Shown: piece after piece, positions 1-64,000 of the stretch
Layout of the letters: the number at the start of each line of letters is the position of its first letter
Position numbering within the stretch: the first letter of the stretch is position 1
Origin: Mytilus trossulus
Lineage: Eukaryota
Assembly (NCBI RefSeq): GCF_036588685.1
Contig: NC_086376.1
Span: 37,324,001-37,388,000 of the forward strand
Length of the DNA: 64,000 bases
Reading direction: 5' to 3'
Notes under the pieces: generated by a model
The model's database searches: none
The model's input: the letters and a program-made list of their open reading frames with translations, nothing else
Told to the model about the DNA's origin: nothing
Program-made: the position numbers and the translations under genes

Positions 1-1752
1 TTGCATAGTATTACAATGTAGCCTCTCATTTAATAAAAGACGCCTATATATACCATTGCTATAATTATTCATTTCAAAATGTTTTCATCTTTTTTCCTAT
101 TGTTAAGTTTTCATTTGATATATTTAAATATTTTTTGTAAAAATAGAAAATTTGGATTTTCCTCTAAGTATTAAAACTTCCTATTTCTTAAGTAATTTAG
201 ATGCTTCTATGCTACTGGGCCGCTCTTGTTATGCACTAGCACAACCCTGCAAAACAAAAAAACTTAAAACCAAAATACCTAGTATTCCCAAATCCTACCA
301 ACGCAACCTGCATGCCAAAAGTCTAAGTCCCCAGTAGTAAAGCGGTCTCTGTTTCCTTTTTTTCTCTAGACTTTTCACTGTTTCTCGTTTATCAAAGAGA
401 AGGAAGTCACAGTGTGCATGTATGTATTCTTTTGTATATATATCGCTGCGAAGTATATCGTGATCAGGAGCTGTGAGTTATCAATTAGTAAAATAACATA
501 CTTGATGTTTAAGGGAAGGCAAAGGCAAAGCCGTTAAATACAGTAGTAATTTTCAAATGCTTGTAGCTCTCACTATCTGGATTATTTTGAAACAAACTGT
601 TTTTTTTAAATTACAAAAAAATGTAAGCAATTATTAGGTCTTACATTTAACCTCTGAAAATATCTCAGAACAATCCCAAACTTTTATTTAATTGATACAT
701 AAGCAGTTATGTCGATTTAGAGGTAAAAAAAAAAACCTCTTTTAAACCAAAAGACAACCGAAAAAAACTTGAAAATTTCTGTGTGTATTACACTTTAACG
801 TTGTGTCGTTTGTTTTCTCTCTTATTTTTAAGTGTAAATTCACATTGCGATAAGACATATCGCGGTACTTGTCTATCCCAAATTCATGTATTTGGTTTTG
901 ATGTTATATTTGTTATTCTCGTGGGATTTTGTCTGATGCTAGGTCCGTTTCTGTGTGTGTTACATTTTAGTGTTACAAAAGAAACCACAACTGCTAAATC
1001 TTATTCATTTTATATCTCTTCATTGCTATTTAGAAACGAAGAAGAGCCTTTCCAAAACAGACAGACTGCTACACAAGATATTTTACAAATATATTTGAAA
1101 ACCAATTAAAACAATTCTACATCGGTTTAGCTGTTTTTCGTAAAACATGTAAAATTAGCATTTTAGGTGAAATACATAAATGTTTTAGACGTCATAGTAA
1201 CACCGCATTTCTGTTCCCAAAGTTCTTTAAAAAAAAATAGAAACTCAATCATGTATCCATCATAAGTTTAATGAAATAAAATCATATCGAATTAGTGTAT
1301 TTCGTACTTTTAAAAATTCTAGTATTGTTTTGCACTCAAGACTTCGTAATAATCCACTGTCATCTGTCTGGTCTTCATAGAAGTCATAACTTTCTCTTTC
1401 AACTTTTAAAATGCATTTGAATTTATTGACGAAAAACGATTCAAGAAAAACCTTCTTAGAAGCCATTGTAAATCGTGGTGCTTTATGGAACTATACTATT
1501 TCAACTTTTGAACGACATTCATTGATGTTTTATTGTAAATTACGGTGATTTTATAAGGATTGAAGCAAACCGATTCGCTTGAAAACGAGATAAAATTTCA
1601 GTGTTGTATTAACTATTTTCGAGTAGCCTAAATGAACCATAGGAACTGTTTTAACATAAGTATAAGTAACTTTTTTTATTTCGCTCTCGGTTTGAGAGCC
1701 AAATGATCCTACAAAATATACAATAATATACTACAAGTGATTCTTGCTAAAT

Positions 1753-2226
1753 GGGCCATTCCAGTTAATTTCTGACAGGTGGGGATGGATGGGGAGATTT
1801 TTGTTCATACCTATCAGAAAAAAACATCATGAAAAACTACCTATCAGATCTATAAATTAAGACCTATCAGATGTAGAGTTTCTGTTCATATTGGGTGGAT
1901 GGGCTTTCATGGGAAAAATTGACCTATCAGAATTTTTACTGCAAGGATTGTACCCATCAGAATTTTAAATCCAATACCAGGTAATGCATAATACGAAACT
2001 GTCTACATTCCAAAGCACCCCCAAGATATGAAAAAGGTATTTTTTGTAACCCCTAAGATGTAATTATTTTAAATTATTTACTGTTGCAAGACCCTTAGAA
2101 GTTGTTGCGTAAAAGTGTACCTGTCAGATGAAAAAAAACAAAATTTCACCCCTAAGATGTATAAATTTTACACCCCTCAGAAAGGACCATCCATCCCCCA
2201 TTATCAGATATTAACTGGAATGGCCC
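1753..2226. mobile_element. MITE, PIF/Harbinger-like
   Basis: TIRs GGGCCATTCCAGTTAAT / ATTAACTGGAATGGCCC, 3-bp AAT duplication, internal CCTATCAGA repeats. Confidence 0.8.
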
Positions 2227-2516
2227 AATGTGAATTTGCATTGTGTCTTGGTATTCATAAATCCAATATTCATGTTATGTCTTATTTGTCAGTAAACTTG
2301 AGTTAATATCCATTTTCCATCGCTCAAGTATAGTGAAAGTCCAAATAATAAACGTTGTAATAGCATTTATTTAAAAACAAAAGATTTTCAAATACCGTCA
2401 TAATCAAGATGATTGTTTGAACTAGTATTATGAAAATAATTGTATGATTTTTAAGACTATTTGTTCTTCACAAAACAATCACTATTTGTGTTGTTCTAAA
2501 TGACAGATTTTTGTTT

Positions 2517-3020
2517 ATGTATGTATGTATGTCCTGGTAAATGCCTCCGATATCCGAAGAACCCCTCGAAAGCTGCGAGGGTACAGTGGCATCCATGTAC
2601 ACTCCCTATCGGGATTAATGGAGATGTGTCACTAACGTATATTTATACGACAATTATTTTTAAAGGACAATTCAATCCCCACCCAACACAAAGGGAGTGC
2701 TAGGACACCGGGAAGTCTGTTATTATGGTGGAGGAAGCCGAAGTACTCGGAGAGAACCACCGGGTCACTCGGTGGAAACAGACAAACCAGAGAGATATCA
2801 GACGATTGATCTCCAGGTCAAAGTAGGGTACAACTTTGACCAACCGAGGGCCCCAAAGTACCCAAGCTAGTTTAAACTCCGGTCTGGGTACCAGAGATGT
2901 GTGTGAGAGGGTGAAAATTACCCTTCTGATGTACTGATATTTTAGCACCCCGAGTGAGAATCGAACTCGGGACCTTCAGCACTGTAGTCATCGGTCTTAA
3001 CCACTAGACCACGAACTCAC
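2517..3020 (-). mobile_element. tRNA-derived SINE with V domain
   Basis: Head has A box TGGTCTAGTGG and B box GAGTTCGATTC (3020-2945). V-like core GGTTCTCTCCGAGTACTTCGGCTTCCTCCACCA (about 2726-2760). (ACAT)n tail. Confidence 0.85.
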
Positions 3021-4499
3021 ATATATTCTTTGGTTTACATGTTGTTACGGCTATTATAATACTAATGTGTATTAGTGGTAAGTGTTTTTTTCTGTTTTTT
3101 TCTTCTTTTTTTTTTGTATTCCTGTCACAGAGTGTTGTCCTTTAAATCGATATCTTTTTTTAGCATTAATATATAAGCTGTAAGATTTGACTAGCAATAA
3201 AATCGGGTTCAATCAACCATTTTTTCTTAAAACGTCCTATACCAAGTCAGAAAAATGGCAGTTGTTATCAAGTAGTTCCTTTCTATGTAAGTTGGCGTTT
3301 GTTTTTGTTACTCTTTAGTGTTTCTGTTGTTCCGTTGTGATGGTTGATGTCTTTCCCTTGGTTGATGTTGTAATCCGGATTTGTTTTCTCAGCAGTAAAC
3401 GTCTGTTGCATTTCTTGGATTTGTTTAATTGTATATTAACTTAAGCTTTCAACTTTATTAATGTCATTGAATTTATGGATCATTTCAATACAAAACTAGA
3501 AGTGTCTGACTCAGATACTTTCAGTTTTATCAGATATTCTGTATAATTATTAGTATAAGTATAAGTAAGTTTTTAATTTCGTTTTAATTAAGACACCAAA
3601 CGTCGTTATCACATTTTCTTCTGTTGTTAAATCCTCGATCTAAATGTGTTAAATCCTACAATGAGTATTTACATAATTATATCATTTGTCTAAGTGCAAT
3701 AAACGTTCAGTTTTGTGAATATGGGCATATCCAAATGACATTTCCTTAGTTTTATGTAGGAGCTATCAAAGTAAAAGAAAAAGAAGGTTCTAGTACTCGA
3801 TTCAACTATCTTTCAATCTTTTTGTCAGATTAGTTTGTACATTTGTATGAATGTGTTAGTCAGTTGTGTTGTATATGTCTTTGATATATGTTTATCCAGT
3901 TTATACTACTGCATCCCAATCATTGTCACATCAACCTAGTATGTCTATTATGTCTATTTAAGTTGATTTTTCAATTTTGGCACAGAACTATAATAAAAAC
4001 TGGCATAAAATTGAGAAGACCACCAATGGGTCTACAACACAGCGCAAAAATCCAACACCCAGGAGGCCTGTTTCAGCTGTCCTGTAAACAATAATGTTTA
4101 TTAGTTCAGTGATAATAGACGTCATACTAAACTCCAAACCATATTAATGAACTAAAACTACAAGACTAAGATAAGCAAACAACCGGGAGGTTTAGGTAGC
4201 TACAAAACAAGGTTTATTCACCAATTTCTGTAGAATATTTTAAAAAGTTTGCCTTGGCGTTTATTTTTTTGGTTATGGTTTTTGACTTTGACGAAGATTC
4301 AGTTTTTCGTATTAGATCAATTTAAGAGTCTAAAGTAGTAAACCAGTGTTCTTTTGTACATTAATCACGATAAACATAATTTACTTCCGCACTGGGCTTG
4401 ACAATATAACATATCTTTGAATTACCATTCAACATTATATCTAAAAAGCATAGTATTATGATGTCTTTTTTTTTCAATTGAGTCAATCGTTATTAAAGG

Positions 4500-5430
4500 T
4501 ATCAAACTAGTCAAAACATTTACTAAATTTTATCATCGGTATCAAGACATCATTCGTAAATATAGCTCAACATGCAGACTTCTTATACGTTCAGGTATTT
4601 CAAATCCAATTTTTTTATGGAAATATTCTTTATAAAGCACAAAGGTGTCAGTATTCACCTCAGAAACTTACAAAACCTTTGAATAGACTTATTAAGAAGG
4701 GATATAATTACGATACTGTTGTCAAGTCATCAAAGATTGCATATGTTGGCGTCAATATCGAGTCACTGATAAGATCTTTGCGTCGGAACTAAACACATTT
4801 ATTCTAAAAACAGTTTTTGGTATGACACGGGTTATGTTCTTCTCATATATGTTATGATGGTATGATACTAAACCCCTAACGGGAAGGATTGTGCCTGATG
4901 TTCATATGATGAAATCATAATCTTTCAGTCAGTTTAATTGAAGTCAGGAGCTGGCATGTCAGTTAACTGCTAGTAGTCTGTTGTTATTTATGTATTATTG
5001 TCATTTTGTTTATTTTCTTTGGTTACATCTTCTGACATCAGACTCGGACTTCTCTTGAACTGAATTTTAATGTGCGTATTGTAATGCGTTTACTTTTCTT
5101 CATTGGTTAGAGGTATAGGGGGAGGGTTGAGATCTCACAAACATGTTTATCCCCGCCGCATTTTTGCGCCTGTCCCAAGTCAGGAGCCTCTGGCCTTTGT
5201 TAGTCTTGTATTATTTTTATTTTAGTTTCTTGTGTACAATTTGGAAATTAGTATGGCGTTCATTATCACTGAACTAGTATATATTTGTTTAGGGGCCAGC
5301 TGAAGAACGCCTCCGGGTGCGGGAATTTCTCGCTACATTGAAGACCTGTTGGTGACCTTCTGCTGTTGTGTTTTTTTTATTTGGTCGGGTTGTTGTCTCT
5401 TTGACACATTCCCCATTTCCATTCTCATTT
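4500..5430 (+). mobile_element. 3' fragment of an RT retroelement (Penelope-like): end of ORF plus 3' UTR
   Basis: Encodes KLVKTFTKFYHRY...; near-identical in inverted orientation to 57137-58070. Confidence 0.75.
5105..5195 (+). ncRNA. Twister ribozyme-like motif, P5 permutation (L1 TAA mutated to TAT)
   Basis: GGGG-GAGGG...TAT-CCCC-GCC-[GCA TTTT TGC]-G-CCTG-TCCCAAGT-CAGG, closed by GGTTAGAGG/CCTCTGGCC. Confidence 0.7.
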
Positions 5431-5449
5431 TATCATGCTTATAATTTGA

Positions 5450-5489
5450 CAGACGCGCGTTTCGTCTACAAGATACTCATTTCTGACAC
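5450..5489 (-). ncRNA. Degenerate hammerhead ribozyme remnant
   Basis: Retains AGAC-GAAA-CGCGCG-TC, but the CTGATGA box is mutated to GAAATGA. Confidence 0.5.
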
Positions 5490-5503
5490 TGTGTGTCATT
5501 TAA

Positions 5504-5926
5504 GGGCATACGATACAGTTCTGATCCTGTATCTACAAGTTGATGAAAATTTGCATATAGGCTATATTTTGCCTGATTAAATCAAATATGTAATAAAAAA
5601 TATACCTTCATGTGCTACTTTTTGAGCTAAATGAGGTCGAAATTTTGTAATTTCTGTATTTTATAAGTATTCAAAAAATTTATGCATTTTTTTTTTCAGA
5701 AATAACTCATATTTATCAAATAGTCATATATTTTCCCTGAAAATTGAAATAGAATGTCAGTTTAAAAAATGGTGGTCCATGCACTCCTTTTCAAATTAAA
5801 TCAGTTTGAATGATAAAAATCAGTCGAAAAATGCATCTTTTCCCGATATGTCACAGTTTGACGTCGCGAAAATAACATTTCACGTTAGCAACGTCATTAC
5901 CTCCCCAGTAACTGTATCGTGTGGCC
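5504..5926. mobile_element. Non-autonomous Kolobok-like DNA transposon
   Basis: TTAA on both flanks, GG...CC termini, imperfect TIR GGGCATACGATACAGTT / AACTGTATCGTGTGGCC. Confidence 0.7.
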
Positions 5927-6425
5927 TTAAATTGTTGAATGTATGTTTTCAAAAATATCTTTTATTACTATTTGAATAGTCATCGAGAGGATAGAAGTGG
6001 GTCGTAACCCTTGGCTAGCGAAGATGTTGAATAGTATTATAAATAACAGTTGAAACAGTTTTAAGAATCACCACGTGTTTCATAATGGAAACTTGTAGTT
6101 CTTTTTTTTCTAATTTTAATTTGGTTTGTACATTTGCGTATAATTAAAAGCAACAGTACTATACCGCTGTTCAAAAATCATAATTCGCCTGAGAGAAAAC
6201 AAAACAGTTTTACAAACTAAAACCGAAGGAAACACATCAATTATAGGAGGAAAGCAATGAATAAATAGAACACTGAAATACAAAAACAATCAATCAGTTA
6301 GGCAACAAACATAGAAACGAACTATTAGATAACAACTGCCGTATTTGGCACAACTTTTTGGAATTTTGGATCCTCAATGCTCTTCAACTTTTTACTTGTT
6401 TGGTTTTATAAATATTTTGATATGA

Positions 6426-6469
6426 GCGTCACTGATGAGTCTTATGTAGACGAAACGCGCGTCTGGCGT
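6426..6469 (+). ncRNA. Minimal type I hammerhead ribozyme
   Basis: Stem I GCGTCA/TGGCGT; CTGATGA; stem II GTCT-TATGT-AGAC; GAAA; palindromic stem III ACGCGCGT; GTC cleavage triplet ending at 6463. Confidence 0.85.
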
Positions 6470-6840
6470 ACTAAATTATAATCCTGGTACCTTTGATAAC
6501 TTTTATATTCCTGACTTAGCACAGTTATTTGTTTATGTATGTTCTTTATATTGATATTATCTTATTATTTGTTATGTTACAACATTCGACGTTTATTTGG
6601 TTTGTTTGTTTGTTTGACTTATACATACATTAAAGATCAAAATTTGTCTTCGAGTCTATCAGACCCTGTTACAGTCTTGCTCATCTCTTTCACATAGATA
6701 TTTTTCTTATATGGAAGAAATTAACACCTTATTTTCGGTTAAAAGTAATTTATTAAGAAATGACATTTTCGAATAAGCCGAATAACGATATAACGTCATA
6801 ATGATAATATGTCCATTAAATACTTAAATACTTCATATGG

Positions 6841-6940
6841 CGTGAGAGACGACCAAAGATAGTCGCTTCATGTATCGTGGTCCTGTTTCATATGGTATTA
6901 GAGACGATCAAAGATAATCGCTTTGTGTATCGCGTTTCTC
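6841..6940. repeat. Degenerate tandem duplication, about 57 bp
   Basis: GAGACGA(C/T)CAAAGATA(G/A)TCGCTT...TGTATCG occurs twice. Confidence 0.6.
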
Positions 6941-9900
6941 ACAAGATAATCCATCTTTTGTCTTGTGAATCGAGTTTCAACATTTTATGTTGATGTTCAT
7001 GCTGGGTTTTTTTTTGTGGTTTTTTTTATATATAGATAAGACCGTTGGTTTTCCCGTTTGAATAGTTTAACACTAATTTTGGGGTCCTTTATAGCTTGTT
7101 ACTCGGTGTGAGCCAAAGCTCCGTATTGAAGCCCGTACATTGACATGTAATGGTTTACTTTTATAAATTGTTATTTGGATGGAGAGTTGTCTCATTTGCA
7201 CTCATACCTAATCTTACTATATCTCATAAGTAGATTAAAAACGATTTTGCTGGTTAATAGATATAGCAATAAACATTTCGCCCATAATTCTACATTCAAG
7301 TGATTACATTATTCAAGTTTCAAGATTCTGCAGTTTGCGGTTGTTGGTAATGAACTAGACATTAAGTATTGGCACACGCATGTACGTTAATCAGGAGAAA
7401 TAATATTTCTATCTTTTTTGTTGTACGTGGGGATAAAAAAAAGTATGCTGTCCAAAATAAATGCAAACAAACTTCTTACATCTCAAATTGCAGTATTTTT
7501 TAAATGGCTTAAAGCAATACAACAATGAAGACCACATACTATCTAAAAATCCTAATATAAATCAGAAATAAACTACCGAGAAAATGACAATAGTAAAATG
7601 CTTGATTTGTTTTATTGACATATGTTTTCGGTTGTTGGACATGTCACTCCACCGTCGGCATTGCTATGGGTATGAACTGTGTTCTTCTTCCCGCCAACTG
7701 TTTCTATTTTCTTTTTTATATAAAGCATACTTAAAACAAGGGATTCAAATTTTGGTGATCACATCTATGTACCCAGTTATAGTACGTTTTACAAACAACA
7801 CCTTCATGGTTAGATTTGCCGTTATGGGATATCTGTGGCACAGCTGATAAAAATACATGTAGTATGGAGTTCCTGTTTCACTAGACGCGCCTGTTGTGAT
7901 TGTCATATCATGAAATTAGCCGGTGGAAAGTCATAATTACGTCATTAACGAGGAAATGAGGACAGGATAATTGTAATGAAAAATTGCACAATACCACGAT
8001 CATCTGTGAGTGACCTAAGGATGATGGCTTTAATATGTCAAAGAGGTGATTTGATATGAATTGTTAGCAATCCTGTTGATATTTGAAATATCCGTAGACA
8101 TTTCATTTTATCAAAACTCGGCATTTCATTTACGGATAACATATGATTATACAATATGCATATACACACTTGTTGACGAAGATAAAATATCGTATTGAAC
8201 ATTTTATTTTTGCCAAAATCGTTGCTCTTTATATTAACAAATGTCGTATCGACATGCTTAGTGACATTGCAACTGACAATTATACCTAAATTCAGCGTAA
8301 TAATTATATTTAAGCCTATATCAAGTTAAAAACATTCGCTTTTTCAGCGTCAGAAACCCATACGTTTCTATCGTAAGACAAGGGAAATTAAGTATAACAA
8401 TATGGTAAAAAGTTTTATAACTACGTGAACCTTGATTTAGAACATGACTTATATTTACATTATGTATCAAAATTGGTCATCGTACCTTTCACAACCTATA
8501 TCAATCTTGATTATTTATTTCATATAGATTCTTGTCATTTTTTGTATCTGAATATTAAGTAGTTAATCATACAGTACTTAAACTATTTGAAAACAAAGAC
8601 CCCTTCAAATAAGAACGGCGTTACTTCAGACTTTTTCATCCAGTTTCGCTCCTTTTAGACGTTGAAGCGATTCCCTTTGTGTTTTAAAACTGAAAACCCA
8701 TCTTATTTTCGCAGATACTTTTACTGACCCATTTTGCGGCGATTCAATTTCGCGATTGTAAATTTTACTTGATGAAGATAAATAAGGAAAATTTCAAGTT
8801 TTACATATTCTGGACGATTTATATTCGCATTTGTTTTCTTCTCGCCAAAGTTGCGAAAAGAAGTTGGTATAGAGTATAATGAATGGGGTTATGAGTGTTA
8901 ACAAAGTAAAACTACTGTTGTTTGTATGTATCCGTAACGTATTATATCCAGTGCTATTTGACTATATTTGATTCTGCTTTTGTCGTTTGATTGTTACCAT
9001 CATGATTGATTATTATATCACTGTTGGTCAAAGATACAGAGACGATGCTGTATATCAATGAAATTAAATATCCACACCCGCGCTTTTTTTTATACTTCAG
9101 ATCAACAGAAACAGGTCAAACAAAACCCTGTGAAAGCTAGAGATGTAAAAATACGTTAAAACATTAGAATCTATATAATATAAAGAGACCTAAATACAAT
9201 AGTCAATTTATCCAATGCTTGCGGAAGATGGAACATTAGTTATTTCATAATTTATTGACGAAGCATGTAAGATAACTAAGTAAAAACACCGATTTCATAT
9301 TAAATCTAGCATAAACAGAAGTTTGAAGTTTCTTAAAGTTGATTATACCTTGATTTCAATTTATTTTATATATACAATAAAATCATCATAGATACCAGGA
9401 TTGAAAATTTGTATTTGCGCTAAATGCGCGTTTACTTTATATTTTTTAAATTAAATAAATTTCAATACACCCATTTATTTTAGAAGAGAGAATGTGTTAA
9501 GAAGCACTTCATGTGTGAATGTAATTTTGGAGTTATTAGTGGAATTATGGACCTTAAAATTGTGGGTGGTAGTTTATTCAAATCTTCAACCGTTTTTTGC
9601 ATTGAAGATGATTGTACTTTTGTTAATGGGCAGATATTGTTCTAAACTAACTTTTAATGATTTCATTAGAATGGATTATTAATTTATCGTTTTGTAAGGT
9701 TGCCTGTTTAGATCATGTAGCATTTTAGGAACACTTTTAGTGGTGTGATATCTGTTGCAGGCATATAATGCAGATTTTCTTTGCATATGTTCACATCTGA
9801 ATATATCATTTGTGTTGTCGTTTGTTTTTGTTGAATTTTAATGTTTCTGTTGTTTCGTTGATTTTCTCTTATAATAGTTGATGCGTTTCCCTCAGTTTTG

Positions 9901-10199
9901 GTTAGTGACCCGGATTAGTTTTCTCTCGATCGATTTATGACTTTGGAACTGCGGTATACTACTGTTGCTTCTTTATATAATCTGAAGGGTTTAATTCAAA
10001 ACATGTCAAGCAACATGAAAATGTTTGGTACCAAAATTGTTTTGTTATCTCTTTCTTATATTAATTTTAATAAAATGAGCTTTCGTCTAAATGAGGGGGA
10101 TCGATTTGCTTTTGGAGCTAGTTGTTTTATATGCGCGTTCTAATGTAGATATTCATATAGTGTAAAGCCGATTAGATCTGTTCTGAATGCGACCACGAA

Positions 10200-10690
10200 T
10201 CTTGTAGTAGAAATCTAAGTGTTTTTCTAAGTTGAGAAACTGAATATTGTGGGTCTATCTCTTCTCGAAGCTTACTGCAATACGGTGCCGTAAGCAAAAT
10301 TTCTTATTTGCTGTGTTTTAGATAGTAATGAAAGTAATTTATGTAAATGAAAAGGAGTTTCGATTCTAGTACTGTGTCCTGAGGATCCGAATATTGGTGT
10401 TAATAGAATTTGTGCAGAGTGTATTGCCTAGATAACAGCTCATTGGAATTGAATTTGATTACCAATGTTGTAGTAGAACTCTTAAGTGTTTTCTTAGTTG
10501 GAGTCTCGTGAGTCTGAGTCGAACTCTCCTCGAAACTTTATGTAATCATTTTTTGCAGGTTTAAGCCCGGTGTATCAAAATTCTTATTTGGTGGTGTTAC
10601 AGATGGTCATGCAAGTGATTCATGTAAAACAAAAGAGTGTCGATTTTAGTACTGTGTTCTGCGGATCTAGACGCCTGATGTTACAAAAGC
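10200..10690. repeat. Diverged tandem duplication, about 265-bp unit
   Basis: TTGTAGTAGAA...AAGTGTTTT...TTCTTATTTG...TCGATT.TAGTACTGTGT.CTG.GGATC occurs at about 10202 and about 10468. Confidence 0.65.
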
Positions 10691-13600
10691 TTTGTTCTGA
10701 TATTGTGTTTTATGGATTCTCTTGAAGTTTTATAGCTTAAATTTTTTCCAAAACCCAACCATTTTACATAAGTCTTATAAGGAAAATTTCATTTTTATTC
10801 CTGATGTATGTATAGCACTCTCAACTAATAATTATAAGTAATTTTAATTTTTGACCATTTTAATTCTTATTTGTAAATATATGCAGTTGTTTCTTAACAT
10901 TTTCCTACACCCCAGCACATATGAATTATTATAATTTTTTTTAAAACTTTATGATGACAATCCTATGAATTAATTATGATATATATTATTTAGTGATCAT
11001 TATAACTAAATTCAGTCATCTGTATATAATTAATTGTTTCCCTATGTTTTAAGGTGTACATAGTTGCTCAAACTATACCCTTTGGGTAGTGCTCCACAAT
11101 TAATGGAGGAATATATTATATACAAGGAACTGAACTGAACTTGAAGAGAAATGATTCAATCATCAATCAAAACATAACTTCAAATATTTGTTATGACTAC
11201 AATGTGTATGGATCAGATTTAGAAACTAAACAAAAAAATAAGACCTGTTTGATAACATGCAATCTACATCTCTTTCCTAATGCAATAAACATACCAACCC
11301 CAATGAAAGTTATAACGGAAAGTCAGTCAACAAACGAAAAAACAAACGCATAAACACATCAAACGAATAGATGACAACTGTTAAAGTCCAGACTTGTTAC
11401 AGGACCTCCGTATTTAAAAAATTGTGTTTTACCTGGTCGTTCAGCCAGCTAAACCTATAGTGCAATAACCAATGTTTGATTTTATAATTGACATATTTTG
11501 ACATTCAGTTGTCTCGTCTTTCATCGGTTGTAATTCCTATGGGTACCAACAATGTTCTGTTTGCTGGTTTTTTTTCTCAACTACATGTAGGATACACTTC
11601 TCGAGAAGAGTGATAGCATTGTATTTCAATAAAGATCATATACTCCCATAAAATCATTCAAATGTTTTAACTATGCTGATTGAATCAGCGTCTGTTCTCT
11701 TTTGGACTCACTGGGGCTATTTTTACATTTAAGCTGGAAAATTGAACTGATAAAGCATATTAAGCTATCTAAAAAGTGTTCTTATATATCCTTCCTGAAA
11801 ATTTTGTCAGTTTGTCTAATCAAAAGGATTTTTTTTCTAATAGACACAGATATATGAAATGTAAAACATAAACACTATGGCTAAAGACAAGAACTCTTCC
11901 AACACATTCAATTTTAATAAAAAGAATTTGTAGTACAAGAGAAAAAAAGCTTGAAGGCAATATTCATATCAATAATGAAAAAAAAACAATATTTTATCAC
12001 TCTTGTGCTAAAATAGTTTAATGATATTATACACAGACAATAAATTATAAATATCCAAAACCATTCTAAACAGCACTTATTTAGCAAAACTTTCATTAAC
12101 ACAGATTTTAACTCCTTCCTGAATTGTGATAAAAAAAAAGAAACCAGTAAATCGGCTAATAAATTTCTCTACATTAATGAATTAGACTAATTGAAAAGGA
12201 AAATATGAAATCCTAATGGACCAATAAGGAAATATATCATTCTATATAACTAATTTGATTCCCTGTTTTAATGCTTTATGTTTGGTTTGTTTTTATTCCT
12301 CCTATGTATTTTACAAAAAATCATGTTATTTTAGCAATAAAATGTTATTTGTATTTTTATGTTATTTTTTTTTTTTAAATAAAAAAAGTTTATAAAACAG
12401 ATTTATTAATTATAGGCAACAGCATTTGTTCAAATGATGTTCAATTTAAATCTCATTAGTCATATAAGATACAAATCAGGGTTAGAAAAACAGAGGTAAT
12501 CACAAGAACTACAAAAGAAGGGAGAATTGGTGAAATGACAGAATAGGTAGCTCTCTTTATGCATGAATCACAAACTGTGCAAAGGATTTGGTTCAATAAC
12601 TCATAAGTTTAGCCATTAAAATATAGAAAAAAAATTACTGCAATAATTTTAAGGAATATTGAAGGTAAAATGCCCAAATCTCTCAGACAAATAAGAGATA
12701 AACCATTTTCAATAGTGATGTATTTGTGCTGTGTAGATTAATGAGTAAAAAACCCTGATTTTTTTGATAATTTGGCAAAATCTAAAACAGAATTCCCCAA
12801 AAATAAACAGTTGTGCAACCCTTTGACATCAAACCTCTATGCTTGAATATTCTTTGTGTCACATTTTCAAAATTTCAATGGATGAGGGATAGTATCATAT
12901 ATAAAATAATGATAAAAGGTTGAAAAGTTGCCTTTAAAGTAAATTCAGTACCTATTTCAGGCAAATAAATTCATAAATAGGTAGAAGATGTACAATTATT
13001 CTTATCAACCTTTTAACATAACACATTTAGCACTACATTTTTAAACAGTCTAATCAAACAATTATTTTTGAAAAATACACCTTTACAGCGCCATTTATTG
13101 CGGTTACGGGTTCCTTTTCGCTCCGTCAAAGTGTCATAATTATTAAGTCATAAATAAACATTAATAAATATTTGGTCACCAATAAATATTTTTTTTTCTT
13201 TTTCCTCAAAGACATTTCATCCATAAATTTCTTTTTTCTTTTTTCTCAGAGACAGTCACGATGAAAATATTCTGCAAATAAGGATATAAAACAAAGGTGG
13301 TTTAAAGGTCACATAGCTACCAAGATCAATCAATAAGCTTTTCTATATGTTTGTCATGGATAATCAAAGTACATGAGGAAGATGGATTAATTATATAATG
13401 CATTAAATGTTTAAAAATAAATAACAATGGTAGAAATAAACTTATGATTTACATTTTAGAATCTATTAGGCTATATATAGGGCTAATGCCATTTATAGTT
13501 GTTTCATCGACATTTTTCTTGTATGATTTTACCTCTTGTTGACATTCATGTCTGATCTCCTTTTGTTCAGCAGTGTTTCATTAGCCAAAGATATCTGGAG

Positions 13601-16600
13601 ATGCCATTTGATAAACTCAGCATTGATACCAGGATTAAAATTTTGTACAAAAAATGTGTGTTACGTCTACATACAACTCATGAATCAAAAAGGTATAACT
13701 AAAAATTCAAGTATCAAACAAATAAGTTTTCTAAATGTCATAAGAATTACAAAATAATGTTAACTCTTTCACATTCATATCATAGAGATATAAGAAGATG
13801 TGGTAGGCGTACCAATGAGACAACTCTCTATCAAAGTCACAAAGTGTAAAAATGAAACATGGGTTGTACAATAATAAATTAAACAAAATTACAAAATCTT
13901 AAACACTTTTTAAATTGTCCAAAATCACTGGCAATTACAGGAAAATACAATACTAGGGTCATTTTTCATTCTCATTTACAAAATGTAAAAAAAACGTTAT
14001 TATGAACAATTTGCCATCAGTATCAATACATGTATATATTAACAACAATCATCATATGTACACCTTTCCCTACCATAATGCTGTAAGAAATATTTGATAT
14101 TAAAATTACCTTCTAATAAATCTATACAACAATCAGACTATATCAGCTGCTACACCCTTAATAGTTTAGGAACATCTCTGCCGAGTGGCACACACCTAAA
14201 GAAAGATTACAGTCCCTTCTACTACAGCAATAAGTTAATTTGTTTTGCATAGCATGTTTTGAATTTCTAAGGAGGACTGAATTCACACAGTCTTTTTTAA
14301 ATGCAATAGCTTCTCATTATTAATACACATCAATGTTCTCCTCTTTTGAATACTATAAACTTGTTAAGTACTTTGTTCTTATATTATCTCCTTTGTGATA
14401 TATATTTAATATATGTACTACTTGTCTCTTTGCTTACAATAAATTAGTATAATGTAACCCAAATTATTTTTCGAGGAAAACTTCATTTTGCATTTAGACT
14501 ATTCCAGCTCAATTTGTGGCGATTTAATTTTGCAATTTTCAAATTTACTGTCAAAGAAGGGAAGATCCACGTTTTTTAAATTTCACAACGATTTATAATA
14601 GTGTTATTTATCTCTTGCGAAAGTTGCAATATAAATCACTCATTAAATTTAATTGGTTTACAGTATAAATTTCATAAGGCATTATACTAAGTTACCTTCC
14701 ATTCTCAATATTCAGTTTCAGCAAGATCAATAAAATCAGCATACTTTTTCAAAATCCTGTTCAGGCTTGCAGAAACAAATACTGGAATTTTCTGTACAAT
14801 ATATTCTCTTTGTTTCCCATGTACTCAAAACAAAAACAAAAAAGCCCATAACTGGATATATATTTGTTTTACTTGATAGATATCTCACAATTTACAACCA
14901 TCTATTTGAATGACAACTATCATGATTATTACAATTAGGAATACTATTAATCTAGTGTGTAAAAAGCATAACATCTATTTGAATTACAACTTTTATGATT
15001 GTTAAAATAAGGAATAACATTTATCTACAGTGTATATAATTATAGATTATAGCAGTATTTTTTCACATATTTGATTGTAGTAAAAAAAGAAGCATGTATA
15101 TTGACACTCAGGTTTAACCCTAGACATCTGTCACACTTGATATAAACCAACATTTTCTTTTTGAAATCTAGAAATAATGAAACCTCACCTTGTCAAATAT
15201 AATAGGTTTCTACTTAAACCAGAATTTGAACAAGAAAAAGGTAGAGTCAACAAAAACTAACTTCTCTATATTCTAATATGTATGGCACTTTAAGGTACAC
15301 AAGTTTGAAAAACATTATACAAATTACTTAACATAAATTATCTATAATTATAATATTATAATAATTATCAATTATAGGTATTATTAATTGTCAAAGCAAG
15401 AAAAAGCCATTACTGATAGCATTATAAAGCACTATTTTGTGTATTGCACTGTGAGCCACAAAAAAATCATTTTCATTTCATATGAGCATGACATAATTTC
15501 CAGCAATTTCAAGTTTTAATTAAAATCTTACTCAATTATGAATGCTAACCAAAAATTCATTTATTGTCAAAAACCCTGTTTTGATTTCTATATTCTTTGT
15601 TCTAATCTTCCCACCTCCTCATATTTTAAACATTAACTTATCCATAAAATGTATATGAGCTGAGACAGTGGGTTGAGACCAAGGGTCTGGAAATGGTTAT
15701 ATTTGTCAGTCTTGTCCTAAGCTGAAAGCATAAAGTCCTAAACATGTAATTGGGATTTAGGTCAAATTTTATTTTTCAACAGAAATAATTTCGGTATTTC
15801 ATTGAGATCCAGTTTCAAAATCGCCGTTTCGAACATATTTTTGCTTTGTTATTGATTTTATAGTTATTAATATACTGAAATGAAGTGAAAAATTTCCAGA
15901 TCATTGGTTGAGACAGATGATTGAGCATTAAATTATTTGAGTTTTTTTTTGTCTGTAAATTTTTTGGAAGGTAACCTCCTTCACTTTAATAATCATAGGG
16001 CTTCACTGTCATGCATTAATTCTAAATTGTAATCGTAAAACCAAGTTTCTGCTTGGGAAAAAATAATTACCATCAAATCATGTTTTTGATTTTTCATAAA
16101 CACTATTCATTGTCCTTGTTTTCCTTTGGTATTGGCAAGTTTTGCCTCAACAACAACTTATATATTTTCTAATCCTAAGAATGCTGCAATTTTATAACAG
16201 AAGAATATATTTATACAAATAAAGCATTTTCCGTCTGCAGGTGAAAATTTCAACAACAAAAAATACTGGTCACAAATTAAAACAGGGAAAATTATGTTTA
16301 ATAATGTACTTGTCTTATTAAGAAAATCTTTTTAATTATGTACTTGTCACATTAAAAAAAATCTTTTAATGTATAATTGTTTACATCAATATAAAAAAAA
16401 TCAAATATCTATAATATTTTTTCTGAAATGTATTGTATTTCTCCAAACATCATAGATACACTTTGATATCATGTAAATGGACCACTTTCCATCTCTTCAC
16501 CTGATAAGCCAATTATGTGCACCTTTTTGACATCATTTACTAGATAGAGGGGAGTGCCTATAGCTATATCCCTGTACTATCAAAATTCATCAAGCAACTT

Positions 16601-17486
16601 TGTGATGGTCATTATGCAGGATAAACAAGAAATATAGTATTTTTCTGTAGGTACTTAATCACAATTCCCTAATGACTATCAGGGCTGATTATCAATTATA
16701 AAAAAAGTATTTGCCCAAAAATTTGTGCAGTATACCACCTTATTTTTTCATCCACTTGCTCTACATAATCTGCATTGGTGAATCCTTCTCAATTATATAA
16801 TTTACTTCTGATTTTTTATAATATTTTTGCTTGTCTTATAACTAAGGAGTATCCAACTGAATTGACTTTAGATTTCAAGGTGTAAAATGAAATGGAATGT
16901 TTAAATGATCATGAAATAAAAAAAAGAGCTAAAAATCTATTACACTTCAAAAGGTGAAAATTAAACTACTTGAGTACTCTGGTGAATGGCCACACATCTG
17001 AAAAACACTCTAATGACTACAAGAGGTAAATAAAAAAAAAGTTTTAATGAACACAGCAGCTGTAAAATAAAAAAACCAACACAGTATTTAGTACGAAAGT
17101 AGCAAATTATTATGTAAAAAAAAATAAAAATACACCAATAACAGCCATTAAATAACTACAAATATATAAGAATGATACTAAATTACCTCTTATTTCATTA
17201 ACTGGTAATTTCTCGTACTAACAGTTTTAACTATATCAGTAACAGTTAAGATGTCACCTAATTTTCACATACTAAACATTACAAAGCCATATTCTTTTTT
17301 TATCTTATAGTCAAGTTTATTATGCATAACAGTAGATATTATGTTAACCGGGTATTTGGTATTATGCATACTTATAGTTCATTATAAATAAAATGTGTGT
17401 CTAGTTTTCAGGAATTTTGTCTATTTCTATTGTCATTTTAATTTCAACGTAACTAGACATTTTACATTCTTAGTTTTACACCATAA

Positions 17487-17652
17487 CTATTTCATTTTGA
17501 TGAGGTTGTGCATCATATCAAAGCTGTTCCCATCATCATGTACTATGATCGTCTTTTTATTTTCATCAATCGTCTTGAGATATCCAAATTCGTCTAAACC
17601 AACAATTGTCACCTCTTTCCCTTTTTCCATCTGTAGTCTCACTTTAACATTG
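17487..17652 (-). CDS. HLCS: HLCS last coding exon (SNVKV...IVGLDEFGYL...HDDGNSFDMMHNLIKMK*)
   Basis: BPL C-terminal domain with the DGNSFDM motif. Acceptor TTTTAG|C. TAG stop. Confidence 0.95.
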
Positions 17653-17829
17653 CTAAAAAAATAAAAAGCTAAATTTATATTCAATCACCACTAATCTAAC
17701 AATTCATAAGCAACCCTTTAAGTGGGTGAAAATGAGAAAGGAGATGAAGCAAGACACACGAAACTACAAGCACAATTACTTTAAAGATAAGCTGAATATG
17801 GGATTGACCTTTTTTTTCACAGCCTTACC

Positions 17830-19325
17830 ATCAAAAATTTATTTTTACCTTTTTGGCCAAATTCTACCATGGTAAATAAAGAGAGAGAAATTAAAATCCA
17901 TATCCATATCCAGGATTGTGATCTTAAAAGCTCTAACAATCCTCCTCGTATCTGATGTAGAAAAACAAACACAAATGAAAAAAGTTTATGTATATTCACA
18001 ACAAATAACATATACTGCAGTAAACGGGTATTGAGAATAGTGTAGGTTTCCCTACTGCAACAGAAACCAAGGGGCGGTACTCAAGGAGCTGTGGTACTTA
18101 CACAGTCCTCCTCGTGTCTGAAGCAGACAAGAAGGCCACATAATTAACAATTTTTCGAAATAAATTTACATGCAGCAGTGAGAATAGACTTATCTTCTGT
18201 GTTCATAAGCCATATCAGTTTATCTCTTGCGTTAAGAGTTAAAAAGTTGGGGCAACTTTTAGTTATCTCTTGAAATAGATGATTGCGGTCATCATTAAAT
18301 TTAACACATTGGAATAAAAAATGATATTCATCCTCCACATCGCAGGAGCTACAACGAGTACAAGTTCTGTCATTTAGGAGAGTACCCTGATACCTTCCAG
18401 ACTCAATTCTTAAGTGGTGTGATGAAATTCTGAGCTTTGTTAAGCTTCGTCTCTGTTCAAAATTCCCAATAATGGAAAGATATTTTTCTCTTCCAAAAAC
18501 TGATTTAAATGTAACATAAGTTCTAAGTTTACCACCTGAATGCTTTACCAATTCAGTGTTCCACAAGTCTATAAAATATGATTTTAATATTTTTTTCATA
18601 TTAGCTTTGAAGCTATTAATTTTTGGTAATGGTGAAGATAGATGATTGATGTCTGGGATCATTTCAAGAATTGACTTCATAGAGCCATACCAAGATGTTT
18701 TTTTTGAGTGAGAAAGATTCTGATATGTTACATAAGCATCTTTAAGAAGAGAAAATTGGGAATCAAAATTTTCCAAGCGATACCAGTAATTTAACATGGA
18801 TTTAATCACATCATAATATAGTGGGAATCGTCCTAGCTCGGATAAAATTCCAAAATTCATGGATTTTTTATGAACACCTAAAACCAGTTTACAAAATTTT
18901 ATATGTAGTCGCTCACATTTTAAACTGGAATAGATTTTTTCAAATGGTAAAGTTCCATTTCTGAATCTTGCTGAGAATGGATTAAAAATTCCCCATATTT
19001 CAGACCCATATAGGAGTATTGGTTTTATGGTATGATCAAATACATGTAAGCTGGTACTTATGCTTGGATTAAGTGATAATAAATTCTTGTACAATTTATA
19101 ATAAGCCTTCCAGGACTTTTTATACAGTTCATTTTGAGCATATGAAAATAAACCCTGATGCACTAAAGTGCAAACCAAGATATTTATAATTATTTACACT
19201 CTCAATCAACATATTTTCATAAGTAAATTTTTCACAAATGTGTCTGCCTGCTTTGTTGAATATCAGAACCTTTGTTTTGGTGTGATTTACACTTAAACAC
19301 CAATCTTTACAATATTTTTCTAGGT
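17830..19325 (-). mobile_element. 5'-truncated non-LTR retrotransposon (RTE-X/Proto2-like), ORF2 C-terminus with Cys/His finger
   Basis: ORF 18144-19178 has KPILLYGSEIWG, LRISSHHLRIESGRY and CxxC...EDEYHFLFQC. The RT tail LEKYCKDWCLSVNHTKTKVLIF lies upstream. AATAAA at 17843-17838. Clade assignment is tentative. Confidence 0.85.
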
Positions 19326-19468
19326 TGTAAATATAAATCTAGTTTGAAGCACCTCCTAATTGATAATCTAGTACTATGAACAAGTTCAACTGCTCAAAAC
19401 AAAAATGGAAACCACTGTTATTATTTTGAAAAGTTTCTCGATCAAATCTTTCCTGAAACACATGTTAA

Positions 19469-20269
19469 GGTCAAGTTACAGTAAATGGGCTATGTCTTAG
19501 ATTTCAGTAAAATTTGGCATACAACTCTGGCTCGATGAACTTTAACTGAAAATCAAAATAATAATGTATTTATCTCAATCATCATTTGAAATATTACTGA
19601 TTGAATTCTTACAAAATGGGTGAACATTTGTATAGAAAGCACATAAATCGGCGAAAACCCTTCTAAAATTTGTCTTAAAATCGCCAAATCTCTATTTCTA
19701 CTCCATAAATTTTTCTTAAAAAACTATATGTTGTTGATACATAAATTTCTGTTATAATGATGCAAAATAAAGATAGGGTCACAGACTTCGTTTTTACGGT
19801 ATTCATCATTCAAAGTTGCGATCTTTGTGAAAAAATCCAACAAAACCTTGAAATAATCGTAACGTTATCGCGTTGCAGGCCGTAAAGCGTTGATTTTTGC
19901 ATTTTTCAATACTAAAAAGGTAACAAATTGATTATTAGACAAAAAACAAAGTCGGTGACCCTATGATTATTTTATATCATTAAAACAGAAATTTATGTGT
20001 CAACAATATATAGTTTTTTAAGAAAAATATATGGAGTAGAATTAGAGATTTGGCGATTTTTAGACAAATTTTAGAAGGGTTTTCGCCAATTTTATGTGCT
20101 TTCTATACAAATATTCACCCATATTAAAAGAAATCAATCTGCAACTTTTCTTCAAATAAAAGAGATAAATGTATTATTTTTTCGAATTTCAGTTGTAGTT
20201 CAACGAGCCAAGGTTGTATGCATTTTTTAAGCAAAATCTGCGATATAGCTCATTTACTGTTCCTTGACC
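19469..20269. mobile_element. Foldback-type non-autonomous element, Kolobok-like
   Basis: TTAA flanks, GGTCAAG...CTTGACC termini, inverted arms of about 330 bp (19469-19800 vs 19940-20269). Confidence 0.8.
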
Positions 20270-20271
20270 TT

Positions 20272-21193
20272 AATCAAGAGGCTGTCACAAAGACAGCAAA
20301 CGGGATTTATTAACATTTATTTGTGTCCTGGCAATATCACAAGAACCATTACTGATGAATGGTAAAAGTGAAAATCGTCAATATCAAATTTGACCTCCAT
20401 TTTGTAGTCAGTATCAACATATTAAAATTTGAAAAGCTTAGATTGAATGGTTCATGAGTAAACGCAACAACATGAATGGAAACGCCATTTTTCAATCTTT
20501 CAAGAACCATAACTCCTGAATGGTAAAAGTCAAAATCGTCATTATTGAACTTGATCTTCATTTTGCATCAGTAACAATATATTAAAATTTAGGAAGCTTT
20601 GGTAGAACAGTTTATGCGAAAAAGCACGGACACAACTGGAAACTCAATTTTTCAATCTTTCAAGAACCATAACTCCTGAATGGTAAAAGTCAAAATCGTC
20701 ATTATTGAACTTGACCTTCATTTAGTTGTCAGTAACAACATATTTAAGTTTTAAAAGCTTTGGTTGTACGGTTCATGAGTTAATGCACAGACACAACTGG
20801 AAACTCAATTTTTCAATCTTTCAAGAACCATAACACCTGAACGATAAAAGTCAAAATCGTCATTATTGAACTTGACCTTCATTTAGTTGTCAGTAACAAC
20901 ATATTAAAATTTTAAAAGCTTTGGTTGAACGGTTCATGAGTTAATGCACAGACACAACTGGAAACTCCATTTTTCAATCTTTCAAGAACCATAACTCCTG
21001 AACGGTAATAGTCAAATTCGCCACTATTGAACTTGACCTTCATTTAATTGTCAGTAACAACATATTAAAATTTTAAAATCTTTAATTGAACGGTTCATGA
21101 GTTAATGCACAGACATTTGATTGCCGCCCGCCCTGCCCTTGTACATCCCCAAATCAATAACCGACATTTTTGTCACAAAAATCCGGTTAAAAA
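20272..21193. mobile_element. Helentron-associated (HINE-like) element with about 4-5 tandem 160-161-bp repeats
   Basis: Starts CAAGAG, ends ATCCGGTTAAAAA. The unit marker TTCAATCTTTCAAGAACCATAAC occurs at 20491, 20651, 20812 and 20973. Confidence 0.7.
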
Positions 21194-21246
21194 CACTCTT
21201 AAAAAATAATTACCATGATCTTAAAATTCTAGGTAAAGATTTAAAC

Positions 21247-22220
21247 CCTCAGCAACACACCTTAACGGATAGCTCAAATGGATGCCAAACAGATCACTTT
21301 TTTTCAATCTGTTCATGTCTGCTAGACATCCGTTCTTATTTGTAAAACATCCATCCATATCTGCTTCATGTCGGTTTAACATCCATTTTATCTGTCAACG
21401 TCCGTTCTGTCCGGTGGAAAACTTTGAACAGTCATCCAACAGATGAATTGTCCATTGAACGTCCAGTAGAAGTCCATTTTGTGCGGTATTCATCTGTTTT
21501 GTTTTCGTTTTGTATCCGTTACTTTTCCCTTATACATCCATTACAGGTCTAGTAGACAAATTTACCAACGGACTTCTACTGGATTTATTACAGATAAAAT
21601 GTATGACGAGCGGGTGGGAAAAGGCCATGAACAGAAGGATAATCAATACCTACTGAAAGTAAAACAGATAAATGCTAATTGAAAATTTCATGTCACTGAG
21701 AAATGACAATTGATTGATATGTCAGATTTCTTGAATGTCCTGAATGTCAAATACTCATGATGGATCTTGGAGTAAGACTTCACTATCAATCAGCTCTTAT
21801 TCAGATCTTACTAAACTTCAATGTTGCAAATATAAAACTACTTGTTCCTCTAAAGGAGAAGAAGGAAAGAACAAAGCAGATGGTGGGCAAGATTATTGCT
21901 TAGTTGTGAAATATATGCATTATTATTATCACTCTTAATTTTCTGGTTAATTTTACATTGTTCGCTTGTTATATCCTGTATGCTTCCATTAGATGTCTGT
22001 TTTATGGTTTGTTGGATGTACGTTCAACGTCTGTTCTGTCCCGTACGCTTCCATTTCTCGTATGTTGCATATCCTGTGAGTGTCTGTTAGACATTTGTTA
22101 CCTGACCCTTTTATTTGGTCAGTATAGGACATCCAGCGGATACAAATTTTGTCAACGGAACAAAAAAAAAATCATCCGTTCAGCGTCTGTTCGAGCTATA
22201 TGGTAAGGTGTAACCACAGC
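21247..22220. mobile_element. Old non-autonomous TIR element
   Basis: Degenerate inverted ends ACACCTTAACGGATAGCTC / GAGCTATATGGTAAGGTGT, with many internal CCGTT/AACGG motifs. Confidence 0.45.
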
Positions 22221-23297
22221 TTTTGATGAACAATAAAAAAAAATCTGATGCTTTTTCAAAAGACATTTGTGGTTTTTACAACAAGTAAAACTTGGTTCTT
22301 TGTGTTAATTCCAGCCTCCACACAAAAAAATGAATTATCAGACATTGATTTAGATGAAGAGCAACCAAATTAGTCATATGTAAATAAAAGAAAATTCAAT
22401 GAAACTGCATTATGTAAAGCACTGCACAATTTTTATTTAGTTATTTTAGAACAATTTTATTTTTACAAAATCAATTACTTAAAAATATTACTGTCTCTTC
22501 AAAATTCTGCAATGCTTAGTTCAAATAGGTAAATACATTTTAGCTATGTGTTTGAAATGTTATTGTGTGTTTTGAAATCATTTTAAATTTTTAGAACAAA
22601 ATAAAATTCATTGGAATAATCTTTTTAATTTTAACTTAAAAAGTACATAACAGCGATTCTCAACATTCCAGAAAAAAATCTGCAATACGAGGGACATACC
22701 CAGTAGATAGTTCCCTTTGAAATATCATCCCCTTAACATATACATGAAATGAAGAATGAAATAATCTAACAAATGGCTTTAAAACTATCAATAAAAGATA
22801 AGTGCATCAATACCCATTATAGATTCTACAGTTAAAGACCTTAGAATGACCTTTCGATGATGGTGGGTGCAAGATACATATAGCTGGGGTAAATTTTCAA
22901 CACCATTTATGTTAACACGGATGAAATGACAAAAATTACTAGACTAATAAGTGCATTGTTTCATGTGCGTAACTAAAATAAAATTACTGATCTTTGACAT
23001 TTGAACCTATATATTGAAACCCCAAAAAATAGATAAAATGGTTGGCGTTCTCATCGCCATTACCCACTGCATATATGGATATGTGGGTAGTATAATTCCA
23101 TAATCTCTACTTTTCCTATTGAATTTCTCTAGCCAAATGTCAAAATTAGTTAATGGAGCTCATGATCAGAAGTGTAAATTTTAAGATATCAGTTTACTTC
23201 AATTCTGAGTGAGATTAGAAGTAAAGTGTGGCAACATGAGAACCTGAGAACCAATCAACCCATTTATTTTTATATTATAATATTAAAACAATCAATT

Positions 23298-23442
23298 GGG
23301 GCCCTTTATAGCTTGTTGTTCGGTGTGAGCCAAGGCTCCGTGTTGAAGGCCGTACTTTAACCTATAATGGTTTAATTTTTAAATTGTTATTTGGATGGAG
23401 AGTTGTCTCATTGGCACTCACACCACATCTTCCTATATCTAT
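23298..23442 (+). repeat. Short retroelement 3'-end repeat, subfamily 2 (other copies about 7081-7222 and 23897-24036)
   Basis: GGGGCCCTTTATAG...TTGAAGGCCGTAC...GTTGTCTCATTGGCA..CACCACATCTT recurs across the window. Confidence 0.75.
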
Positions 23443-24057
23443 GAAAAAATGTAGCTTAAGTGCAATAAAGACAATTTTGACCTATGCAGTTCAGAAGTTA
23501 TAGTTCTCGATTGATCTAAAAGTTATGCTTCATATTGTTTCCCTGTTGTAAATTGAGGACTGTTCAACCAATCTTTTTTCAAAATTGATTATGTTGTTTT
23601 ACATGGCATAATAGTAATAGAGGACCGTCAATTTTATTTGTTATTTTCATTTTTGCAATTCAGGATGTTTCATGTTGTTTCACAATGACTTGATAACTGT
23701 TGAACCAATGCATTCCAGCATTTAACACAATAATAGAAGAAGTGGTATTACCTAAAAGGCTCTCTTGTATCAAATCATCAGAAAACAGATTTTTTCTAGT
23801 TTACTCCATGGCCCTAGAGAAGCTGTATTGATATTTCCCTGAATCAATTAAACATAAGAACAGATTTAGTAAACATATTTCCTTCAGACTGAACAGACCT
23901 TTATAGCTTGCTGTTTGGTGTCAGACAAGGCTCTGTGTTGAAGACTGTACTTTGACCTAAAATGGTAAACTTTTACAAATTATTGCTTGGATGGAGAGTT
24001 GTCTCATTGGCACCCATACCACATTTCTTATATCTATATAATGAATGTTTTCCTCAC

Positions 24058-24271
24058 CTATGCAACCATCTTTTGTAATAAGATTTACAGAAACTGTTAT
24101 AACCTTCCCGTTGGAATTGGTCAATGAGTTCCTCCATGACTGTAACTGTCCTTGCTATAGACTGTTCTACTGATAGTTCTGGTAATTTTGTTTTCTTGTC
24201 ATTGTTGTAACTATTTATCACATCATTCACACAGATTGTGGGATTTTTGTTGCTAACATTATATCCACAAC
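24058..24271 (-). CDS. HLCS: HLCS coding exon 10 (GCGYNVSNKNPTICVND...YYKRWLH)
   Basis: GxGxNV motif. Acceptor TTTTAG|GT, donor AG|GTGAGG. 214 nt, phase 1/2. Confidence 0.95.
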
Positions 24272-25691
24272 CTAAAAAAAAATTTAAAAAAGATAATGAT
24301 ATAAATTTAATTATAGGGTCTATAATTTTTTTGATGGCGTTATACCTACTTTCAAACTAAACTCATTGGTTTGTAGCATGATAGAAGAAAATTCCATTTT
24401 CTTACAATCAATCTATAAAAATTGATATTCACAAAGTCAAAGACAAATTTAATTGAATCCACAGTAATAAATTCTGCCTTTCATGATGGGGTATCAAGTC
24501 CTGCTATAAAATATATTGTTGTGACCTAAAATCAGTATATACTGCCTGTGGCGTTTAGGGATGGAGGCAAAGAACGGTCAGGACAGTGTCTGGATTAGAT
24601 TTCTCTAACCACTCAGTTCTCTTCCTTATTTTAACATGTTTAATCAGCCCTCAAACCTCTATTTTAACATTTTAATGGGTGCGGGTTGGATTATTTTAGC
24701 ATAGACATACATCCATAATTTGAACAAGTTCATTGTCACCAAAAACAAAATAAAAACATTTATATAGTGTTTCTATATTAATACAAGATAAGATGAACTT
24801 AATGTATCCTTTCATCAAATAATTATTTTTTCAGTGAAAAAGAAATAATCTGCAAATGACAGAGATATTTACTTTTTTAAGTGAAAAACAACAAAAAACT
24901 AATGATGTGACAGGAACACACAGTCTTAACAATGTCTTAGGTCAAAAGGGTTTCACTATGCAGATATTCCCCTACTTATACGACCTTGTCAAGATTTAAC
25001 CAATGATTCAATTTTTATAGAAAAACTCGTAAATGTGTAGAGTTTTGATGGTTATTATAAAATATTTTTATGACATGTCATTACTGAGAAATCATCATTT
25101 ATATACCAGTATTGAAATGAAATCTTGTTTTGTCCTATAAAGCCATAACTTATTATTCATGTAGAAATTCATATATGTCTTTAAATAGTAATGATTTTAG
25201 AGGCATAAATTATACAAATATTTTATATCTATTGCAAGAATTTGTAGACATTCTGTATTTAATGGTAAAAATTTCATTCAGATCTGTCCAAAAAATAACT
25301 TAAAGAGAGTTTCAATTAAAATATTTGTTTTCTATATAGGAAATATATAGGAAATTTTTCAATAAATCATGAAATGGTGGAACACTTTTGACCTCTCAGT
25401 GTAGCTGGAGTTTAATTGTCCTTTGATTTTCCTTGTCCTCAAATGTAGTGTAGTGTGGACATTATATTACTTGGAAATTTTTTCAGTGTCCTTTTAAATT
25501 TATTTTTCCATGTTTGACGTCTAAAATAGCAGGTAAGGGGTTGAAATAACACTGTTAAAATTTGAGTCATACATTTATATATAAGACTAGTAATGTAAAG
25601 AATTGGGAAGTTAAAAAAAAAGGTTACACATAAGTATGACTGAAACCATCAAATAGAATTGCATTAAATATTTTTTTTCCGATGATCTTAC

Positions 25692-25806
25692 CAATAAGGG
25701 CATGTAAATGTCCATTCATAGTTGTAGATCTAACAATAACTCCTCCTAATTTCATTTTATCGCTGTAGTAAATATCGTTAGGCCATTTCAATCTCAAATC
25801 TATGTC
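25692..25806 (-). CDS. HLCS: HLCS coding exon 9 ([25 protein letters not shown]...ALI)
   Basis: KWPND and KxGGV catalytic motifs. Acceptor TTACAG|GAC, donor G|GTAAGA. 115 nt. Confidence 0.96.
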
Positions 25807-28800
25807 CTGTAAAATAAACAGAAAGTTTTTAAATTAGTTTTCAAGTTGCTCTTTCATGAAATTAGATACCCACATTTCTGTTTATTCTTAACATAAAAAA
25901 TGCAAAATAAAACATTAAATTAACAATTATATCTTAAGAATTATGTTCACTTCTAAAAAAAATACTGGGCTGATCATCTGAGAAAATGGGAGATTGGAAT
26001 ATCAAATATTATAATATAAAGTCAAGATAAACTATTCTACATAATTCTTTACAATTTCCCTGACAAAATAGTTATATTTAAAAGAAGATGTGGTATGCTT
26101 GCCAATGAGACACCAATCCAATAATCCAGCCAAGACACAAGGACAAAGATGTGTACAACTATTAATCACCATACAGTCTTAAACAATGAGGAAAACCATT
26201 ATGTAATTTAAGCTTTAAAAGGTACATGTACAGGCATGACAAAACTTGAAACAATTGAAGCAAAAAAAGCTTTATGCTGAAAACAACATCCACTAGAGTG
26301 CAGGCTCTTAACTTGGGACAAGTAAATATACAGAATAAGGCAGAATTAACAAATAATAAAAAGATGTGATATGATTGCCAATGAGACAACACTCCTTACC
26401 AGAGACCAAATGACATAAAAATTAACAACTAAAGTCATTGTACAACAATGAGTTTATCCAATAAAACTGCATAGTAAGCTATAAAAGGACCCCAAAATAA
26501 CAAAAGTAAAACGATAAAGTTACAAACAAGCTTGTGAGCGTGCCCCCTACTCTTACATGAAATATTTGTGTAACAGTACAATATAAGGACAAGCTGGAAT
26601 TCGCTTCACTAGGGCCTATATAATCAAATCAATACTAAAGGACAGAAACAGTTAACAGAAAAAGTAATGACAGAGTGCAGGATCTAGAAGAAGTACTCCC
26701 AAGATACAGAAGGTCAGTTTGCCCAATATCAAGAATGGACTAAAACTGGTTATCTGTTTGGAATTTGTTTCCCATTTTGTCATGGAGGGGCGTTTTATAG
26801 CTAACTATACAGTACACTAGACCTGCTTAATCTTGAAGTTTGTAATATATGTACAGTCAGTCACCTATAGAGCATCTGGATAGTTGCCTTTAATTGGCAA
26901 TCATACATGTACCATATTTCCTTATTCTATATAAGAATAAGTAACATGAGATGAATAATGTTTGTTAACAGAACCAGATGCTTTATTGATAGTACTTTTA
27001 CACCCTAACACTCTATATTGGCTAAATAACAGATCTATTTTAGAGCAGGGTATAAATCTTAGAGCAATATGCACAAAATAACTCAATATTGCCATTACAC
27101 TTTGAAAAGATACTCCATCTTGAAACAAATGTTCGGTTTTACAGCTATTTGTGTTTTGTTTTACGTAAAATGAGAAAATATGCAAAATACAATATTTATA
27201 GTTGTCAATTTCTCTGCTTTGAAAAAGTACAATATGAAATTTAAAATAGATATCTATTTATATATTTCGTATTTATCAAAGAGTACATATTTTTGTTTTT
27301 GAAGATAATTGAATCCCACTCACAAGTTTTAAAATAAAAAATGTTCTTGTAACCACTTGAACATCAATATATCTGACAGAAAATGATCTAAAATAGAATT
27401 TAAATGGGAACCAAAGATTTCCTTGAAATACCATAGTACAATAATAGGACAGCTTTCCCAGCACTCCTGTTACTAGTAAACAAAGGCTACAAATTTGATA
27501 AAATTAGTATCATTATTGTAATTTATTATAACTATTATATTGTCTAAAATAAAATAATTGTATGGAGATTGTAAAGAGCTAATATGCACTTTTATTTATT
27601 GTCAAATATTCAATAGTTATTGTTAAATTTGGAATGATAAACAAAAGAAATTGTGTTCTGTGGGCTTGAAACAGAAATGTTGTTGCATGTATTAAAAACC
27701 ATATTTCTACAACAACATAATAGCAACTCCGAATCTGATATTTTATATCTGTGATTAAAGACTAATTTTAGATTACTGTTTCCTTTAAAATTGTTTAGCT
27801 TCAATAAAAGAATGGAGTTATCTAATTGAAAATATGATGGGAAAAAATGAGAGAAATTGTCTCCCCTTGATTTCTTTAACTTGGTTTGTCCTGTTTGCTC
27901 TTGTTTTTTTGTTGTTCAATCTTTTTTAGGGTATGTGTGCTTTTAGTAGAATTTTGTCAGTTGGGTTTGTTTTAAGGGGGGGGGGGACAAAGTATTGTAT
28001 GTCTTTATTCAACTAGTGGATTTTTATTGCCTTGGAAGCCTCCCCTTTATTTATCTTAATTATTTGTATAGTAAAAAATTGGTAAATTTGGATTAGGATT
28101 TTATTATTCTAATTTGTAGTTGTCCTGTTTTGTTAATGAAGAAACTGTAATATATAGAGAAACATCTCTGAAACTAACAGGTCAATACTACTTATTGTTT
28201 AATTCATTAATAATTCAACAAAAAGTAATCAAACCAAATGTGTGTTTCTACAAAACTTATAAGTATTTTTCTAAATAATAAAAATTTGCTTAACAATTGT
28301 TTTCAGAGAAATTCCACTTAATAAGGGAGATACAATACAATTTTGAAAGAAAACATCCTTAATGACATGCAATGCTTGTCACTTTCCTTTTCCTTAATGG
28401 GGGCCCCTCAGGTAAAAATAAACAGAGAAAATCAATACACACACCTGTACAGTAAAACCTATTTGTGCTGATATATTCCATTTAAGACAATTTTGCTGAA
28501 AACTTCCAGATTATTCATCTTCATAAAATATTTACATTTAGTCAGTAATTTTTATCGTTAAACAAGGATCCAACATGATAAATAAACTAATTTATCTTTC
28601 TACATTCTGAATCTTACAAGTAATTTATTTGGTATTGTCACATTTTGTGTAATTTGCGTCATATGTAAATATCTGATATATATTTTCAATAATAAATTTC
28701 CCTTCAAACTATTAAAATAACTATGAATTCTAAACTGACCGGTCAAATTTTGACTTCATATTTAAAAATACCAATTTTGAGAGATAACCCTGTTTGTTTT

Positions 28801-29236
28801 CACTGTAGCACCATGAATCAATTATTTGTAAACAATCATTTATCAGTGAGTAATGGAAAGAATTCTGAATCACAAAATTTTAATTTAAACAGGTATATAT
28901 ATAAATTTTCTCTCACACACTACTGAATACTTTAACATTTTCCTGGGGTGATACATTATAGAATAATAATAGGTGATAGAACAGATACTAAGGAGATATT
29001 TACCTGTTTGGTAGTACATGTACAGGTATTAATGTACCGTTAATTAGTAGATGACAAAAGTGGATTACGTTTTATTGGTAAATATCATTAACACTGAAAA
29101 TTGTGTAGAAAAATGATAAAATTTTGATTTTTCACAAGAGAATAATAGTGACTGGACATTAATAGGATATACCAGTTGGTTTCAAGTGTCTACCTTAAAT
29201 ATTCTGAGTCTTTGACTATCAGGAAATCAATACAAA

Positions 29237-30103
29237 ATGGTGGTTAAAGACAGGACTTTGGAAATGCACAAGAAACGTGAAGAACTTGGGAGAAACAGCA
29301 AGAGATTTTCATTCAAAAAGAAAAATACACCAATGGATATATTAATGAAGAAAGTGAAACGTATAGAAAACGATTTGATAGAGATACAGAGCCATGTGAC
29401 TGAAGTCACTAAACTTCAGAATAATCTCTATTGTTCGCCATTTGTCACACAGACAGAATTAAAAAAAATGGAAAAATTATCTGATCATATTTTAACTGAA
29501 TCTGTCAAAATACGTAAAGAAATTGAAGCTTTATCCAACAACAATAATGAAATTTCAGAAGCTGACGCATATCAGAAAGTATGTGTGAATCAGATTGAGA
29601 GATTGTCTCATCAGCTTCGTGAGATTATGAACACTTTCCGAGCAAATCAGGCAGATTATATTGACAAAACTAGGACAAGGTTTCAAAGAAAGGTGGTGAT
29701 AGTATCCAAGGAGGATAACCCCGATATTGACATGAACCAAGTTGATTTCCAAACTCATTCAGTGTTTACCGATAATATTATAATTCAAATGCAAACGGCC
29801 AAATCTGACCTTCAAGAATTGGAAGATAGGGAGAAAGAACTCCATCAATTAGAAAATCAAATTCATGAAGTTAATCAATTATTTAAAGAAATGAATGTGT
29901 TAGTTGGTGAACAAGGTGACATGTTAAATAACATTGAGAAAAATGTAGAGGAGGCTGTCGTACATGTGACCAAAACAAATAAAGTATTAAGGCAGGCTAA
30001 AGAGTACAAGTCTAAAGCCAGAAAAAAGAAATTTATATGTGCGGCCATCTTAGGTGCTGTTGTTGTAATAACAGTTGTTATTCTTATCATCGTATTTGCT
30101 TAG
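29237..30103 (+). CDS. Intronless syntaxin-1-like Qa-SNARE (288 aa), nested antisense in HLCS intron 8
   Basis: N-peptide KDRT, helical Habc-like region, SNARE motif with zero-layer Q (LFKEMNVLVGEQGDMLNNIE), polybasic KARKKK, C-terminal transmembrane anchor. Uninterrupted ORF. Confidence 0.92.
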   Translation: MVVKDRTLEMHKKREELGRNSKRFSFKKKNTPMDILMKKVKRIENDLIEIQSHVTEVTKLQNNLYCSPFVTQTELKKMEKLSDHILTESVKIRKEIEALSNNNNEISEADAYQKVCVNQIERLSHQLREIMNTFRANQADYIDKTRTRFQRKVVIVSKEDNPDIDMNQVDFQTHSVFTDNIIIQMQTAKSDLQELEDREKELHQLENQIHEVNQLFKEMNVLVGEQGDMLNNIEKNVEEAVVHVTKTNKVLRQAKEYKSKARKKKFICAAILGAVVVITVVILIIVFA

Positions 30104-32986
30104 TGAAGTTAAATCTACCTCAGTGGTGCCATCATTGTTATTTAATTGTCACTGTTAATTTATTTTTCATAAATATACATTATTTTGTAAATTGATTATT
30201 TTTTTAGTAAAATATCTATTTGATTACAGAATTATTTAATTTGCTTTATTTTGCAATCCTTACAGAATTTCACCTCTATGACACAATTAATGCAGACTTG
30301 GCCTAAAGTCCAATGACATATTTGATGCAGATTTGGCCTAAAGTCAATTTTTTTTATCAGCAGATCTCTTTATCAATAATCCCAACAGAACTATCAAATA
30401 TATGAACAAAGCTGACAACGACCAGAAACAAAGGATTAGATCTATACTAGCCTAAAGTAAAATTTTACACTGAATTAATAAATATTTTAGAAAACCTAGA
30501 CAAAAACTTTCAAAAGGGCAGTCACCATCTATAAGGGGTCAAGCATTTAGCACTATACATGACTTTAGCAAGAAGCAATTAAAACATGAATGACTCTGCA
30601 TCAATAATAGAGTAATCCAACTAAATTATTTTTTGTTCAACAGCACCTTTTCCCTATCCCTGACTAATTGTGTTTCAAAAACCCTGGAGCATTTAAACAT
30701 GTTATTTTAAACTGAAGATGTTTTATTTGTCTGGTTTTGGTGTCTATTAATAAGAGTAAACAAAAATCTTCAAGGAAAGCAAATTCTGGAGACTGAACTG
30801 CTTGTCTGAAGTTATCACAATAATATCAAGAACAAAATGAAAGAACATTTTGAAAGAAAGCTAACGTAATGAAGTCCCCACATAATCAGCACAACAATAT
30901 TTTACAATTCCTACTCCTTAGAATAAGGTTCGACTAAGGTTCCACATTTCAGATATTTCTCATTATAGAACTTGTTATATAACTGTTTTGATAAATGAAT
31001 ATCTTCAATATTGAAGAGAACAGGACCAAATAAATTAAAAAGCATTATCCTGATATAACAAAGTGTTGATTGACAGACTGACAGACAGAATGACTGACTG
31101 GTAGACATGACAAGAACATAATTCCTCCTCCTCCCCCACAATTTCCTGCAGTTTGGTAACAACAATTATCAAGGTTGCTTTATCATAAATTGTGCTTATA
31201 GGTTTTTCATATTTCACAACCTTTAAATGTCAATTATTTAACCTATGTAAAAGCTACATGGATAAATAATTTATCTAAATATACATGCCTAGTTAAACTT
31301 TGACAGACCAAACCTGTTTGAACTTCATGTGTGCAGTTGACCATAAGTCCATAAACATATATAGAAATCAATAAAAACTATATATAAATATTTTTTTCTA
31401 AAAAAACAATCATATGTTCTACAAATAGTATGTTATAAAACTATGTATGAATATACATAACATTAGCACTTGTCTAAGAAATCTAAATATGAACACATAA
31501 AAGATTACGTTATATGACCAATGTCCTTAGAAGGCCCAATAAGGACCCTTGGAAATTTGGTTAGGAATCTCCATAATCCTTCTGTATTTCAAATCTACTC
31601 TTCTTTATTCTAAATGCTTCAGATATATTTGAGTAGAGCAGGATACAGTCACTTATCATCAAATGCATCTATTAATTCACATAAATTATAAGTTTTTAAC
31701 AGATTGGTAACTTTATCTTTGTAATTAAAAGATATCAGCATTTCTGATTTTTTTTAAATTGCATCCTCTTCCTGGAGTGCTTTTATTCAATATACTATAT
31801 AAACTGTGAAAAAAGATAGGAAGAAAGAATTTTTCAGATGTAACTGCAAGTTTGCAACACAATGCCAAAATTCAAACTTAGGATTCAATAATTCCCATAT
31901 CGTAAAAAAATAGCCACAGCAGTGGACACAATTTAAACAGGGATTTTCCTTAACCTTGTCCAACAACCATTTCTGGGACCACAAGAGGTCAGACTAAAAG
32001 AGAGACAAAGAAAAGCCAATATGACCCTAAAATATTTGTTTTACAAGGAGCATAATAAATATGATAAAAGGACATTTTAGTTCAGGTGAATAAAACAGCA
32101 ACTTTGGACATAGGTCAGACAAAAATAAATGTTGTTTACTCAGAAAAAAATGCAAGTGTCCACTTCGATCCTTTAAAATAAATATCCCAAATAAAAATAT
32201 AAAAAGATGTGGGAAAAAGAAAAGTGCAATCAAATCCTATAATTTGTTTACATAATCATTTGACTTTGAAATGATAGTTCAAGGTCATCTTCCTTCAAAT
32301 TTAAGTATGTCCATCCCTCATTGGTAAATAAAGTGTCACAATACAACTAATTTAGCCACTTAATTGGTAATAATTGTCAGATAAACAAAAATATGGATAT
32401 TTCTAGTTATAAGAGATATATGACAAAAACCATGCAGACTTCCGTGTTTGAACATAATTTTTCATATTTTATGGTTAACAAATTTGCTATATAATAGAAT
32501 AATATTGCTTACAATTAAGGGTTACCTAACGTGATGATAAAAACACTTCAAACGCTCTATCTAAAAGTATAATCAGGAAAAGGGTTTGGTCATATAAATT
32601 GATTTTATTTCTCTCTAAACAAATTTCTACATAAACACTTATACTAATATATAGGAAGATTCTGAGGATGAACATTCTGAGGATGAACACGTTACCATTT
32701 CCCATGATGCTTTATATTCACTCTCACAATATTTATTAGACAGATTGTAAACAACTGGATAATCATCATAATATAAGTATAAATCTGTTATTAAATAAGT
32801 ACAAAACAAATACCCTACAGAAATTACGTCTCATGTCAATAGCGAAGCATTAAAATTGATAATCTGGTATCTAACCTGCCTTCATACAGTAATCCTAAAA
32901 GGATGCATTCAAGTCCACTTTCATAACCAAAAAGTATCTATATTAACTATTTCTGTTAATATTTTGTATATACTTTTTGTTTTTTC

Positions 32987-33133
32987 GGGGCCTTTTATAG
33001 CTGACTATGCGATATGGGTTTTGCTGATTGTTGAAGGCCGTATGGTGACCTATAGCTGTTAATGTCTGTGTCATTTTGGTCTTTTGTGGATAGTTGTCTC
33101 ATTGGCAATCATACCACATCTTCTTTTTTATAT
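32987..33133 (+). repeat. Short retroelement 3'-end repeat, subfamily 1 (same end as the 56041 element; remnants at about 13790, 26085, 26365, 40510, 58964)
   Basis: Matches the reverse complement of 56041-56176. Confidence 0.75.
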
Positions 33134-36100
33134 TATCAGTTGAGTAGAGTCTGTATATCTTATTGATAATTCAAAGGAATGCTACAGGGATTCTGTCACC
33201 CAAGAGCTCAAACAAAACCAGTATGAATACTGTAACTAGATTTATGTTTTATATCTGCATACTATAACAGCAATAATTCAAATTAATAGAAGAAAGTGTG
33301 TTCAGAAATATTCTAAAATATGACTTACTATTTTATTCAGATGTCAGAAACAGTTCAATGTTGTGCTGAACTAGAATAATTGGCCAACATGCAGAGATAG
33401 TATAGCGTGTCTATGTCATGAAGCATGTTTAATACCAATCAAACTGCAGGTGACTTTCGATATTATATACTGCACTGCTGAGAGATTTCTTAAATCATTA
33501 CCAAAAATTATTGTGAAAATTAAAAATGTCAATCTTTTGTCAACAGTAATTTTATACTGTCTAAAATTTCCTTATATAAAGAAAGTCATTTAATGGCAAT
33601 TTTCTTGTTAAGCGCCATGCTGGGTGACGCTGGTCGTAATTGTTTTGTTTTTTTGCACAAACCACATATTGTCATGTCATAACCAGATCCTTGTCTCTTA
33701 ATTAGGCTAAAAATATCTAGACTTGTTCTCGAAGCAGACATAGCCGATCCTAACTATTGACCAAATTCAGTAAAAGTAGCAGGTATTAGCTTTTAAAAAA
33801 GCTTCTTTGGTTGTATAAACTGGTAATATCAATCAAATATTTAAATAAGTATAGCCAAAAAAGTACTCTTATTATAATAAATTAGGAACACTAATAGAAT
33901 TTGATAGGATATGTTGCAAACTTATCTTTTCAGGCTTGTTACAGCACATGGACTTGAGTGTGAAGGTAAAGGAAGTATCTCTCGTTAGCTTGCTTTTAAG
34001 CTTAAACATATCAGTATTAGCTAATTAGGTACAACCCTCCTTGGGGCATAGTCAATACTCAATAGTTAAGCAGAGCACCAATCAAAAACATCATGCCTCA
34101 TATAAAGTAAGTCCCACACTCTCTCAAATTATAGAACCCTTGCAACAACTATTTCAGGGGTCTGTTATAATGGGACCTGTTGTAAGGCAAAATCTCTACC
34201 CCTATCCAAAATACCAGTGTTTTCAAATGGATGTCAAATCTTCCCACCTCATCCATTTGTCCCAACCTCCAGCACTTGCCTATTGCACTGATTGCAATTA
34301 GATAACTTTCAATTCGATGCATTTCCGTCAAAAACTTTGGTTTTCATGAACATCACTTCTGCGTAAAGAGGCCCTGCTACTTCCATTCCCATGTTGACCA
34401 AGTGGTTGGAAAACTGTGACGCTATATTGCACGAATAATTCAGCAAATTGAATTCTTATAATTGACAATCAGCACTTGTATCGTTAAGGAATTGTGATTA
34501 AGTACCTACAGAATAAACATATTTGCTAGTTTATCCTGCACAATGACAATCACTAAGGTGCTTGATGAACATTAATAGTGCAGCGATTCCAGGGATCCTC
34601 TCTACCTGGTAAATGACGTCATAAAGGTGGGCATAATTGATGAGTTTTTTCCAGTGATGGATGACTCTAAAGTGGTCTATAGTTTCTCATCCTAAATATG
34701 CATGAAATAGTTGCCACTGCACATTAAGCAATCAACAATCAATCCAGAACCATGGGACATTTGAATGTTTTTCGTAACATGGTAAAAAGGGAAGTAACTC
34801 CCTAATGTAAATGAATAACATTTATATGAATTGTATGTTCATATATTTTGTAACAGTTGAACTCTTAAATAATTTAACCTCAGGCAAGACAAATACCTTG
34901 TGAAATCCAACCGTTTTAAAGTGTTATAATTTAATATTGTCTGGTTCTCCCCAGGTGATAAATGATTATATTCTGTTCATATATAGGATAATATTGGTAA
35001 AAAGCAGTGAAAATTATTATATTCTCTTATATATCATAATATCGTGACAGACATTGGTCAGCATGAAAAATTAAACTGTCTTGAAGCTTAAACTTACAAA
35101 AAAATAAAAGTACAAAAAAATTGTTCTATATTTGAAGAAAACTGAAGTTTTCTGAATTTATTTTTTCATATAATTTTTTGGTTATTTGTCCGGTGCTATT
35201 CCTAGAAAAATATTTATATACTTGTACCGGTATACAAGTATCATTTGAAGGTCTGAAAAATATGCAATAATTTGTGAGACTGTCCATTTCCATTCAGTGC
35301 TATAACCTTTCTGATGGATGGTTGTCTCATTGGCAAAACTAGCACCTCTACTAGTTTTTGAAATGAAAAAAAACAATAAAGAACAAAAATTTCTTTTATA
35401 TTTGAACAAATAAAATTTCTAAAAAAAAAGTTTTTGCAAACTATGTTTTATATAAGTCCTGGCTTGACATTTAAATATATACAAACATCATCAAAAGGTC
35501 GGAAATAAAATAAAATAATTTGTCAGATTATTCTGTGCCACAGTGCCATAAATTGTGATATACCATTATTTCTGTGAATTAAGCAATCAACTCTTGCTTC
35601 CTGCATGATAGTCCTTATATTAAATAATCAGCAAAGTTAAGTTGATATAACACCTATACAATATTCTAATGCATGCTATAATTTATACATCAATCAAACA
35701 ATTATCCAGGGATTTCTTCAAAACGCTGCATAATTCCATCAAAATATGGTGTACATAATCGGTATTTACTTTTAAATAATTATATACACTACTGGGATTG
35801 TATTTGCTTAATGGAAAATTTACACTCTCTATATTGGATTTACATTTACAAAAACATGCTCTTATAGTATGGCTTTTGTGGGTGGACGATCAACTTCAAA
35901 GTCACATTCAAAATGAAACATTTACCATTAAAAGTACACCAGTACCAACAATGTTTCTAGTTAAGTCTTTTACTATTAGAGTTCAAAGTATGTTTCTTTT
36001 CTAATAAATTTTAAAATTTCTAATTTCAAAAGGTTCTTCATTATTTTGAGGTCACATATTTAGGATGTCAAACAATGTATGAAGCCTTATTTCTAAAATG

Positions 36101-38874
36101 AATCTGAAAATGTTTAGTTGAATGTGCCAGCAACTTTTTATAAAAGCACAATAAAATCTCTGAGACAGTCATTCAGACTTTATATATATAAGTTAAACAA
36201 ATATCTATCGCAAGATTTCTTGACCAAAAGGACAAGGATTAATGAAAACTTGCATATTCGTGGATATTTAATTTTCGTGGTTTTGCTGAAGTCTGCACAC
36301 AAACCTATAGAGTATTCATCATTCGTTGAACACTTAATTTCGTGGATTAACTGTATCCACGACATCCACGCAAATTGGTATCCAACAAATAATAATGAAT
36401 CCACAGTATTCTATACTTTCTGATCAAACTGTATTGAAATCAAGGGTCTTTCATAAATGTCTCAATTTAGTCACGATTCTTCATATCAGTCATTTTAATT
36501 TAAATACCTTTATTTTTCATTATATCAACGTTTTCAGTCAATTGCCTATTCCTGTTAATTTTATATATTTCTGATATTAGTGTTTAACAATTAAAAAGGA
36601 TCAACTGTGTCACGATTTCATTCATGTAAGAGCTCTCATCCTGGTCATCTTGGTTATTAAAGTGCTTTATCTAGTGTCATTAAGCATGGTTAGATTAAGG
36701 TTATAAAAGCAGACATTGTCTTCCTAAGCAAGTGTCAGACACATTACTGGACAGAATATTAAGATAAAATAAATGATTCTTAATTGAATTTGCCATGTTT
36801 TTATGACAAAAAAACTAATAACTAGCTGATTAGTATGACAGAGTCCAAAAGTAAGATCATTAAATAAAGTCAAGCCCTAAACATACGACAGTGCTCGCAT
36901 AATTAGTAATCGTATTTTTCATATTCAATATTTGTTGTTATGGGAAATGATAGCTATTAACAGTTACACTTCTGGTTGTGGCAAAAAAGTGGTCAATAAT
37001 TTACTTTTTAACTGTCATAGTCGGAATAAGCTTGAAAGATTTTTTCATTGTCTAGATGTTGTATGGTCTAATTCATGAGGTAGATGAAACCAAAAACAAC
37101 TAGATTAGCATACTTAATCTAACCTTTGGTCTAGGTCAAAACAGGTGGGCAACTAAATTAGAATTTTACCACCATGATATTAAATTAACAAGTAAAACTA
37201 ATTTTTGGTCTGATTTTAAAATTTAAAAAAAAATAAAATTGTTTTATAAAGTAAAGTACTGGATTTCATTTGACAAGTCAATTGTCAAGACGTTTGCAAA
37301 TTACACATATATTTTTTTCACCTGTTACTGATGATAACTCTAAATATAAGAAATCATCACTGATGGATGAATAAACCACAGACAGACAGACTATTGTAAG
37401 GAGTTACATACATGTAAGTCTTGTGTGACACCATTTACAACAGACACAAGACCACAGCATCTGTATGACCTGTTACCAACAATGAAACACAAAAAAATGA
37501 AAACATTAAACTAGGAAAAAAGTCTGAAATGATTGAAAAATAGCACATAAACTTTGTAAAATGATTCAAAAGTTGGGAACCCCCCCTTTTTTTTAAATGG
37601 CTGGATCCGCCCCTGAATTGAAGATAACAGGTAGAACCAACATAAGGCTGTATGGTGACATATTGTTGCAATACACAAGTTGGACATAGGTGGACAGTTG
37701 TCCTAATTCCTATCATACCACACCTTAATTTTACAAAAGCAGTCAGCACCAAAAACATTTTCAACTTCTAGTCCAAAAACTAATATTCCAACATTTTTCT
37801 TATTGATCCAAACAAAGTGTTGATAAAATCTTATTAGTCTTAATAAAGTTTTACTAGTCTAGGGTTTCACCATAGTGGCTAACCCTGCATACTGCAAAAG
37901 GAAAGCCAAGCTATGAAAAATTTAATTCCTTCTTCAGTATTAGATACAAATTTCAAACCAGATTGACAAAGACAAACTGACAGATAATTGAAAATTGGAA
38001 TAATATCTAGGTTAATTATGGCAAAGATTAGTGAGGGATGCTTCCAGACAGGTCAATATAGTACAAATATCATATTTGTCATAAATCCAATTTAAAATGG
38101 TGCCATCTAATAATCAAAACTATAAAATATGTACGGTCTACGTCAGTCAACCCATGACAAGTATTATCAGAGGAGCCACTTATCATTCTTCACTAAAATA
38201 AACTGCATAGGTTGCAAATATAGTAATGGATGACTTTAGCGTTATCAGTATTCCCTAAAGAAGAAATGCTATAGGATACTTTATAGAAAATATTCAGTTA
38301 TGGGTTATGATATCAGAAATAGGTAACTAACTCTCATGATTATCTCTCAACGTAATAAGTTAACGTTATGAATGCCTTTTAATTGTGCATTAATATAATG
38401 ATGATAGTATATCTATGGATATTTTATTGGGTAGATTAAATCAACATTATTTCTTTTGAAGAGCATTTAAAATTTTCGGTTTATAAATAATCCAATATAT
38501 GTGTACCATAATAAAAACGTCTTGACCATTTAAGACAATTTAGTATTTATGTATTCTTAGTACAAAGTTAACAAAGTAGGATTTATAATTCAAACCAAAC
38601 TGTTTATGTAAGCATATTTTAGGGAGATCAAATTACAGTGGGACTAAGGTCCAAAACCTGTTGTTTCTAGGAGAGGATTTTTTAATTTGAAATTACAAAG
38701 GTCAAGGACCTACCATTCTTCACACTGATGCTTTATATACAACCATTGTTTTCTTATGGAGGAACTTTCGCTTTGAATTTCAAATGTTCATGGGCTTTTC
38801 ATTATTTAAAGTTTTGATTCCCTGATTTTCATTCTAGCTTGTAGAATTTTGTAATTGATCTAGAATATAAAAAA

Positions 38875-40506
38875 AACAAGGGGCTCTCAAGAGCCTGAAT
38901 CGCTCACCTTAATTCTTTTGGTTAAATCTCTCATCAATGATTATTTTGGCTTTTCAATTTATTTAAATGTTCTTTGGATCGTCCTATTTTCTTCAAAAGC
39001 CAAACAAAATAATCATTTTCTCCTATGTTCTATTTTAGCCATAGGAGCTGTTTCTTGACATACAAGGAAATAAAATATAAAATGTATACTAGAAACTCTG
39101 AAACTCATTTAGCCTAAGTTTGGCTGAAATTGATACAGCAGTTTCAAAGGAGAAGATTTTTTAAAGTAAGTCAACATGATGAACAAATTGTGAAAAAAGT
39201 CTTTAAAGGGCAATAACTCCTTAAGGGGTCAATTGACAATTTTGGTCATGTTGACTTATTTGTAGATCTTACTTTGCTGAACATTATTGCTGTTACAGTT
39301 TATCTCTTATCTATAATAATATTCAAGATAATAAACAAAAACAGCAAAATTTCCTTAAAATTATAAATTCAGGGGCAGCAACCCAACAACAGGTTGTCTG
39401 ATTCATCTGACAATTTCAGGGCAGATAGATCTTAACCTGATAAACATAATAACCCCATGTCAGATTTGCTCTAAATGCTTTGGTTTTTGAGTTATAAGCC
39501 AAAAACTGCATTTGACCCCTATGTTCTATTTTTAGCAATGGCGACCATGTTTGTTGATAGATCAAAACTTCGGATACAATTTACAAACAAGAAACCCTAA
39601 GGAACATTCAGTTAAAGTTTAGAAGTATTTGGCCCAGTAGTTTCAGAGGAAAAGATTTTTGTAAAAGATTACTAAGATAATTTACGAAAAAATGGTTAAA
39701 AATTGACTATAATGGGCAATAACTCCTAAAGGGGTCAACTGACCATTTCCGTCATGTTGACTTATTTGTAAATCTTACTTTGCTGAACATTATTGCTGTT
39801 TACAGTTTATCTCTTATCTATAATAATATTCAAGATAATAACCAAAAACAGCAAAATTTCCTTAAAATTACCAATTCAGGGGCAGCAACCCAACAACGGG
39901 TTGTCTGATTCATCTGAAAATTTCAGGGCAGATAGATCTTGACCTGATAAACAATATTACCCACAAGTCAGATTTGCTCTAAATGCTTTGGTTTTTGAGT
40001 TATAAGCCAAAAACTGCATTTGACCCCTATGTTCTATTTTTAGCAATGGCGACCATGTTTGTTGATAGATCAAAACTTCGGATACAATTTACAAACTAGA
40101 TACCCTAAGGAACATTCAGTTAAAGTTTGGAAGTATTTGGCCCAGTAGTTTCAGAGGAGAAGATTTTTGTAAAAGATTACTAAGATTTACGAAAATGGTT
40201 AAAAATTGACTATAAAGGGCAATAACTCCTAAAGGGGTCAACTGACCATTTCCGTCATGTTGACTAATTTGTAAATCTTACTTTGCTGAACATTATTGCT
40301 GTTTACAGTTTATCTCTATCTATAATAATATTCAAGATAATAACCAAAAACAGCAAAATTTCCTTAAAATTACCAATTCAGGGGCAGCAACCCAACAACC
40401 GGTTGTCTGATTCATCTGAAAATTTCAGGGCAGATAGATCTTGACCTGATAAACAATATTACCCACATGTCAGATTTGCTTTGCTTTGGGCCAGGTGAGC
40501 TAAAAA
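38875..40506. mobile_element. Helentron-associated (HINE-like) element with about 3 tandem copies of a unit of about 505 bp
   Basis: AACAAG start, sub-terminal inverted repeat GCTCACCT/AGGTGAGC, TAAAAA end. AGGGGCAGCAACCCAACAAC at 39371, about 39878 and 40380. Confidence 0.75.
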
Positions 40507-40854
40507 TGTGATGTGGTTGCCAATGAGATAACTCTCCACAAGAAACCATAATGACACAGAAATTAACAATTATAGGTCACCTTACAGCCTTCAACAAAGA
40601 GCAAAGGTATGTTTACTTCATGCAAATATGTTTACTCCTTAGAAAAAAAAAAAAAACTTGGAGAATATGTAAACAAATTTCAACACAACCCTGTTGCATT
40701 AAAAAGGAAAGAGTATACCACTGCAGAAGATTCATTATTATTTACAGCTTTGAACTGTAAATGCGGTACTTTTTGTGTTTGTTAATTATTGCCATTTTTA
40801 AGTAATGAAACAAATTGCCAGATTAATAATTCAATCTCCTTTATTATCCTGCTT

Positions 40855-43800
40855 ACAAGAGATGCTATAAACATAAACCAGATGCTCCACAGGGCGCAGC
40901 TTTATACGACGGCAGAGGTTGAACCCTGAACGGTTGAGGAAAGTATGGACACAACATTCAAGCTGGATTCAGCTCTAAATTTGGATTGTGATTAAATAGT
41001 TGACACAGCATAGGTTTCTGACACAGAATGAATGTGGTCTAATGACCTTAAAATTTTTTTTGCCTTTGAGCAATTCACTATGCTGTTGAATAATAATCCT
41101 CTTAAAAAAATATTTGAAGAAATTTCATTTTTATTTATGAAATCTGAAATGAGAAAAACTTTCCCTTATTCCAAAACTGATCTCAATTCAAATTTCTAAT
41201 GGAGTTTGCAACAATAACTAATTATTTAAATACATCATAAAATATTAAAATGTAAAAAAAAAGTGCTTGTTATCACTGAATGGTAAAGATTGTTTTAATT
41301 TATCAGTTGGTAGTAATGGTGAAAAAACATTGATTATTGTATAAAACAATGATTTAAGTTGATTCAACTACTATTCTGGACAAAGAAAGATAACTCAAAA
41401 TTACAAAGAATATTGAATATATCTTGCTATTGCACAAATATCTATTCTGGACAAAAAAAGATAACTCCAATTGAAAATTGATTGCTATTGCACAATATGG
41501 TGAAATTAGATATTTCTTGCTATTGCGCTATACTGTCAATTGAAAATATCTTGCTATTGCACAAATATCTATTCTGGACAAAGAAAGATAACTCCAATTG
41601 AAAATTGATTGCTATTGCACAATATTGTGAAATCAGATATTTCTTGCTATTGCCCAATACTGTCAATTGAAGATTTCTTGCTATTGAACAATACTGTACA
41701 ATTGAAGATTTCTTGCTATTGCTGAATACTGTGCAATTGAAAATTTCTTGCTATTGCACAATACTTAATATAATAATTTTGAATCCTGATTTGGACCAAC
41801 TTGAAAACTTTGCCCATAATCAAAAATCTAAGTACATGTTTAGATTCAGCATATCAAAGAAGCCCAAGAATTTAATTTTTGTTAAAATCAAACTTAGTTT
41901 AATTTTGGACCCTTTGGACCTTAATGAAGACCAATTTGAAAACGGGACCAAAAATTAAGAATCTACTAATACAGTTAGATTTGACATATAGACCATAATT
42001 TGCTATTGGGCTCCATTTCCTACAACTATAGAAAAGTGATAAAATGTGAATTACTGTAAGAAAAGTTGCAACTACATCTAAAGATGCCATTATTTTTATC
42101 AACATACAAGTGTATGCTACTCTTCCCTAGAAAAAAAATTAAAATATACGAATTTCAAAGATTCTACAACCGTATTTTTGTGGCGTTTCTCGCGTTACTT
42201 TTTGCTTACGAAGAGCATAACGCTGACTGATTTATAGATAATCGTCACCGGCAAATTCGTAGCTTTTGCTTTCAAATAACAAAGAACATCGACCAATAAG
42301 AATAATGAGAAGAAAATGCAGAGAACTATAAGTATTTATGTAGCAGATGTAAGAACAGTGGCGTGATTTTTGTGTCCGATTTCGTAACACAATTTTTAGA
42401 TGATGTAATCTGCTTTGTTGTAATAGAATTCTTAAAAACAATATGCAAATATGAACTCTCGCGAGATGTTCAAACAGGTAAATCCGAGATGATTTACATT
42501 CTTATTTTGATCTTCGTAATAATTAAGTAAGAATATTACGTTATCGTTATGCGTAACATTTCACACGAAACAGAAGTCCAGTTATTTATTAAAATTGTTT
42601 TTGTCCTTAAGTTCTAATCATTTCCGGTCATACGTGAAACATGTGACTAACAAGTGATAACGCCATTACGGCCGAATGTACGAAATACTAGGTCTAAACA
42701 TTGTTTTTGTTTCCAACGGGATGTTAGCAAACATAATCTTTAGACTTGTTTCGTCTTGTTTAAAAGAGGAAAATACAATTGTGAAAGAGATTGCACCGGT
42801 GGTCTATTATTTTCCTATGTGCATAATGTTACATACGATCCTGTGTGAAAATAAATGCCCAATGACTTGACAAAATCGATTTCATATTTGACAGACGTTA
42901 GAACACACTTCGTTTCCTAATAATGACGTGAAGAGTCCTTGGAAAAATCAATCGAAATTACGTCTCTTATCATTGTACCAATGTTCGTTGGATTGATTTA
43001 ACTTCAGCAGTAAATATTACTGGATATTTTAGGTGAATAAATATAATTTAATAAAAAATACATGTTAATATACCGTTACACTTAGAATGTACAAAGTTGG
43101 AATCTTTGTCACAATTTTTAATTAATATGTTTTATTCATGTTCTGCAAACACTTATCAGAAACGCAAAAAACTTGTCAAAGGAGAAGTAAACTTTTACCA
43201 TGCATGACTTGAAAGGAAGTACTTTATTGATTTTAGCCCACTAAAGTAGGTTAAAATGTGGAAACCATGTAGATGGTGTACAGTTCACAAGTATCACATT
43301 GTTCCTATTTTAAAGATTTTAATTCCAAGTTAAAAGTTTTTTTCTTTACTGGATTTAAAGAATGTTACATTGCCAATGATTTGGAATAAATTGTATATAA
43401 CTGGAATATCAAAACCAAATATAAATATATTTTTTTGGCTTAAACATCAAGATACAACGATTATGGTATTCTGTATCAATGAATAAAATATGGAAAATTC
43501 TGAATAAATTGTACTAATTGTTTTCAAAACAAGCACATATTTAGGAGTTTTATAATACTGTTACATTTAAGATGGATTTTAAGAAAAAGTTTACTGTTCA
43601 GATTATTTTAAGCAGATTTTGCAATAAAATAAAACTAAAAAAATGCTTTCGGTTTCTTATGGTTTCCTGTCAGGTTTAAAAAAAACTTTAATATAACATT
43701 GAAAATAGATTTTAAATATTAACATGAAGCAAGTTACACTAGTAATGGTGTTTATTTATGCCTTTTGAATTATATTGTGCAAAATAAAGAAAATAAAGAT

Positions 43801-44856
43801 TGGTTTCCTGTTTGGTTTCATGTCACGTAAACAGTGAATCAAAATGTATTATTTTTTTCTCGAAAAACTCAATTGTTCCATTCATACTATTCTAACACCA
43901 ACACACCCCACAAAATAAAAGTTAAAATTTTAGAACTTATAAAAAAGGATACAAAAAGAAACCAAAGGCCGAATACCAAATTATGGTCCATATCAAAGAA
44001 CCCCAATTATTCAATTTTTGATGAAATCAAACAAAGTGTAATTTTGGACCCCTATTTGGACCAATTTGAAAACTAGGCCAATAATAAAAAATCTAAGTAC
44101 ATTTTTAGATTCAGCATATCAAAGAACCCCAGAGATTCAATTTTTGTTCAAATCAAACTAAGTTTAATTTTGGACCCTTTGGACCTTAATGTAGACCAAT
44201 TTGAAAACGGGACCAAAAATTAAAAATCTACATACACAGTTAGATTCAGCATATCAAAGAACCCAAATTATTCAATTTTTGATGAAATCAAACAAAGTTT
44301 AGTTTTGGAACCCTTTATTCCCAAACTGTTGGGACCAAAACTCCCAAAATCAATCCCAACCTTTCATTTGTGTTCATAAACCTTGTGTTTAAATTTCATT
44401 GATTTCTATTCACTTATACTAAAGTTATTGTGCAAAAACCAAGAATAATGCTTATTTTGGTCCTTTTTTGGCCCCTTTTTCCTAAACAGTTAAAACAAAA
44501 AATCCCAAAATCAATCCCAACCTTCCTTTTGTGGTCAAAAACCTTGTGTCAAAATTTCATAGATTTCTATTTACTTAAACTAAAGTTATAGTGTGAAAAC
44601 CAAAAAAAAGCTTATTTGGGCCCTTTTTGGCCCCTTATTCCCAAAATATTGGGACCAAAACTCCCAAAATCAATCCCAGCCTTCCTATTGTGCTCATAAA
44701 CCTTGTGTTATAATTTCATAGATTTCTATTATTTTTTACTAAAGTTAGAGTTGGAAAACTAAAAGTATTCAGACGACGACGATTACGACGACGACGACGC
44801 CTACGTGATAGCAATATATGACGAAAATTTTTTCAAATTTTGCGGTCATATAAAAA
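40855..44856. mobile_element. Second HINE-like element with internal minisatellites, split by an insertion at 41990-43989
   Basis: ACAAGAG start. TTCTTGCTATTGCACAATA array of about 35 bp (41380-41765). GCATATCAAAGAA..CC repeats continue across the insertion. (GAC)n and TAAAAA end. Confidence 0.65.
41990..43989. mobile_element. 2.0-kb non-autonomous TIR DNA transposon nested in a HINE (Sola1-like target duplication)
   Basis: TIR GACCATAATTTG.TATT.GGC at both ends. ATAT is duplicated from the host motif CAGCATATCAAAG. No convincing ORF. Confidence 0.7.
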
Positions 44857-46310
44857 TTGTGAGTTCATCATTTTTGCATTACCTATTCCGTTGAAAAGTT
44901 AAATATTTAGAAATTTCGGAAGTAACAGTACTGGTATATTAAAATATGTGATGTAACTCTGACATGCATTCAACAATTATCCATTATGAATTAAGGTCAA
45001 AGTCATTACAACCATTTTGGTCTTTATCATTTAAAATTAATTTAGTGGTCCTTCTCAGACCTTAAAAGTCATTGCAGACAGTTAACATATCTCTACTGGA
45101 TATGATTTTGACCTTCAACAAATGACCTTACTTAGGAAATGGGCAACTGTGTAAAGTATCGCTATGAATATTCAAATAGACAAATATCTCTGTTACCTTC
45201 ATTCAAAACAAATGACCTTGACCTTTTTTGGATTGGGACAACCACTGACTCAAGGCAATTATAATTGAAATAATAACTTTAAAGATGGTTCTGAACCTGA
45301 AAAGAACACATGGAAGACACTAAAACAAGTTGATGATGTGATGCATCTATAAATAAACCCGTAACTTCTTACATGGGTGTGTATGAGCTTATTAATAATA
45401 AGCTATATTAGTAATAAGCTTATTACACAGTGGTACAAAAACTCTTTATATAACAAATCCATTGCCTAAGAATTCCACATGTAGCAAGCAGTGGCAGATC
45501 CAGAACTTTTCATAAGGGCCCCCTCCCCCCACGGATCCCCCTATGGCAAGGAATCTGTAAGAATTCTGAAAGTATGTTAGGATAATACATGTACAAATGT
45601 ACTTGCAAAACTTGGAATCAACTAGTAACAATTGGATGTCCTCTTTTGAATTACTTTTGCCAAATTTAATTCTATAAAACATTTAACACAACATTTAAAT
45701 ATTATCATTTTACTGCTACTATCTTCAACCCTATGCTAGCTTGGCCTTGATGTACAAAATGATAAAATCAATGTAATAGGATAGAAACCAATAATGTTAT
45801 GAGATATCTAAACCTTCAGTCACTCTTTTGAGAGGAATGGAACAAATTTAAGCCGATGTTTCTCAAAAGATTTGAAAAATGCAGGCTTGGTCTTTTATAT
45901 ACTGTTTATCAATAAATTTTAATCCAGCTGGTAGCATTCTTGATAGTTGTCTGGTTCCCCAATAGCAACAAGGATTTCAGATGCTCAAGGACATGTGCAG
46001 CTTCTTAGTAGTGTCCTTATTTCACCCTAAACAAAGGGGATACAAAATGCTGATTGACAGAATTTACCAAATCAAACAATTAATCTACAGGCCCAGTTAC
46101 AGTAGCTTTCCAAGACGGTGATGTTATATGCTGACTGGGTCATATTGTTTCTTGTATCTAATGGGTAAGTAGTTTTCTGGTTCCCCTGTACACAGCCAGA
46201 CATTATAGATGGTATGGGAAGGATGCAGTTTATTTTACCTCATGGCAAAGAACTAAATCCCTCCCACTTGACAGAAACTGGATGATTAAAGGAAAGATAA
46301 TTATTCTTAC

Positions 46311-46471
46311 CTGATAGCCTGGTAGAGTCCTGATTCCCTCCACCACAGCTAGGGATGTTAGATGCTGCAAGAAGGATGCTGCCTTTCCTAAATGGCTGCT
46401 TAATGGAAGGCACACATGTATGGTAAACATAGCACAACCAGCAGGACTCAACCATAAATTATCTCCCCTAC
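46311..46471 (-). CDS. HLCS: HLCS coding exon 8 (GRGDNLWLSPAGCAMF...LAVVEGIRTLPGYQ)
   Basis: Acceptor TTGTAG|GT, donor CAG|GTAAGA. GRxxNxWxSP motif of biotin-protein ligases. Confidence 0.95.
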
Positions 46472-46934
46472 CTACAAATAAAAAAGATACCAATTGACCT
46501 AATGATAACAAGCATTCTGAGAGTATTGCATGGCAAAACATAGTCCCCTACTTGTTGAAATTGCATTGTACTGGAACAAAATGCTAACTTGTTCTATCAC
46601 TTGTCATAGTGTAACTATATAACAAATATCAGATTAATATCTTAAAGCATGATGAAGAAAAGTGTGGACAACTGATTATGCAAGTGAATTTTTCAAGGAC
46701 CATAACTCTGCACAAAACGATCAGACAGAAACAAAATTCATACTTGTTCTGTAACTTGTCATGATTAAACAATATACCAATTATGAAATAAATATCTTCA
46801 AGATTGGAAAGAAAAAGTGTGAAAAACTGATTCATTGAGTCATTTTCATTAAGTCCAAGGACCATAACTCTGCTCATCATAATCTGACTGGAAGAAAACT
46901 TGATTTTAATCTGTAGCTTGTCATAATAAAATGC

Positions 46935-47670
46935 TCTCCTTAGCTCAGCCTGATATGACAGCAGAGGTTGAACCCTGAACCACTAGGGCAAGTTCGGACA
47001 TAATATTCAAGCTTAATTCTGTCTGAATTTGGATTGTAAAAGTGTAAAGCAGGGGTTTTTCGCGGGTGTGTTTACTTTTGCTTATTTTGGCGGATAAGGG
47101 GAAATCGCAAATATAGTGCAAAACTGTGACATGGGATATTTCTTCTTGAAACTTTTCAAAAAATTTTAAATTTCAGAAATTTGAAGAATATAATCTTGTA
47201 CAGTGTAGTACAAGTTTAGAGACATCTGTTCACTTAGACACAAGTTATTGACTGAAAACTAGAACAATATTTGCTTTTTGCCTTTTTTGGCCACTAATTC
47301 CTGCATGTTTGGTGCAATTACCCCCAAACTCAATCCCAGCCTTCCCTTTGTGATATGGAACCTTGTGGTACAATTTGAGAGAGATACATACACTTACACA
47401 CTAGTTATAGTCCAGAAACTACAAAAATGCTTGTTTTGGCCCCTTTTGGAACCTTAATTCCTAAATTGTTGGTACCATAACCCCCATAATCAATCCCAAC
47501 CTTTTTTTGTTTGTTGTATTGAACCTTTTTGGTAAGATTTCATAGAGATCCATACATTTTAACTAAAGTCATTGACTGGAAACCAAATATGTCTTCTGAT
47601 AACGATATAGACGACTACAAAGCTGACATCATAGCCATATACGAACTCACAAAAATTTTGCAGTTAGACA
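46935..47670. mobile_element. Diverged copy of the 40855 HINE family
   Basis: Shares GCAGAGGTTGAACCCTGAAC and the CAATCCCA.CCTT repeats. Confidence 0.55.
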
Positions 47671-47939
47671 ACAACACAATATACCAAATAACAACTTAAT
47701 ATCTTCAAGCTTAGAGAAAAAACCATTTGCCGGGCTGACAGTTGGACAAACAGACAGAAGACAGACAAACAGACTTTTATGGCATAAAATCAGTAAGAAT
47801 TTCATCTTCATTGGCCCTTCTTTAGTTTTAATACTACAGACAGTTATGCCACACCTTTCCTCAAATCCTGGATCGCCCCTTGCTAATTTTTTTCTAATCG
47901 ATGTTTGAATCAAATATCATACATAAGAAAATATCATTT

Positions 47940-48380
47940 AACTAGAGGCTCTAAAGTGCCTGTGTGGCTCACCTAAGCTTGGTCTATATTAATATTCAAG
48001 ATAAAAACCAAAAACAGCAAAATTTCCTTAAAATAACCTATTAAGGGGCAGCAACCCAACAACGGGTTGTCCGATTTATCTGAAAATTTCCCCCGTGTCA
48101 GATTTGCTCTAAATGCTTTGGTTTATGAGTTATAAGCAAAAAACTGCATTTTACCCCTATGTTCTATTTTTAGCCATGGCGGCCATCTTGGTTGGTTGGC
48201 CGAGTCACAGGACACATTTTTAAACTAGATACCCCAATGATGATTGTGGCCAAGTTTGGTTTAATTTGGCCCAGTAGTTTCAGTGGAGAAGATTTTTGTA
48301 AAAATTAACGACCCGGACAACGGACGCCAAGTGATGAGAAAAGCTCACTCTTGGCACTTTGGGCCAGGTGAGCTTAAAAT
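47940..48380. mobile_element. Short copy of the 38875 HINE family
   Basis: GCTCACCT ... GGGCCAGGTGAGC ends, with the shared internal unit. Confidence 0.7.
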
Positions 48381-48475
48381 GTGTGCAGTTTGTTGTCTCA
48401 TACATTTAAATGACCTTGTGAAATTTTGAATGATGTTGTTCTCAAAAGATCTACTACAAAGAAAACGTTTATTAC

Positions 48476-48543
48476 CTTGGCCTTTTGTCTGGACAGATGA
48501 AATGGTTATCAGACCGTTGTTGTCTGGACAGGAAAACTGTAAG
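48476..48543 (-). CDS. HLCS: HLCS coding exon 7, 68 nt (SLQFSCPDNNGLITISSVQTKGQG); absent from the ORF track
   Basis: Acceptor TTACAG|C, donor G|GTAAT, phase 2/1. Supplies the QTxGxG half of the biotin-binding loop. Confidence 0.9.
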
Positions 48544-48622
48544 CTGTAAACAACCAGTCATAATCATTAAATACTTAGTCTGAATAAATGCCATTTATAT
48601 TTTATTGCAACTATTCCTGGAC

Positions 48623-48743
48623 TAGCTGTGGAACCGTAGCTCTTAAGTCCTTACGCTATTTTTTTACTATTTGAGGACCATAGATAGTCCGCAAATAGTA
48701 AAAAAAATAGCGTAAGGACCTAAGAGCTACGGTTCCGCAGCTA
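48623..48743. mobile_element. Palindromic MITE (Academ-like TAG...CTA ends)
   Basis: Near-perfect 121-bp hairpin. Imperfect 9-bp flanking duplication TTCCTGGAC/TTCTTTGAC. Confidence 0.7.
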
Positions 48744-50485
48744 TTCTTTGACCTACTGGCTTTTAATTTTTCTGTTTGATTTGATTAGATAGATTCATTT
48801 ATATCATTTAAATAAAATAAATCAGTTACAATTTATAACAAGAATAAATGTATCTGTTTACCATTACAGTTGTCTATTCTAAATTGTTTGGTTGCAGTCC
48901 TATTCAAGTTTACCTAACACCTTTCATTCATTGCAACATCAAAGCAATTCTACCCAATGTTCTATTACTATTTCAATTTATACAATATAAACATGCAATT
49001 TTATTTTTGTAATTACCTTTAGTGTCAGGATATATGCATGATGATTTATATTTTAATTTTTTAGATGTATTTCAAAGACAGTTTGGTATGAAAGCTCATT
49101 CAAAGTTCATTTGCTGAAATTTATAAACTACTGTTCCATTCCGCTATTTTCATTATTTAACTGATGCATACACAATTGCAATCCTATCCAAAGAAAGATA
49201 ACTGTTGCCACTTAACTAAATAACTCCACTATGTGAATAAAATAATATTATTGTACTGTGAAAAAAGATATGAAATCGTTATAGAAATGACTTGAGAAAT
49301 AGCACGTGAAAACACAGTGATCAGATGTTAAAGCATCTATATATTAAAAATAGTGATCACCTAGTTCAAAGAATGAACAATATGAAGGACATATATAATC
49401 ATATTTATATAAATAATGTGATGTTGAATGATTGCCAATGAGGTACTTATCCACAAGATTGCTTGAAATGACATACACAAATGTCCATACAATTTCACAG
49501 GTACTCCTATTTGAAAGAAACTCATCATTATTTGTAGTTTAATAAATGAACATTGAATAACAAAAAAAAATATGGCCACACATTTTATTTAATGAATGGC
49601 ACTTTTTAAAAAGCTGAAGTTATCAGTAATTTGTGGGCTTCTAAATTTTACTTCCAATGTTCTGTTGGATAATAAAAATTCATAGTATCTTTAAACAGGA
49701 AGTGGAACCGGAGAGGACAAACTTTGGAATCCAAACCGATACCGCTAAATGCCCAGTTGTATTCCTGGTAGAGGAAAGCCGAAAATCCTACGATAAAGGA
49801 TCTCGGAAAGAAACTACCGATCCATTAGGGGAACAGCTAAAACACTCAGACATAAAATAGATTGGTCTGATAGTTTCCCACATGGAAACTACTAATGGAT
49901 CCCATCTGACTACATGTCTCAATCAAACCTGAAAATATCTGCAGAAACCTTTCTCAACAAATAAATATAATCCAAATCATAAAATATACGATGTAAGGAT
50001 AATAATATTTATCCATGAAATCAATTTGACAAAACAATTTCATTATAATCAATGATGTTGAAGGATTGTCTCTGCAAACATTTTCACGTCCGCTCTCATC
50101 GGCATGCTCGATTCATCATATTCACAAACCAATTAAATAAACTATGTTACTTTCCAATGACTCTTTCATCATGTTAATTGTGTAATGTTGTTCAGTTCAT
50201 TAAAAAATTTTGGAAGTTATTTTTTTAAGTCGAAATATTGCCATTCACTCGTAATAACAAATCGATATTGACCATCGGTAATGACCATAAGTATAAAATG
50301 TGTTTATTATAGTTTTGACAATTAAGTAAAATTAACTAGGTGAAACTTCTAATTTTTATTTAGCTTATCTTTTTATTATAATATAATAATAAAATTACCT
50401 ATATGATAGCGTCCTTTTGATTAACGGTCATTCCATATGAAGAGTTTAGAAGTATTAAAAGTAAACTGTAACAGAGTGTTAATTA

Positions 50486-50561
50486 CCCCGACCATATGAG
50501 TATATACCCATATGGTCATGACCATACGCGTATGGTCCAAATACTCATATGGTCCGGAACA
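50486..50561. repeat. Nested palindromic GACCATA/TATGGTC cluster, probably a DNA transposon end
   Basis: GACCATATGAGTAT...GACCATACGCGTATGGTC...ATACTCATATGGTC. Confidence 0.55.
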
Positions 50562-50889
50562 TAACCAGTATAAAAACATATTGTTGCAGTGAAAATTGAC
50601 TTCTGAAGTAAGCACAAAGTGAAGGTAGGGGGTAGTACAGAATTTGAGTACATACATGTTTAAACTCTTATTAATTCAGGAAATATGAATGTTGAAACCA
50701 TGCCATATTCCATTCTAGGATATAATTCTTTTATGAAACTTCATGTTAAAGTGGCAGTTTTAGCCAGAAAGGGAGTTCCCATGGAAAATTGCATTGTCTA
50801 TATTTACAGAAATGCAACCTATAGTTAATAACAGTAATGCACCAAACAGCTTGCAAACAACACAAAAATCTATTAAAGAAAAAAAATAC

Positions 50890-51149
50890 CTTTCTAAAAC
50901 AGGCATTGTAGAATGTATAACATCTGTATAAAACACAGTGTTTCCCAATCTTTTTGTTGACAAATTCTTCCAGTACAAAGCCTCGTTGAATGGAATTTTC
51001 CCTGGGTCACTGGAAACAACAGGAAGTAAATCCTTTGTTGCCAAAACAACCTCTCCAGGTGAGATGAATTTCAAGGTCAAACTTGTAGATTTAAGTTTTC
51101 CTTCAGTCAGACGCTTCTCAATACTGGACATGATGGAAGACTTAAGATC
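50890..51149 (-). CDS. HLCS: HLCS coding exon 6 (DLKSS...NLSTKRLGNTVFYTDVIHSTMPVLE)
   Basis: Acceptor CTGTAG|GAT, donor AG|GTATTT. 260 nt, phase 0/2. Start of the catalytic domain. Confidence 0.92.
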
Positions 51150-51858
51150 CTACAGAAAGGGAAGAGATTTTTTCTTTATTTTCCAAACTTATTTTTCATT
51201 TTCCAAGCTTTAGTCGTAGATGAATTTACAAATTTCATGCTAGTTTTTGGCTATTCTATTAGGTTCTTTGGTATTTGTTCTCATTAAGAAGGTATGAATA
51301 TTGCTATTTCTTATTATGGAGCATTCTAGTGTATAAATTTTACACTACATGTACATGTATTTTTAGCTTCAAGATAGATTGATATGAGATTGAGTATATT
51401 TCAATGAAAAGATATGAATGAAAATTTAACAAATTTGAAAGAAAGAATAGTAAAATAAATAAAGATGAAAATTAAACAAAATATCAAATACAAAATTTAG
51501 TGTATGGAGTAAATAAAAACATCAGAAGATCATAATGAGTATAAGTTCACATCATAAAAAGTGAAGCTATAAGAAAACAGGTAACTTTATCTTAAGCTGG
51601 AATTAAAAAGAATCAAATACCAAGATGACACTCTCAGACACAATCTGATTTACTTCCATTTAACCTTGAACGTTATGAGTGTTGTCAATCTTTATCCTTT
51701 ATATTAGGTGTTTGAGATTACCAGGTATTCTTTTTTTTCAAAATCTTAATAGTTCATAGTGAAAGCTACATAATGTTTAAGGGATGATGGTATGAGATCT
51801 CTTCAGTTTTGACTATTTTGAAGGCTGATGATGTCTGATCAACTGATTAATTTTATTA

Positions 51859-52132
51859 CAGCCAAATGACTTGAGTGTGTAGATAAAGGTTAAAGTTTTA
51901 GTGAGCTTGCTTGCTAGCTGACCCATGAAATCATCATAAGGTTAGGTATACTACCCTCATTTAAGAGTAGACTAATTGGACAGATAACCAATCTATCTAC
52001 CTGTAGGACTTAAGAACTGCGAAAGGAGGGTAGTTTACTTAAATGTAATAATGATTTCACGGTTCAGATAGCAAACAAGCTAACCAAAGATATAACCTTT
52101 ACCTAAACACTAGCTCTCAAGTCATTTTGCTG
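51859..52132. mobile_element. Old MITE with inverted arms of about 80 bp
   Basis: TA-CAGCCAAATGACTTGAG ... CTCAAGTCATTTTGCTG-TA. Confidence 0.6.
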
Positions 52133-52862
52133 TAAAAACTAGGGTAGTATTACATTTGTTTAAACTAAAAGGTAGGCTGGCATGTGTTATAACGCAAAAT
52201 TAACTAGGAAATATTTGTTGAATAATGTTTTTCAATAGATGTACAAGTAGGTATATACTTTTGTGAGGTTTACCTTGGTTATACCTAAGAATAAAGCTGG
52301 TAAAGGGTTTGTTTCAGTGTTAGCAAGAAATAGAAAAGAGGACTTTAATCTAAATATTATCAAGGAAATAGGATGGTCCAAACTTACAGGGATTTTAGGC
52401 CAAGAGGCAGGTTGCTGAGGGATTTATCTAGGATTAGTATAGCCTAGTGTGAGGTGTGCCTTATATTTTGCAGGATGAAGGCTTATGTGAGAATAACTTC
52501 AGTTTTAGAAATAAGGTAGAAGGTAGGCAGAGATTAACAATATTTCTAGTTAGAAAGTATGCTAGCATGAGATACAAATTTTTTACCTTATAATTTAGTT
52601 AGATAGTACAGTATCGGCAGGTGATAACATATTCTACGTTGTAGTATGAGATACAAATGAGGCTATCAGAGGTAGATTGATGAAAGACTTTTGGCTGGTT
52701 AGAATATACATCAACTATAGTGATTAAGTATGCAGCAATTTGCTGGTATATGATTTCTCTTTATTATTTTTAACCAAAAGGCAATACTATTTAAATTTTG
52801 GTTCTTATAATATTGGTCAGATATGATGGTATTAGGTTAACCTTAATCAAAGCAAAAAGATA

Positions 52863-53018
52863 CAGTGTAACCTGCCTAATCCAACACACTGGGGTCCAGA
52901 AAAAAATGTCGAATTAAGCAGGACGTCAGAATAATCAGTTTTTTTCTGAAAGAATAGGTATAATTTTGGACCATAAAATGTTGGAATACTCAGGTGTCAG
53001 ATTAGGCAAGTTACATTG
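52863..53018. mobile_element. Tc1/mariner-type MITE
   Basis: TA flanks. TIR CAGTGTAACCTGCCTAATC / GATTAGGCAAGTTACATTG. Confidence 0.75.
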
Positions 53019-53414
53019 TAGTACTTTAATCAGTTCTAGCTAGAAGATAGTATGGTTAGTGAGTTTATGAAATGACAGCTAGCTGTTAGGATTGTATAGT
53101 TCTAAATTGGTTTGACAGGAGGATGGTATGAGATTTACCATATTTTTGTAACAGAAGTAGGCCACTTAGAGATCTGCCATAGTTTTTGCTTTTTAATTGA
53201 GAGGTAGAGTGTTGAAAGATTTAACTTTGGTTAAGCTAGGAGGTAGGCAAATATTTGATGTACCTTATTTTAGCTAGGGGGTTGGATAGCAAATAAGTTA
53301 ACATAGTTTATTACCAGATAGGCTGATGTGAAAGTTACCTTAGTTTAAGCTAGGAGGTAGAGCAAGTTTTACCTTTGGTTAAGCTAGGAGGTAGGTTTCT
53401 GTATTAAAGATGTA

Positions 53415-53556
53415 CTGTGAACCAACTTATTTTCGCGACTTTTAGGAGTAGAAAAATAAGTGAAAATAGATTGTCGCTTGTATTCAAAACTCAGATCTTT
53501 TGTTATTAAACCACACCAGCAAAATATAGTATCTGCAAAAATAAGTTGGTTTACAG
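53415..53556. mobile_element. TA-flanked MITE (related remnants about 8690-8875, 14450-14665, 36235-36408)
   Basis: TA-CTGTGAACCAACTTATTTT ... AAAATAAGTTGGTTTACAG-TA. Confidence 0.7.
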
Positions 53557-53635
53557 TACCTGAATTAAAGCTTGGAGGAAGGATAGCGAATGAGTTACCA
53601 TAGTTAACTAGCAGAAAGGCTGATTTGAAATTTAC

Positions 53636-53815
53636 CTTATTTTTAGCTAAGAGGTAGGCTGGAGTATATATAGGTGTCTGATCTCTATCACAGTTATATC
53701 CCATTCTCTTCAGTAAAGACGACAGCATCTCTAATCTGACTGAATTAGATTCCTTCAGTATGTTAAACATCTCTACAGTCGCAGCTATATCAGTGGGATC
53801 TTGATCTAGTAAAAC
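53636..53815 (-). CDS. HLCS: HLCS coding exon 5 (VLLDQDP...FNILKESNSVRLEML...TPAYLLAKNK)
   Basis: Acceptor TTATAG|GTT, donor AAG|GTAAAT. 180 nt. Matches FNLLKSSN...TPLYLL of HLCS. Confidence 0.92.
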
Positions 53816-54019
53816 CTATAAAAAACAGTAATGTAGGTTTTACTGTAATAGTAGAGAAATTGCTTAGTGACTTAAAAAGATTTTATTTATCAAAGTATTT
53901 TTGTATTGATGTTCACTTTTTATTTGTGTTTAAATGATTACCACAACAAATCTTAAAAGTCTTAGCAGTTAATTAAAGATAATAATAAATCATTAAAATA
54001 TATTGTAACTAGAACAAAC

Positions 54020-54822
54020 CTGTGACAGAATAGCTCTTCCTTGACCTTCAGCCTTTGGTTTGATGTCAACAATCATAGCTTGTCCATCTTTATCTTGGCA
54101 AAGGGACTGAATGCACATCAAATCTTTAACAGACTCCTGAGGCAGATAACAGTAACGACCACATAATAGTGTAACCTTCTTCCATTTTTCATAATCAACA
54201 ACAGAAATATCGGGATGAGTACGAAGTTCTCTTCTAGGTACAAAATCAGAATCTAATGAACTTCCAAAGCTTATAACTTTACCACCCTGCTCAATAAACT
54301 GGAGAAAAGCAGCATCTACTCTGTCATACAAATTGTCACATGATACAACTAGTAATGCACAGTTATCTGCCCATGGAATGGAGGCCACCTGGTCATGTTT
54401 CAAATGATACAGGATGTAGCAGTCTGTATTTATACATTGTTCAAATACTGATTTAATATTTTGAAATTTTCTTGCTGAGTCTTTCTTTCCAGCATACACT
54501 AATACATTTGGGGGTTTGGATGTATGACTTTGGTCGGGAGGAATAAAAACAGCTGGCATGGGGATCATTTCACTTAACGCTTCGCCATAACCACTCTCTC
54601 CCATCATCTTTTGCAAATCATCTTCATTTGTTGCTATGGAGTCGATTTCGTCATTGTCATCACCATCTAAAACCTCTTCCATGTTACCAACACTTCTTGA
54701 GGATGCCATTGATTCGTTTGAACATCTTCCAACCTCTGTAGCTTCATCAAAATTATTCATCATACTACACTCCTCATCAGTTTTCTGTACTAAGTTGCTA
54801 GCATGGCCTTCTACGTCTATAC
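54020..54822 (-). CDS. HLCS: HLCS coding exon 4 (acidic linker plus BPL N-terminal domain, KPPNVLVY...YILYHL...PWADNCALLV...GGKV)
   Basis: Acceptor TTTCAG|GT, donor CAG|GTTTGT. 803 nt, phase 1/0. Clear HLCS motifs. Confidence 0.92.
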
Positions 54823-55091
54823 CTGAAATATTTATGATTTCAAATGACATTTCTTTTTTAATTTGAAAATACAATATCAATACTTAAAGAATTAAGCCTT
54901 TACTCTTTATTTTTTTTTACTCTATTTCAGTAAGCTCTGTTAAAGTCACTATATGTGTTATTGGTAAATTCCTTATAATAAAATATCTAAAGATTTTTTT
55001 GGGGATTTAAATATGAGGTCACTGTGCAACAATCTTACTTTAAATCTATCTACATGTAATTTCTAATCCATTTCATACAAATAATACATAC

Positions 55092-55245
55092 TGAGTACTT
55101 TCTGTACAATGAGATCTTCATCTGTTGACAAGGCTAAGTCTGAGAAAGCCACACACATGGCTACAAAATTCTCCTGAGAACATTTCATTATTATACCAAA
55201 AGGAGGTCCGGTCTTCCATGCTATTGGTCTGCCTAGGTCCAACAT
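55092..55245 (-). CDS. HLCS: HLCS coding exon 3 (MLDLGRPIAWKTGPPFGIIMKCSQENFVAMCVAF...QKVL)
   Basis: Acceptor TTTTAG|ATG, donor A|GTATGT, phase 0/1. Similar to HLCS PLACRPGDPY...NFSKLGVAF...QKIVS. Confidence 0.8.
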
Positions 55246-55508
55246 CTAAAATCATATGACTGAAAGCTTTACATTTAGAAAAGTTTTCTCTAATTACATG
55301 TATACTTTCCCTTATATAACGGTAATAAGCATTGTGTATTAGATCCATAAAATTTAGTTGATGCAAACTAAAATTAAAGAGTTCAGAAATGGCAAATTCA
55401 ATTATCTTTTCATTTATAAAGAAACATATATATATAAATATGAAATGTATATAGTTCAAGAAGGGGTAAAATTCTTAAATTTGTCCTAAAGTCCTTGTTT
55501 TTTCTTAC

Positions 55509-55667
55509 ATTAGTTTTCATGTTCTTGGCTTCTTCCTCCTTCATATATTCTTGAGCATCTTCAGGTCTGATAGATTCCACCAATACCCAAACATCTTCTG
55601 ATGATTTATCATATTGATTGGGTTCTAAGGCAAAGTATGTAGTCCATTCAGTCAAGTTTATTTTTAC
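55509..55667 (-). CDS. HLCS: HLCS coding exon 2 (VKINLTEW...KTN)
   Basis: Acceptor CTACAG|GTA, donor AAT|GTAAGA. 159 nt, phase 0/0, joins exons 1 and 3 in frame. Confidence 0.7.
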
Positions 55668-56040
55668 CTGTAGGTATAGAATAAATTTCATACGTTTCTT
55701 CTTAGAATATTTTTTAAATACACTCACCAGTGGAGGATCCTGGGGACATATGATTAGAACACACACACACACACACCCTTTTATCATGGGTTGGGAACCC
55801 CACCTTTTCAAAAAGGTTCCACCCCTGGTCAATAAGATGCCATTGAAATTCCACTGTGTAGTAGCATAACACTAGTGTAGTACATGTATCTCATACTGTG
55901 AAAAAGAAGTGTGCAGTTGTCATGTAATTCTGGATCATAAATGGTAATTTTGCATAATGTCTATAATCTACATATGTAAGTAGAGATCAATTGCACCAAT
56001 CATACCAGGTTCTTAACTTTTGTTTAATTTTGGACCTACA

Positions 56041-56938
56041 TATAAAAAAGAAGATGTGGTATGGTTGCCAATGCGACAAGAAAGAAAATAATGACACACA
56101 TTAACAATTACAGGTCACCGTACGGCCTTCAACAATGAGCAAATCCCATACCGCATATAGTCAGCTATAAAAACCCTGATAAGACACTGTAAAACAATTC
56201 AAGCGAGAAAACTAACGGCCTTATTTATGTAAAAAAATGAACGAAAAACAAAGACGTAACACATAAACAAACGACAACCACTGAATTACAGGCTCCTGAC
56301 TTGGGACAGGCACATACATAAATAATGTGGCGGGGTTAAACATGTTAGCGGGATCCCAACCCTCCCCCTAACCTGGGACAGTGGTATAACAGTACAACAT
56401 AAGAACGAACTATAAAAATCAGTTGAAAAAGGCTTAACTCATCAGATAGACAAAAAATAAAAGTGGACGTGGCCGGGTACTTATACATCCCGACACAAAA
56501 AGACACAATGAACAGATTTGAGAGTACTCGCAGTTATCTGACAGCTAGTTCAAAGCCATTAACAACTAATAAAAAAATCATGCCTCTAAGACTAAGCAAT
56601 CAATCCATACACATCCAACATACAATGGATTTAGTGTAAAGACGTCATAAACAGCCAGAGAAAAACATGACCTTGTGCAATGCCAATTTACAGGTATCGA
56701 CAGATTGTAGATCCATGAAAATGTATATGTATATAACATACTAGTAATATTTAGTTAGCTTTTAATCTACTGATAACGAAATCAATATTTATACCAATAA
56801 AAACAATATTCAATGATCTTATTACAGTGTTGAATAGGTAACCTTTTAGAATAAGTTTATTTAAAGGAGCACGGTTAACAACATTTCCGTAAAAATGAGG
56901 ATGTGCTATCCCGTTTGAAATAAGTTTTCTACGTTTAT
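56041..56938 (-). mobile_element. 3' fragment of a second Penelope-like RT subfamily, in HLCS intron 1
   Basis: The peptide GIAHPHFYGNV...PLNKLILKGY..NTVIRSL is homologous to the end of ORF 57777-58196. A distinct 3' UTR follows. Confidence 0.7.
56278..56384 (-). ncRNA. Twister ribozyme, P5 permutation, core motifs intact
   Basis: Minus strand reads CAGG-TTA-GGGG-GAGGG-TT-GGGATCCC-GCT-AACATGTT-TAA-CCCC-GCC-ACAT[loop]ATGT-G-CCTG-TCCCAAGT-CAGG-AG-CCTG, with outer stem CCACTG/CAGTGG. Predicted U^A cleavage between 56338 and 56337. Confidence 0.8.
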
Positions 56939-57136
56939 ATACATGAATATAGTGGTGAAATATCATTGAAATTCAAACAAATGTTGATAACCTCACACAG
57001 GTTCAAGCATTTACAGCACTAAATTTAGCCAAAAATGTTAAGCATTTACCATGTTTACTGGAAATTAATCAAAATTTAATAGAGAAAAACACATTTTTTT
57101 TAAACTGATAATATAATTTTAGCCACTGGTACTAGC

Positions 57137-58223
57137 TATAAAATTGAGAATGGAAATGGGGAATGTGTCAAAGAGACAACAACCCGACCAAATAAAAAAA
57201 CAACAGCAGAAGGTCCCCAACAGGTCTTCAATGTAGCAAGATATTCCCGCACCTGGAGGCGTCCTTCAGCTGGCCCCTAAACAAATATATACCAGTTCGG
57301 TGATATTGAACACCATACTAATTTCCAAATTGTACACAAGAAACTAAAATTAAAATAATACAAGACTAACAAAGGCCAGAGGCTCCTGACTTGGGACATG
57401 CCAAAAATGGGGCGGGGTTAAACATGTTTGTGAGTTCTCAACCCTCCCATTTATACCTCTACCCAATGTAGAAAAGTAAACGCATAACAATACACACATT
57501 AAAATTCAGTTCAGGAGAAGTCCGAGTCTGATGTAAGAAGAAGTAACCAAAGAAAATAAACAAAATGACAATAATACATAAATACAACAGACTACTAGCA
57601 GTTAACTGACATGCCAACTTCAGACTTCTATTAAACTGACTAAAAGATTATGATTTCATCATATGAGCATCAGGCACAATCCTTCCCGTTAGGGGTTTAG
57701 TATCATACCATCATAAGATATATGAGAATAACATAACCCGTGTCATACCAACAACTGTTTTTTTTAATAAATGTGTTTAGTTCGGACGCAAAGACCCTAT
57801 AAGTGAATCAATATTAACGTCAAAATATGCAATCTTTAATGACCTGACAACAGTATCGTAACTATATCCCTTCTTAATAAGTCTATTCAAAGGTTTTGTT
57901 ATTTTCTGAGGTGAATACTGACACCTTTGTGCTTTATAAAGAATATTTCCATAAAAAATTGGATGTGAAATACCTGCACGTATAAGAAGTCTGCATGTTG
58001 AGCTATATTTACGAATGATGTCCTTATACCGATGATAAAATTTAGTACATGTTTTGACTAGTTTGTGATATCGAAAACTCTGGTGTAATAATTTTTCAGT
58101 AATACATAAATTTCTCTCGTTAAAATCTAAAACATTGTTACATACACGAGCCAATCGTACAAGTTGGGATATATAAACACCGTAAGATGGTGACAATGGA
58201 ACGTCACCATCTAAAAATGGATA
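57137..58223 (-). mobile_element. 5'-truncated Penelope-like RT element (RT C-terminal region plus 3' UTR), in HLCS intron 1
   Basis: YPFLDGDVPLSPSYGVYISQLVRLARVC...EKLLHQ is typical of the PLE RT thumb region. No C-terminal GIY-YIG. Same family as 4500-5430. Confidence 0.75.
57374..57463 (-). ncRNA. Degenerate twister copy
   Basis: GAGGG...TAACCCCGCC...TCCCAAGTCAGG retained. P2, P4 and one palindrome carry mismatches. Confidence 0.6.
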
Positions 58224-58379
58224 GAATATTTCACCTCACTGATTCATAAACTGGTTACTGAAGATGTTCACCAGACAAAGATGTTTCAAGGATTTGATAA
58301 CACTTAGCTTTTAGGTAAGAGATTTATCATAAGTGTAAGCAACATCATGGTTTTAAAATTTTACCAATGTCAACCTTAC

Positions 58380-58616
58380 CTTCGGAGTTATTTCTGATAA
58401 AATAATCCTGGAATCGCGGATGTGATTGACCCTCTGAATGTAAGACACATCTTTCAGCAGTTGGTCAGTGAGAGTGTCAAAAGTGCCGTATTTATGGGCT
58501 AATACTGAACCTCGTTGGAAAATGTCAGTGATTGTCTTTCTATACAGTGTATGTTTACGTGTCCGACGTAACCAGTGGACAGCGTATAAATACAGATATC
58601 CGGCTGTTATGAACAT
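58380..58616 (-). CDS. HLCS: HLCS coding exon 1 (start MFITAGYLYLYAVHW...). The exon extends 5' as UTR to an acceptor at 58657-58658.
   Basis: N-terminus resembles the long vertebrate HLCS start (MLITLCYLYLWARW, recalled). Donor AAG|GTAAGG at 58380/58379, phase 0. Upstream TTGCAG acceptor. Confidence 0.8.
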
Positions 58617-59306
58617 CTTTTTATCTTGTCATGTAGAATTCAACATCCATTTCATCCTGCAAAGATACAACATAATGAAGAATTAGTTTGACAGCCGCTG
58701 TGGCTCTGTTATTTTTTTATCGTTTGGCGTTGTTAACGTAATCAAGACTGTTATCTTTGTTTGCTTATTATTATAAGCAGATCATGATGTGAGGTATAAA
58801 TGAAGTCAATGAGTCAGTAATTGGAGGACAAAGTAACATTTAAGCGTGTGTGCTTGAGACTAGCACCCATACATATATTACATTGTAAAACAATCTTGAC
58901 ACATTGTAGTTATGTGTTTTAATCAATCATAAATTAACCACATCTTTTGGACTCTTAAAGATTTGTCTCATTGGCAAACATACATTTGTACCACATCTCC
59001 TTATTTTATAATGATCAAATCTCAAAATTACTTTATATCACACATCTAAATAATATGTTGAGTCCAAAAATTGTTCATTGTGTGAAAAACAGATGTTATC
59101 ACTATTACTTCAAGATTGGCAGTAAAACCTCCCATTAAACATGTTGAAGTAATCACAGGGGCTTGTGTAGTGGTTCAGACGAGGCTTTACTGTCAATGGT
59201 GGTCGCTTTCCTATAGACTATTTTTGAGGTATAATAGGGAATAATTCTACTGAAATATAATTGATTGAACACAGCCTTTTATAAAAAAAAATTGACTATG
59301 TTTACC

Positions 59307-59415
59307 TAGTCCAAATAATAATGACGTCTGGCAAGGCTATTTTAATTTTTTTCTGGGACGCCCTCCCAGAAAAAAATTAAAATAGTCTTGCCAGATGTCA
59401 TAATTATTAGGACTA
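59307..59415. mobile_element. Palindromic MITE, TAG...CTA ends with a perfect 9-bp TSD (AcademH- or Mutator-like)
   Basis: 109-bp hairpin. ATGTTTACC at 59298-59306 and 59416-59424. Confidence 0.8.
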
Positions 59416-59739
59416 ATGTTTACCATGTTTACTCCCACAGATACAAACTTCATGGTGTATATCAATAGTTTTCAATGCATGTAGTATCTAAGTATATAAA
59501 GAGTCGGTGGCAAGTAAGAAGCATTTGCTTAAACTAGTGATGTTTAAGTAATAAGTTAAATGTAAGCCATAATAGGGTCTTCAATTTGAATTTCTTTCAA
59601 TATGTGTTAAGCACTTGATAGGTTCTAAATGGTAATTTTTATGAATTTAAAAGCAATTTTATCTTTGAAATCGGAACAGTAAGCACACAATTTTTTTCTC
59701 ATATAATATTTTTGCATTGTCATTTAGCAATATAAGTAG

Positions 59740-59817
59740 ATTATGTTATGATAATGATTTGATAATGTTATGATAATGATTATGTTATGATAATGATTAT
59801 GATAATGTTTTGATAAT
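59740..59817. repeat. (TATGATAATGAT)n-like simple repeat at the LINE 5' junction
   Basis: Directly visible repeated TGATAATG. Confidence 0.7.
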
Positions 59818-62741
59818 GGGTGATTTAAACTTCAATATGCTTGATGACAATAAAAGCTCAACTTTAAATGATTCTTGTGATATTTTCTGTATTAAAAACA
59901 TTATTAATAAAGCAACATGTTATAATAGAAATTCGAAACCAACTCTTCTTGATGTAATTTTAACTAATCAAGAAAATAAATGTGGTAAAAGATGTAATTT
60001 TGGATGTGGCTTAAGTGATGTTCACAACCTGATTGGGGTTCAAATAAAATGTGAACGACCTAATATCAAACCAAAATACAGAAAATGTAGAAGTTTTAAA
60101 AATTTTGATGTAAATGATTTTTTATCTGATTTGAATGAGTTAAATTGGGATGTTGACCCTCATAATAACATAAATACTGAGTATGAAAACTTCAACAAGA
60201 AGTTTATTGAAACAGCAAATAAACATGCACCCTTTAAAGAAAGAAAATACTATCTAAACAGATACCATACATGAACAAACAGTTAAAATCTGCAATTTAT
60301 AAAAAGAAAATGCTTTACAACAAATTTCAAAACAGCAAGACATGGGATGCATACAAAACACAAAGAAATTTTGTCACTAAACTTAAAAAACAATCCATAA
60401 ATAGATACTTCATAGAACGCTGCACAGGTGGTCCTAAGTCGAAAGATTTCTGGCCAACAGTTAAGCCATTCCTTACCAACAAAGGATGCACCAGCCAAAA
60501 AGAAACCATACTGCAGGAAAACAACAAAATCATCACGAACCAACAAGAAATATCTGAAATTTTTAATGACTTTTTTGTTAATGTTGCAAAAAACATTGGT
60601 GACAACAACATACAGGTGAATGACAAACACCCAAGTATAGAAGCTATAAGTAATAAATACTCAAACGGGTCAAAATCAAATAAACTTATTTTTCAGCCTA
60701 TAAATGAGGAATTTGTTTCTAAAAGAATTGGTAAAATAAATGTTAAAAAGGCTACTGGTATAGATGGTATATCACCAAAAATTTTACACGCTGCTAAACC
60801 TGTAGTGATTAAACCTATCACACAGCTTGTAAATTTATCATTATCCACTTCCATTTTTCCAGACTCATTAAAAATTGCCCAAGTGGCACCTGTTCACAAA
60901 AAAAATAGTGTTCTTGAAAAGGGTAATTATAGACCAGTTAGTGTTTTACCTGCTATATCTAAAATTTTTGAAACAGCCATAGAAAATCAACTCACTAAAT
61001 ACTTTGATGATATTTTCGACCATTTTCTTGCGGCATTTCGAGCTGGTTATGGCTGCCGGTCAACATTACTCAAAATTTTGGAAGATTGGAAAAAGGCACT
61101 GGATAATAATAAATATTTAGCGGCTATATTAATGGACCTAAGTAAAGCCTTTGACTGTCTTCCACATGATTTACTTCTTTTGAAATTGGAAAATATGGCC
61201 TTAGTCCATCTGCTCTGGAATTACTCAAAAGCTATCTGACTGCAAGAAAACAGTGTGTAAAAATAGGCCAGAGTATCAGTCAAATGCAAGATATATATAA
61301 AGGTGTTCCTCAGGGATCTATACTAGGCCCTGTATTATTTAATGTTTTTATAAATGATATTTTTCTTTTTGTCAAACACTGTGATTTATACAACTATGCT
61401 GATGATAACACCCTCTCAAAAACAGGTACTACTTTGGAATCAGTTATTAAACCCTTAGAGGAAGACAGTAATTCCCTAATCTCATGGTTCTCTTTCAACA
61501 AAATGCAGGCAAACCCAGAAAAATTCCAGGCAATTTCCATAGGTAAAAAAACACACACTCAAAATATTACTTTCAACCTAAATGGATTCAACATAAAATG
61601 TGACGACGAAGTGAAACTTCTCGGTGTAACAATAGACTTTAAACTGGATTTTAACACTCACATCTCAAATATTTGCAAAAAAGCTGCACGACAACTAAAC
61701 GTTCTAAAAAGAATTGGCACTCATCTCACCAGACTTTCAAAACTTACAATATACCACTCATTTATCATGTCAAACCTCAGCTACTGTCCTCTTACATGGC
61801 ACTTCTGCAGTGAACAAAACACAAAGAAAATAGAAAAAATACAAGAAAGAGCACTCAGATTTATTTATGACGACTACACAAATTCTTACAATACACTTCT
61901 TGAACAATCTAAGCTACCAGCACTAAAAATCAGAAGATTGAGAACCATGGCATTAGAGACATATAAAATAATAAATAAATCAAGTCCAGAATTCCTACAT
62001 AATTTAGTAAATATTAAAGAAAATTCATATAACTTCAGGTACAAAGGCATAGCAGATATACCACGGCCAAAAACAACAAGGTATGGTAATAAAAACTTTA
62101 GTTATGAGGCAGCAAAACTCTGGAACTCCTTGCCAAATGAGGCAAGGAGCTTATCAACTTTTGGCCAGTTCAAAAATTTTATCTCCACCTGGTGTTTTTC
62201 AGAAAAATGTACATGCAGTTCTTGTAAATAATGTACTTACTTGCTGCCCCATAACTTGATCTCGAAGCCTGCTGTTTATTTGGTTTTTTTAATGTTTTAT
62301 TTTTTTGCAGTTATTTTTATTTTTTATTTAGCCATTTATTTCTTTTGCTTATGCATTACCTTTGCTATAGCTGCATGCAGTCTTTTGTTTGTGCTTAAAG
62401 TGTTTAAAAGTTTGCATGTGCTACTGTTATATAAATACTATGTGCTACTGTATATGTGCTGATATTAGACATTTGTTTTAATCTATCTTGCAATGCTTAG
62501 CTTTTATTCTGCATGTGCTATCTATGTATTAATATATATATGTGCTATCTATGTATTAATATATATATATGTGCTGTCTATTTGCATATTTGTGTTGTAT
62601 GTGTGTCTGATGTTATTACATGTATGTTTTGTTTATTAATATCAGTCGGTTAAAGAGCTCTTAAGAGCTCATGTTCATTGTTATTATGTATATATATGCA
62701 ACCCGACTTTAAATAAAGATTACTTTACTTTACTTTACTTT
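59810..62741 (+). mobile_element. 5'-truncated CR1-group LINE; ORF2 (APE endonuclease end plus RT) broken by two frameshifts
   Basis: IMGDLN, LLDVILTN, LSDVH (endonuclease). NYRPVSVL, MDLSKAFD, GVPQGSILGP, YADD (RT). 3' AATAAA followed by a (TACTT)n tail. Confidence 0.93.
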
Positions 62742-63610
62742 AGATTATAAGATATATGTAAAATACTTTTGTAGGGGCTGAAAACTGGTCTGTACGGGAT
62801 TGTCGTTCCTGAATTTTCTTAAAACGTTTTCCTGACTATGAATTTTAGCTTTAAAAATATGTATATATGTACCGTAATCAGTCTTTTTATTCCGTTAAAT
62901 ATTAGATTTTGTATTGAAATCATCAATATGTCAGTCAAAAATATTAGCTTGGATTTACAAAAGCAACAATCAAAAGCAACAGTTAAATCTTACAATCAGT
63001 TTTAGTAATGATTTGTATTCACATCCTTGGTTTTAGTTATTCTCGATCGATTTACGGATTTCTCCAGTCCGTATAGAAGGATTAGAATACATAGACTGTC
63101 ATAGATTAGAATAAGCTAGTTCGTTTCCCTCTGTAAAATGATTCAGTATATCTCCGAAATATACAAATTCTATCAAGATCATTTATAGTTAGATCATTTA
63201 CATATACTGATGCCTTTTAGAGATATTTCAGTGATTAATCCTTCATTGTAAGATCCATAATCCGTAGTTGATATGCCTTATTCTGTATCTAACCAGAGCA
63301 GCACGACAATGTTGTAACAGGAACTGGCTGCCACTCACTCTACTTACCATTCAGGGGCACAGGAATTACCTTCCATCTATTGCGTTTCATAATATTTAGG
63401 TTTTCTTTTTTTGTTTAGTTGAGTATTGCTTGTATTTAACTTGTTTTATTTTTGTCATTGACAAGTTGAGGGTTTTTTTTTCGAAATATGGTTTTCAATA
63501 GCTCCTTGTAGGATTTTCAAACTCCTTATATAAACCCATCGTTTATTTTTACCATTTACACTACTTTCCTCTACGCTCAATGGAAAAATCGAATACCTCG
63601 TTTCATAAAG

Positions 63611-63892
63611 CAGGGGTTGAAATCATAAAACTTTGCTCAGTGCTCGGAGCACAAAAATCATGCTCGAAACATGAAATCCAGTATTTTGATTGGTTGATTT
63701 TCGAGTACGAGTACAAAAAAACTGACTCTAAAGTTTTATGACCGCAAGACCTGGCCTTGCGGTCATAAAACTTTCGAGCACGATTTTTGTACTCGGACTC
63801 GAGAATCAACCAATCAAAATGATGGATTTCATGTTTCGAGCATGATTTTTGTGCTCCGAGCACTGAGCAAAGTTTTATGACTTCAAGGCCAG
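63611..63892. mobile_element. Head-to-head dimer of a MITE of about 137 bp, forming a palindrome of about 280 bp
   Basis: Each half has its own TCATAAAACTTT/AAAGTTTTATGA TIRs. The halves are reverse complements. CWG trinucleotides at 63611, 63751 and 63890. Confidence 0.75.
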
Positions 63893-64000
63893 AACTCTTT
63901 TACTTGAAAAAAATAGAAGCTCCTTAACGTTTCTTTGTATTTCAATAATATGAACAATGATATCGTATACCAAAGTATTCAATCTGCCGACATGAAAACT

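What the first reader, a model, noticed from the sequence alone, without database searches (positions are those of the whole stretch)
32987..33057. Unrecognised covarying RNA fold shared by three diverged repeat subfamilies, downstream of the twister
Seen: subfamily 1 (32987; 56176-56111 minus), subfamily 2 (23298; 7081; 23897) and subfamily 3 (5292; 57277-57204 minus) share GGGGCC-[P1]-loop-[P2]-[hairpin]-TTGAAG-[P2']-..ACC-[P1']. P1 is TATAG/CTATA in subfamilies 1 and 2 but AGCTGAAG(G)/CCTTCTGCT in subfamily 3. P2 is CGGT/GCCG versus C(G/A)GGT/ACCTG. The hairpin is ATGGG.TTTGCTCAT, GAGCC-AA-GGCTC or GCGGGA-ATT-TCTCGC. Stems change sequence while the unpaired TTGAAG and GGGGCC are largely kept, which is the signature of a functional RNA. 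It does not match hammerhead, HDV, twister, pistol, hatchet or hairpin consensus as I recall them. Inference: a new ribozyme, or an RT-binding/packaging element.
Basis: partly seen in the sequence, partly recalled or inferred. Interest (0 to 1): 0.8.

Follow-up and report, generated by a model that had tools for sequence, protein, structure and literature searches.

The report
Conserved RNA stem in Naiad retroelement tails
The flagged 70 bases are a real, evolutionarily maintained RNA hairpin near the 3' end of very abundant Penelope-like (Naiad) jumping genes of a mussel-like genome; it most likely tells the element's reverse transcriptase where to bind and start copying, and nothing suggests it is a new ribozyme.

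Summary
The flagged stretch (32987-33062) is a 5'-truncated copy of a repeat with thousands of genomic copies.

The repeats are not stand-alone elements. They are the last ~130-160 nt of Naiad-type Penelope-like retroelements, which have an N-terminal GIY-YIG domain, an RT and TGA-only in-frame stops. Their 3'UTR runs SECIS-like element, twister-like motif, this module, then a ~60-75 nt tail.

Ten lineages, from this genome and from marine metagenome contigs, share the architecture: GGGGCC, P1, P1b, P2, a 4-6 bp hairpin, a 3' bulge ending UUGAAG, then the returning strands.
- On an alignment not fitted to the structure, 83% of cells pair, against 31-51% for slid registers, and 9 of 16 pairs show compensatory change.
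- G·U outnumbers A·C 21 to 2, so the sense strand folds.
- There is no match to any Rfam ribozyme or tRNA.
- RNA-seq shows no cleavage ends.

Best reading (inferred): an RT-recognition and initiation-positioning element, analogous to the internal initiation stem-loop of the Poseidon PLE. A ribozyme is unsupported.

Earlier scan notes describe the twister in Naiad tails on other DNA.

The parts
32987..33062 (+). Flagged module copy (family 1 type), in a copy 5'-truncated at 32986
   Evidence: cmsearch R1 65.1 bits, E 2.9e-18. Genome copies continue upstream of this point.
33063..33133 (+). 3' tail of the same copy: small hairpin TTGTCTCATTGGCAA, an AC-rich run, then the end ...TTTTTTATAT
   Evidence: Sharp common 3' boundary in 30 genomic copies, with no poly(A).
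5292..5369 (+). Module copy (family 2 type), identical to the commonest genomic sequence of its family
   Evidence: R1 74.9 bits; 12 identical copies; MFE -28.8 kcal/mol, z -2.0.
5370..5431 (+). Tail of the family 2 copy; the element ends at 5431
   Evidence: 2335 RNA-seq reads diverge into unrelated AT-rich sequence just after 5431.
57200..57277 (-). Module copy (family 2 type)
   Evidence: R1 67.2 bits.
56101..56176 (-). Module copy (family 1b type, with a 2-nt insertion between P1b and P2)
   Evidence: R1 46.7 bits.
23298..23374 (+). Module copy (family 3 type), identical to the metagenome full-length elements L090 and L091
   Evidence: R1 71.2 bits.
7081..7157 (+). Module copy (family 3 type, decayed)
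   Evidence: R1 47 bits.
23896..23969 (+). Module copy (family 3 type, decayed and 5'-truncated)
   Evidence: R1 36 bits.
56294..56370 (-). Twister-like motif ~120 nt upstream of the module in the same 3'UTR (context only, not evaluated in depth here)
   Evidence: Rfam twister-P1 partial match, 16.5 bits against a gathering score of 67.2; inverted-repeat pairs I18 and I19; earlier scan notes.
56590..56656 (-). SECIS-like element in the same 3'UTR (others at 4844-4908 + and 57660-57724 -)
   Evidence: Rfam SECIS_1 at 27.3, 32.3 and 33.4 bits against a gathering score of 35.
57777..58196 (-). C-terminal end of the Naiad RT ORF, whose 3'UTR carries the module at 57200-57277
   Evidence: 139-aa ORF. 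It is 57-63% identical to the ORF ends of family 1 copies and ~92% identical by eye to the ORF end of L094.

Best explanation
The module is a cis-acting, sense-strand RNA structure in the 3'UTR of one subclade of Naiad-type Penelope-like retroelements. It is a ~70-nt irregular hairpin: P1, P1b, P2 and an apical 4-6 bp stem, an 8-12 nt bulge on the 3' side ending in UUGAAG, and an invariant single-stranded GGGGCC in front. It always starts 127-160 nt before the element's 3' terminus, ahead of a conserved tail.

Most likely mechanism (inferred, not shown): the element's GIY-YIG/RT protein binds this structure. The helices would supply the shape, and GGGGCC and UUGAAG the base-specific contacts. 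Binding would place the enzyme so that target-primed reverse transcription starts at a fixed point at the end of the tail, regardless of where the transcript really ends.

Shown here: the fold, its covariation, the strand that folds, its position, and the element class that hosts it.

Inferred: protein binding and positioning of initiation.
For: Host element:
- Copies continue upstream into a PLE RT ORF that ends without an endonuclease.
- Full-length relatives have an N-terminal GIY-YIG domain: Pfam PF01541 at aa 135-223 of the 1004-aa ORF of L139. The N-terminal region of L090 aligns to it at E 4e-38.
- The in-frame stops in L090 are all TGA, and SECIS-like elements lie in the 3'UTR, as published for Naiads (PMC8557442).

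Structure:
- 83% of cells paired on the unfitted alignment against at most 51% for slid registers, with 9 of 16 compensatory pairs.
- 86.5% paired and 17 of 21 compensatory pairs on the fitted 10-lineage alignment.
- An apical hairpin of 4-6 bp sits at the same place in all nine lineages, with different sequences.
- z-scores of -3.85, -2.83, -2.50 and -2.03 in four lineages.

Strand: 21 G·U cells against 2 A·C cells, and the sense-strand MFE is lower than the antisense MFE in 9 of 9 lineages.

Breadth: the module occurs in a 100/99-supported RT clade and in L115, whose RT is 52% identical.

Position and ends:
- The distance to a sharp 3' end without poly(A) is constant.
- Flanks are AT-rich, as for Naiad (TA)n targets (PMC8557442).

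Precedent: the Poseidon PLE protein needs an RNA motif and initiates reverse transcription internally in an AC-rich stem-loop, and hammerhead cleavage is dispensable (PMC11167929).

Parallel case: the sister Naiad clade carries a different long hairpin with compensatory changes at the equivalent place.
Against: - There is no direct evidence of protein binding or of a role in reverse transcription.
- Three lineages, including the apparently young family 3, fold no better than shuffled sequence, and their MFE is sometimes another fold.
- Only ten lineages were available, falling into two main groups, so many compensatory differences may trace back to few events.
- The fitted alignment leans towards the structure.
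- The RNA-seq run covers both orientations equally and its depth follows copy number. It therefore mostly reports passive transcription of dead copies, reportedly inside a host intron, and says nothing about the active RNA.
- In Poseidon the protein-binding region lies at the pLTR-ORF junction, so the analogy is positional only.
Confidence: 0.55

Rival explanations
1. The module is a new self-cleaving ribozyme, alone or together with the tail. It would, for example, trim read-through transcripts.
For: A conserved structure with invariant unpaired nucleotides lies next to another ribozyme-like motif, in a retroelement class that usually carries ribozymes. No known family matches it.
Against: - No ribozyme family is hit even at E up to 10 on short stretches.
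- The architecture is a single irregular hairpin without a multi-helix junction or a predicted pseudoknot.
- RNA-seq depth is continuous through 5292-5369, and no place shows a pile-up of read starts or ends.
- Cleavage inside the module would detach the tail from the template.
Confidence: 0.04
2. The module is an RNA element with another post-transcriptional role for the element's mRNA. Candidates are stability, export, localisation, 3'-end formation, support of Sec recoding, or a folding partner or regulator of the upstream twister-like motif.
For: It is a sense-strand structure in a 3'UTR that also holds SECIS-like and twister-like elements. The palindromic GGCC within GGGGCC could mediate RNA-RNA contacts (sequence only).
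Against: - The position is fixed relative to the 3' terminus rather than to the SECIS or the twister: spacing to the 3' end is 127-160 nt, while the upstream spacers differ.
- L115 has the module in an otherwise different 3'UTR context.
- I found no conserved complement to GGGGCC or UUGAAG in the flanks when inspecting the sequences by eye.
Confidence: 0.17
3. The conservation acts at the DNA level. The module would be a promoter or regulatory part of the pseudo-LTR formed by tandem copies, or a structure of the plus-strand cDNA used in second-strand synthesis.
For: - PLE promoters lie in pLTRs (PMC8557442, PMC11167929).
- Contigs L094 and L096 begin with the module and tail and also end with the module region, which indicates head-to-tail copies.
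- GGGGCC and TTGAAG could be protein-binding sites on DNA.
Against: - Compensatory changes in 9-17 pairs are not expected for duplex-DNA binding sites.
- The 21:2 excess of G·U over A·C excludes the minus strand.
- G·T pairs are poorly tolerated in DNA helices (established knowledge).
Confidence: 0.1
4. There is no functional structure. The apparent covariation comes from shared ancestry among a few related tails, plus CpG decay in dead copies.
For: - There are only ten lineages in two main groups.
- Some 'compensatory' changes in single old copies can be explained by two CpG transitions (L048:2590-2672).
- z is near 0 in three lineages.
Against: - Slid-register controls keep the relatedness yet give 31-53% pairing and at most 9 double-change cells, against 83-86% and 19-39.
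- Representatives were the commonest genomic sequences or assembled contigs, not single decayed copies.
- Compensatory changes also occur within each group: for example UAUAG/CUAUA against UACAG/CUGUA, and AUGGGC/GCUCAU against AUGGAU/GUCCAU.
Confidence: 0.06

Closest known systems
RT-initiation stem-loop and protein-binding RNA region of the Poseidon Penelope-like element of Anolis (Frangieh et al. 2024, PMC11167929)
   Same: Both belong to the same retroelement class, with an RT sister to telomerase RT. Both are structured RNAs next to a small ribozyme and next to the point where genomic copies end. In both cases targets are AT-rich, copies lack poly(A), and the initiation point is set by the RNA rather than by homology to the target.
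   Different: - Poseidon has a C-terminal endonuclease and a hammerhead, and its motif lies at the pLTR-ORF junction, inside the start of the ORF.
- Here the element is a Naiad with an N-terminal endonuclease and a twister-like motif, and the module lies wholly in the 3'UTR.
- No sequence similarity is evident between the two.
- Binding and initiation are experimentally shown there and only inferred here.
3'UTR recognition structures of stringent-type non-LTR retrotransposons (R2 3'UTR; the UnaL2-type 3' stem-loop shared by LINE/SINE pairs)
   Same: All are conserved, covarying 3'-terminal RNA structures that an element's own RT recognises in order to start target-primed reverse transcription, and the copies end without poly(A).
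   Different: They belong to a different retroelement class and have a different fold. In those systems the structure lies at or very near the 3' end, whereas here a 60-75 nt conserved tail follows it.
Telomerase RNA protein-binding and template-boundary elements
   Same: The RT is the closest relative of TERT. A helix with flanking conserved single-stranded nucleotides, at a fixed distance from the site where copying starts or stops, is how TERT defines its template.
   Different: No sequence or fold homology was tested or seen. This is an analogy only.
Small self-cleaving ribozymes of retroelements (hammerhead in PLEs and retrozymes, HDV-like in R2/RTE, twister)
   Same: Both are compact conserved RNAs with invariant unpaired bases carried in retroelement untranslated regions.
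   Different: There is no match to any Rfam ribozyme model, no junction or pseudoknot architecture, and no cleavage signature in the reads.

Membership tests
Naiad-type Penelope-like element (host of the module) | GIY-YIG endonuclease N-terminal to the RT, and no endonuclease after the RT | tested here: met
   - PF01541 at aa 135-223 and RVT_1 at aa 750-853 of the 1004-aa ORF in L139.
- The N-terminal region of L090 aligns to L139 aa 144-424 at E 4e-38.
- ORFs of the module-bearing families stop ~130 aa after the ...SYGVYISQL... motif, with no further domain.
Naiad-type Penelope-like element (host of the module) | PLE-type RT | tested here: met
   Motifs YWLPKLHK, YLDDI and IYDKRDDF are invariant in a 15-protein alignment. 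There are 4280 relatives in the protein search. RVT_1 matches are only weak.
Naiad-type Penelope-like element (host of the module) | No canonical hammerhead; some families encode selenoproteins with a SECIS in the 3'UTR; AT/(TA)n-rich targets | tested here: met
   - No hammerhead hit in the two 3'UTRs scanned at E up to 10.
- All four in-frame stops of the L090 N-terminal region are TGA.
- SECIS_1 matches of 27-33 bits.
- AT-rich flanks follow the 3' end.
Known self-cleaving ribozyme families (hammerhead, HDV-like, twister, twister-sister, pistol, hatchet, hairpin, VS and others in Rfam 15) | Match of sequence and structure to the family covariance model | tested here: not met
   No Rfam match overlaps any module copy, either at gathering scores or at E up to 10.
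tRNA-derived SINE head / tRNA-like structure | Cloverleaf or A/B-box head at the 5' end of a short element | tested here: not met
   ARAGORN finds no tRNA in the window, and there is no Rfam tRNA match. GGGGCC is internal to the element: full copies continue upstream through the 3'UTR into the RT ORF.
Retroelement RT-recognition / initiation RNA element (R2 3'UTR, UnaL2 stem-loop, Poseidon PLE stem-loop) | Conserved, covarying sense-strand structure at a fixed place near the site where cDNA synthesis starts | tested here: met
   The distance to the 3' end is 127-160 nt in all lineages whose end is known.
Retroelement RT-recognition / initiation RNA element (R2 3'UTR, UnaL2 stem-loop, Poseidon PLE stem-loop) | Specific binding by the element's protein, and a requirement for target-primed reverse transcription | not testable with these tools
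   This needs purified protein with binding and TPRT assays.

The most novel reading that the evidence does not exclude
The module and the tail together form an internal initiation platform. The Naiad RT, sister to telomerase RT, would clamp onto the GGGGCC/UUGAAG-marked helix. It would then begin copying at a fixed distance downstream, inside a longer tandem, read-through or circularised transcript, much as TERT uses a template-boundary helix. That would make this the first defined RNA 'handle' of the most abundant PLE clade and a possible evolutionary link to telomerase RNA recognition.
Probability: 0.15. Interest if true: 0.8.

Novelty: new member of a known kind. Interest (0 to 1): 0.5.

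Why it matters
Naiads are the dominant Penelope-like elements in bivalves and many other invertebrates. Nothing is published on how their RNA is recognised, and they were described mainly by what they lack, namely the hammerhead.

A compact module supported by covariation, at a fixed distance from the cDNA start point, gives a concrete and mutable target for biochemical work of the kind just begun on Poseidon. Because PLE RTs are the closest relatives of telomerase RT, it also bears on how RNA-guided positioning of this RT lineage evolved.

Practically, the ~150-nt tails could be mistaken for SINEs or MITEs in mollusc repeat libraries. Recognising them as truncated Naiad 3' ends would improve annotation.

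Tried and rejected
- tRNA-derived SINE head with A/B boxes was my first idea. I rejected it because ARAGORN and Rfam find no tRNA and the element continues upstream into an RT ORF.
- HDV-like reading (GGGGCC as P1 at a cleaved 5' end): no conserved complement was seen by eye in the sequences, there is no Rfam hit, and only ~2 of 30 copies start exactly at GGGGCC.
- Hammerhead core: CUGAAGA occurs in family 2 only, not in families 1 and 3 (sequence).
- Pseudoknots or long-range pairings of GGGGCC or UUGAAG with the hairpin loop or the tail are not conserved across lineages (inspection of the sequences).
- The first covariance model, R1, mis-registered the apical hairpin of family 1 type rows, because MAFFT placed the gaps in the loop. 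I rebuilt it as R2. L151 and family 3 are still imperfect in A7, so the hairpin was also checked with an anchored script.
- The genome DNA search with the family 3 tail returned nothing, not even itself, because common words are skipped.
- No supplementary files are held for Craig et al. 2021.
- No paper in the library holds the tail motif.
- RNA-seq gave no information on strand or ends.
- I computed a majority consensus only for the ~150-nt non-coding tails, to define families. I built no consensus of any ORF or whole element, and all later analyses used real copies.

Full report
**What is at the coordinates**

The stretch 32987-33057 lies in a 148-nt repeat copy (32986-33133). The genome is 1.30 Gb in 541 contigs.

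In most genomic copies the sequence continues upstream of GGGGCC. The flagged copy is therefore 5'-truncated, and GGGGCC is not an element start. A 501-nt query further upstream is matched over its whole length at 96-97% by all 39 other listed genomic places.

**What the repeat is**

Upstream of the tails lie ORFs with Penelope-like RT motifs (YWLPKLHK, YLDDI, IYDKRDDF). These ORFs end about 130 aa after the SYGVYISQL motif, with no endonuclease behind them.

A protein word search found 4280 unnamed relatives. A scan of metagenome contigs returned 80 loci encoding relatives at 32-81% identity.
- One of them, L139, has an intact 1004-aa ORF with Pfam GIY-YIG at aa 135-223, N-terminal to the RT.
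- The N-terminal region of L090, a full-length relative that carries the family 3 tail, aligns to that region at E 4e-38.
- All four in-frame stops in that part of L090 are TGA.
- SECIS_1-like elements lie 100-140 nt behind the ORF ends.

This is the architecture published for Naiad PLEs: an N-terminal endonuclease, no canonical hammerhead, selenoprotein families with SECIS, (TA)n targets, and dominance in bivalves (PMC8557442). Earlier notes of this scan had reached the same identification for the twister-bearing tails; I checked it independently as described above.

The order in the 3'UTR is ORF stop, SECIS-like element, twister-like motif, spacer, module, tail. The twister-like motif gets only partial Rfam matches of 14-16.5 bits, against a gathering score of 67.

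Contigs L094 and L096 begin with the module and tail and also end with the module region. This indicates head-to-tail copies, as is usual for PLEs.

**The fold**

A plain MAFFT alignment of nine lineages is gap-free on both strands: from GGGGCC to the start of the apical hairpin, and from UUGAAG onward. Helices P1, P1b and P2 can therefore be scored with no freedom in the alignment.

On that alignment:
- 83.3% of 144 cells are standard pairs, against 31-51% when the 3' partners are slid by 1-3 columns.
- 9 of 16 pairs have changes on both sides, making 19 cells against 5-7 in the slid versions.
- The covariation score is 0.457 against at most 0.198, and no shuffle out of 500 reaches it.

An anchored table shows, for example:
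- P1: A-U/U-A, G-C/A-U and A-U/C-G.
- P2, second pair: C-G, A-U, G-U and G-C.
- An apical hairpin of 4-6 bp at the same position in all nine lineages with different sequences: AUGGGC/GCUCAU, AUGGAU/GUCCAU, GAGC/GCUC, GUGG/CCAC, GCGGGA/UCUCGC and GUGGG/CUCAC.

On a covariance-model alignment of ten lineages, 86.5% of cells pair and 17 of 21 pairs show compensatory change. That alignment is fitted to the structure and so leans towards it.

GGGGCC and the bulge ending in UUGAAG are nearly invariant. L133 has GAGGCC, L132 has GGGGCG, and L115 has GGGACC and UUAAAG.

G·U and U·G cells number 21 against 2 for A·C and C·A. The sense strand folds more stably than the antisense strand in all nine lineages. 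The folded molecule is therefore the sense strand.

Stability is uneven:
- z = -3.85 (L151), -2.83 (L095), -2.50 (L115), -2.03 (family 2) and -1.7 (a family 1 copy).
- z is near 0 for family 1b, family 3 and L126.
- For L132, L133 and family 1b the MFE is an alternative fold.

**Distribution**

A covariance model finds the module nine times in the window, seven of them strong hits, and 122 times in 330 kb of this genome's loci.

Among the metagenome Naiads, those that carry the module form a clade with 100/99 support in an RT tree. L115 also carries it, although it sits inside the sister clade.

The other members of that sister clade with enough downstream sequence lack the module. At the equivalent place they carry a different ~65-nt hairpin, with 4 compensatory pairs among four sequences. 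This fits clade-specific 3' recognition structures, with occasional exchange of 3' cassettes. That last point is inference.

**Ends and expression**

Genomic copies end sharply at ...TTTTTTATAT (family 1) or at 5431 (family 2), with no poly(A). Their 5' truncation points vary. The module starts 127-160 nt before the end in every lineage whose end is known.

An RNA-seq run with raw reads covers the family 2 copy in both orientations. Its depth rises towards the 3' end in parallel with DNA copy number. No place shows a pile-up of read starts or ends, and depth is continuous through the module. 2335 reads run off into unrelated AT-rich sequence at 5431.

This mostly reflects passive transcription of dead copies. 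By another first-reader note, the window lies in a host intron. The run gives no sign of cleavage in the module and no information about the active RNA.

**Interpretation**

No Rfam family, ribozyme or otherwise, and no tRNA matches the module.

The closest functional precedent is the Poseidon PLE of Anolis. Its purified protein needs a segment of the element's RNA and starts reverse transcription internally, in an AC-rich stem-loop. It does so without homology to the nicked AT-rich target and without needing hammerhead cleavage (PMC11167929).

In the Naiad tails, a structured module with two invariant single-stranded motifs is followed by a small conserved hairpin and an AC-rich run. These sit at a fixed distance from a sharp 3' end that lacks poly(A). 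I therefore rate an RT-recognition and initiation-positioning element as the most likely function (0.55).

The rivals, in order:
- other post-transcriptional roles, including cooperation with the twister-like motif (0.17);
- DNA-level or plus-strand cDNA roles (0.10);
- a phylogenetic artefact (0.06);
- a new ribozyme (0.04).

**Limits**
- Only ten lineages were available, in two main groups.
- No tree-aware covariation statistic was available.
- Cross-species material came only from anonymous marine metagenome contigs.

**Novelty**

I found no description of this structure in Craig et al. 2021, in Frangieh et al. 2024 or by searching the paper library. It is a new member of a known kind: retroelement 3' RNA recognition structures. 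It is of moderate interest to people working on PLEs and telomerase-related RTs.

Noticed in passing
window 6426-6469 (+): Type I hammerhead ribozyme match just under Rfam's gathering score (33.0 against 34 bits, E 2.4e-4), with an intact CUGAUGA...GAAA core. It probably belongs to a retrozyme or a canonical PLE.
   Followed up: no
L100:2658-2745, L105:3150-3237, L107:2684-2772, L112:4228-4316: The sister Naiad clade (RT ~53% identical) lacks the GGGGCC/UUGAAG module. At the equivalent 3'UTR position it has a different conserved ~65-nt hairpin (ACAAUAGU...GUGGCGGCCGUAAAACGUCUCCCCGUACAU...UAUUGU), with 4 compensatory pairs among 4 sequences.
   Followed up: partly
L090:632, 725, 758, 1619; window 4844-4908 (+), 57660-57724 (-), 56590-56656 (-): The module-bearing Naiads look like selenoprotein-encoding elements. 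Every in-frame stop in the GIY-YIG/linker region is TGA, and SECIS_1-like elements (27-33 bits against a gathering score of 35) follow the ORF.
   Followed up: partly
L115:4198-4266 compared with its RT (L115:2143-3414): L115 carries the module although its RT groups with the clade that has the other hairpin. This may be an exchange of a 3' cassette between Naiad lineages.
   Followed up: partly
window 59810-62231 (+): Three consecutive ORFs (154, 322 and 315 aa) look like a non-LTR (LINE-type) endonuclease/RT. They are unrelated to the Naiad elements.
   Followed up: no
window 59307-59415: A near-perfect 52-nt inverted repeat with a 5-nt loop (92% complementary) gives a weak mir-3146-like match of 33.5 bits against a gathering score of 96. 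It may be a MITE or a hairpin-forming repeat.
   Followed up: no
window 20332-21116, 39085-40480, 44295-44764: Tandem arrays with periods of ~161 nt, ~505 nt and ~160 nt (satellite-like). Diverged further copies lie at 47256-47508 and 47981-48316.
   Followed up: no
L094:1-136 and 4003-4088; L096:1-117 and 4003-4122: Metagenome contigs of full-length Naiads start with the module and tail and also end with the module region. This implies head-to-tail (pLTR-type) copies with a unit length of about 4.0 kb.
   Followed up: partly

Follow-up and report, generated by a model that had tools for sequence, protein, structure and literature searches.

A predicted twister ribozyme variant in the 3' untranslated region of Naiad Penelope-like elements from mussel

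Naiads are Penelope-like elements (PLEs) for which Craig et al. 2021 (PMC8557442) describe an N-terminal GIY-YIG nuclease, a CxC motif and a DKA motif as diagnostic marks. Their selenoprotein families Naiad_Mmer and Naiad_Scon combine these marks with a C-terminal RT in about 4 kb, form partial tandems and carry a SECIS after the stop, as do the elements described here. That study reports no canonical hammerhead in Naiads, and the word "twister" has 0 occurrences in its main text; it took the lack of hammerheads as a sign that ribozymes may be dispensable or parasitic in PLEs, and its Discussion suggests that they may merely parasitize these elements. The pseudo-LTRs of canonical PLEs carry hammerheads (Cervera and de la Pena 2014, PMC4209133), small self-cleaving motifs which, like the motif described here, lie in sense to the ORF and have a palindromic part, and for which a circular template has been proposed (PMC4209133, PMC6765202). 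They belong to another ribozyme class and have one palindrome in helix III, whereas here two palindromes flank the 5' side of the predicted cut. Twister variants are linked to a retrotransposon in Schistosoma Perere-3 (PMC8501958), where they likely process the RNA of the element, as they may here. However, Perere-3 is described as an RTE-clade LINE with the ribozyme at its 5' end and insertion boundaries at the cut, while the Naiad twister lies in the 3' UTR and copy boundaries fall 282-297 nt from the cut. In structure, the motif resembles the type-P5 twister (PMC5408937), which likewise ends in P5 and has P2, P3, P4, both pseudoknots, the scissile adenine and the general-base guanine; it differs from that type in having no normal P1 hairpin and in falling below Rfam thresholds. 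A further paper (PMC11662667) added bivalve twister candidates with a focus on type P1, and its supplement may list related sequences. Among papers open without subscription we found none linking twister to Naiads or PLEs, and "twister" occurs 0 times in the available part of bioRxiv 2026.07.22.740005.

The window analyzed here is a 64,000-nt stretch of Mytilus trossulus contig NC_086376.1 (positions 37,324,001 to 37,388,000). An earlier note on this DNA had proposed a Penelope-like lineage with a twister where others carry a hammerhead; our analysis supports that proposal and places the lineage in the Naiads. The note had named neither this clade nor the selenoprotein features, and it had not seen that the twister is P5-permuted and that palindromes stand where P1 would be. 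Three copies in the window, all of them solo and truncated, carry the following features.

56041-56930, minus strand: copy A, a 5'-truncated Naiad of subfamily A, with its 3' end at 56041
56751-56930, minus strand: C-terminal 59 codons of the RT of copy A, with the TAA stop at 56751-56753
56590-56656, minus strand: SECIS-like element of copy A (Rfam SECIS_1, 27.3 bits, E 0.015, gathering score 35)
56289-56375, minus strand: P5-permuted twister variant of copy A, intact, with the predicted cut between 56338 and 56337
56350-56357 and 56339-56346, minus strand: palindromes replacing P1 in copy A
56108-56176, minus strand: second fold of copy A, a long irregular hairpin with a bulged UUGAAG at 56127-56132
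56041-56100, minus strand: terminal segment of copy A, pyrimidine-rich with a fixed 3' end; hairpin weak (z -0.97)
57138-58223, minus strand: copy B, a 5'-truncated Naiad, 95.1% identical to the 4017-nt unit of locus L001
57777-58223, minus strand: C-terminal 148 codons of the RT of copy B and TAA stop
57660-57724, minus strand: SECIS-like element of copy B (Rfam SECIS_1, 33.4 bits, E 3.2e-4)
57378-57460, minus strand: degenerate twister variant of copy B, predicted cut after 57420 (two mismatches in P2, one in P4, first palindrome broken)
57206-57277, minus strand: second fold of copy B
4503-5433, plus strand: copy C, a 5'-truncated Naiad, 97.7% identical to the L001 unit
Within copy C, plus strand: RT piece with a frameshift near 4613 and its stop at 4790-4792
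4854 and 4895, plus strand: SECIS cores of copy C
5109-5191, plus strand: twister variant of copy C, predicted cut after 5148, with the conserved A after the scissile adenine lost
From 5292, plus strand: second fold of copy C

All three copies show one order in sense to the ORF (RT C-terminus, stop, twister-like motif, second conserved block, fixed 3' end), as the earlier note had read it, and the third copy that it placed near 4500-5430 was recovered at 4503-5433 on the plus strand. The twister is flawless only in copy A, where the predicted cut lies 297 nt before the 3' end, and is damaged in the other two of the three copies. Copies B and C are 93% identical and A shares only islands with them, so that A and B do represent different subfamilies; the RT piece of A has a 12-codon deletion relative to its closest protein, P0023. 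The idea that A and B form a true tandem was refuted, as the RT match of A is limited to 56754-56930 and about 205 nt of non-element DNA lie between A and the 3' end of B, because of which the two look like separate insertions. The spacers after their stops had been called unrelated, but A and B both have a SECIS-like element there and one further common conserved block. For the proposed terminal hairpin, the fixed 3' segment stood, but the hairpin itself is weak (z -1.0 to -2.2). A conserved block between SECIS and twister lies at 56520-56550 (minus), 57590-57620 (minus) and 4950-4980 (plus) and is recognizable also in L007, L009 and L014. Within the RT coding sequence of B there is a strong 11-bp hairpin (58168-58222, minus, z -5.5).

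Relatives were collected by a protein search with the RT piece of copy B, which returned 219, and by a contig scan, which returned 8 loci. By the contig scan L001-L003 are full length, and these full-length elements carry the cassette. The L001 unit of 4017 nt has a single ORF of 1002 codons if TGA is read through, in the order zinc-finger and GIY-YIG nuclease, CxC, DKA and RT. The alignment of relatives has the GIY-YIG domain N-terminal to the RT, with CCHH and upstream zinc-finger motifs, as well as the CxC motif and DKA instead of DKG. Pfam detected GIY-YIG in the aligned relatives L015 (E 4e-7) and L025 (E 1e-7) and not in L001 and L011 themselves; the best PDB match of the N-terminal profile was an intron endonuclease (E 0.066). 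For a predicted RT structure (mean pLDDT 78) the top 13 Foldseek matches were all telomerases (best E 7e-8), while PDB sequence searches with the RT gave chance matches only. Read by eye, the N-terminus matches those of Naiad_Mmer and Naiad_Scon. The element's own 3' end precedes the ORF as a pseudo-LTR in L001, L003 and L015, and tandem arrays occur in L009-L012. Judged by their sequence, copies A, B and C belong to the Naiad PLEs. No C-terminal GIY-YIG follows the RT in the window, as had been noted before; this is expected, because Naiads, including the full-length relatives, encode the nuclease N-terminally.

Naiad-like elements and tandem arrays in L009-L040 lie in contigs labeled bacterial, likely from animal contamination of those assemblies. 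The viral contigs scanned gave no twister-pattern match and no RT relative. In read run X23, first mates over the 5' ORF (L001 537-1206) are 3-7 times more often on the minus strand, and not so in X22; if the library is stranded, this bias would mean sense transcription of full-length elements.

In-frame UGA codons occur in L001 at codons 55, 86, 97 and 522, and all four align with cysteine in other loci; the UGA codons are retained in L002-L003, and three of the four sites are common to L009-L011. As described for Naiad_Mmer and Naiad_Scon (PMC8557442), UGA stands at the first cysteine of CCHH and at those that precede GIY-YIG and follow DKA, whereas the fourth UGA of L001, in the upstream zinc finger, occupies a site that the same paper reports for a spider family. 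Unlike what is predicted for L001, the mussel Naiad families described there are not selenoproteins. Rfam SECIS matches were found in five of eight close loci and exceed the gathering score in L009, L011 and L014 (39-43 bits), with A and B below the gathering score of 35; none is listed by Rfam for L015, which lacks UGA. In subfamily A we found no 5' ORF, and the SECIS is the only such feature seen there. The RT tree has 28 rows and holds fetched loci only, with no named references and loci below 60% coverage left out; within it the SECIS-bearing loci form one starred branch (99/98) of 13 rows, which suggests a single SECIS-branch origin shared with clam-type elements. The match of UGA to aligned cysteines and the SECIS hits indicate that these elements likely encode selenoproteins. 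The SECIS lies upstream of the predicted cut and would remain with the ORF.

The twister motif is a P5 permutation, in which the ends pair in P5 and the order is P2', pseudoknot strand, linker, cut, P2, P3 and P4. Two regular-expression descriptors missed known copies and a scored parser was used instead, with position labels following rice twister numbering. Copy A, L001-L007, L009-L012, L015 and L026 scored 21/21, C and L013 scored 20, and B and L014 scored 18. In 20 shuffled windows, scores of 20-21 were never reached, 19 was reached once and 18 was reached 28 times, so the twister of copy B counts only through homology. The scissile N-A and the general-base G are present according to the parser. 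Across 12 aligned sequences, 92.1% of 191 cells are paired against 30-49% in slid controls, and 9 of the 16 twister pairs, including two of the three pseudoknot T1 pairs, show compensatory change on both sides; as the structure was drawn from these same, related sequences, the controls are generous, and relatedness likewise makes shuffle controls overstate significance. Both pseudoknots and the catalytic positions persist from mussel-type to clam-type families, and the twister stays in the 3' UTR, in sense, even between elements whose proteins share only 45% identity. At its gathering score Rfam gave 0 matches in the window and did not call the motif in the relatives, with only a partial match to twister-P1 (E 5.9). 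A P1 stem closed by a loop is missing; the segment folds at 0 to -5.6 kcal/mol and mostly forms no stem beside the cut. With the P1 stem absent, we file the motif as a twister variant and not as a canonical member. It probably cleaves. Twisters are described as able to cleave without P1 (PMC5408937, PMC11662667), and on that basis even a monomer may well cut.

Where P1 would be expected, 11 of 13 sequences have a pair of palindromes in the linker, compared with 3-14% of shuffles, and the letters of these palindromes differ between families; the two sequences lacking the pair are L026 and copy B, which is damaged. In several cases the second palindrome has a single base at its centre and leaves too little room for a hairpin loop, a hint that two RNA molecules pair with each other. 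The homodimer energies of the palindromic segment are individually not outstanding, with 3-52% of shuffles as low. We regard as doubtful the wider proposal that the twister is gated by dimerization, the palindromes of both terminal copies pairing with each other within a tandem RNA. Cutting and end-joining would then be confined to transcripts ready for transposition, and the host would be spared harm from the numerous solo copies in its introns. By the same proposal all Naiads would need a cutter in this slot, filled by twister, by rearranged hammerheads or by a third palindrome-bearing fold; the last of these, seen in Naiads of oyster, hemichordate and hydrozoan, would represent a new class of ribozyme.

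The second conserved block contains the UUGAAG motif in a long hairpin, from which the motif is bulged in most copies. The two helices of this second fold are paired in 86% of 101 cells, with three of nine pairs compensatory; RNAalifold recovered one of the two helices (4 pairs only, -0.61 kcal/mol), and single-sequence z-scores ranged from +0.39 to -2.78 across nine sequences. The fold is confined to the clade that comprises A, B, L004, L005 and L007 and, by eye, absent from more distant twister-bearing Naiads. On this comparison it is moderately supported as a clade-limited structure and is a putative signal for RT binding or priming. Its identification as a hammerhead, an HDV-like ribozyme or a SECIS was rejected, as the core motifs of these are absent and Rfam lists nothing there. 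Also rejected was an intron with its downstream boundary at the pyrimidine tract that follows the 3' end, with no GT..AG joint among the 15 of 512 joints listed. A hairpin with shared flanks, possibly a promoter or RNA signal, opens the 5' UTR directly behind the 3'-end junction (L001 150-215, L011 about 3050-3090; z -1.45).

With a pseudo-LTR upstream, a transcript would contain two twisters one unit (4017 nt) apart, and two identical cutters so placed have the making of unit-length RNA as their simplest use. By a reading that we hold to be slightly more probable than its negation, the twister cuts tandem transcripts to unit length, the ends being kept paired by the P5 permutation, then ligated, with priming at the fixed 3' site. 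Both twisters would cut, and the resulting unit-length RNA would have a 5'-OH at one end and a 2',3'-cyclic phosphate at the other; pairing in P5, P2 and the pseudoknots would keep these ends together until they are joined by a host ligase or by the ribozyme. The RT would then prime at the fixed 3' site, probably recognizing the second fold and the terminal tract, and would run through the junction to give the more-than-unit cDNA that is the pseudo-LTR structure; short copies would be ordinary early stops of the RT. This model is that proposed for hammerheads in other PLEs (PMC4209133, PMC6765202), with a different cutter. Long copies cross the twister without a scar, because of which the template would have been either uncut or rejoined there.

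Copy boundaries were examined by aligning four read runs to one L001 unit and by locating short copies in the window.

26076-26345, minus strand: degenerate short copy with its 5' end at the predicted cut (-1), directly behind the 3' end of another copy
32982-33132, plus strand: short copy beginning near the second fold
Near 4014-4166, 7010-7217, 23296-23436 and 23892-24027: other short copies of this kind
Near 26355-26487, 26758-26906, 40504-40605 and about 58960-59000: further short copies of this kind

Copies end at L001 134-137, seen as loose ends in both DNA and RNA, 285-288 nt past the cut. The earlier note had proposed that the cut releases a 3' RNA of 280-300 nt whose reverse transcription yields the short stand-alone copies, which the data now make very unlikely. 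The short copy at 26076-26345 starts where such a product would, and none of the 10 short copies begins upstream of the cut, but it is the sole case among the 10 and the other nine start 48-259 nt downstream; how far these starts could be traced may depend on homology to the two references. From the twister bin to its upstream neighbor the summed DNA depth drops by about 30% (3.90 to 2.75 million), as the release of a 3' RNA would have it; however, depth falls at every step from the 3' end (6.46, 4.41, 3.90, 2.75, 2.43 and 2.24 million) with no wall at the cut. Nor is a pile-up of copy 5' ends listed there: no loose end at 3866-3867 is among the 24 best-supported of 3211 rows, in which the weakest DNA entry has 209 contigs and each position of the 3' end has 373-665. 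A short copy in L026 retains the whole twister. RNA starts or ends at the cut are absent from the sites listed in two raw-read runs (6 of 7 sites, with a threshold of one-fifth of depth). These absences set an upper bound on the effect, since only the best-supported rows are listed and short RNAs can be lost in standard library preparation. By eye, we saw no target-site duplication.

Tandem arrays bear on how many twisters cut. Among eight array junctions, four are full, three join the 3' end to a 5'-shortened next unit and one has a deletion. Pure rolling circle would give identical junctions, and this variability counts against the unit-length model, as do an array unit without a twister, the damage to two of the three window twisters and the lack of RNA ends at the cut among the sites listed. 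Variable junctions at a fixed 3' end fit separate priming events and would agree with cutting by the upstream pseudo-LTR twister alone, which would, in the manner of R2 and Perere-3, separate the 5' end of the element from read-through RNA, leave a linear RNA as template and let tandems arise by template jumps. The tandem twister lies 286 nt before the start of the next unit, and the Perere-3 twisters are described as cutting at the 5' end (PMC8501958). We nevertheless think upstream-only cutting unlikely, as both copies have the same sequence and the selective silence of one needs an extra rule; it also predicts pseudo-LTR 5' ends that stop at the cut, where the ends listed show no pile-up. 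We hold it improbable that the twister has no role in transposition, either limiting element mRNA by severing its 3' end or being a passenger, inactive or parasitic, that is retained because the fold binds protein. In favor of such a reading, the twister is missing from one array unit, the listed sites hold no RNA ends at the cut, and a parasitic role is raised in the Discussion of Craig et al. (PMC8557442). Against this stands the keeping of catalytic positions and both pseudoknots through compensatory change, always in sense and in the same place.

The spread of the twister was followed in published Naiad consensuses, of which the last 500-600 nt were read by eye for 32 of 54 (PMC8557442 supplement File S5), with record names inferred from file order and unsure for chelicerates. 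The same twister with its palindromes was seen in five of the 32 (Mgal, Bpla, Mphi, Scon and Mmer). Another ten have a different conserved fold in the same slot, a stem enclosing a 10-nt palindrome of varying letters with conserved GCAG and GCUYAC blocks, found in oyster, ark clam, pearl oyster, hemichordate and one Clytia Naiad. This oyster-type fold is a candidate for an unknown ribozyme or dimer signal, and it is absent from the window and from all 40 loci. About nine of the 32 have hammerhead-like cores and the rest have no recognized fold. In the cores near the Amil, Plae, Obim and Esco headers GAAAC precedes CUGAUGA, and these may be hammerheads in a rearranged order that canonical descriptors overlook. 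With the parser, five distant relatives for which 3' sequence was present (L022-L025 and L028) reached at most 17/21.

The data suggest that Naiads, reported to lack such cutters, swapped the hammerhead for a twister. A conserved twister in the same slot, including that seen by eye in the five consensuses of PMC8557442, argues that cutting belongs to the cycle, and it gives a short testable RNA for the open question of pseudo-LTR origin. It would also be a second retrotransposon role for twister, adds a mussel-type member to the rare selenoprotein transposons and marks a slot for seeking new ribozymes.

Other features of the window were recorded alongside. A type-I hammerhead-like repeat at 6425-6470 (plus) and a degenerate reverse copy at 5445-5485 (minus), just after copy C, are not called by Rfam; hammerhead- and twister-type repeats thus share this genome. 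Exons of a biotin-protein-ligase-like gene (53384-55670, minus, Pfam BPL_N) have an acceptor near 55670, and its upstream exon was not located in the window; the intact twister of copy A lies about 650 nt upstream of these exons in the same sense, perhaps in an intron of the gene. A LINE-like C-terminal ORF at 18144-19193 (minus) has no Pfam match. An uninterrupted syntaxin ORF spans 29216-30103 (plus), and a frameshifted LINE with RVT_1 matches lies at 59780-62231 (plus).

Follow-up and report, generated by a model that had tools for sequence, protein, structure and literature searches.

The described system closest to the RNA module reported here is the type-P5 twister (Roth et al. 2014; RF02684, clan CL00120), which has both ends in P5 and the same order of elements, with P2, P3 and P4, the GAGGG and UAA loops, GC(C), a UCCCAAG(C/U) loop and the pseudoknots T1 and T2. 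Twister cores are also found in retroelements. The T-variants and truncated twisters of RTE/Perere-3 non-LTR retrotransposons (Liu et al. 2021, PMC8501958; de la Pena et al. 2020, PMC7761336) are of type P1 and are located at the element 5′ end; P1 is weak or absent, its 5′ strand being supplied by the target-site duplication, and GAGGG is followed by UUGG or UUGA. Twister cleavage is possible without P1, and twisters with many imperfections retain cleavage (PMC8501958 and PMC11662667 for the former, PMC11662667 for the latter).

Cleavage that depends on a second RNA copy is known from another ribozyme class. Two copies of the minimal hammerhead of Penelope-like elements, whose stem III loop is palindromic, act together as a dimer in cleavage (Cervera and de la Pena 2014; Lunse et al. 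2017; PMC6765202). The Naiad clade of these elements is characterized by an N-terminal GIY-YIG endonuclease, a C-terminal reverse transcriptase (RT), a CxC motif, DKG changed to DKA, a body of 3.4-4.4 kb, pseudo-LTR tandems and 5′ truncation (Craig et al. 2021, PMC8557442). Naiads dominate bivalve genomes at very high copy number and are reported not to carry the canonical hammerhead of other Penelope-like clades; the same authors asked whether a ribozyme is needed.

The module and its host element

In the 64-kb stretch of Mytilus trossulus DNA that was analysed (the window), we found a complete twister-like module on the minus strand, a second copy on the plus strand and a decayed one (Table 1). 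The module is a 3′-UTR part of very abundant Naiad-type Penelope-like elements, located about 330 nt past the stop codon and about 315 nt short of the element 3′ end. The element unit is 4,016-4,032 nt long and occurs as partial head-to-tail tandems (pseudo-LTRs), while element copies have variable 5′ ends (5′ truncation) and a common 3′ end. Copies number in the thousands; for example, a search of the 1.3-Gb genome gave 7,740 exact matches for one P1-region pattern and about 39,000 for the P4 hairpin word.

Body length, tandems, 5′ truncation, copy number and the absence of a hammerhead all agree with the Naiad description. We recognised the RT motifs LPKLHK, SFDFSTLYTTLP, GIPMGTN and YLDD in the element ORF, which stops after the RT, and the ORFs of one locus (L044) carry the CxC (..TSCNCSN..) and DKA (..VPADKAANN..) motifs. 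Neither Pfam, searched with the ORFs and longer homologues, nor the PDB sequences returned an RT or endonuclease; we therefore assign the element to Naiad from its layout and from motifs identified by eye. For GIY-YIG, ORF1 had no Pfam match and none was recognised by eye, with the analysis covering the unit downstream of its 5′ ~950 nt. No CUGAUGA was present on the element strand, and there was no Rfam hammerhead match. The string CUGAUGAG, which precedes the family A module by ~70 nt, has the look of a hammerhead box; it was rejected as a chance occurrence because its GAAA partner is absent and Rfam gave no match.

Table 1. Module parts and element copies in the window.
Feature	Positions	Strand	Details	Basis
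Complete twister-like module, family A	56278-56384	-	P5 5′ strand to P5 3′ strand	Sequence reading
P5 5′ strand	56372-56384	-	CCACUG (56384-56379), bulge UCC, CAGG (56375-56372); partners CCUG (56292-56289) and CAGUGG (56283-56278)	
UUA between P5 5′ strand and P2′		-	Family A module	Sequence reading
P2′ GGGG	56365-56368	-	Partner CCCC at 56335-56332	
GAGGG	56360-56364	-	First G, presumed catalytic guanine; GGG, T2 pseudoknot strand	
Palindrome 1, GGGAUCCC	56350-56357	-	2 nt (UU) past GAGGG	
Linker GCU		-	Between GGGAUCCC and AACAUGUU, family A module	Sequence reading
Palindrome 2, AACAUGUU	56339-56346	-	Last base immediately before scissile U	
U^AA	56336-56338	-	Predicted cut between U56338 and A56337	Homology to twister L1 loop
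P2 CCCC and L2 GCC	56329-56335	-	CCCC 56335-56332; GCC 56331-56329, with GC as T1 strand	
P3 hairpin ACAU ... AUGU	56312-56328	-	Single G between P3 and P4	
P4 hairpin CCUG-UCCCAAGU-CAGG	56295-56310	-	Loop CCC to T2, loop GU to T1	
AG between P4 and P5′		-	Family A module	Sequence reading
P5 3′ strand CCUG-UAAUU-CAGUGG	56278-56292	-		Sequence reading and MFE fold
5′-truncated family A Naiad copy bearing the module	56041-56932	-	ORF remnant 56751-56966	blastn extents against loci L016, L026, L030
5′-truncated family B Naiad copy	from 57138	-	RT C-terminal ORF 57777-58196	blastn extents
Decayed family B module copy	57385-57448	-	AUGGGAGGG, GAGAACUC; P3 and P4 broken	58 bits (covariance model)
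5′-truncated family B Naiad copy	4503-5433	+	3′ end common to all B copies, 5′ ends differ	blastn extents
Family B module copy	5105-5195	+	GAGAUCUC; P3 GCA/UGC; P5 GGUUAGAGG/CCUCUGGCC	84.3 bits (covariance model)

The order of elements at 5105-5195 (+) is identical to that at 56384-56278 (-), and the ORF tail of the family A copy is homologous to the end of the family B ORF. In the 5105-5195 copy A+2 is changed (UAU at 5148-5150); as other family B copies have UAA, this copy is a mutant. The descriptor GAGGG..TAA....GC..YCCCAAG had 2 matches in the window compared to 0.00 expected, and the P4 hairpin word with at most 2 mismatches had 3 compared to 0.01. A preliminary description of this DNA had assigned the module to two retroelement subfamilies; both of these copies do carry it, while the families proved to be far more than two.

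Evidence for a type-P5 twister fold

At the gathering threshold, Rfam gave 0 matches in the 64-kb window and 0 matches on 20 distant Naiad loci, and the twister-P5 model RF02684 run on the whole genome had no match among 79 scored candidates. The best Rfam match was a local alignment of twister-P1 over P3 and P4, with 16.5 bits against a gathering threshold of 67.2 (E 0.86). Thus, the check with Rfam twister models that had been suggested produced a partial twister-P1 alignment and no call by the P1 or P5 models. The covariance model built in this analysis (R1) scored the core at 56295-56368 (-) at 87.3 bits. The MFE fold of the family A module recovered P5, P2, P3 and P4 as proposed. The z-scores of the monomer MFE were unremarkable for the modules folded (-0.4, -1.8 and +0.1), as is expected of pseudoknotted RNA, and are evidence neither way.

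In searches with the covariance model, marine metagenome contigs added about 20 lineages in which the module follows a Naiad RT gene; most of the distant ones are represented by one contig each. The matches were on the ORF strand and began 150-950 nt past the RT ORF, in lineages at 40-99% RT identity. Covariation statistics were computed for 29 distinct sequences and palindrome statistics for 28 distinct regions. The alignment used was based on the covariance model; a full-module MAFFT alignment misplaced lineages with a shorter second palindrome. Since the alignment model left T1, T2 and the palindromes unpaired, the counts given for them are independent of how the alignment was made. Two lineages, I (L121) and J (L145), are each known from one decayed copy whose P2 register is ambiguous, and were given no weight, and the rarer families C and X are known from genome pattern matches plus one or two loci.

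Over the whole structure 92.2% of the cells were paired, compared to 71.3% in shuffles. The covariation score was 0.518 versus 0.156 for shuffled alignments, with none of 500 shuffles reaching the observed value, and controls with slid registers scored 0.05-0.08. Double changes were seen in all four pairs of P2 and of P3, in 2/4 pairs of P4, 2/3 of T2 and 1/2 of T1. For example, P2 GGGG/CCCC covaries to GGGA/UCCC, GUGU/ACAC and others, while P4 covaries to GCUG/CAGC, ACCG/CGGU, GCCG/CGGC and GCAG/CUGC. Nearly every lineage is closed by a P5 helix, 5-21 bp long, whose sequence is unrelated from lineage to lineage. The compensatory differences in P3 and P5 between the copies at 56278-56384 and 5105-5195, where pairing was said to be kept, are real.

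Both pseudoknots vary in a manner that keeps them paired. In T2, pair 7-119 is GC in 16 sequences and AU in 4, and pair 9-117 is GC in 16, GU in 6, AU in 2 and UA in 1. The AU form of pair 7-119 occurs in family D (1,187 copies), which has GAAGG with the loop UCCUAAG, and GGGA with UCCC. In T1, pair 44-123 is G.U in 11 sequences, A-U in 7 and C-G in 6, and pair 45-122 is C-G in 29/29. One subgroup has GAGG instead of GAGGG, the loop UUCCAAGG and a non-pairing U.U at one T2 position.

The letters of the core are nearly fixed. In GAGGG the first G is present in 26/27 and the A in 27/27 (column counts); at the cut site we found U at N-1 in 26/29 sequences, A+1 in 27/29 and A+2 in 28/29. The C of L2 is invariant (29/29), and the C, A, A and G of the P4 loop occur in 29, 28, 27 and 29 of 29. 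The core letters, the covarying helices P2 and P4 with the optional P3 and P5, and the double pseudoknot of T1 and T2 together support a type-P5 (circularly permuted) twister fold, in the element order given in the preliminary description, and site-specific cleavage is what such a fold would predict. Unlike the described type-P5 twister, the Naiad module has U or G rather than C as the last loop base, with L2 changed to match; it is situated in the 3′ UTR of a eukaryotic retroelement, and it scores below the Rfam thresholds.

Palindromes at the place of P1

The most conspicuous difference from the type-P5 twister is at P1, a helix of typically at least 2 bp that in twisters joins the bases directly 5′ of the cut site to those directly 3′ of GAGGG. 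Instead of a P1 hairpin, the Naiad module has UU followed by a pair of self-complementary words that a short linker separates, as proposed earlier for the two window copies, and an intramolecular P1 partner is absent in all lineages found. In the 56384-56278 and 5105-5195 copies the bases facing each other at the place of P1 are U.U, U.U and G.G. A canonical P1 formed by register shifts was considered by eye and rejected, the shifts giving at most a 2-bp UU/AA pairing.

Perfect palindromes 8 nt or longer were observed in 27/28 regions; in shuffled sequences the number of such regions averaged 2.4 and never exceeded 8. Two separate palindromes were present in 18/28 regions (shuffled mean 1.3). 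Conservation of the palindromes across copies had been named as a test of the dimer idea, and the first of these counts shows such conservation. Palindrome 1 is represented by 16 different words across lineages, with double (compensatory) changes in all four of its pairs and 94.8% of the cells paired, so the covariation claimed for it extends well beyond two copies. Even its central pair varies (AU in 11, CG in 11, GC in 4 and UA in 1 sequences).

The described layout of two tight palindromes holds for the palindromes themselves, while their lengths are often greater than stated. Palindrome 1 often extends to 10 nt (U+8+A), and palindrome 2 to 10-12 nt, in which case it includes the scissile U and A (U-1 and A+1). 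Variants of palindrome 2 are AACUAGUU, AAACGUUU, ACCGGU, AAACCGGUUU and AACC(N)GGUU. Palindrome 2 always adjoins the cut site, which is the place of the P1 5′ strand in canonical twisters. The UU spacer after GAGGG is conserved in 29/29 and 27/29 sequences in its two columns.

The 8-mer palindromes have no monomer fold (0.0 kcal/mol). As homodimers, GGGAUCCC and AACAUGUU reached -15.0 and -6.4 kcal/mol, respectively. For 4/5 first-palindrome words tested the homodimer energy was -10.8 to -15.0 kcal/mol; the variant UAAAUUUA, known from a single copy, gave -2.2 kcal/mol, and 8-nt second-palindrome words gave -5.3 to -6.6 kcal/mol. The central pair of palindrome 1 covaries, but its adjacent bases cannot pair in a hairpin; pairing of two copies is therefore the sole explanation by base pairing. 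These patterns, read from the sequences, support the earlier suggestion that the palindromes are not hairpins and would pair between two RNA copies. Retroviral dimer-initiation palindromes are also self-complementary RNA words whose letters vary by lineage while the symmetry is kept. They are located in hairpin loops of the 5′ leader, whereas the Naiad palindromes are inside the ribozyme core beside the scissile bond.

Candidate functions and their significance

The reading that we favour, with a probability of about 0.55, is that the module is a 3′-UTR ribozyme of Naiads with a type-P5 twister fold, whose palindromes pair two copies and which cuts tandem transcripts. Self-cleavage is predicted at the step U56338/A56337. 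In place of the P1 hairpin there are UU, a first palindrome (8-10 nt), a linker (2-4 nt) and a second palindrome (6-12 nt) that runs up to the scissile nucleotide, and each palindrome would pair with the identical word in a second ribozyme copy. That copy could belong to a different RNA molecule, or it could be the other module of one tandem (pseudo-LTR) transcript, some 4 kb distant. The two duplexes may lie side by side between both cores, with the second one standing in for the P1 of both. If the dimeric minimal hammerheads are a guide, tandem transcripts cut at two modules would yield RNA of unit length, which could then be made circular and serve as a template. The sequences show the fold, the conservation and covariation of the palindromes, and the host element with the place of the module in it; that the RNA cleaves, how the dimer is arranged and what it does in the life cycle of the element is what we infer. 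A stricter version, an obligate- or assisted-dimer twister with a shared two-helix interface, a common P1 and unit-length RNAs that template the partial tandems, is put forward tentatively.

Some features of the module complicate the idea that dimers aid cleavage. When the second palindrome is long, U-1 and A+1 are inside it; the scissile step would then be placed in the dimer helix, which would oppose in-line attack, and dimerisation could hinder cleavage, as an off state, instead of helping it. Moreover, as P1 is dispensable, the monomer may cleave alone. On these grounds one may propose a monomeric P1-less twister in which the palindromes have a role of their own in RNA-RNA dimerisation, comparable to the dimer-initiation loops of retroviruses; they would either link two element RNAs for template switching or co-packaging or act as an off switch that locks the cut site in a duplex. 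The dispensability of P1 in twisters (PMC8501958; PMC11662667) fits such a monomer, the frequent coverage of U-1 and A+1 by the second palindrome fits protection of the site and not catalysis, and partial-tandem insertion of Penelope-like elements is a possible outcome of template switching. On the other hand, a generic dimerisation signal need not be inside a ribozyme, while here every lineage has the words exactly between the cut site and GAGGG, behind a fixed UU spacer, and the second palindrome ends where the P1 5′ strand would be. We consider this explanation rather unlikely, yet it is the strongest of the rivals to a ribozyme that uses its palindromes to pair two copies.

Structures in the 3′ UTR are commonly recognised by non-LTR reverse transcriptases. 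The module could thus have kept the twister fold and lost cleavage, being retained as a structural handle for the RT of the element, and the missing twister call by Rfam would fit this. Such a handle appears improbable to us, since the letters required for catalysis only (the first G of GAGGG, A+1, A+2 and the loop AAG) are near-invariant at 40-99% RT identity while the helices vary freely, and imperfect twisters still cleave (PMC11662667). A further reading takes the palindromes as acting at the DNA level, as sites of dimeric proteins or restriction-like sites, or takes the likeness to twister as a chance property of a repeat. The words do resemble classical DNA palindromes of 6-8 bp, such as GGATCC, AGATCT, GGCGCC and ACATGT. 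A protein site would keep its sequence, whereas here, across 16 words, symmetry alone is kept; chance is excluded by the pseudoknots and helix covariation, along with 0 genome matches for the reversed patterns. This reading is already largely refuted, and we assign it a very small probability.

As a ribozyme that pairs two copies, the Naiad module would combine features of several described systems. It resembles the T-variants in having a twister core in a retroelement with P1 weak or absent and with UUGG or UUGA after GAGGG, and differs from them in being of type P5, in the 3′ UTR of a Penelope-like element and with conserved palindromes. With the dimeric minimal hammerheads it shares the host class, the location in a tandem-repeated region, a reduced helix at the cut site combined with a palindrome, and a tandem layout that supplies two copies. 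It differs in the ribozyme class and in having two palindromes rather than one palindromic stem III loop. Also, dimer cleavage has been shown for the hammerheads, whereas for the Naiad module we describe its prerequisite in the sequence. The P1-less mini-twister (cited in PMC8501958 and PMC11662667) cleaves and is an engineered deletion, in contrast to a natural design with conserved replacements.

In the literature outside subscription-only journals we found no link of twister to Naiads or to Penelope-like elements. A natural twister design that is P1-less and has two self-complementary inserts is new. That Naiads have a conserved twister-fold module where other Penelope-like clades have their hammerhead suggests that Penelope-like elements in general require a self-cleaving RNA, with the structural class swapped in Naiads. 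If the palindromes mediate cleavage in dimers, two unrelated ribozyme classes would have reached dimer dependence in the same kind of retroelement. A dimer twister, if true, would be the Naiad counterpart of the dimeric hammerhead and the first natural twister formed by trans-assembly, and it would explain how Naiads manage without hammerheads.

A twister-like module in the window

The family A module was read directly on the minus strand, in the 5' to 3' direction. The 5' part of P5, CCACUG-UCC-CAGG, is followed by UUA, P2' GGGG and GAGGG; the region of P1 is occupied by UU, GGGAUCCC, GCU, AACAUGUU and U^AA (^, predicted cut), and the 3' half consists of P2 CCCC, GCC, P3 ACAU..AUGU, G, P4 CCUG-UCCCAAGU-CAGG, AG and the P5' strand CCUG-UAAUU-CAGUGG. 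The predicted scissile step, U56338/A56337, is at the position given in the preliminary description, which had proposed a twister core in P5-permuted order for this copy and for a second one on the plus strand. The element order was recovered in both, with the fold backed by covariation and with compensated P3 and P5 in the second copy. The latter carries UAU in place of the UAA seen in the rest of family B, and is therefore regarded as a mutant.

Copies of the module and other features, in the window and at loci read outside it
Feature	Position	Strand	Remark
Family A module	56384-56278	-	read directly
Family B module	5105-5195	+	element order as in family A copy; GAGAUCUC, P3 GCA/UGC, P5 GGUUAGAGG/CCUCUGGCC
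Third, decayed module copy	57448-57385	-	sequence reading
Weak covariance model match	26307-26396	-	15 bits, E 0.36 (model E-values rough); ends in UUGUCCCAAGUUAAG; likely an old, degenerate copy of the module
CAGUGGUUGUCGUUU block	56271-56283	-	covers the P5 3' strand and the bases immediately following it; also at L068, L069, L079, L080
CUGAUGAG box	56410-56445	-	hammerhead-like
Truncated family B Naiads	4503-5433; 57138-58223		5'-truncated
Two consecutive ORFs	59810-61239	+	154 and 322 aa, beside Naiad copies
Head-to-tail repeat	L044:3777-5968 = 7809-10000		99.95% identity
In-frame TGA	L044:8465-8467		..ADKAANNIIIV-TGA-RKFYIEV..
SECIS_1 match	L044:5930-5994		Rfam, 32.8 bits (gathering 35), E 0.0013
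UACCAAGU-loop variants	G000:C1:1156668-1156954; L044:1595-1668, 2035-2106		examples
Tandem array	L043:4209-5271		unit of about 60 nt, about 1 kb

A loose twister descriptor gave two matches in the window compared to 0.00 expected. The check with Rfam twister models, proposed in the preliminary description, produced no match in the window at the gathering threshold; the best one was a local twister-P1 alignment across P3 and P4 (16.5 bits, E 0.86), and RF02684 gave no call in the whole-genome Rfam search.

Covariation across the collected copies, proposed as a further check, was evident. It was counted in a model-made alignment (A7; 31 rows, 29 distinct) for P2, P3, P4, the pseudoknots T1 and T2, and both palindromes as self-pairs. 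Paired cells made up 92.2% compared to 71.3% upon shuffling, and the covariation score was 0.518 compared to 0.156, values reached by none of 500 shuffles. Such shuffle counts are not probabilities, as the sequences are related; the control with partners slid by 1-3 columns preserves this relatedness and still scored far lower, 0.05-0.08. Changes on both sides were seen in 4/4 pairs of P2, 4/4 of P3, 2/4 of P4, 2/3 of T2 (pair 7-119: GC 16, AU 4) and 1/2 of T1 (pair 44-123: GU 11, AU 7, CG 6). The model that made the alignment left T1, T2 and the palindromes unpaired, so A7 was not fitted to them. In a separate check, a closing P5 helix of 5-21 bp, unrelated in sequence, adjoined the core in nearly every lineage (mean length 8.9 compared to 4.9 in shuffles).

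By column counts, the letters with a catalytic or tertiary-structure role hardly vary: the first G (26/27) and the A (27/27) of GAGGG, U-1 (26/29), A+1 (27/29) and A+2 (28/29) around the predicted cut, the C of the L2 loop after P2 (29/29), the two loop A entries (28/29 and 27/29) and the loop G (29/29). From covariation and these letters together, we conclude that the module genuinely belongs to the twister fold and has its elements in type-P5 order.

Palindromes in place of P1

As the preliminary description had stated, P1 is missing: the bases that should form it oppose as U.U, U.U and G.G, and no intramolecular partner was found in any lineage. Kept instead are a spacer UU (U in 29/29 and 27/29), a palindrome, a linker of 2-4 nt and another palindrome, the end of which reaches or takes in the base preceding the cut. 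The conservation of palindromes across copies, on which the dimer model had been made to depend, was observed as well: 27 of 28 distinct regions contain a perfect palindrome that is 8 nt or longer (mean 2.4, maximum 8 in 1,000 shuffles), and 18 of 28 contain two separate ones, each 6 nt or longer (shuffled mean 1.3). Most of the other regions hold near-palindromes that show either a CpG-type change or an odd centre.

The first palindrome, described earlier as covarying, takes 16 different words across lineages: GAGAUCUC, GGGAUCCC, UGGCGCCA, UGGAUCCA, UGGGCCCA, GCAGCUGC, GGGCGCCC, GGGGCCCC, GAGCGCUC, GUGCGCAC, GGUGCACC, ACGCGCGU, GAGUACUC, UGGCAUGCCA, GGCAUGCC and GUAGCGCUAC. In A7 it has changes on both sides in 4/4 pairs and 94.8% of cells paired, the central pair being AU 11, CG 11, GC 4 and UA 1. 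The second palindrome (AACAUGUU, AACUAGUU, AAACGUUU, ACCGGU, AAACCGGUUU or AACC(N)GGUU) has such changes in 1/4 pairs in the family A register, with 81% of cells paired; in several lineages, the palindromic symmetry lies in a shifted register. In many lineages it reaches 10-12 nt, e.g., UAAACAUGUUUA and UAAACCGGUUUA, and then contains U-1 and A+1.

A hairpin was rejected as the reason for the covariation of the first palindrome, since its central pair is made of adjacent bases that are unable to pair in a hairpin. A protein-binding site was rejected too: it would keep the letters, yet only the symmetry is kept. By ViennaRNA, no 8-mer has a monomer structure, while homodimers of the first palindromes of families A-D have energies of -10.8 to -15.0 kcal/mol (only -2.2 kcal/mol for the single-copy variant UAAAUUUA) and those of the 8-nt second palindromes -5.3 to -6.6 kcal/mol. 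Because adjacent central bases covary, no monomer fold exists, homodimers are stable and letters are not kept, the best-supported reading is that each palindrome would pair with its twin in a second copy. From covariation, the twister assignment and the replacement of P1 by palindromes appear well supported; catalysis and an effect of dimerisation are putative at this stage.

Host element and further lineages

The P1-region pattern GGGGAGGGTTGNGATCNCNNNAACATGTTTA has 7,740 exact matches in the 1.3-Gb genome (0 for the reversed pattern), and the P4 hairpin word CCTGTMCYAAGTCAGG has 39,139 (0 for the control). The 3' end is common to the copies and lies about 315-360 nt past the module; 5' ends vary. 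In young family B copies the frame stays open over 480 codons, and pairs at a spacing of 4,016-4,032 nt are frequent; at L044, a locus with such a tandem, a full unit comes head-to-tail after a 5'-truncated copy. The ORF carries ..TSCNCSN.. (CxC), ..VPADKAANN.. (DKA), LPKLHK, SFDFSTLYTTLP, GIPMGTN and YLDD, and terminates after the RT. These motifs and the layout match exactly the description by Craig et al. 2021 (PMC8557442) of the Naiad clade of Penelope-like elements: C-terminal RT, CxC, DKG changed to DKA, a 3.4-4.4 kb body, partial tandems of the pseudo-LTR kind and, in bivalves, copy numbers in the tens of thousands. Sequence searches of Pfam and PDB with the ORF did not recognise the RT, and the N-terminal GIY-YIG domain is unconfirmed, so the assignment rests on motifs and layout. 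Canonical hammerhead motifs are reported to be absent from Naiads (PMC8557442); here, CUGAUGA was not found on the element strand, nor a hammerhead by Rfam in the unit or in 20 related loci. The CUGAUGAG box, which families A and C keep some 70 nt 5' of the module, is unlikely to be a hammerhead, as the GAAA partner and an Rfam match are absent.

The single reading frame of family B is broken by one in-frame TGA, and the SECIS_1 match lies about 50 nt past the stop codon. Family B looks like a selenocysteine-encoding Naiad, a kind reported in clams (PMC8557442). At L043, a family B copy borders directly on the array at its 3' end, either by insertion into a satellite or by expansion of the tail. 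The two ORFs in the window look like a non-LTR (jockey/CR1-like) endonuclease-RT fragment, a different retroelement.

Genome pattern searches without the two common types revealed family C, GAGGG UU UGGCGCCA (ACA/GCA) AACUAGUU or AACAUGUU UAA, including CpG-decayed UGGCACCA forms. Most single-base palindrome variants were uncompensated, as expected from neutral decay of inserted copies. The abundant family D (1,187 exact matches) reads GGGA GAAGG UU UGGAUCCA UU(A) AAACGUUU AA and UCCC GCU GCAAA..UUUGC A CCUG-UCCUAAGU-CAGG, with P2 GGGA/UCCC compared to GGGG/CCCC. GAGGG becomes GAAGG exactly where the loop CCC becomes CCU, a compensatory change in T2.

An RT-ORF profile gave 80 loci on marine metagenome contigs (33-99% identity). 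A covariance model built from eight natural copies, with pairs marked only in P2, P3 and P4, found the module in about 20 additional lineages, with RT identity as low as 40%; it lies on the strand of the ORF and 150-950 nt downstream of it. Most contigs lacking a match stop too soon past the ORF to hold it. Among these lineages, L140 reads GUGU GAGGG UU GCAGCUGC UCA(A) ACCGGU C AA ACAC ACU, P3, GCUG-UCCCAAGU-CAGC. The L094/L108/L095 group has GUGU/GAGU/GAGC GAGG UU, then GGGCGCCC, GGGGCCCC or GUGCGCAC, and .. AAACCGGUUU AA A/GCCC CC, P3, G ACCG-UUCCAAGG-CGGU; L120 has UGGCAUGCCA with loop UACCAAGU. A variant with this P4 loop, in which GAGGU pairs with loop A, is of similar abundance genome-wide to the UCCCAAGU type. 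Tandem arrays with a 39-nt period also contain the P4 hairpin of this variant, which looks as though a satellite had arisen from a piece of the module. The CAGUGGUUGUCGUUU block is common to families A, C and D despite differing other flanks and may be part of a separate downstream fold.

Possible dimer topology and role in the element's life cycle

In a symmetric dimer, the second palindromes of two RNAs would pair into a helix directly 5' of each scissile base, in the place of P1. The first palindromes would also meet, end to end, each beginning 2 nt past the GAGGG of one core and ending 2-4 nt before the strand stacking under the other; this would place a pair of similarly long helices, side by side, between the two cores. 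As a model, this two-helix topology is self-consistent. On the other hand, in the many lineages where the second palindrome contains U-1 and A+1, the scissile step would be helical in a full duplex; therefore, dimerisation could also be a protected, off state. Moreover, the twister P1 is dispensable in vitro (PMC8501958; PMC11662667), so a monomer might cleave alone. Given these two possibilities, we put a dimer-assisted twister, catalysis included, at a probability of about 0.55, and consider a monomeric ribozyme with a separate or inhibitory dimer signal less likely.

Known twisters of RTE/Perere-3 elements are truncated or variant, at the 5' end (PMC8501958; PMC7761336); these are of type P1 and 5'-terminal, while the Naiad module has type-P5 order and lies downstream of the ORF. 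A large survey of natural twisters adds bivalves to the hosts and treats type-P1 permutations (PMC11662667), and no new twister permutations emerged from a search for such forms (PMC10085705). In the searchable literature, with subscription-only papers outside its scope, we found no report joining 'twister' and 'Naiad' and, by title, abstract or passages, none of a twister in Penelope-like elements.

In canonical Penelope-like elements, the pseudo-LTR contains minimal hammerheads whose stem III loop is palindromic and which cleave as dimers; through the tandem layout, two hammerheads are proposed to come together and release unit-length RNA, possibly circularised (PMC6765202; PMC7761336). The Naiad module is likewise palindromic and lies in a stretch duplicated in partial tandems; dimer cleavage, established for the hammerheads (PMC6765202), would extend to it by analogy. 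A transcript through L044 would include two modules at a spacing of 4,032 nt. Cleavage of both would yield unit-length RNA with ends inside the element, which would fit the observed insertions, longer than one unit and shorter than two.
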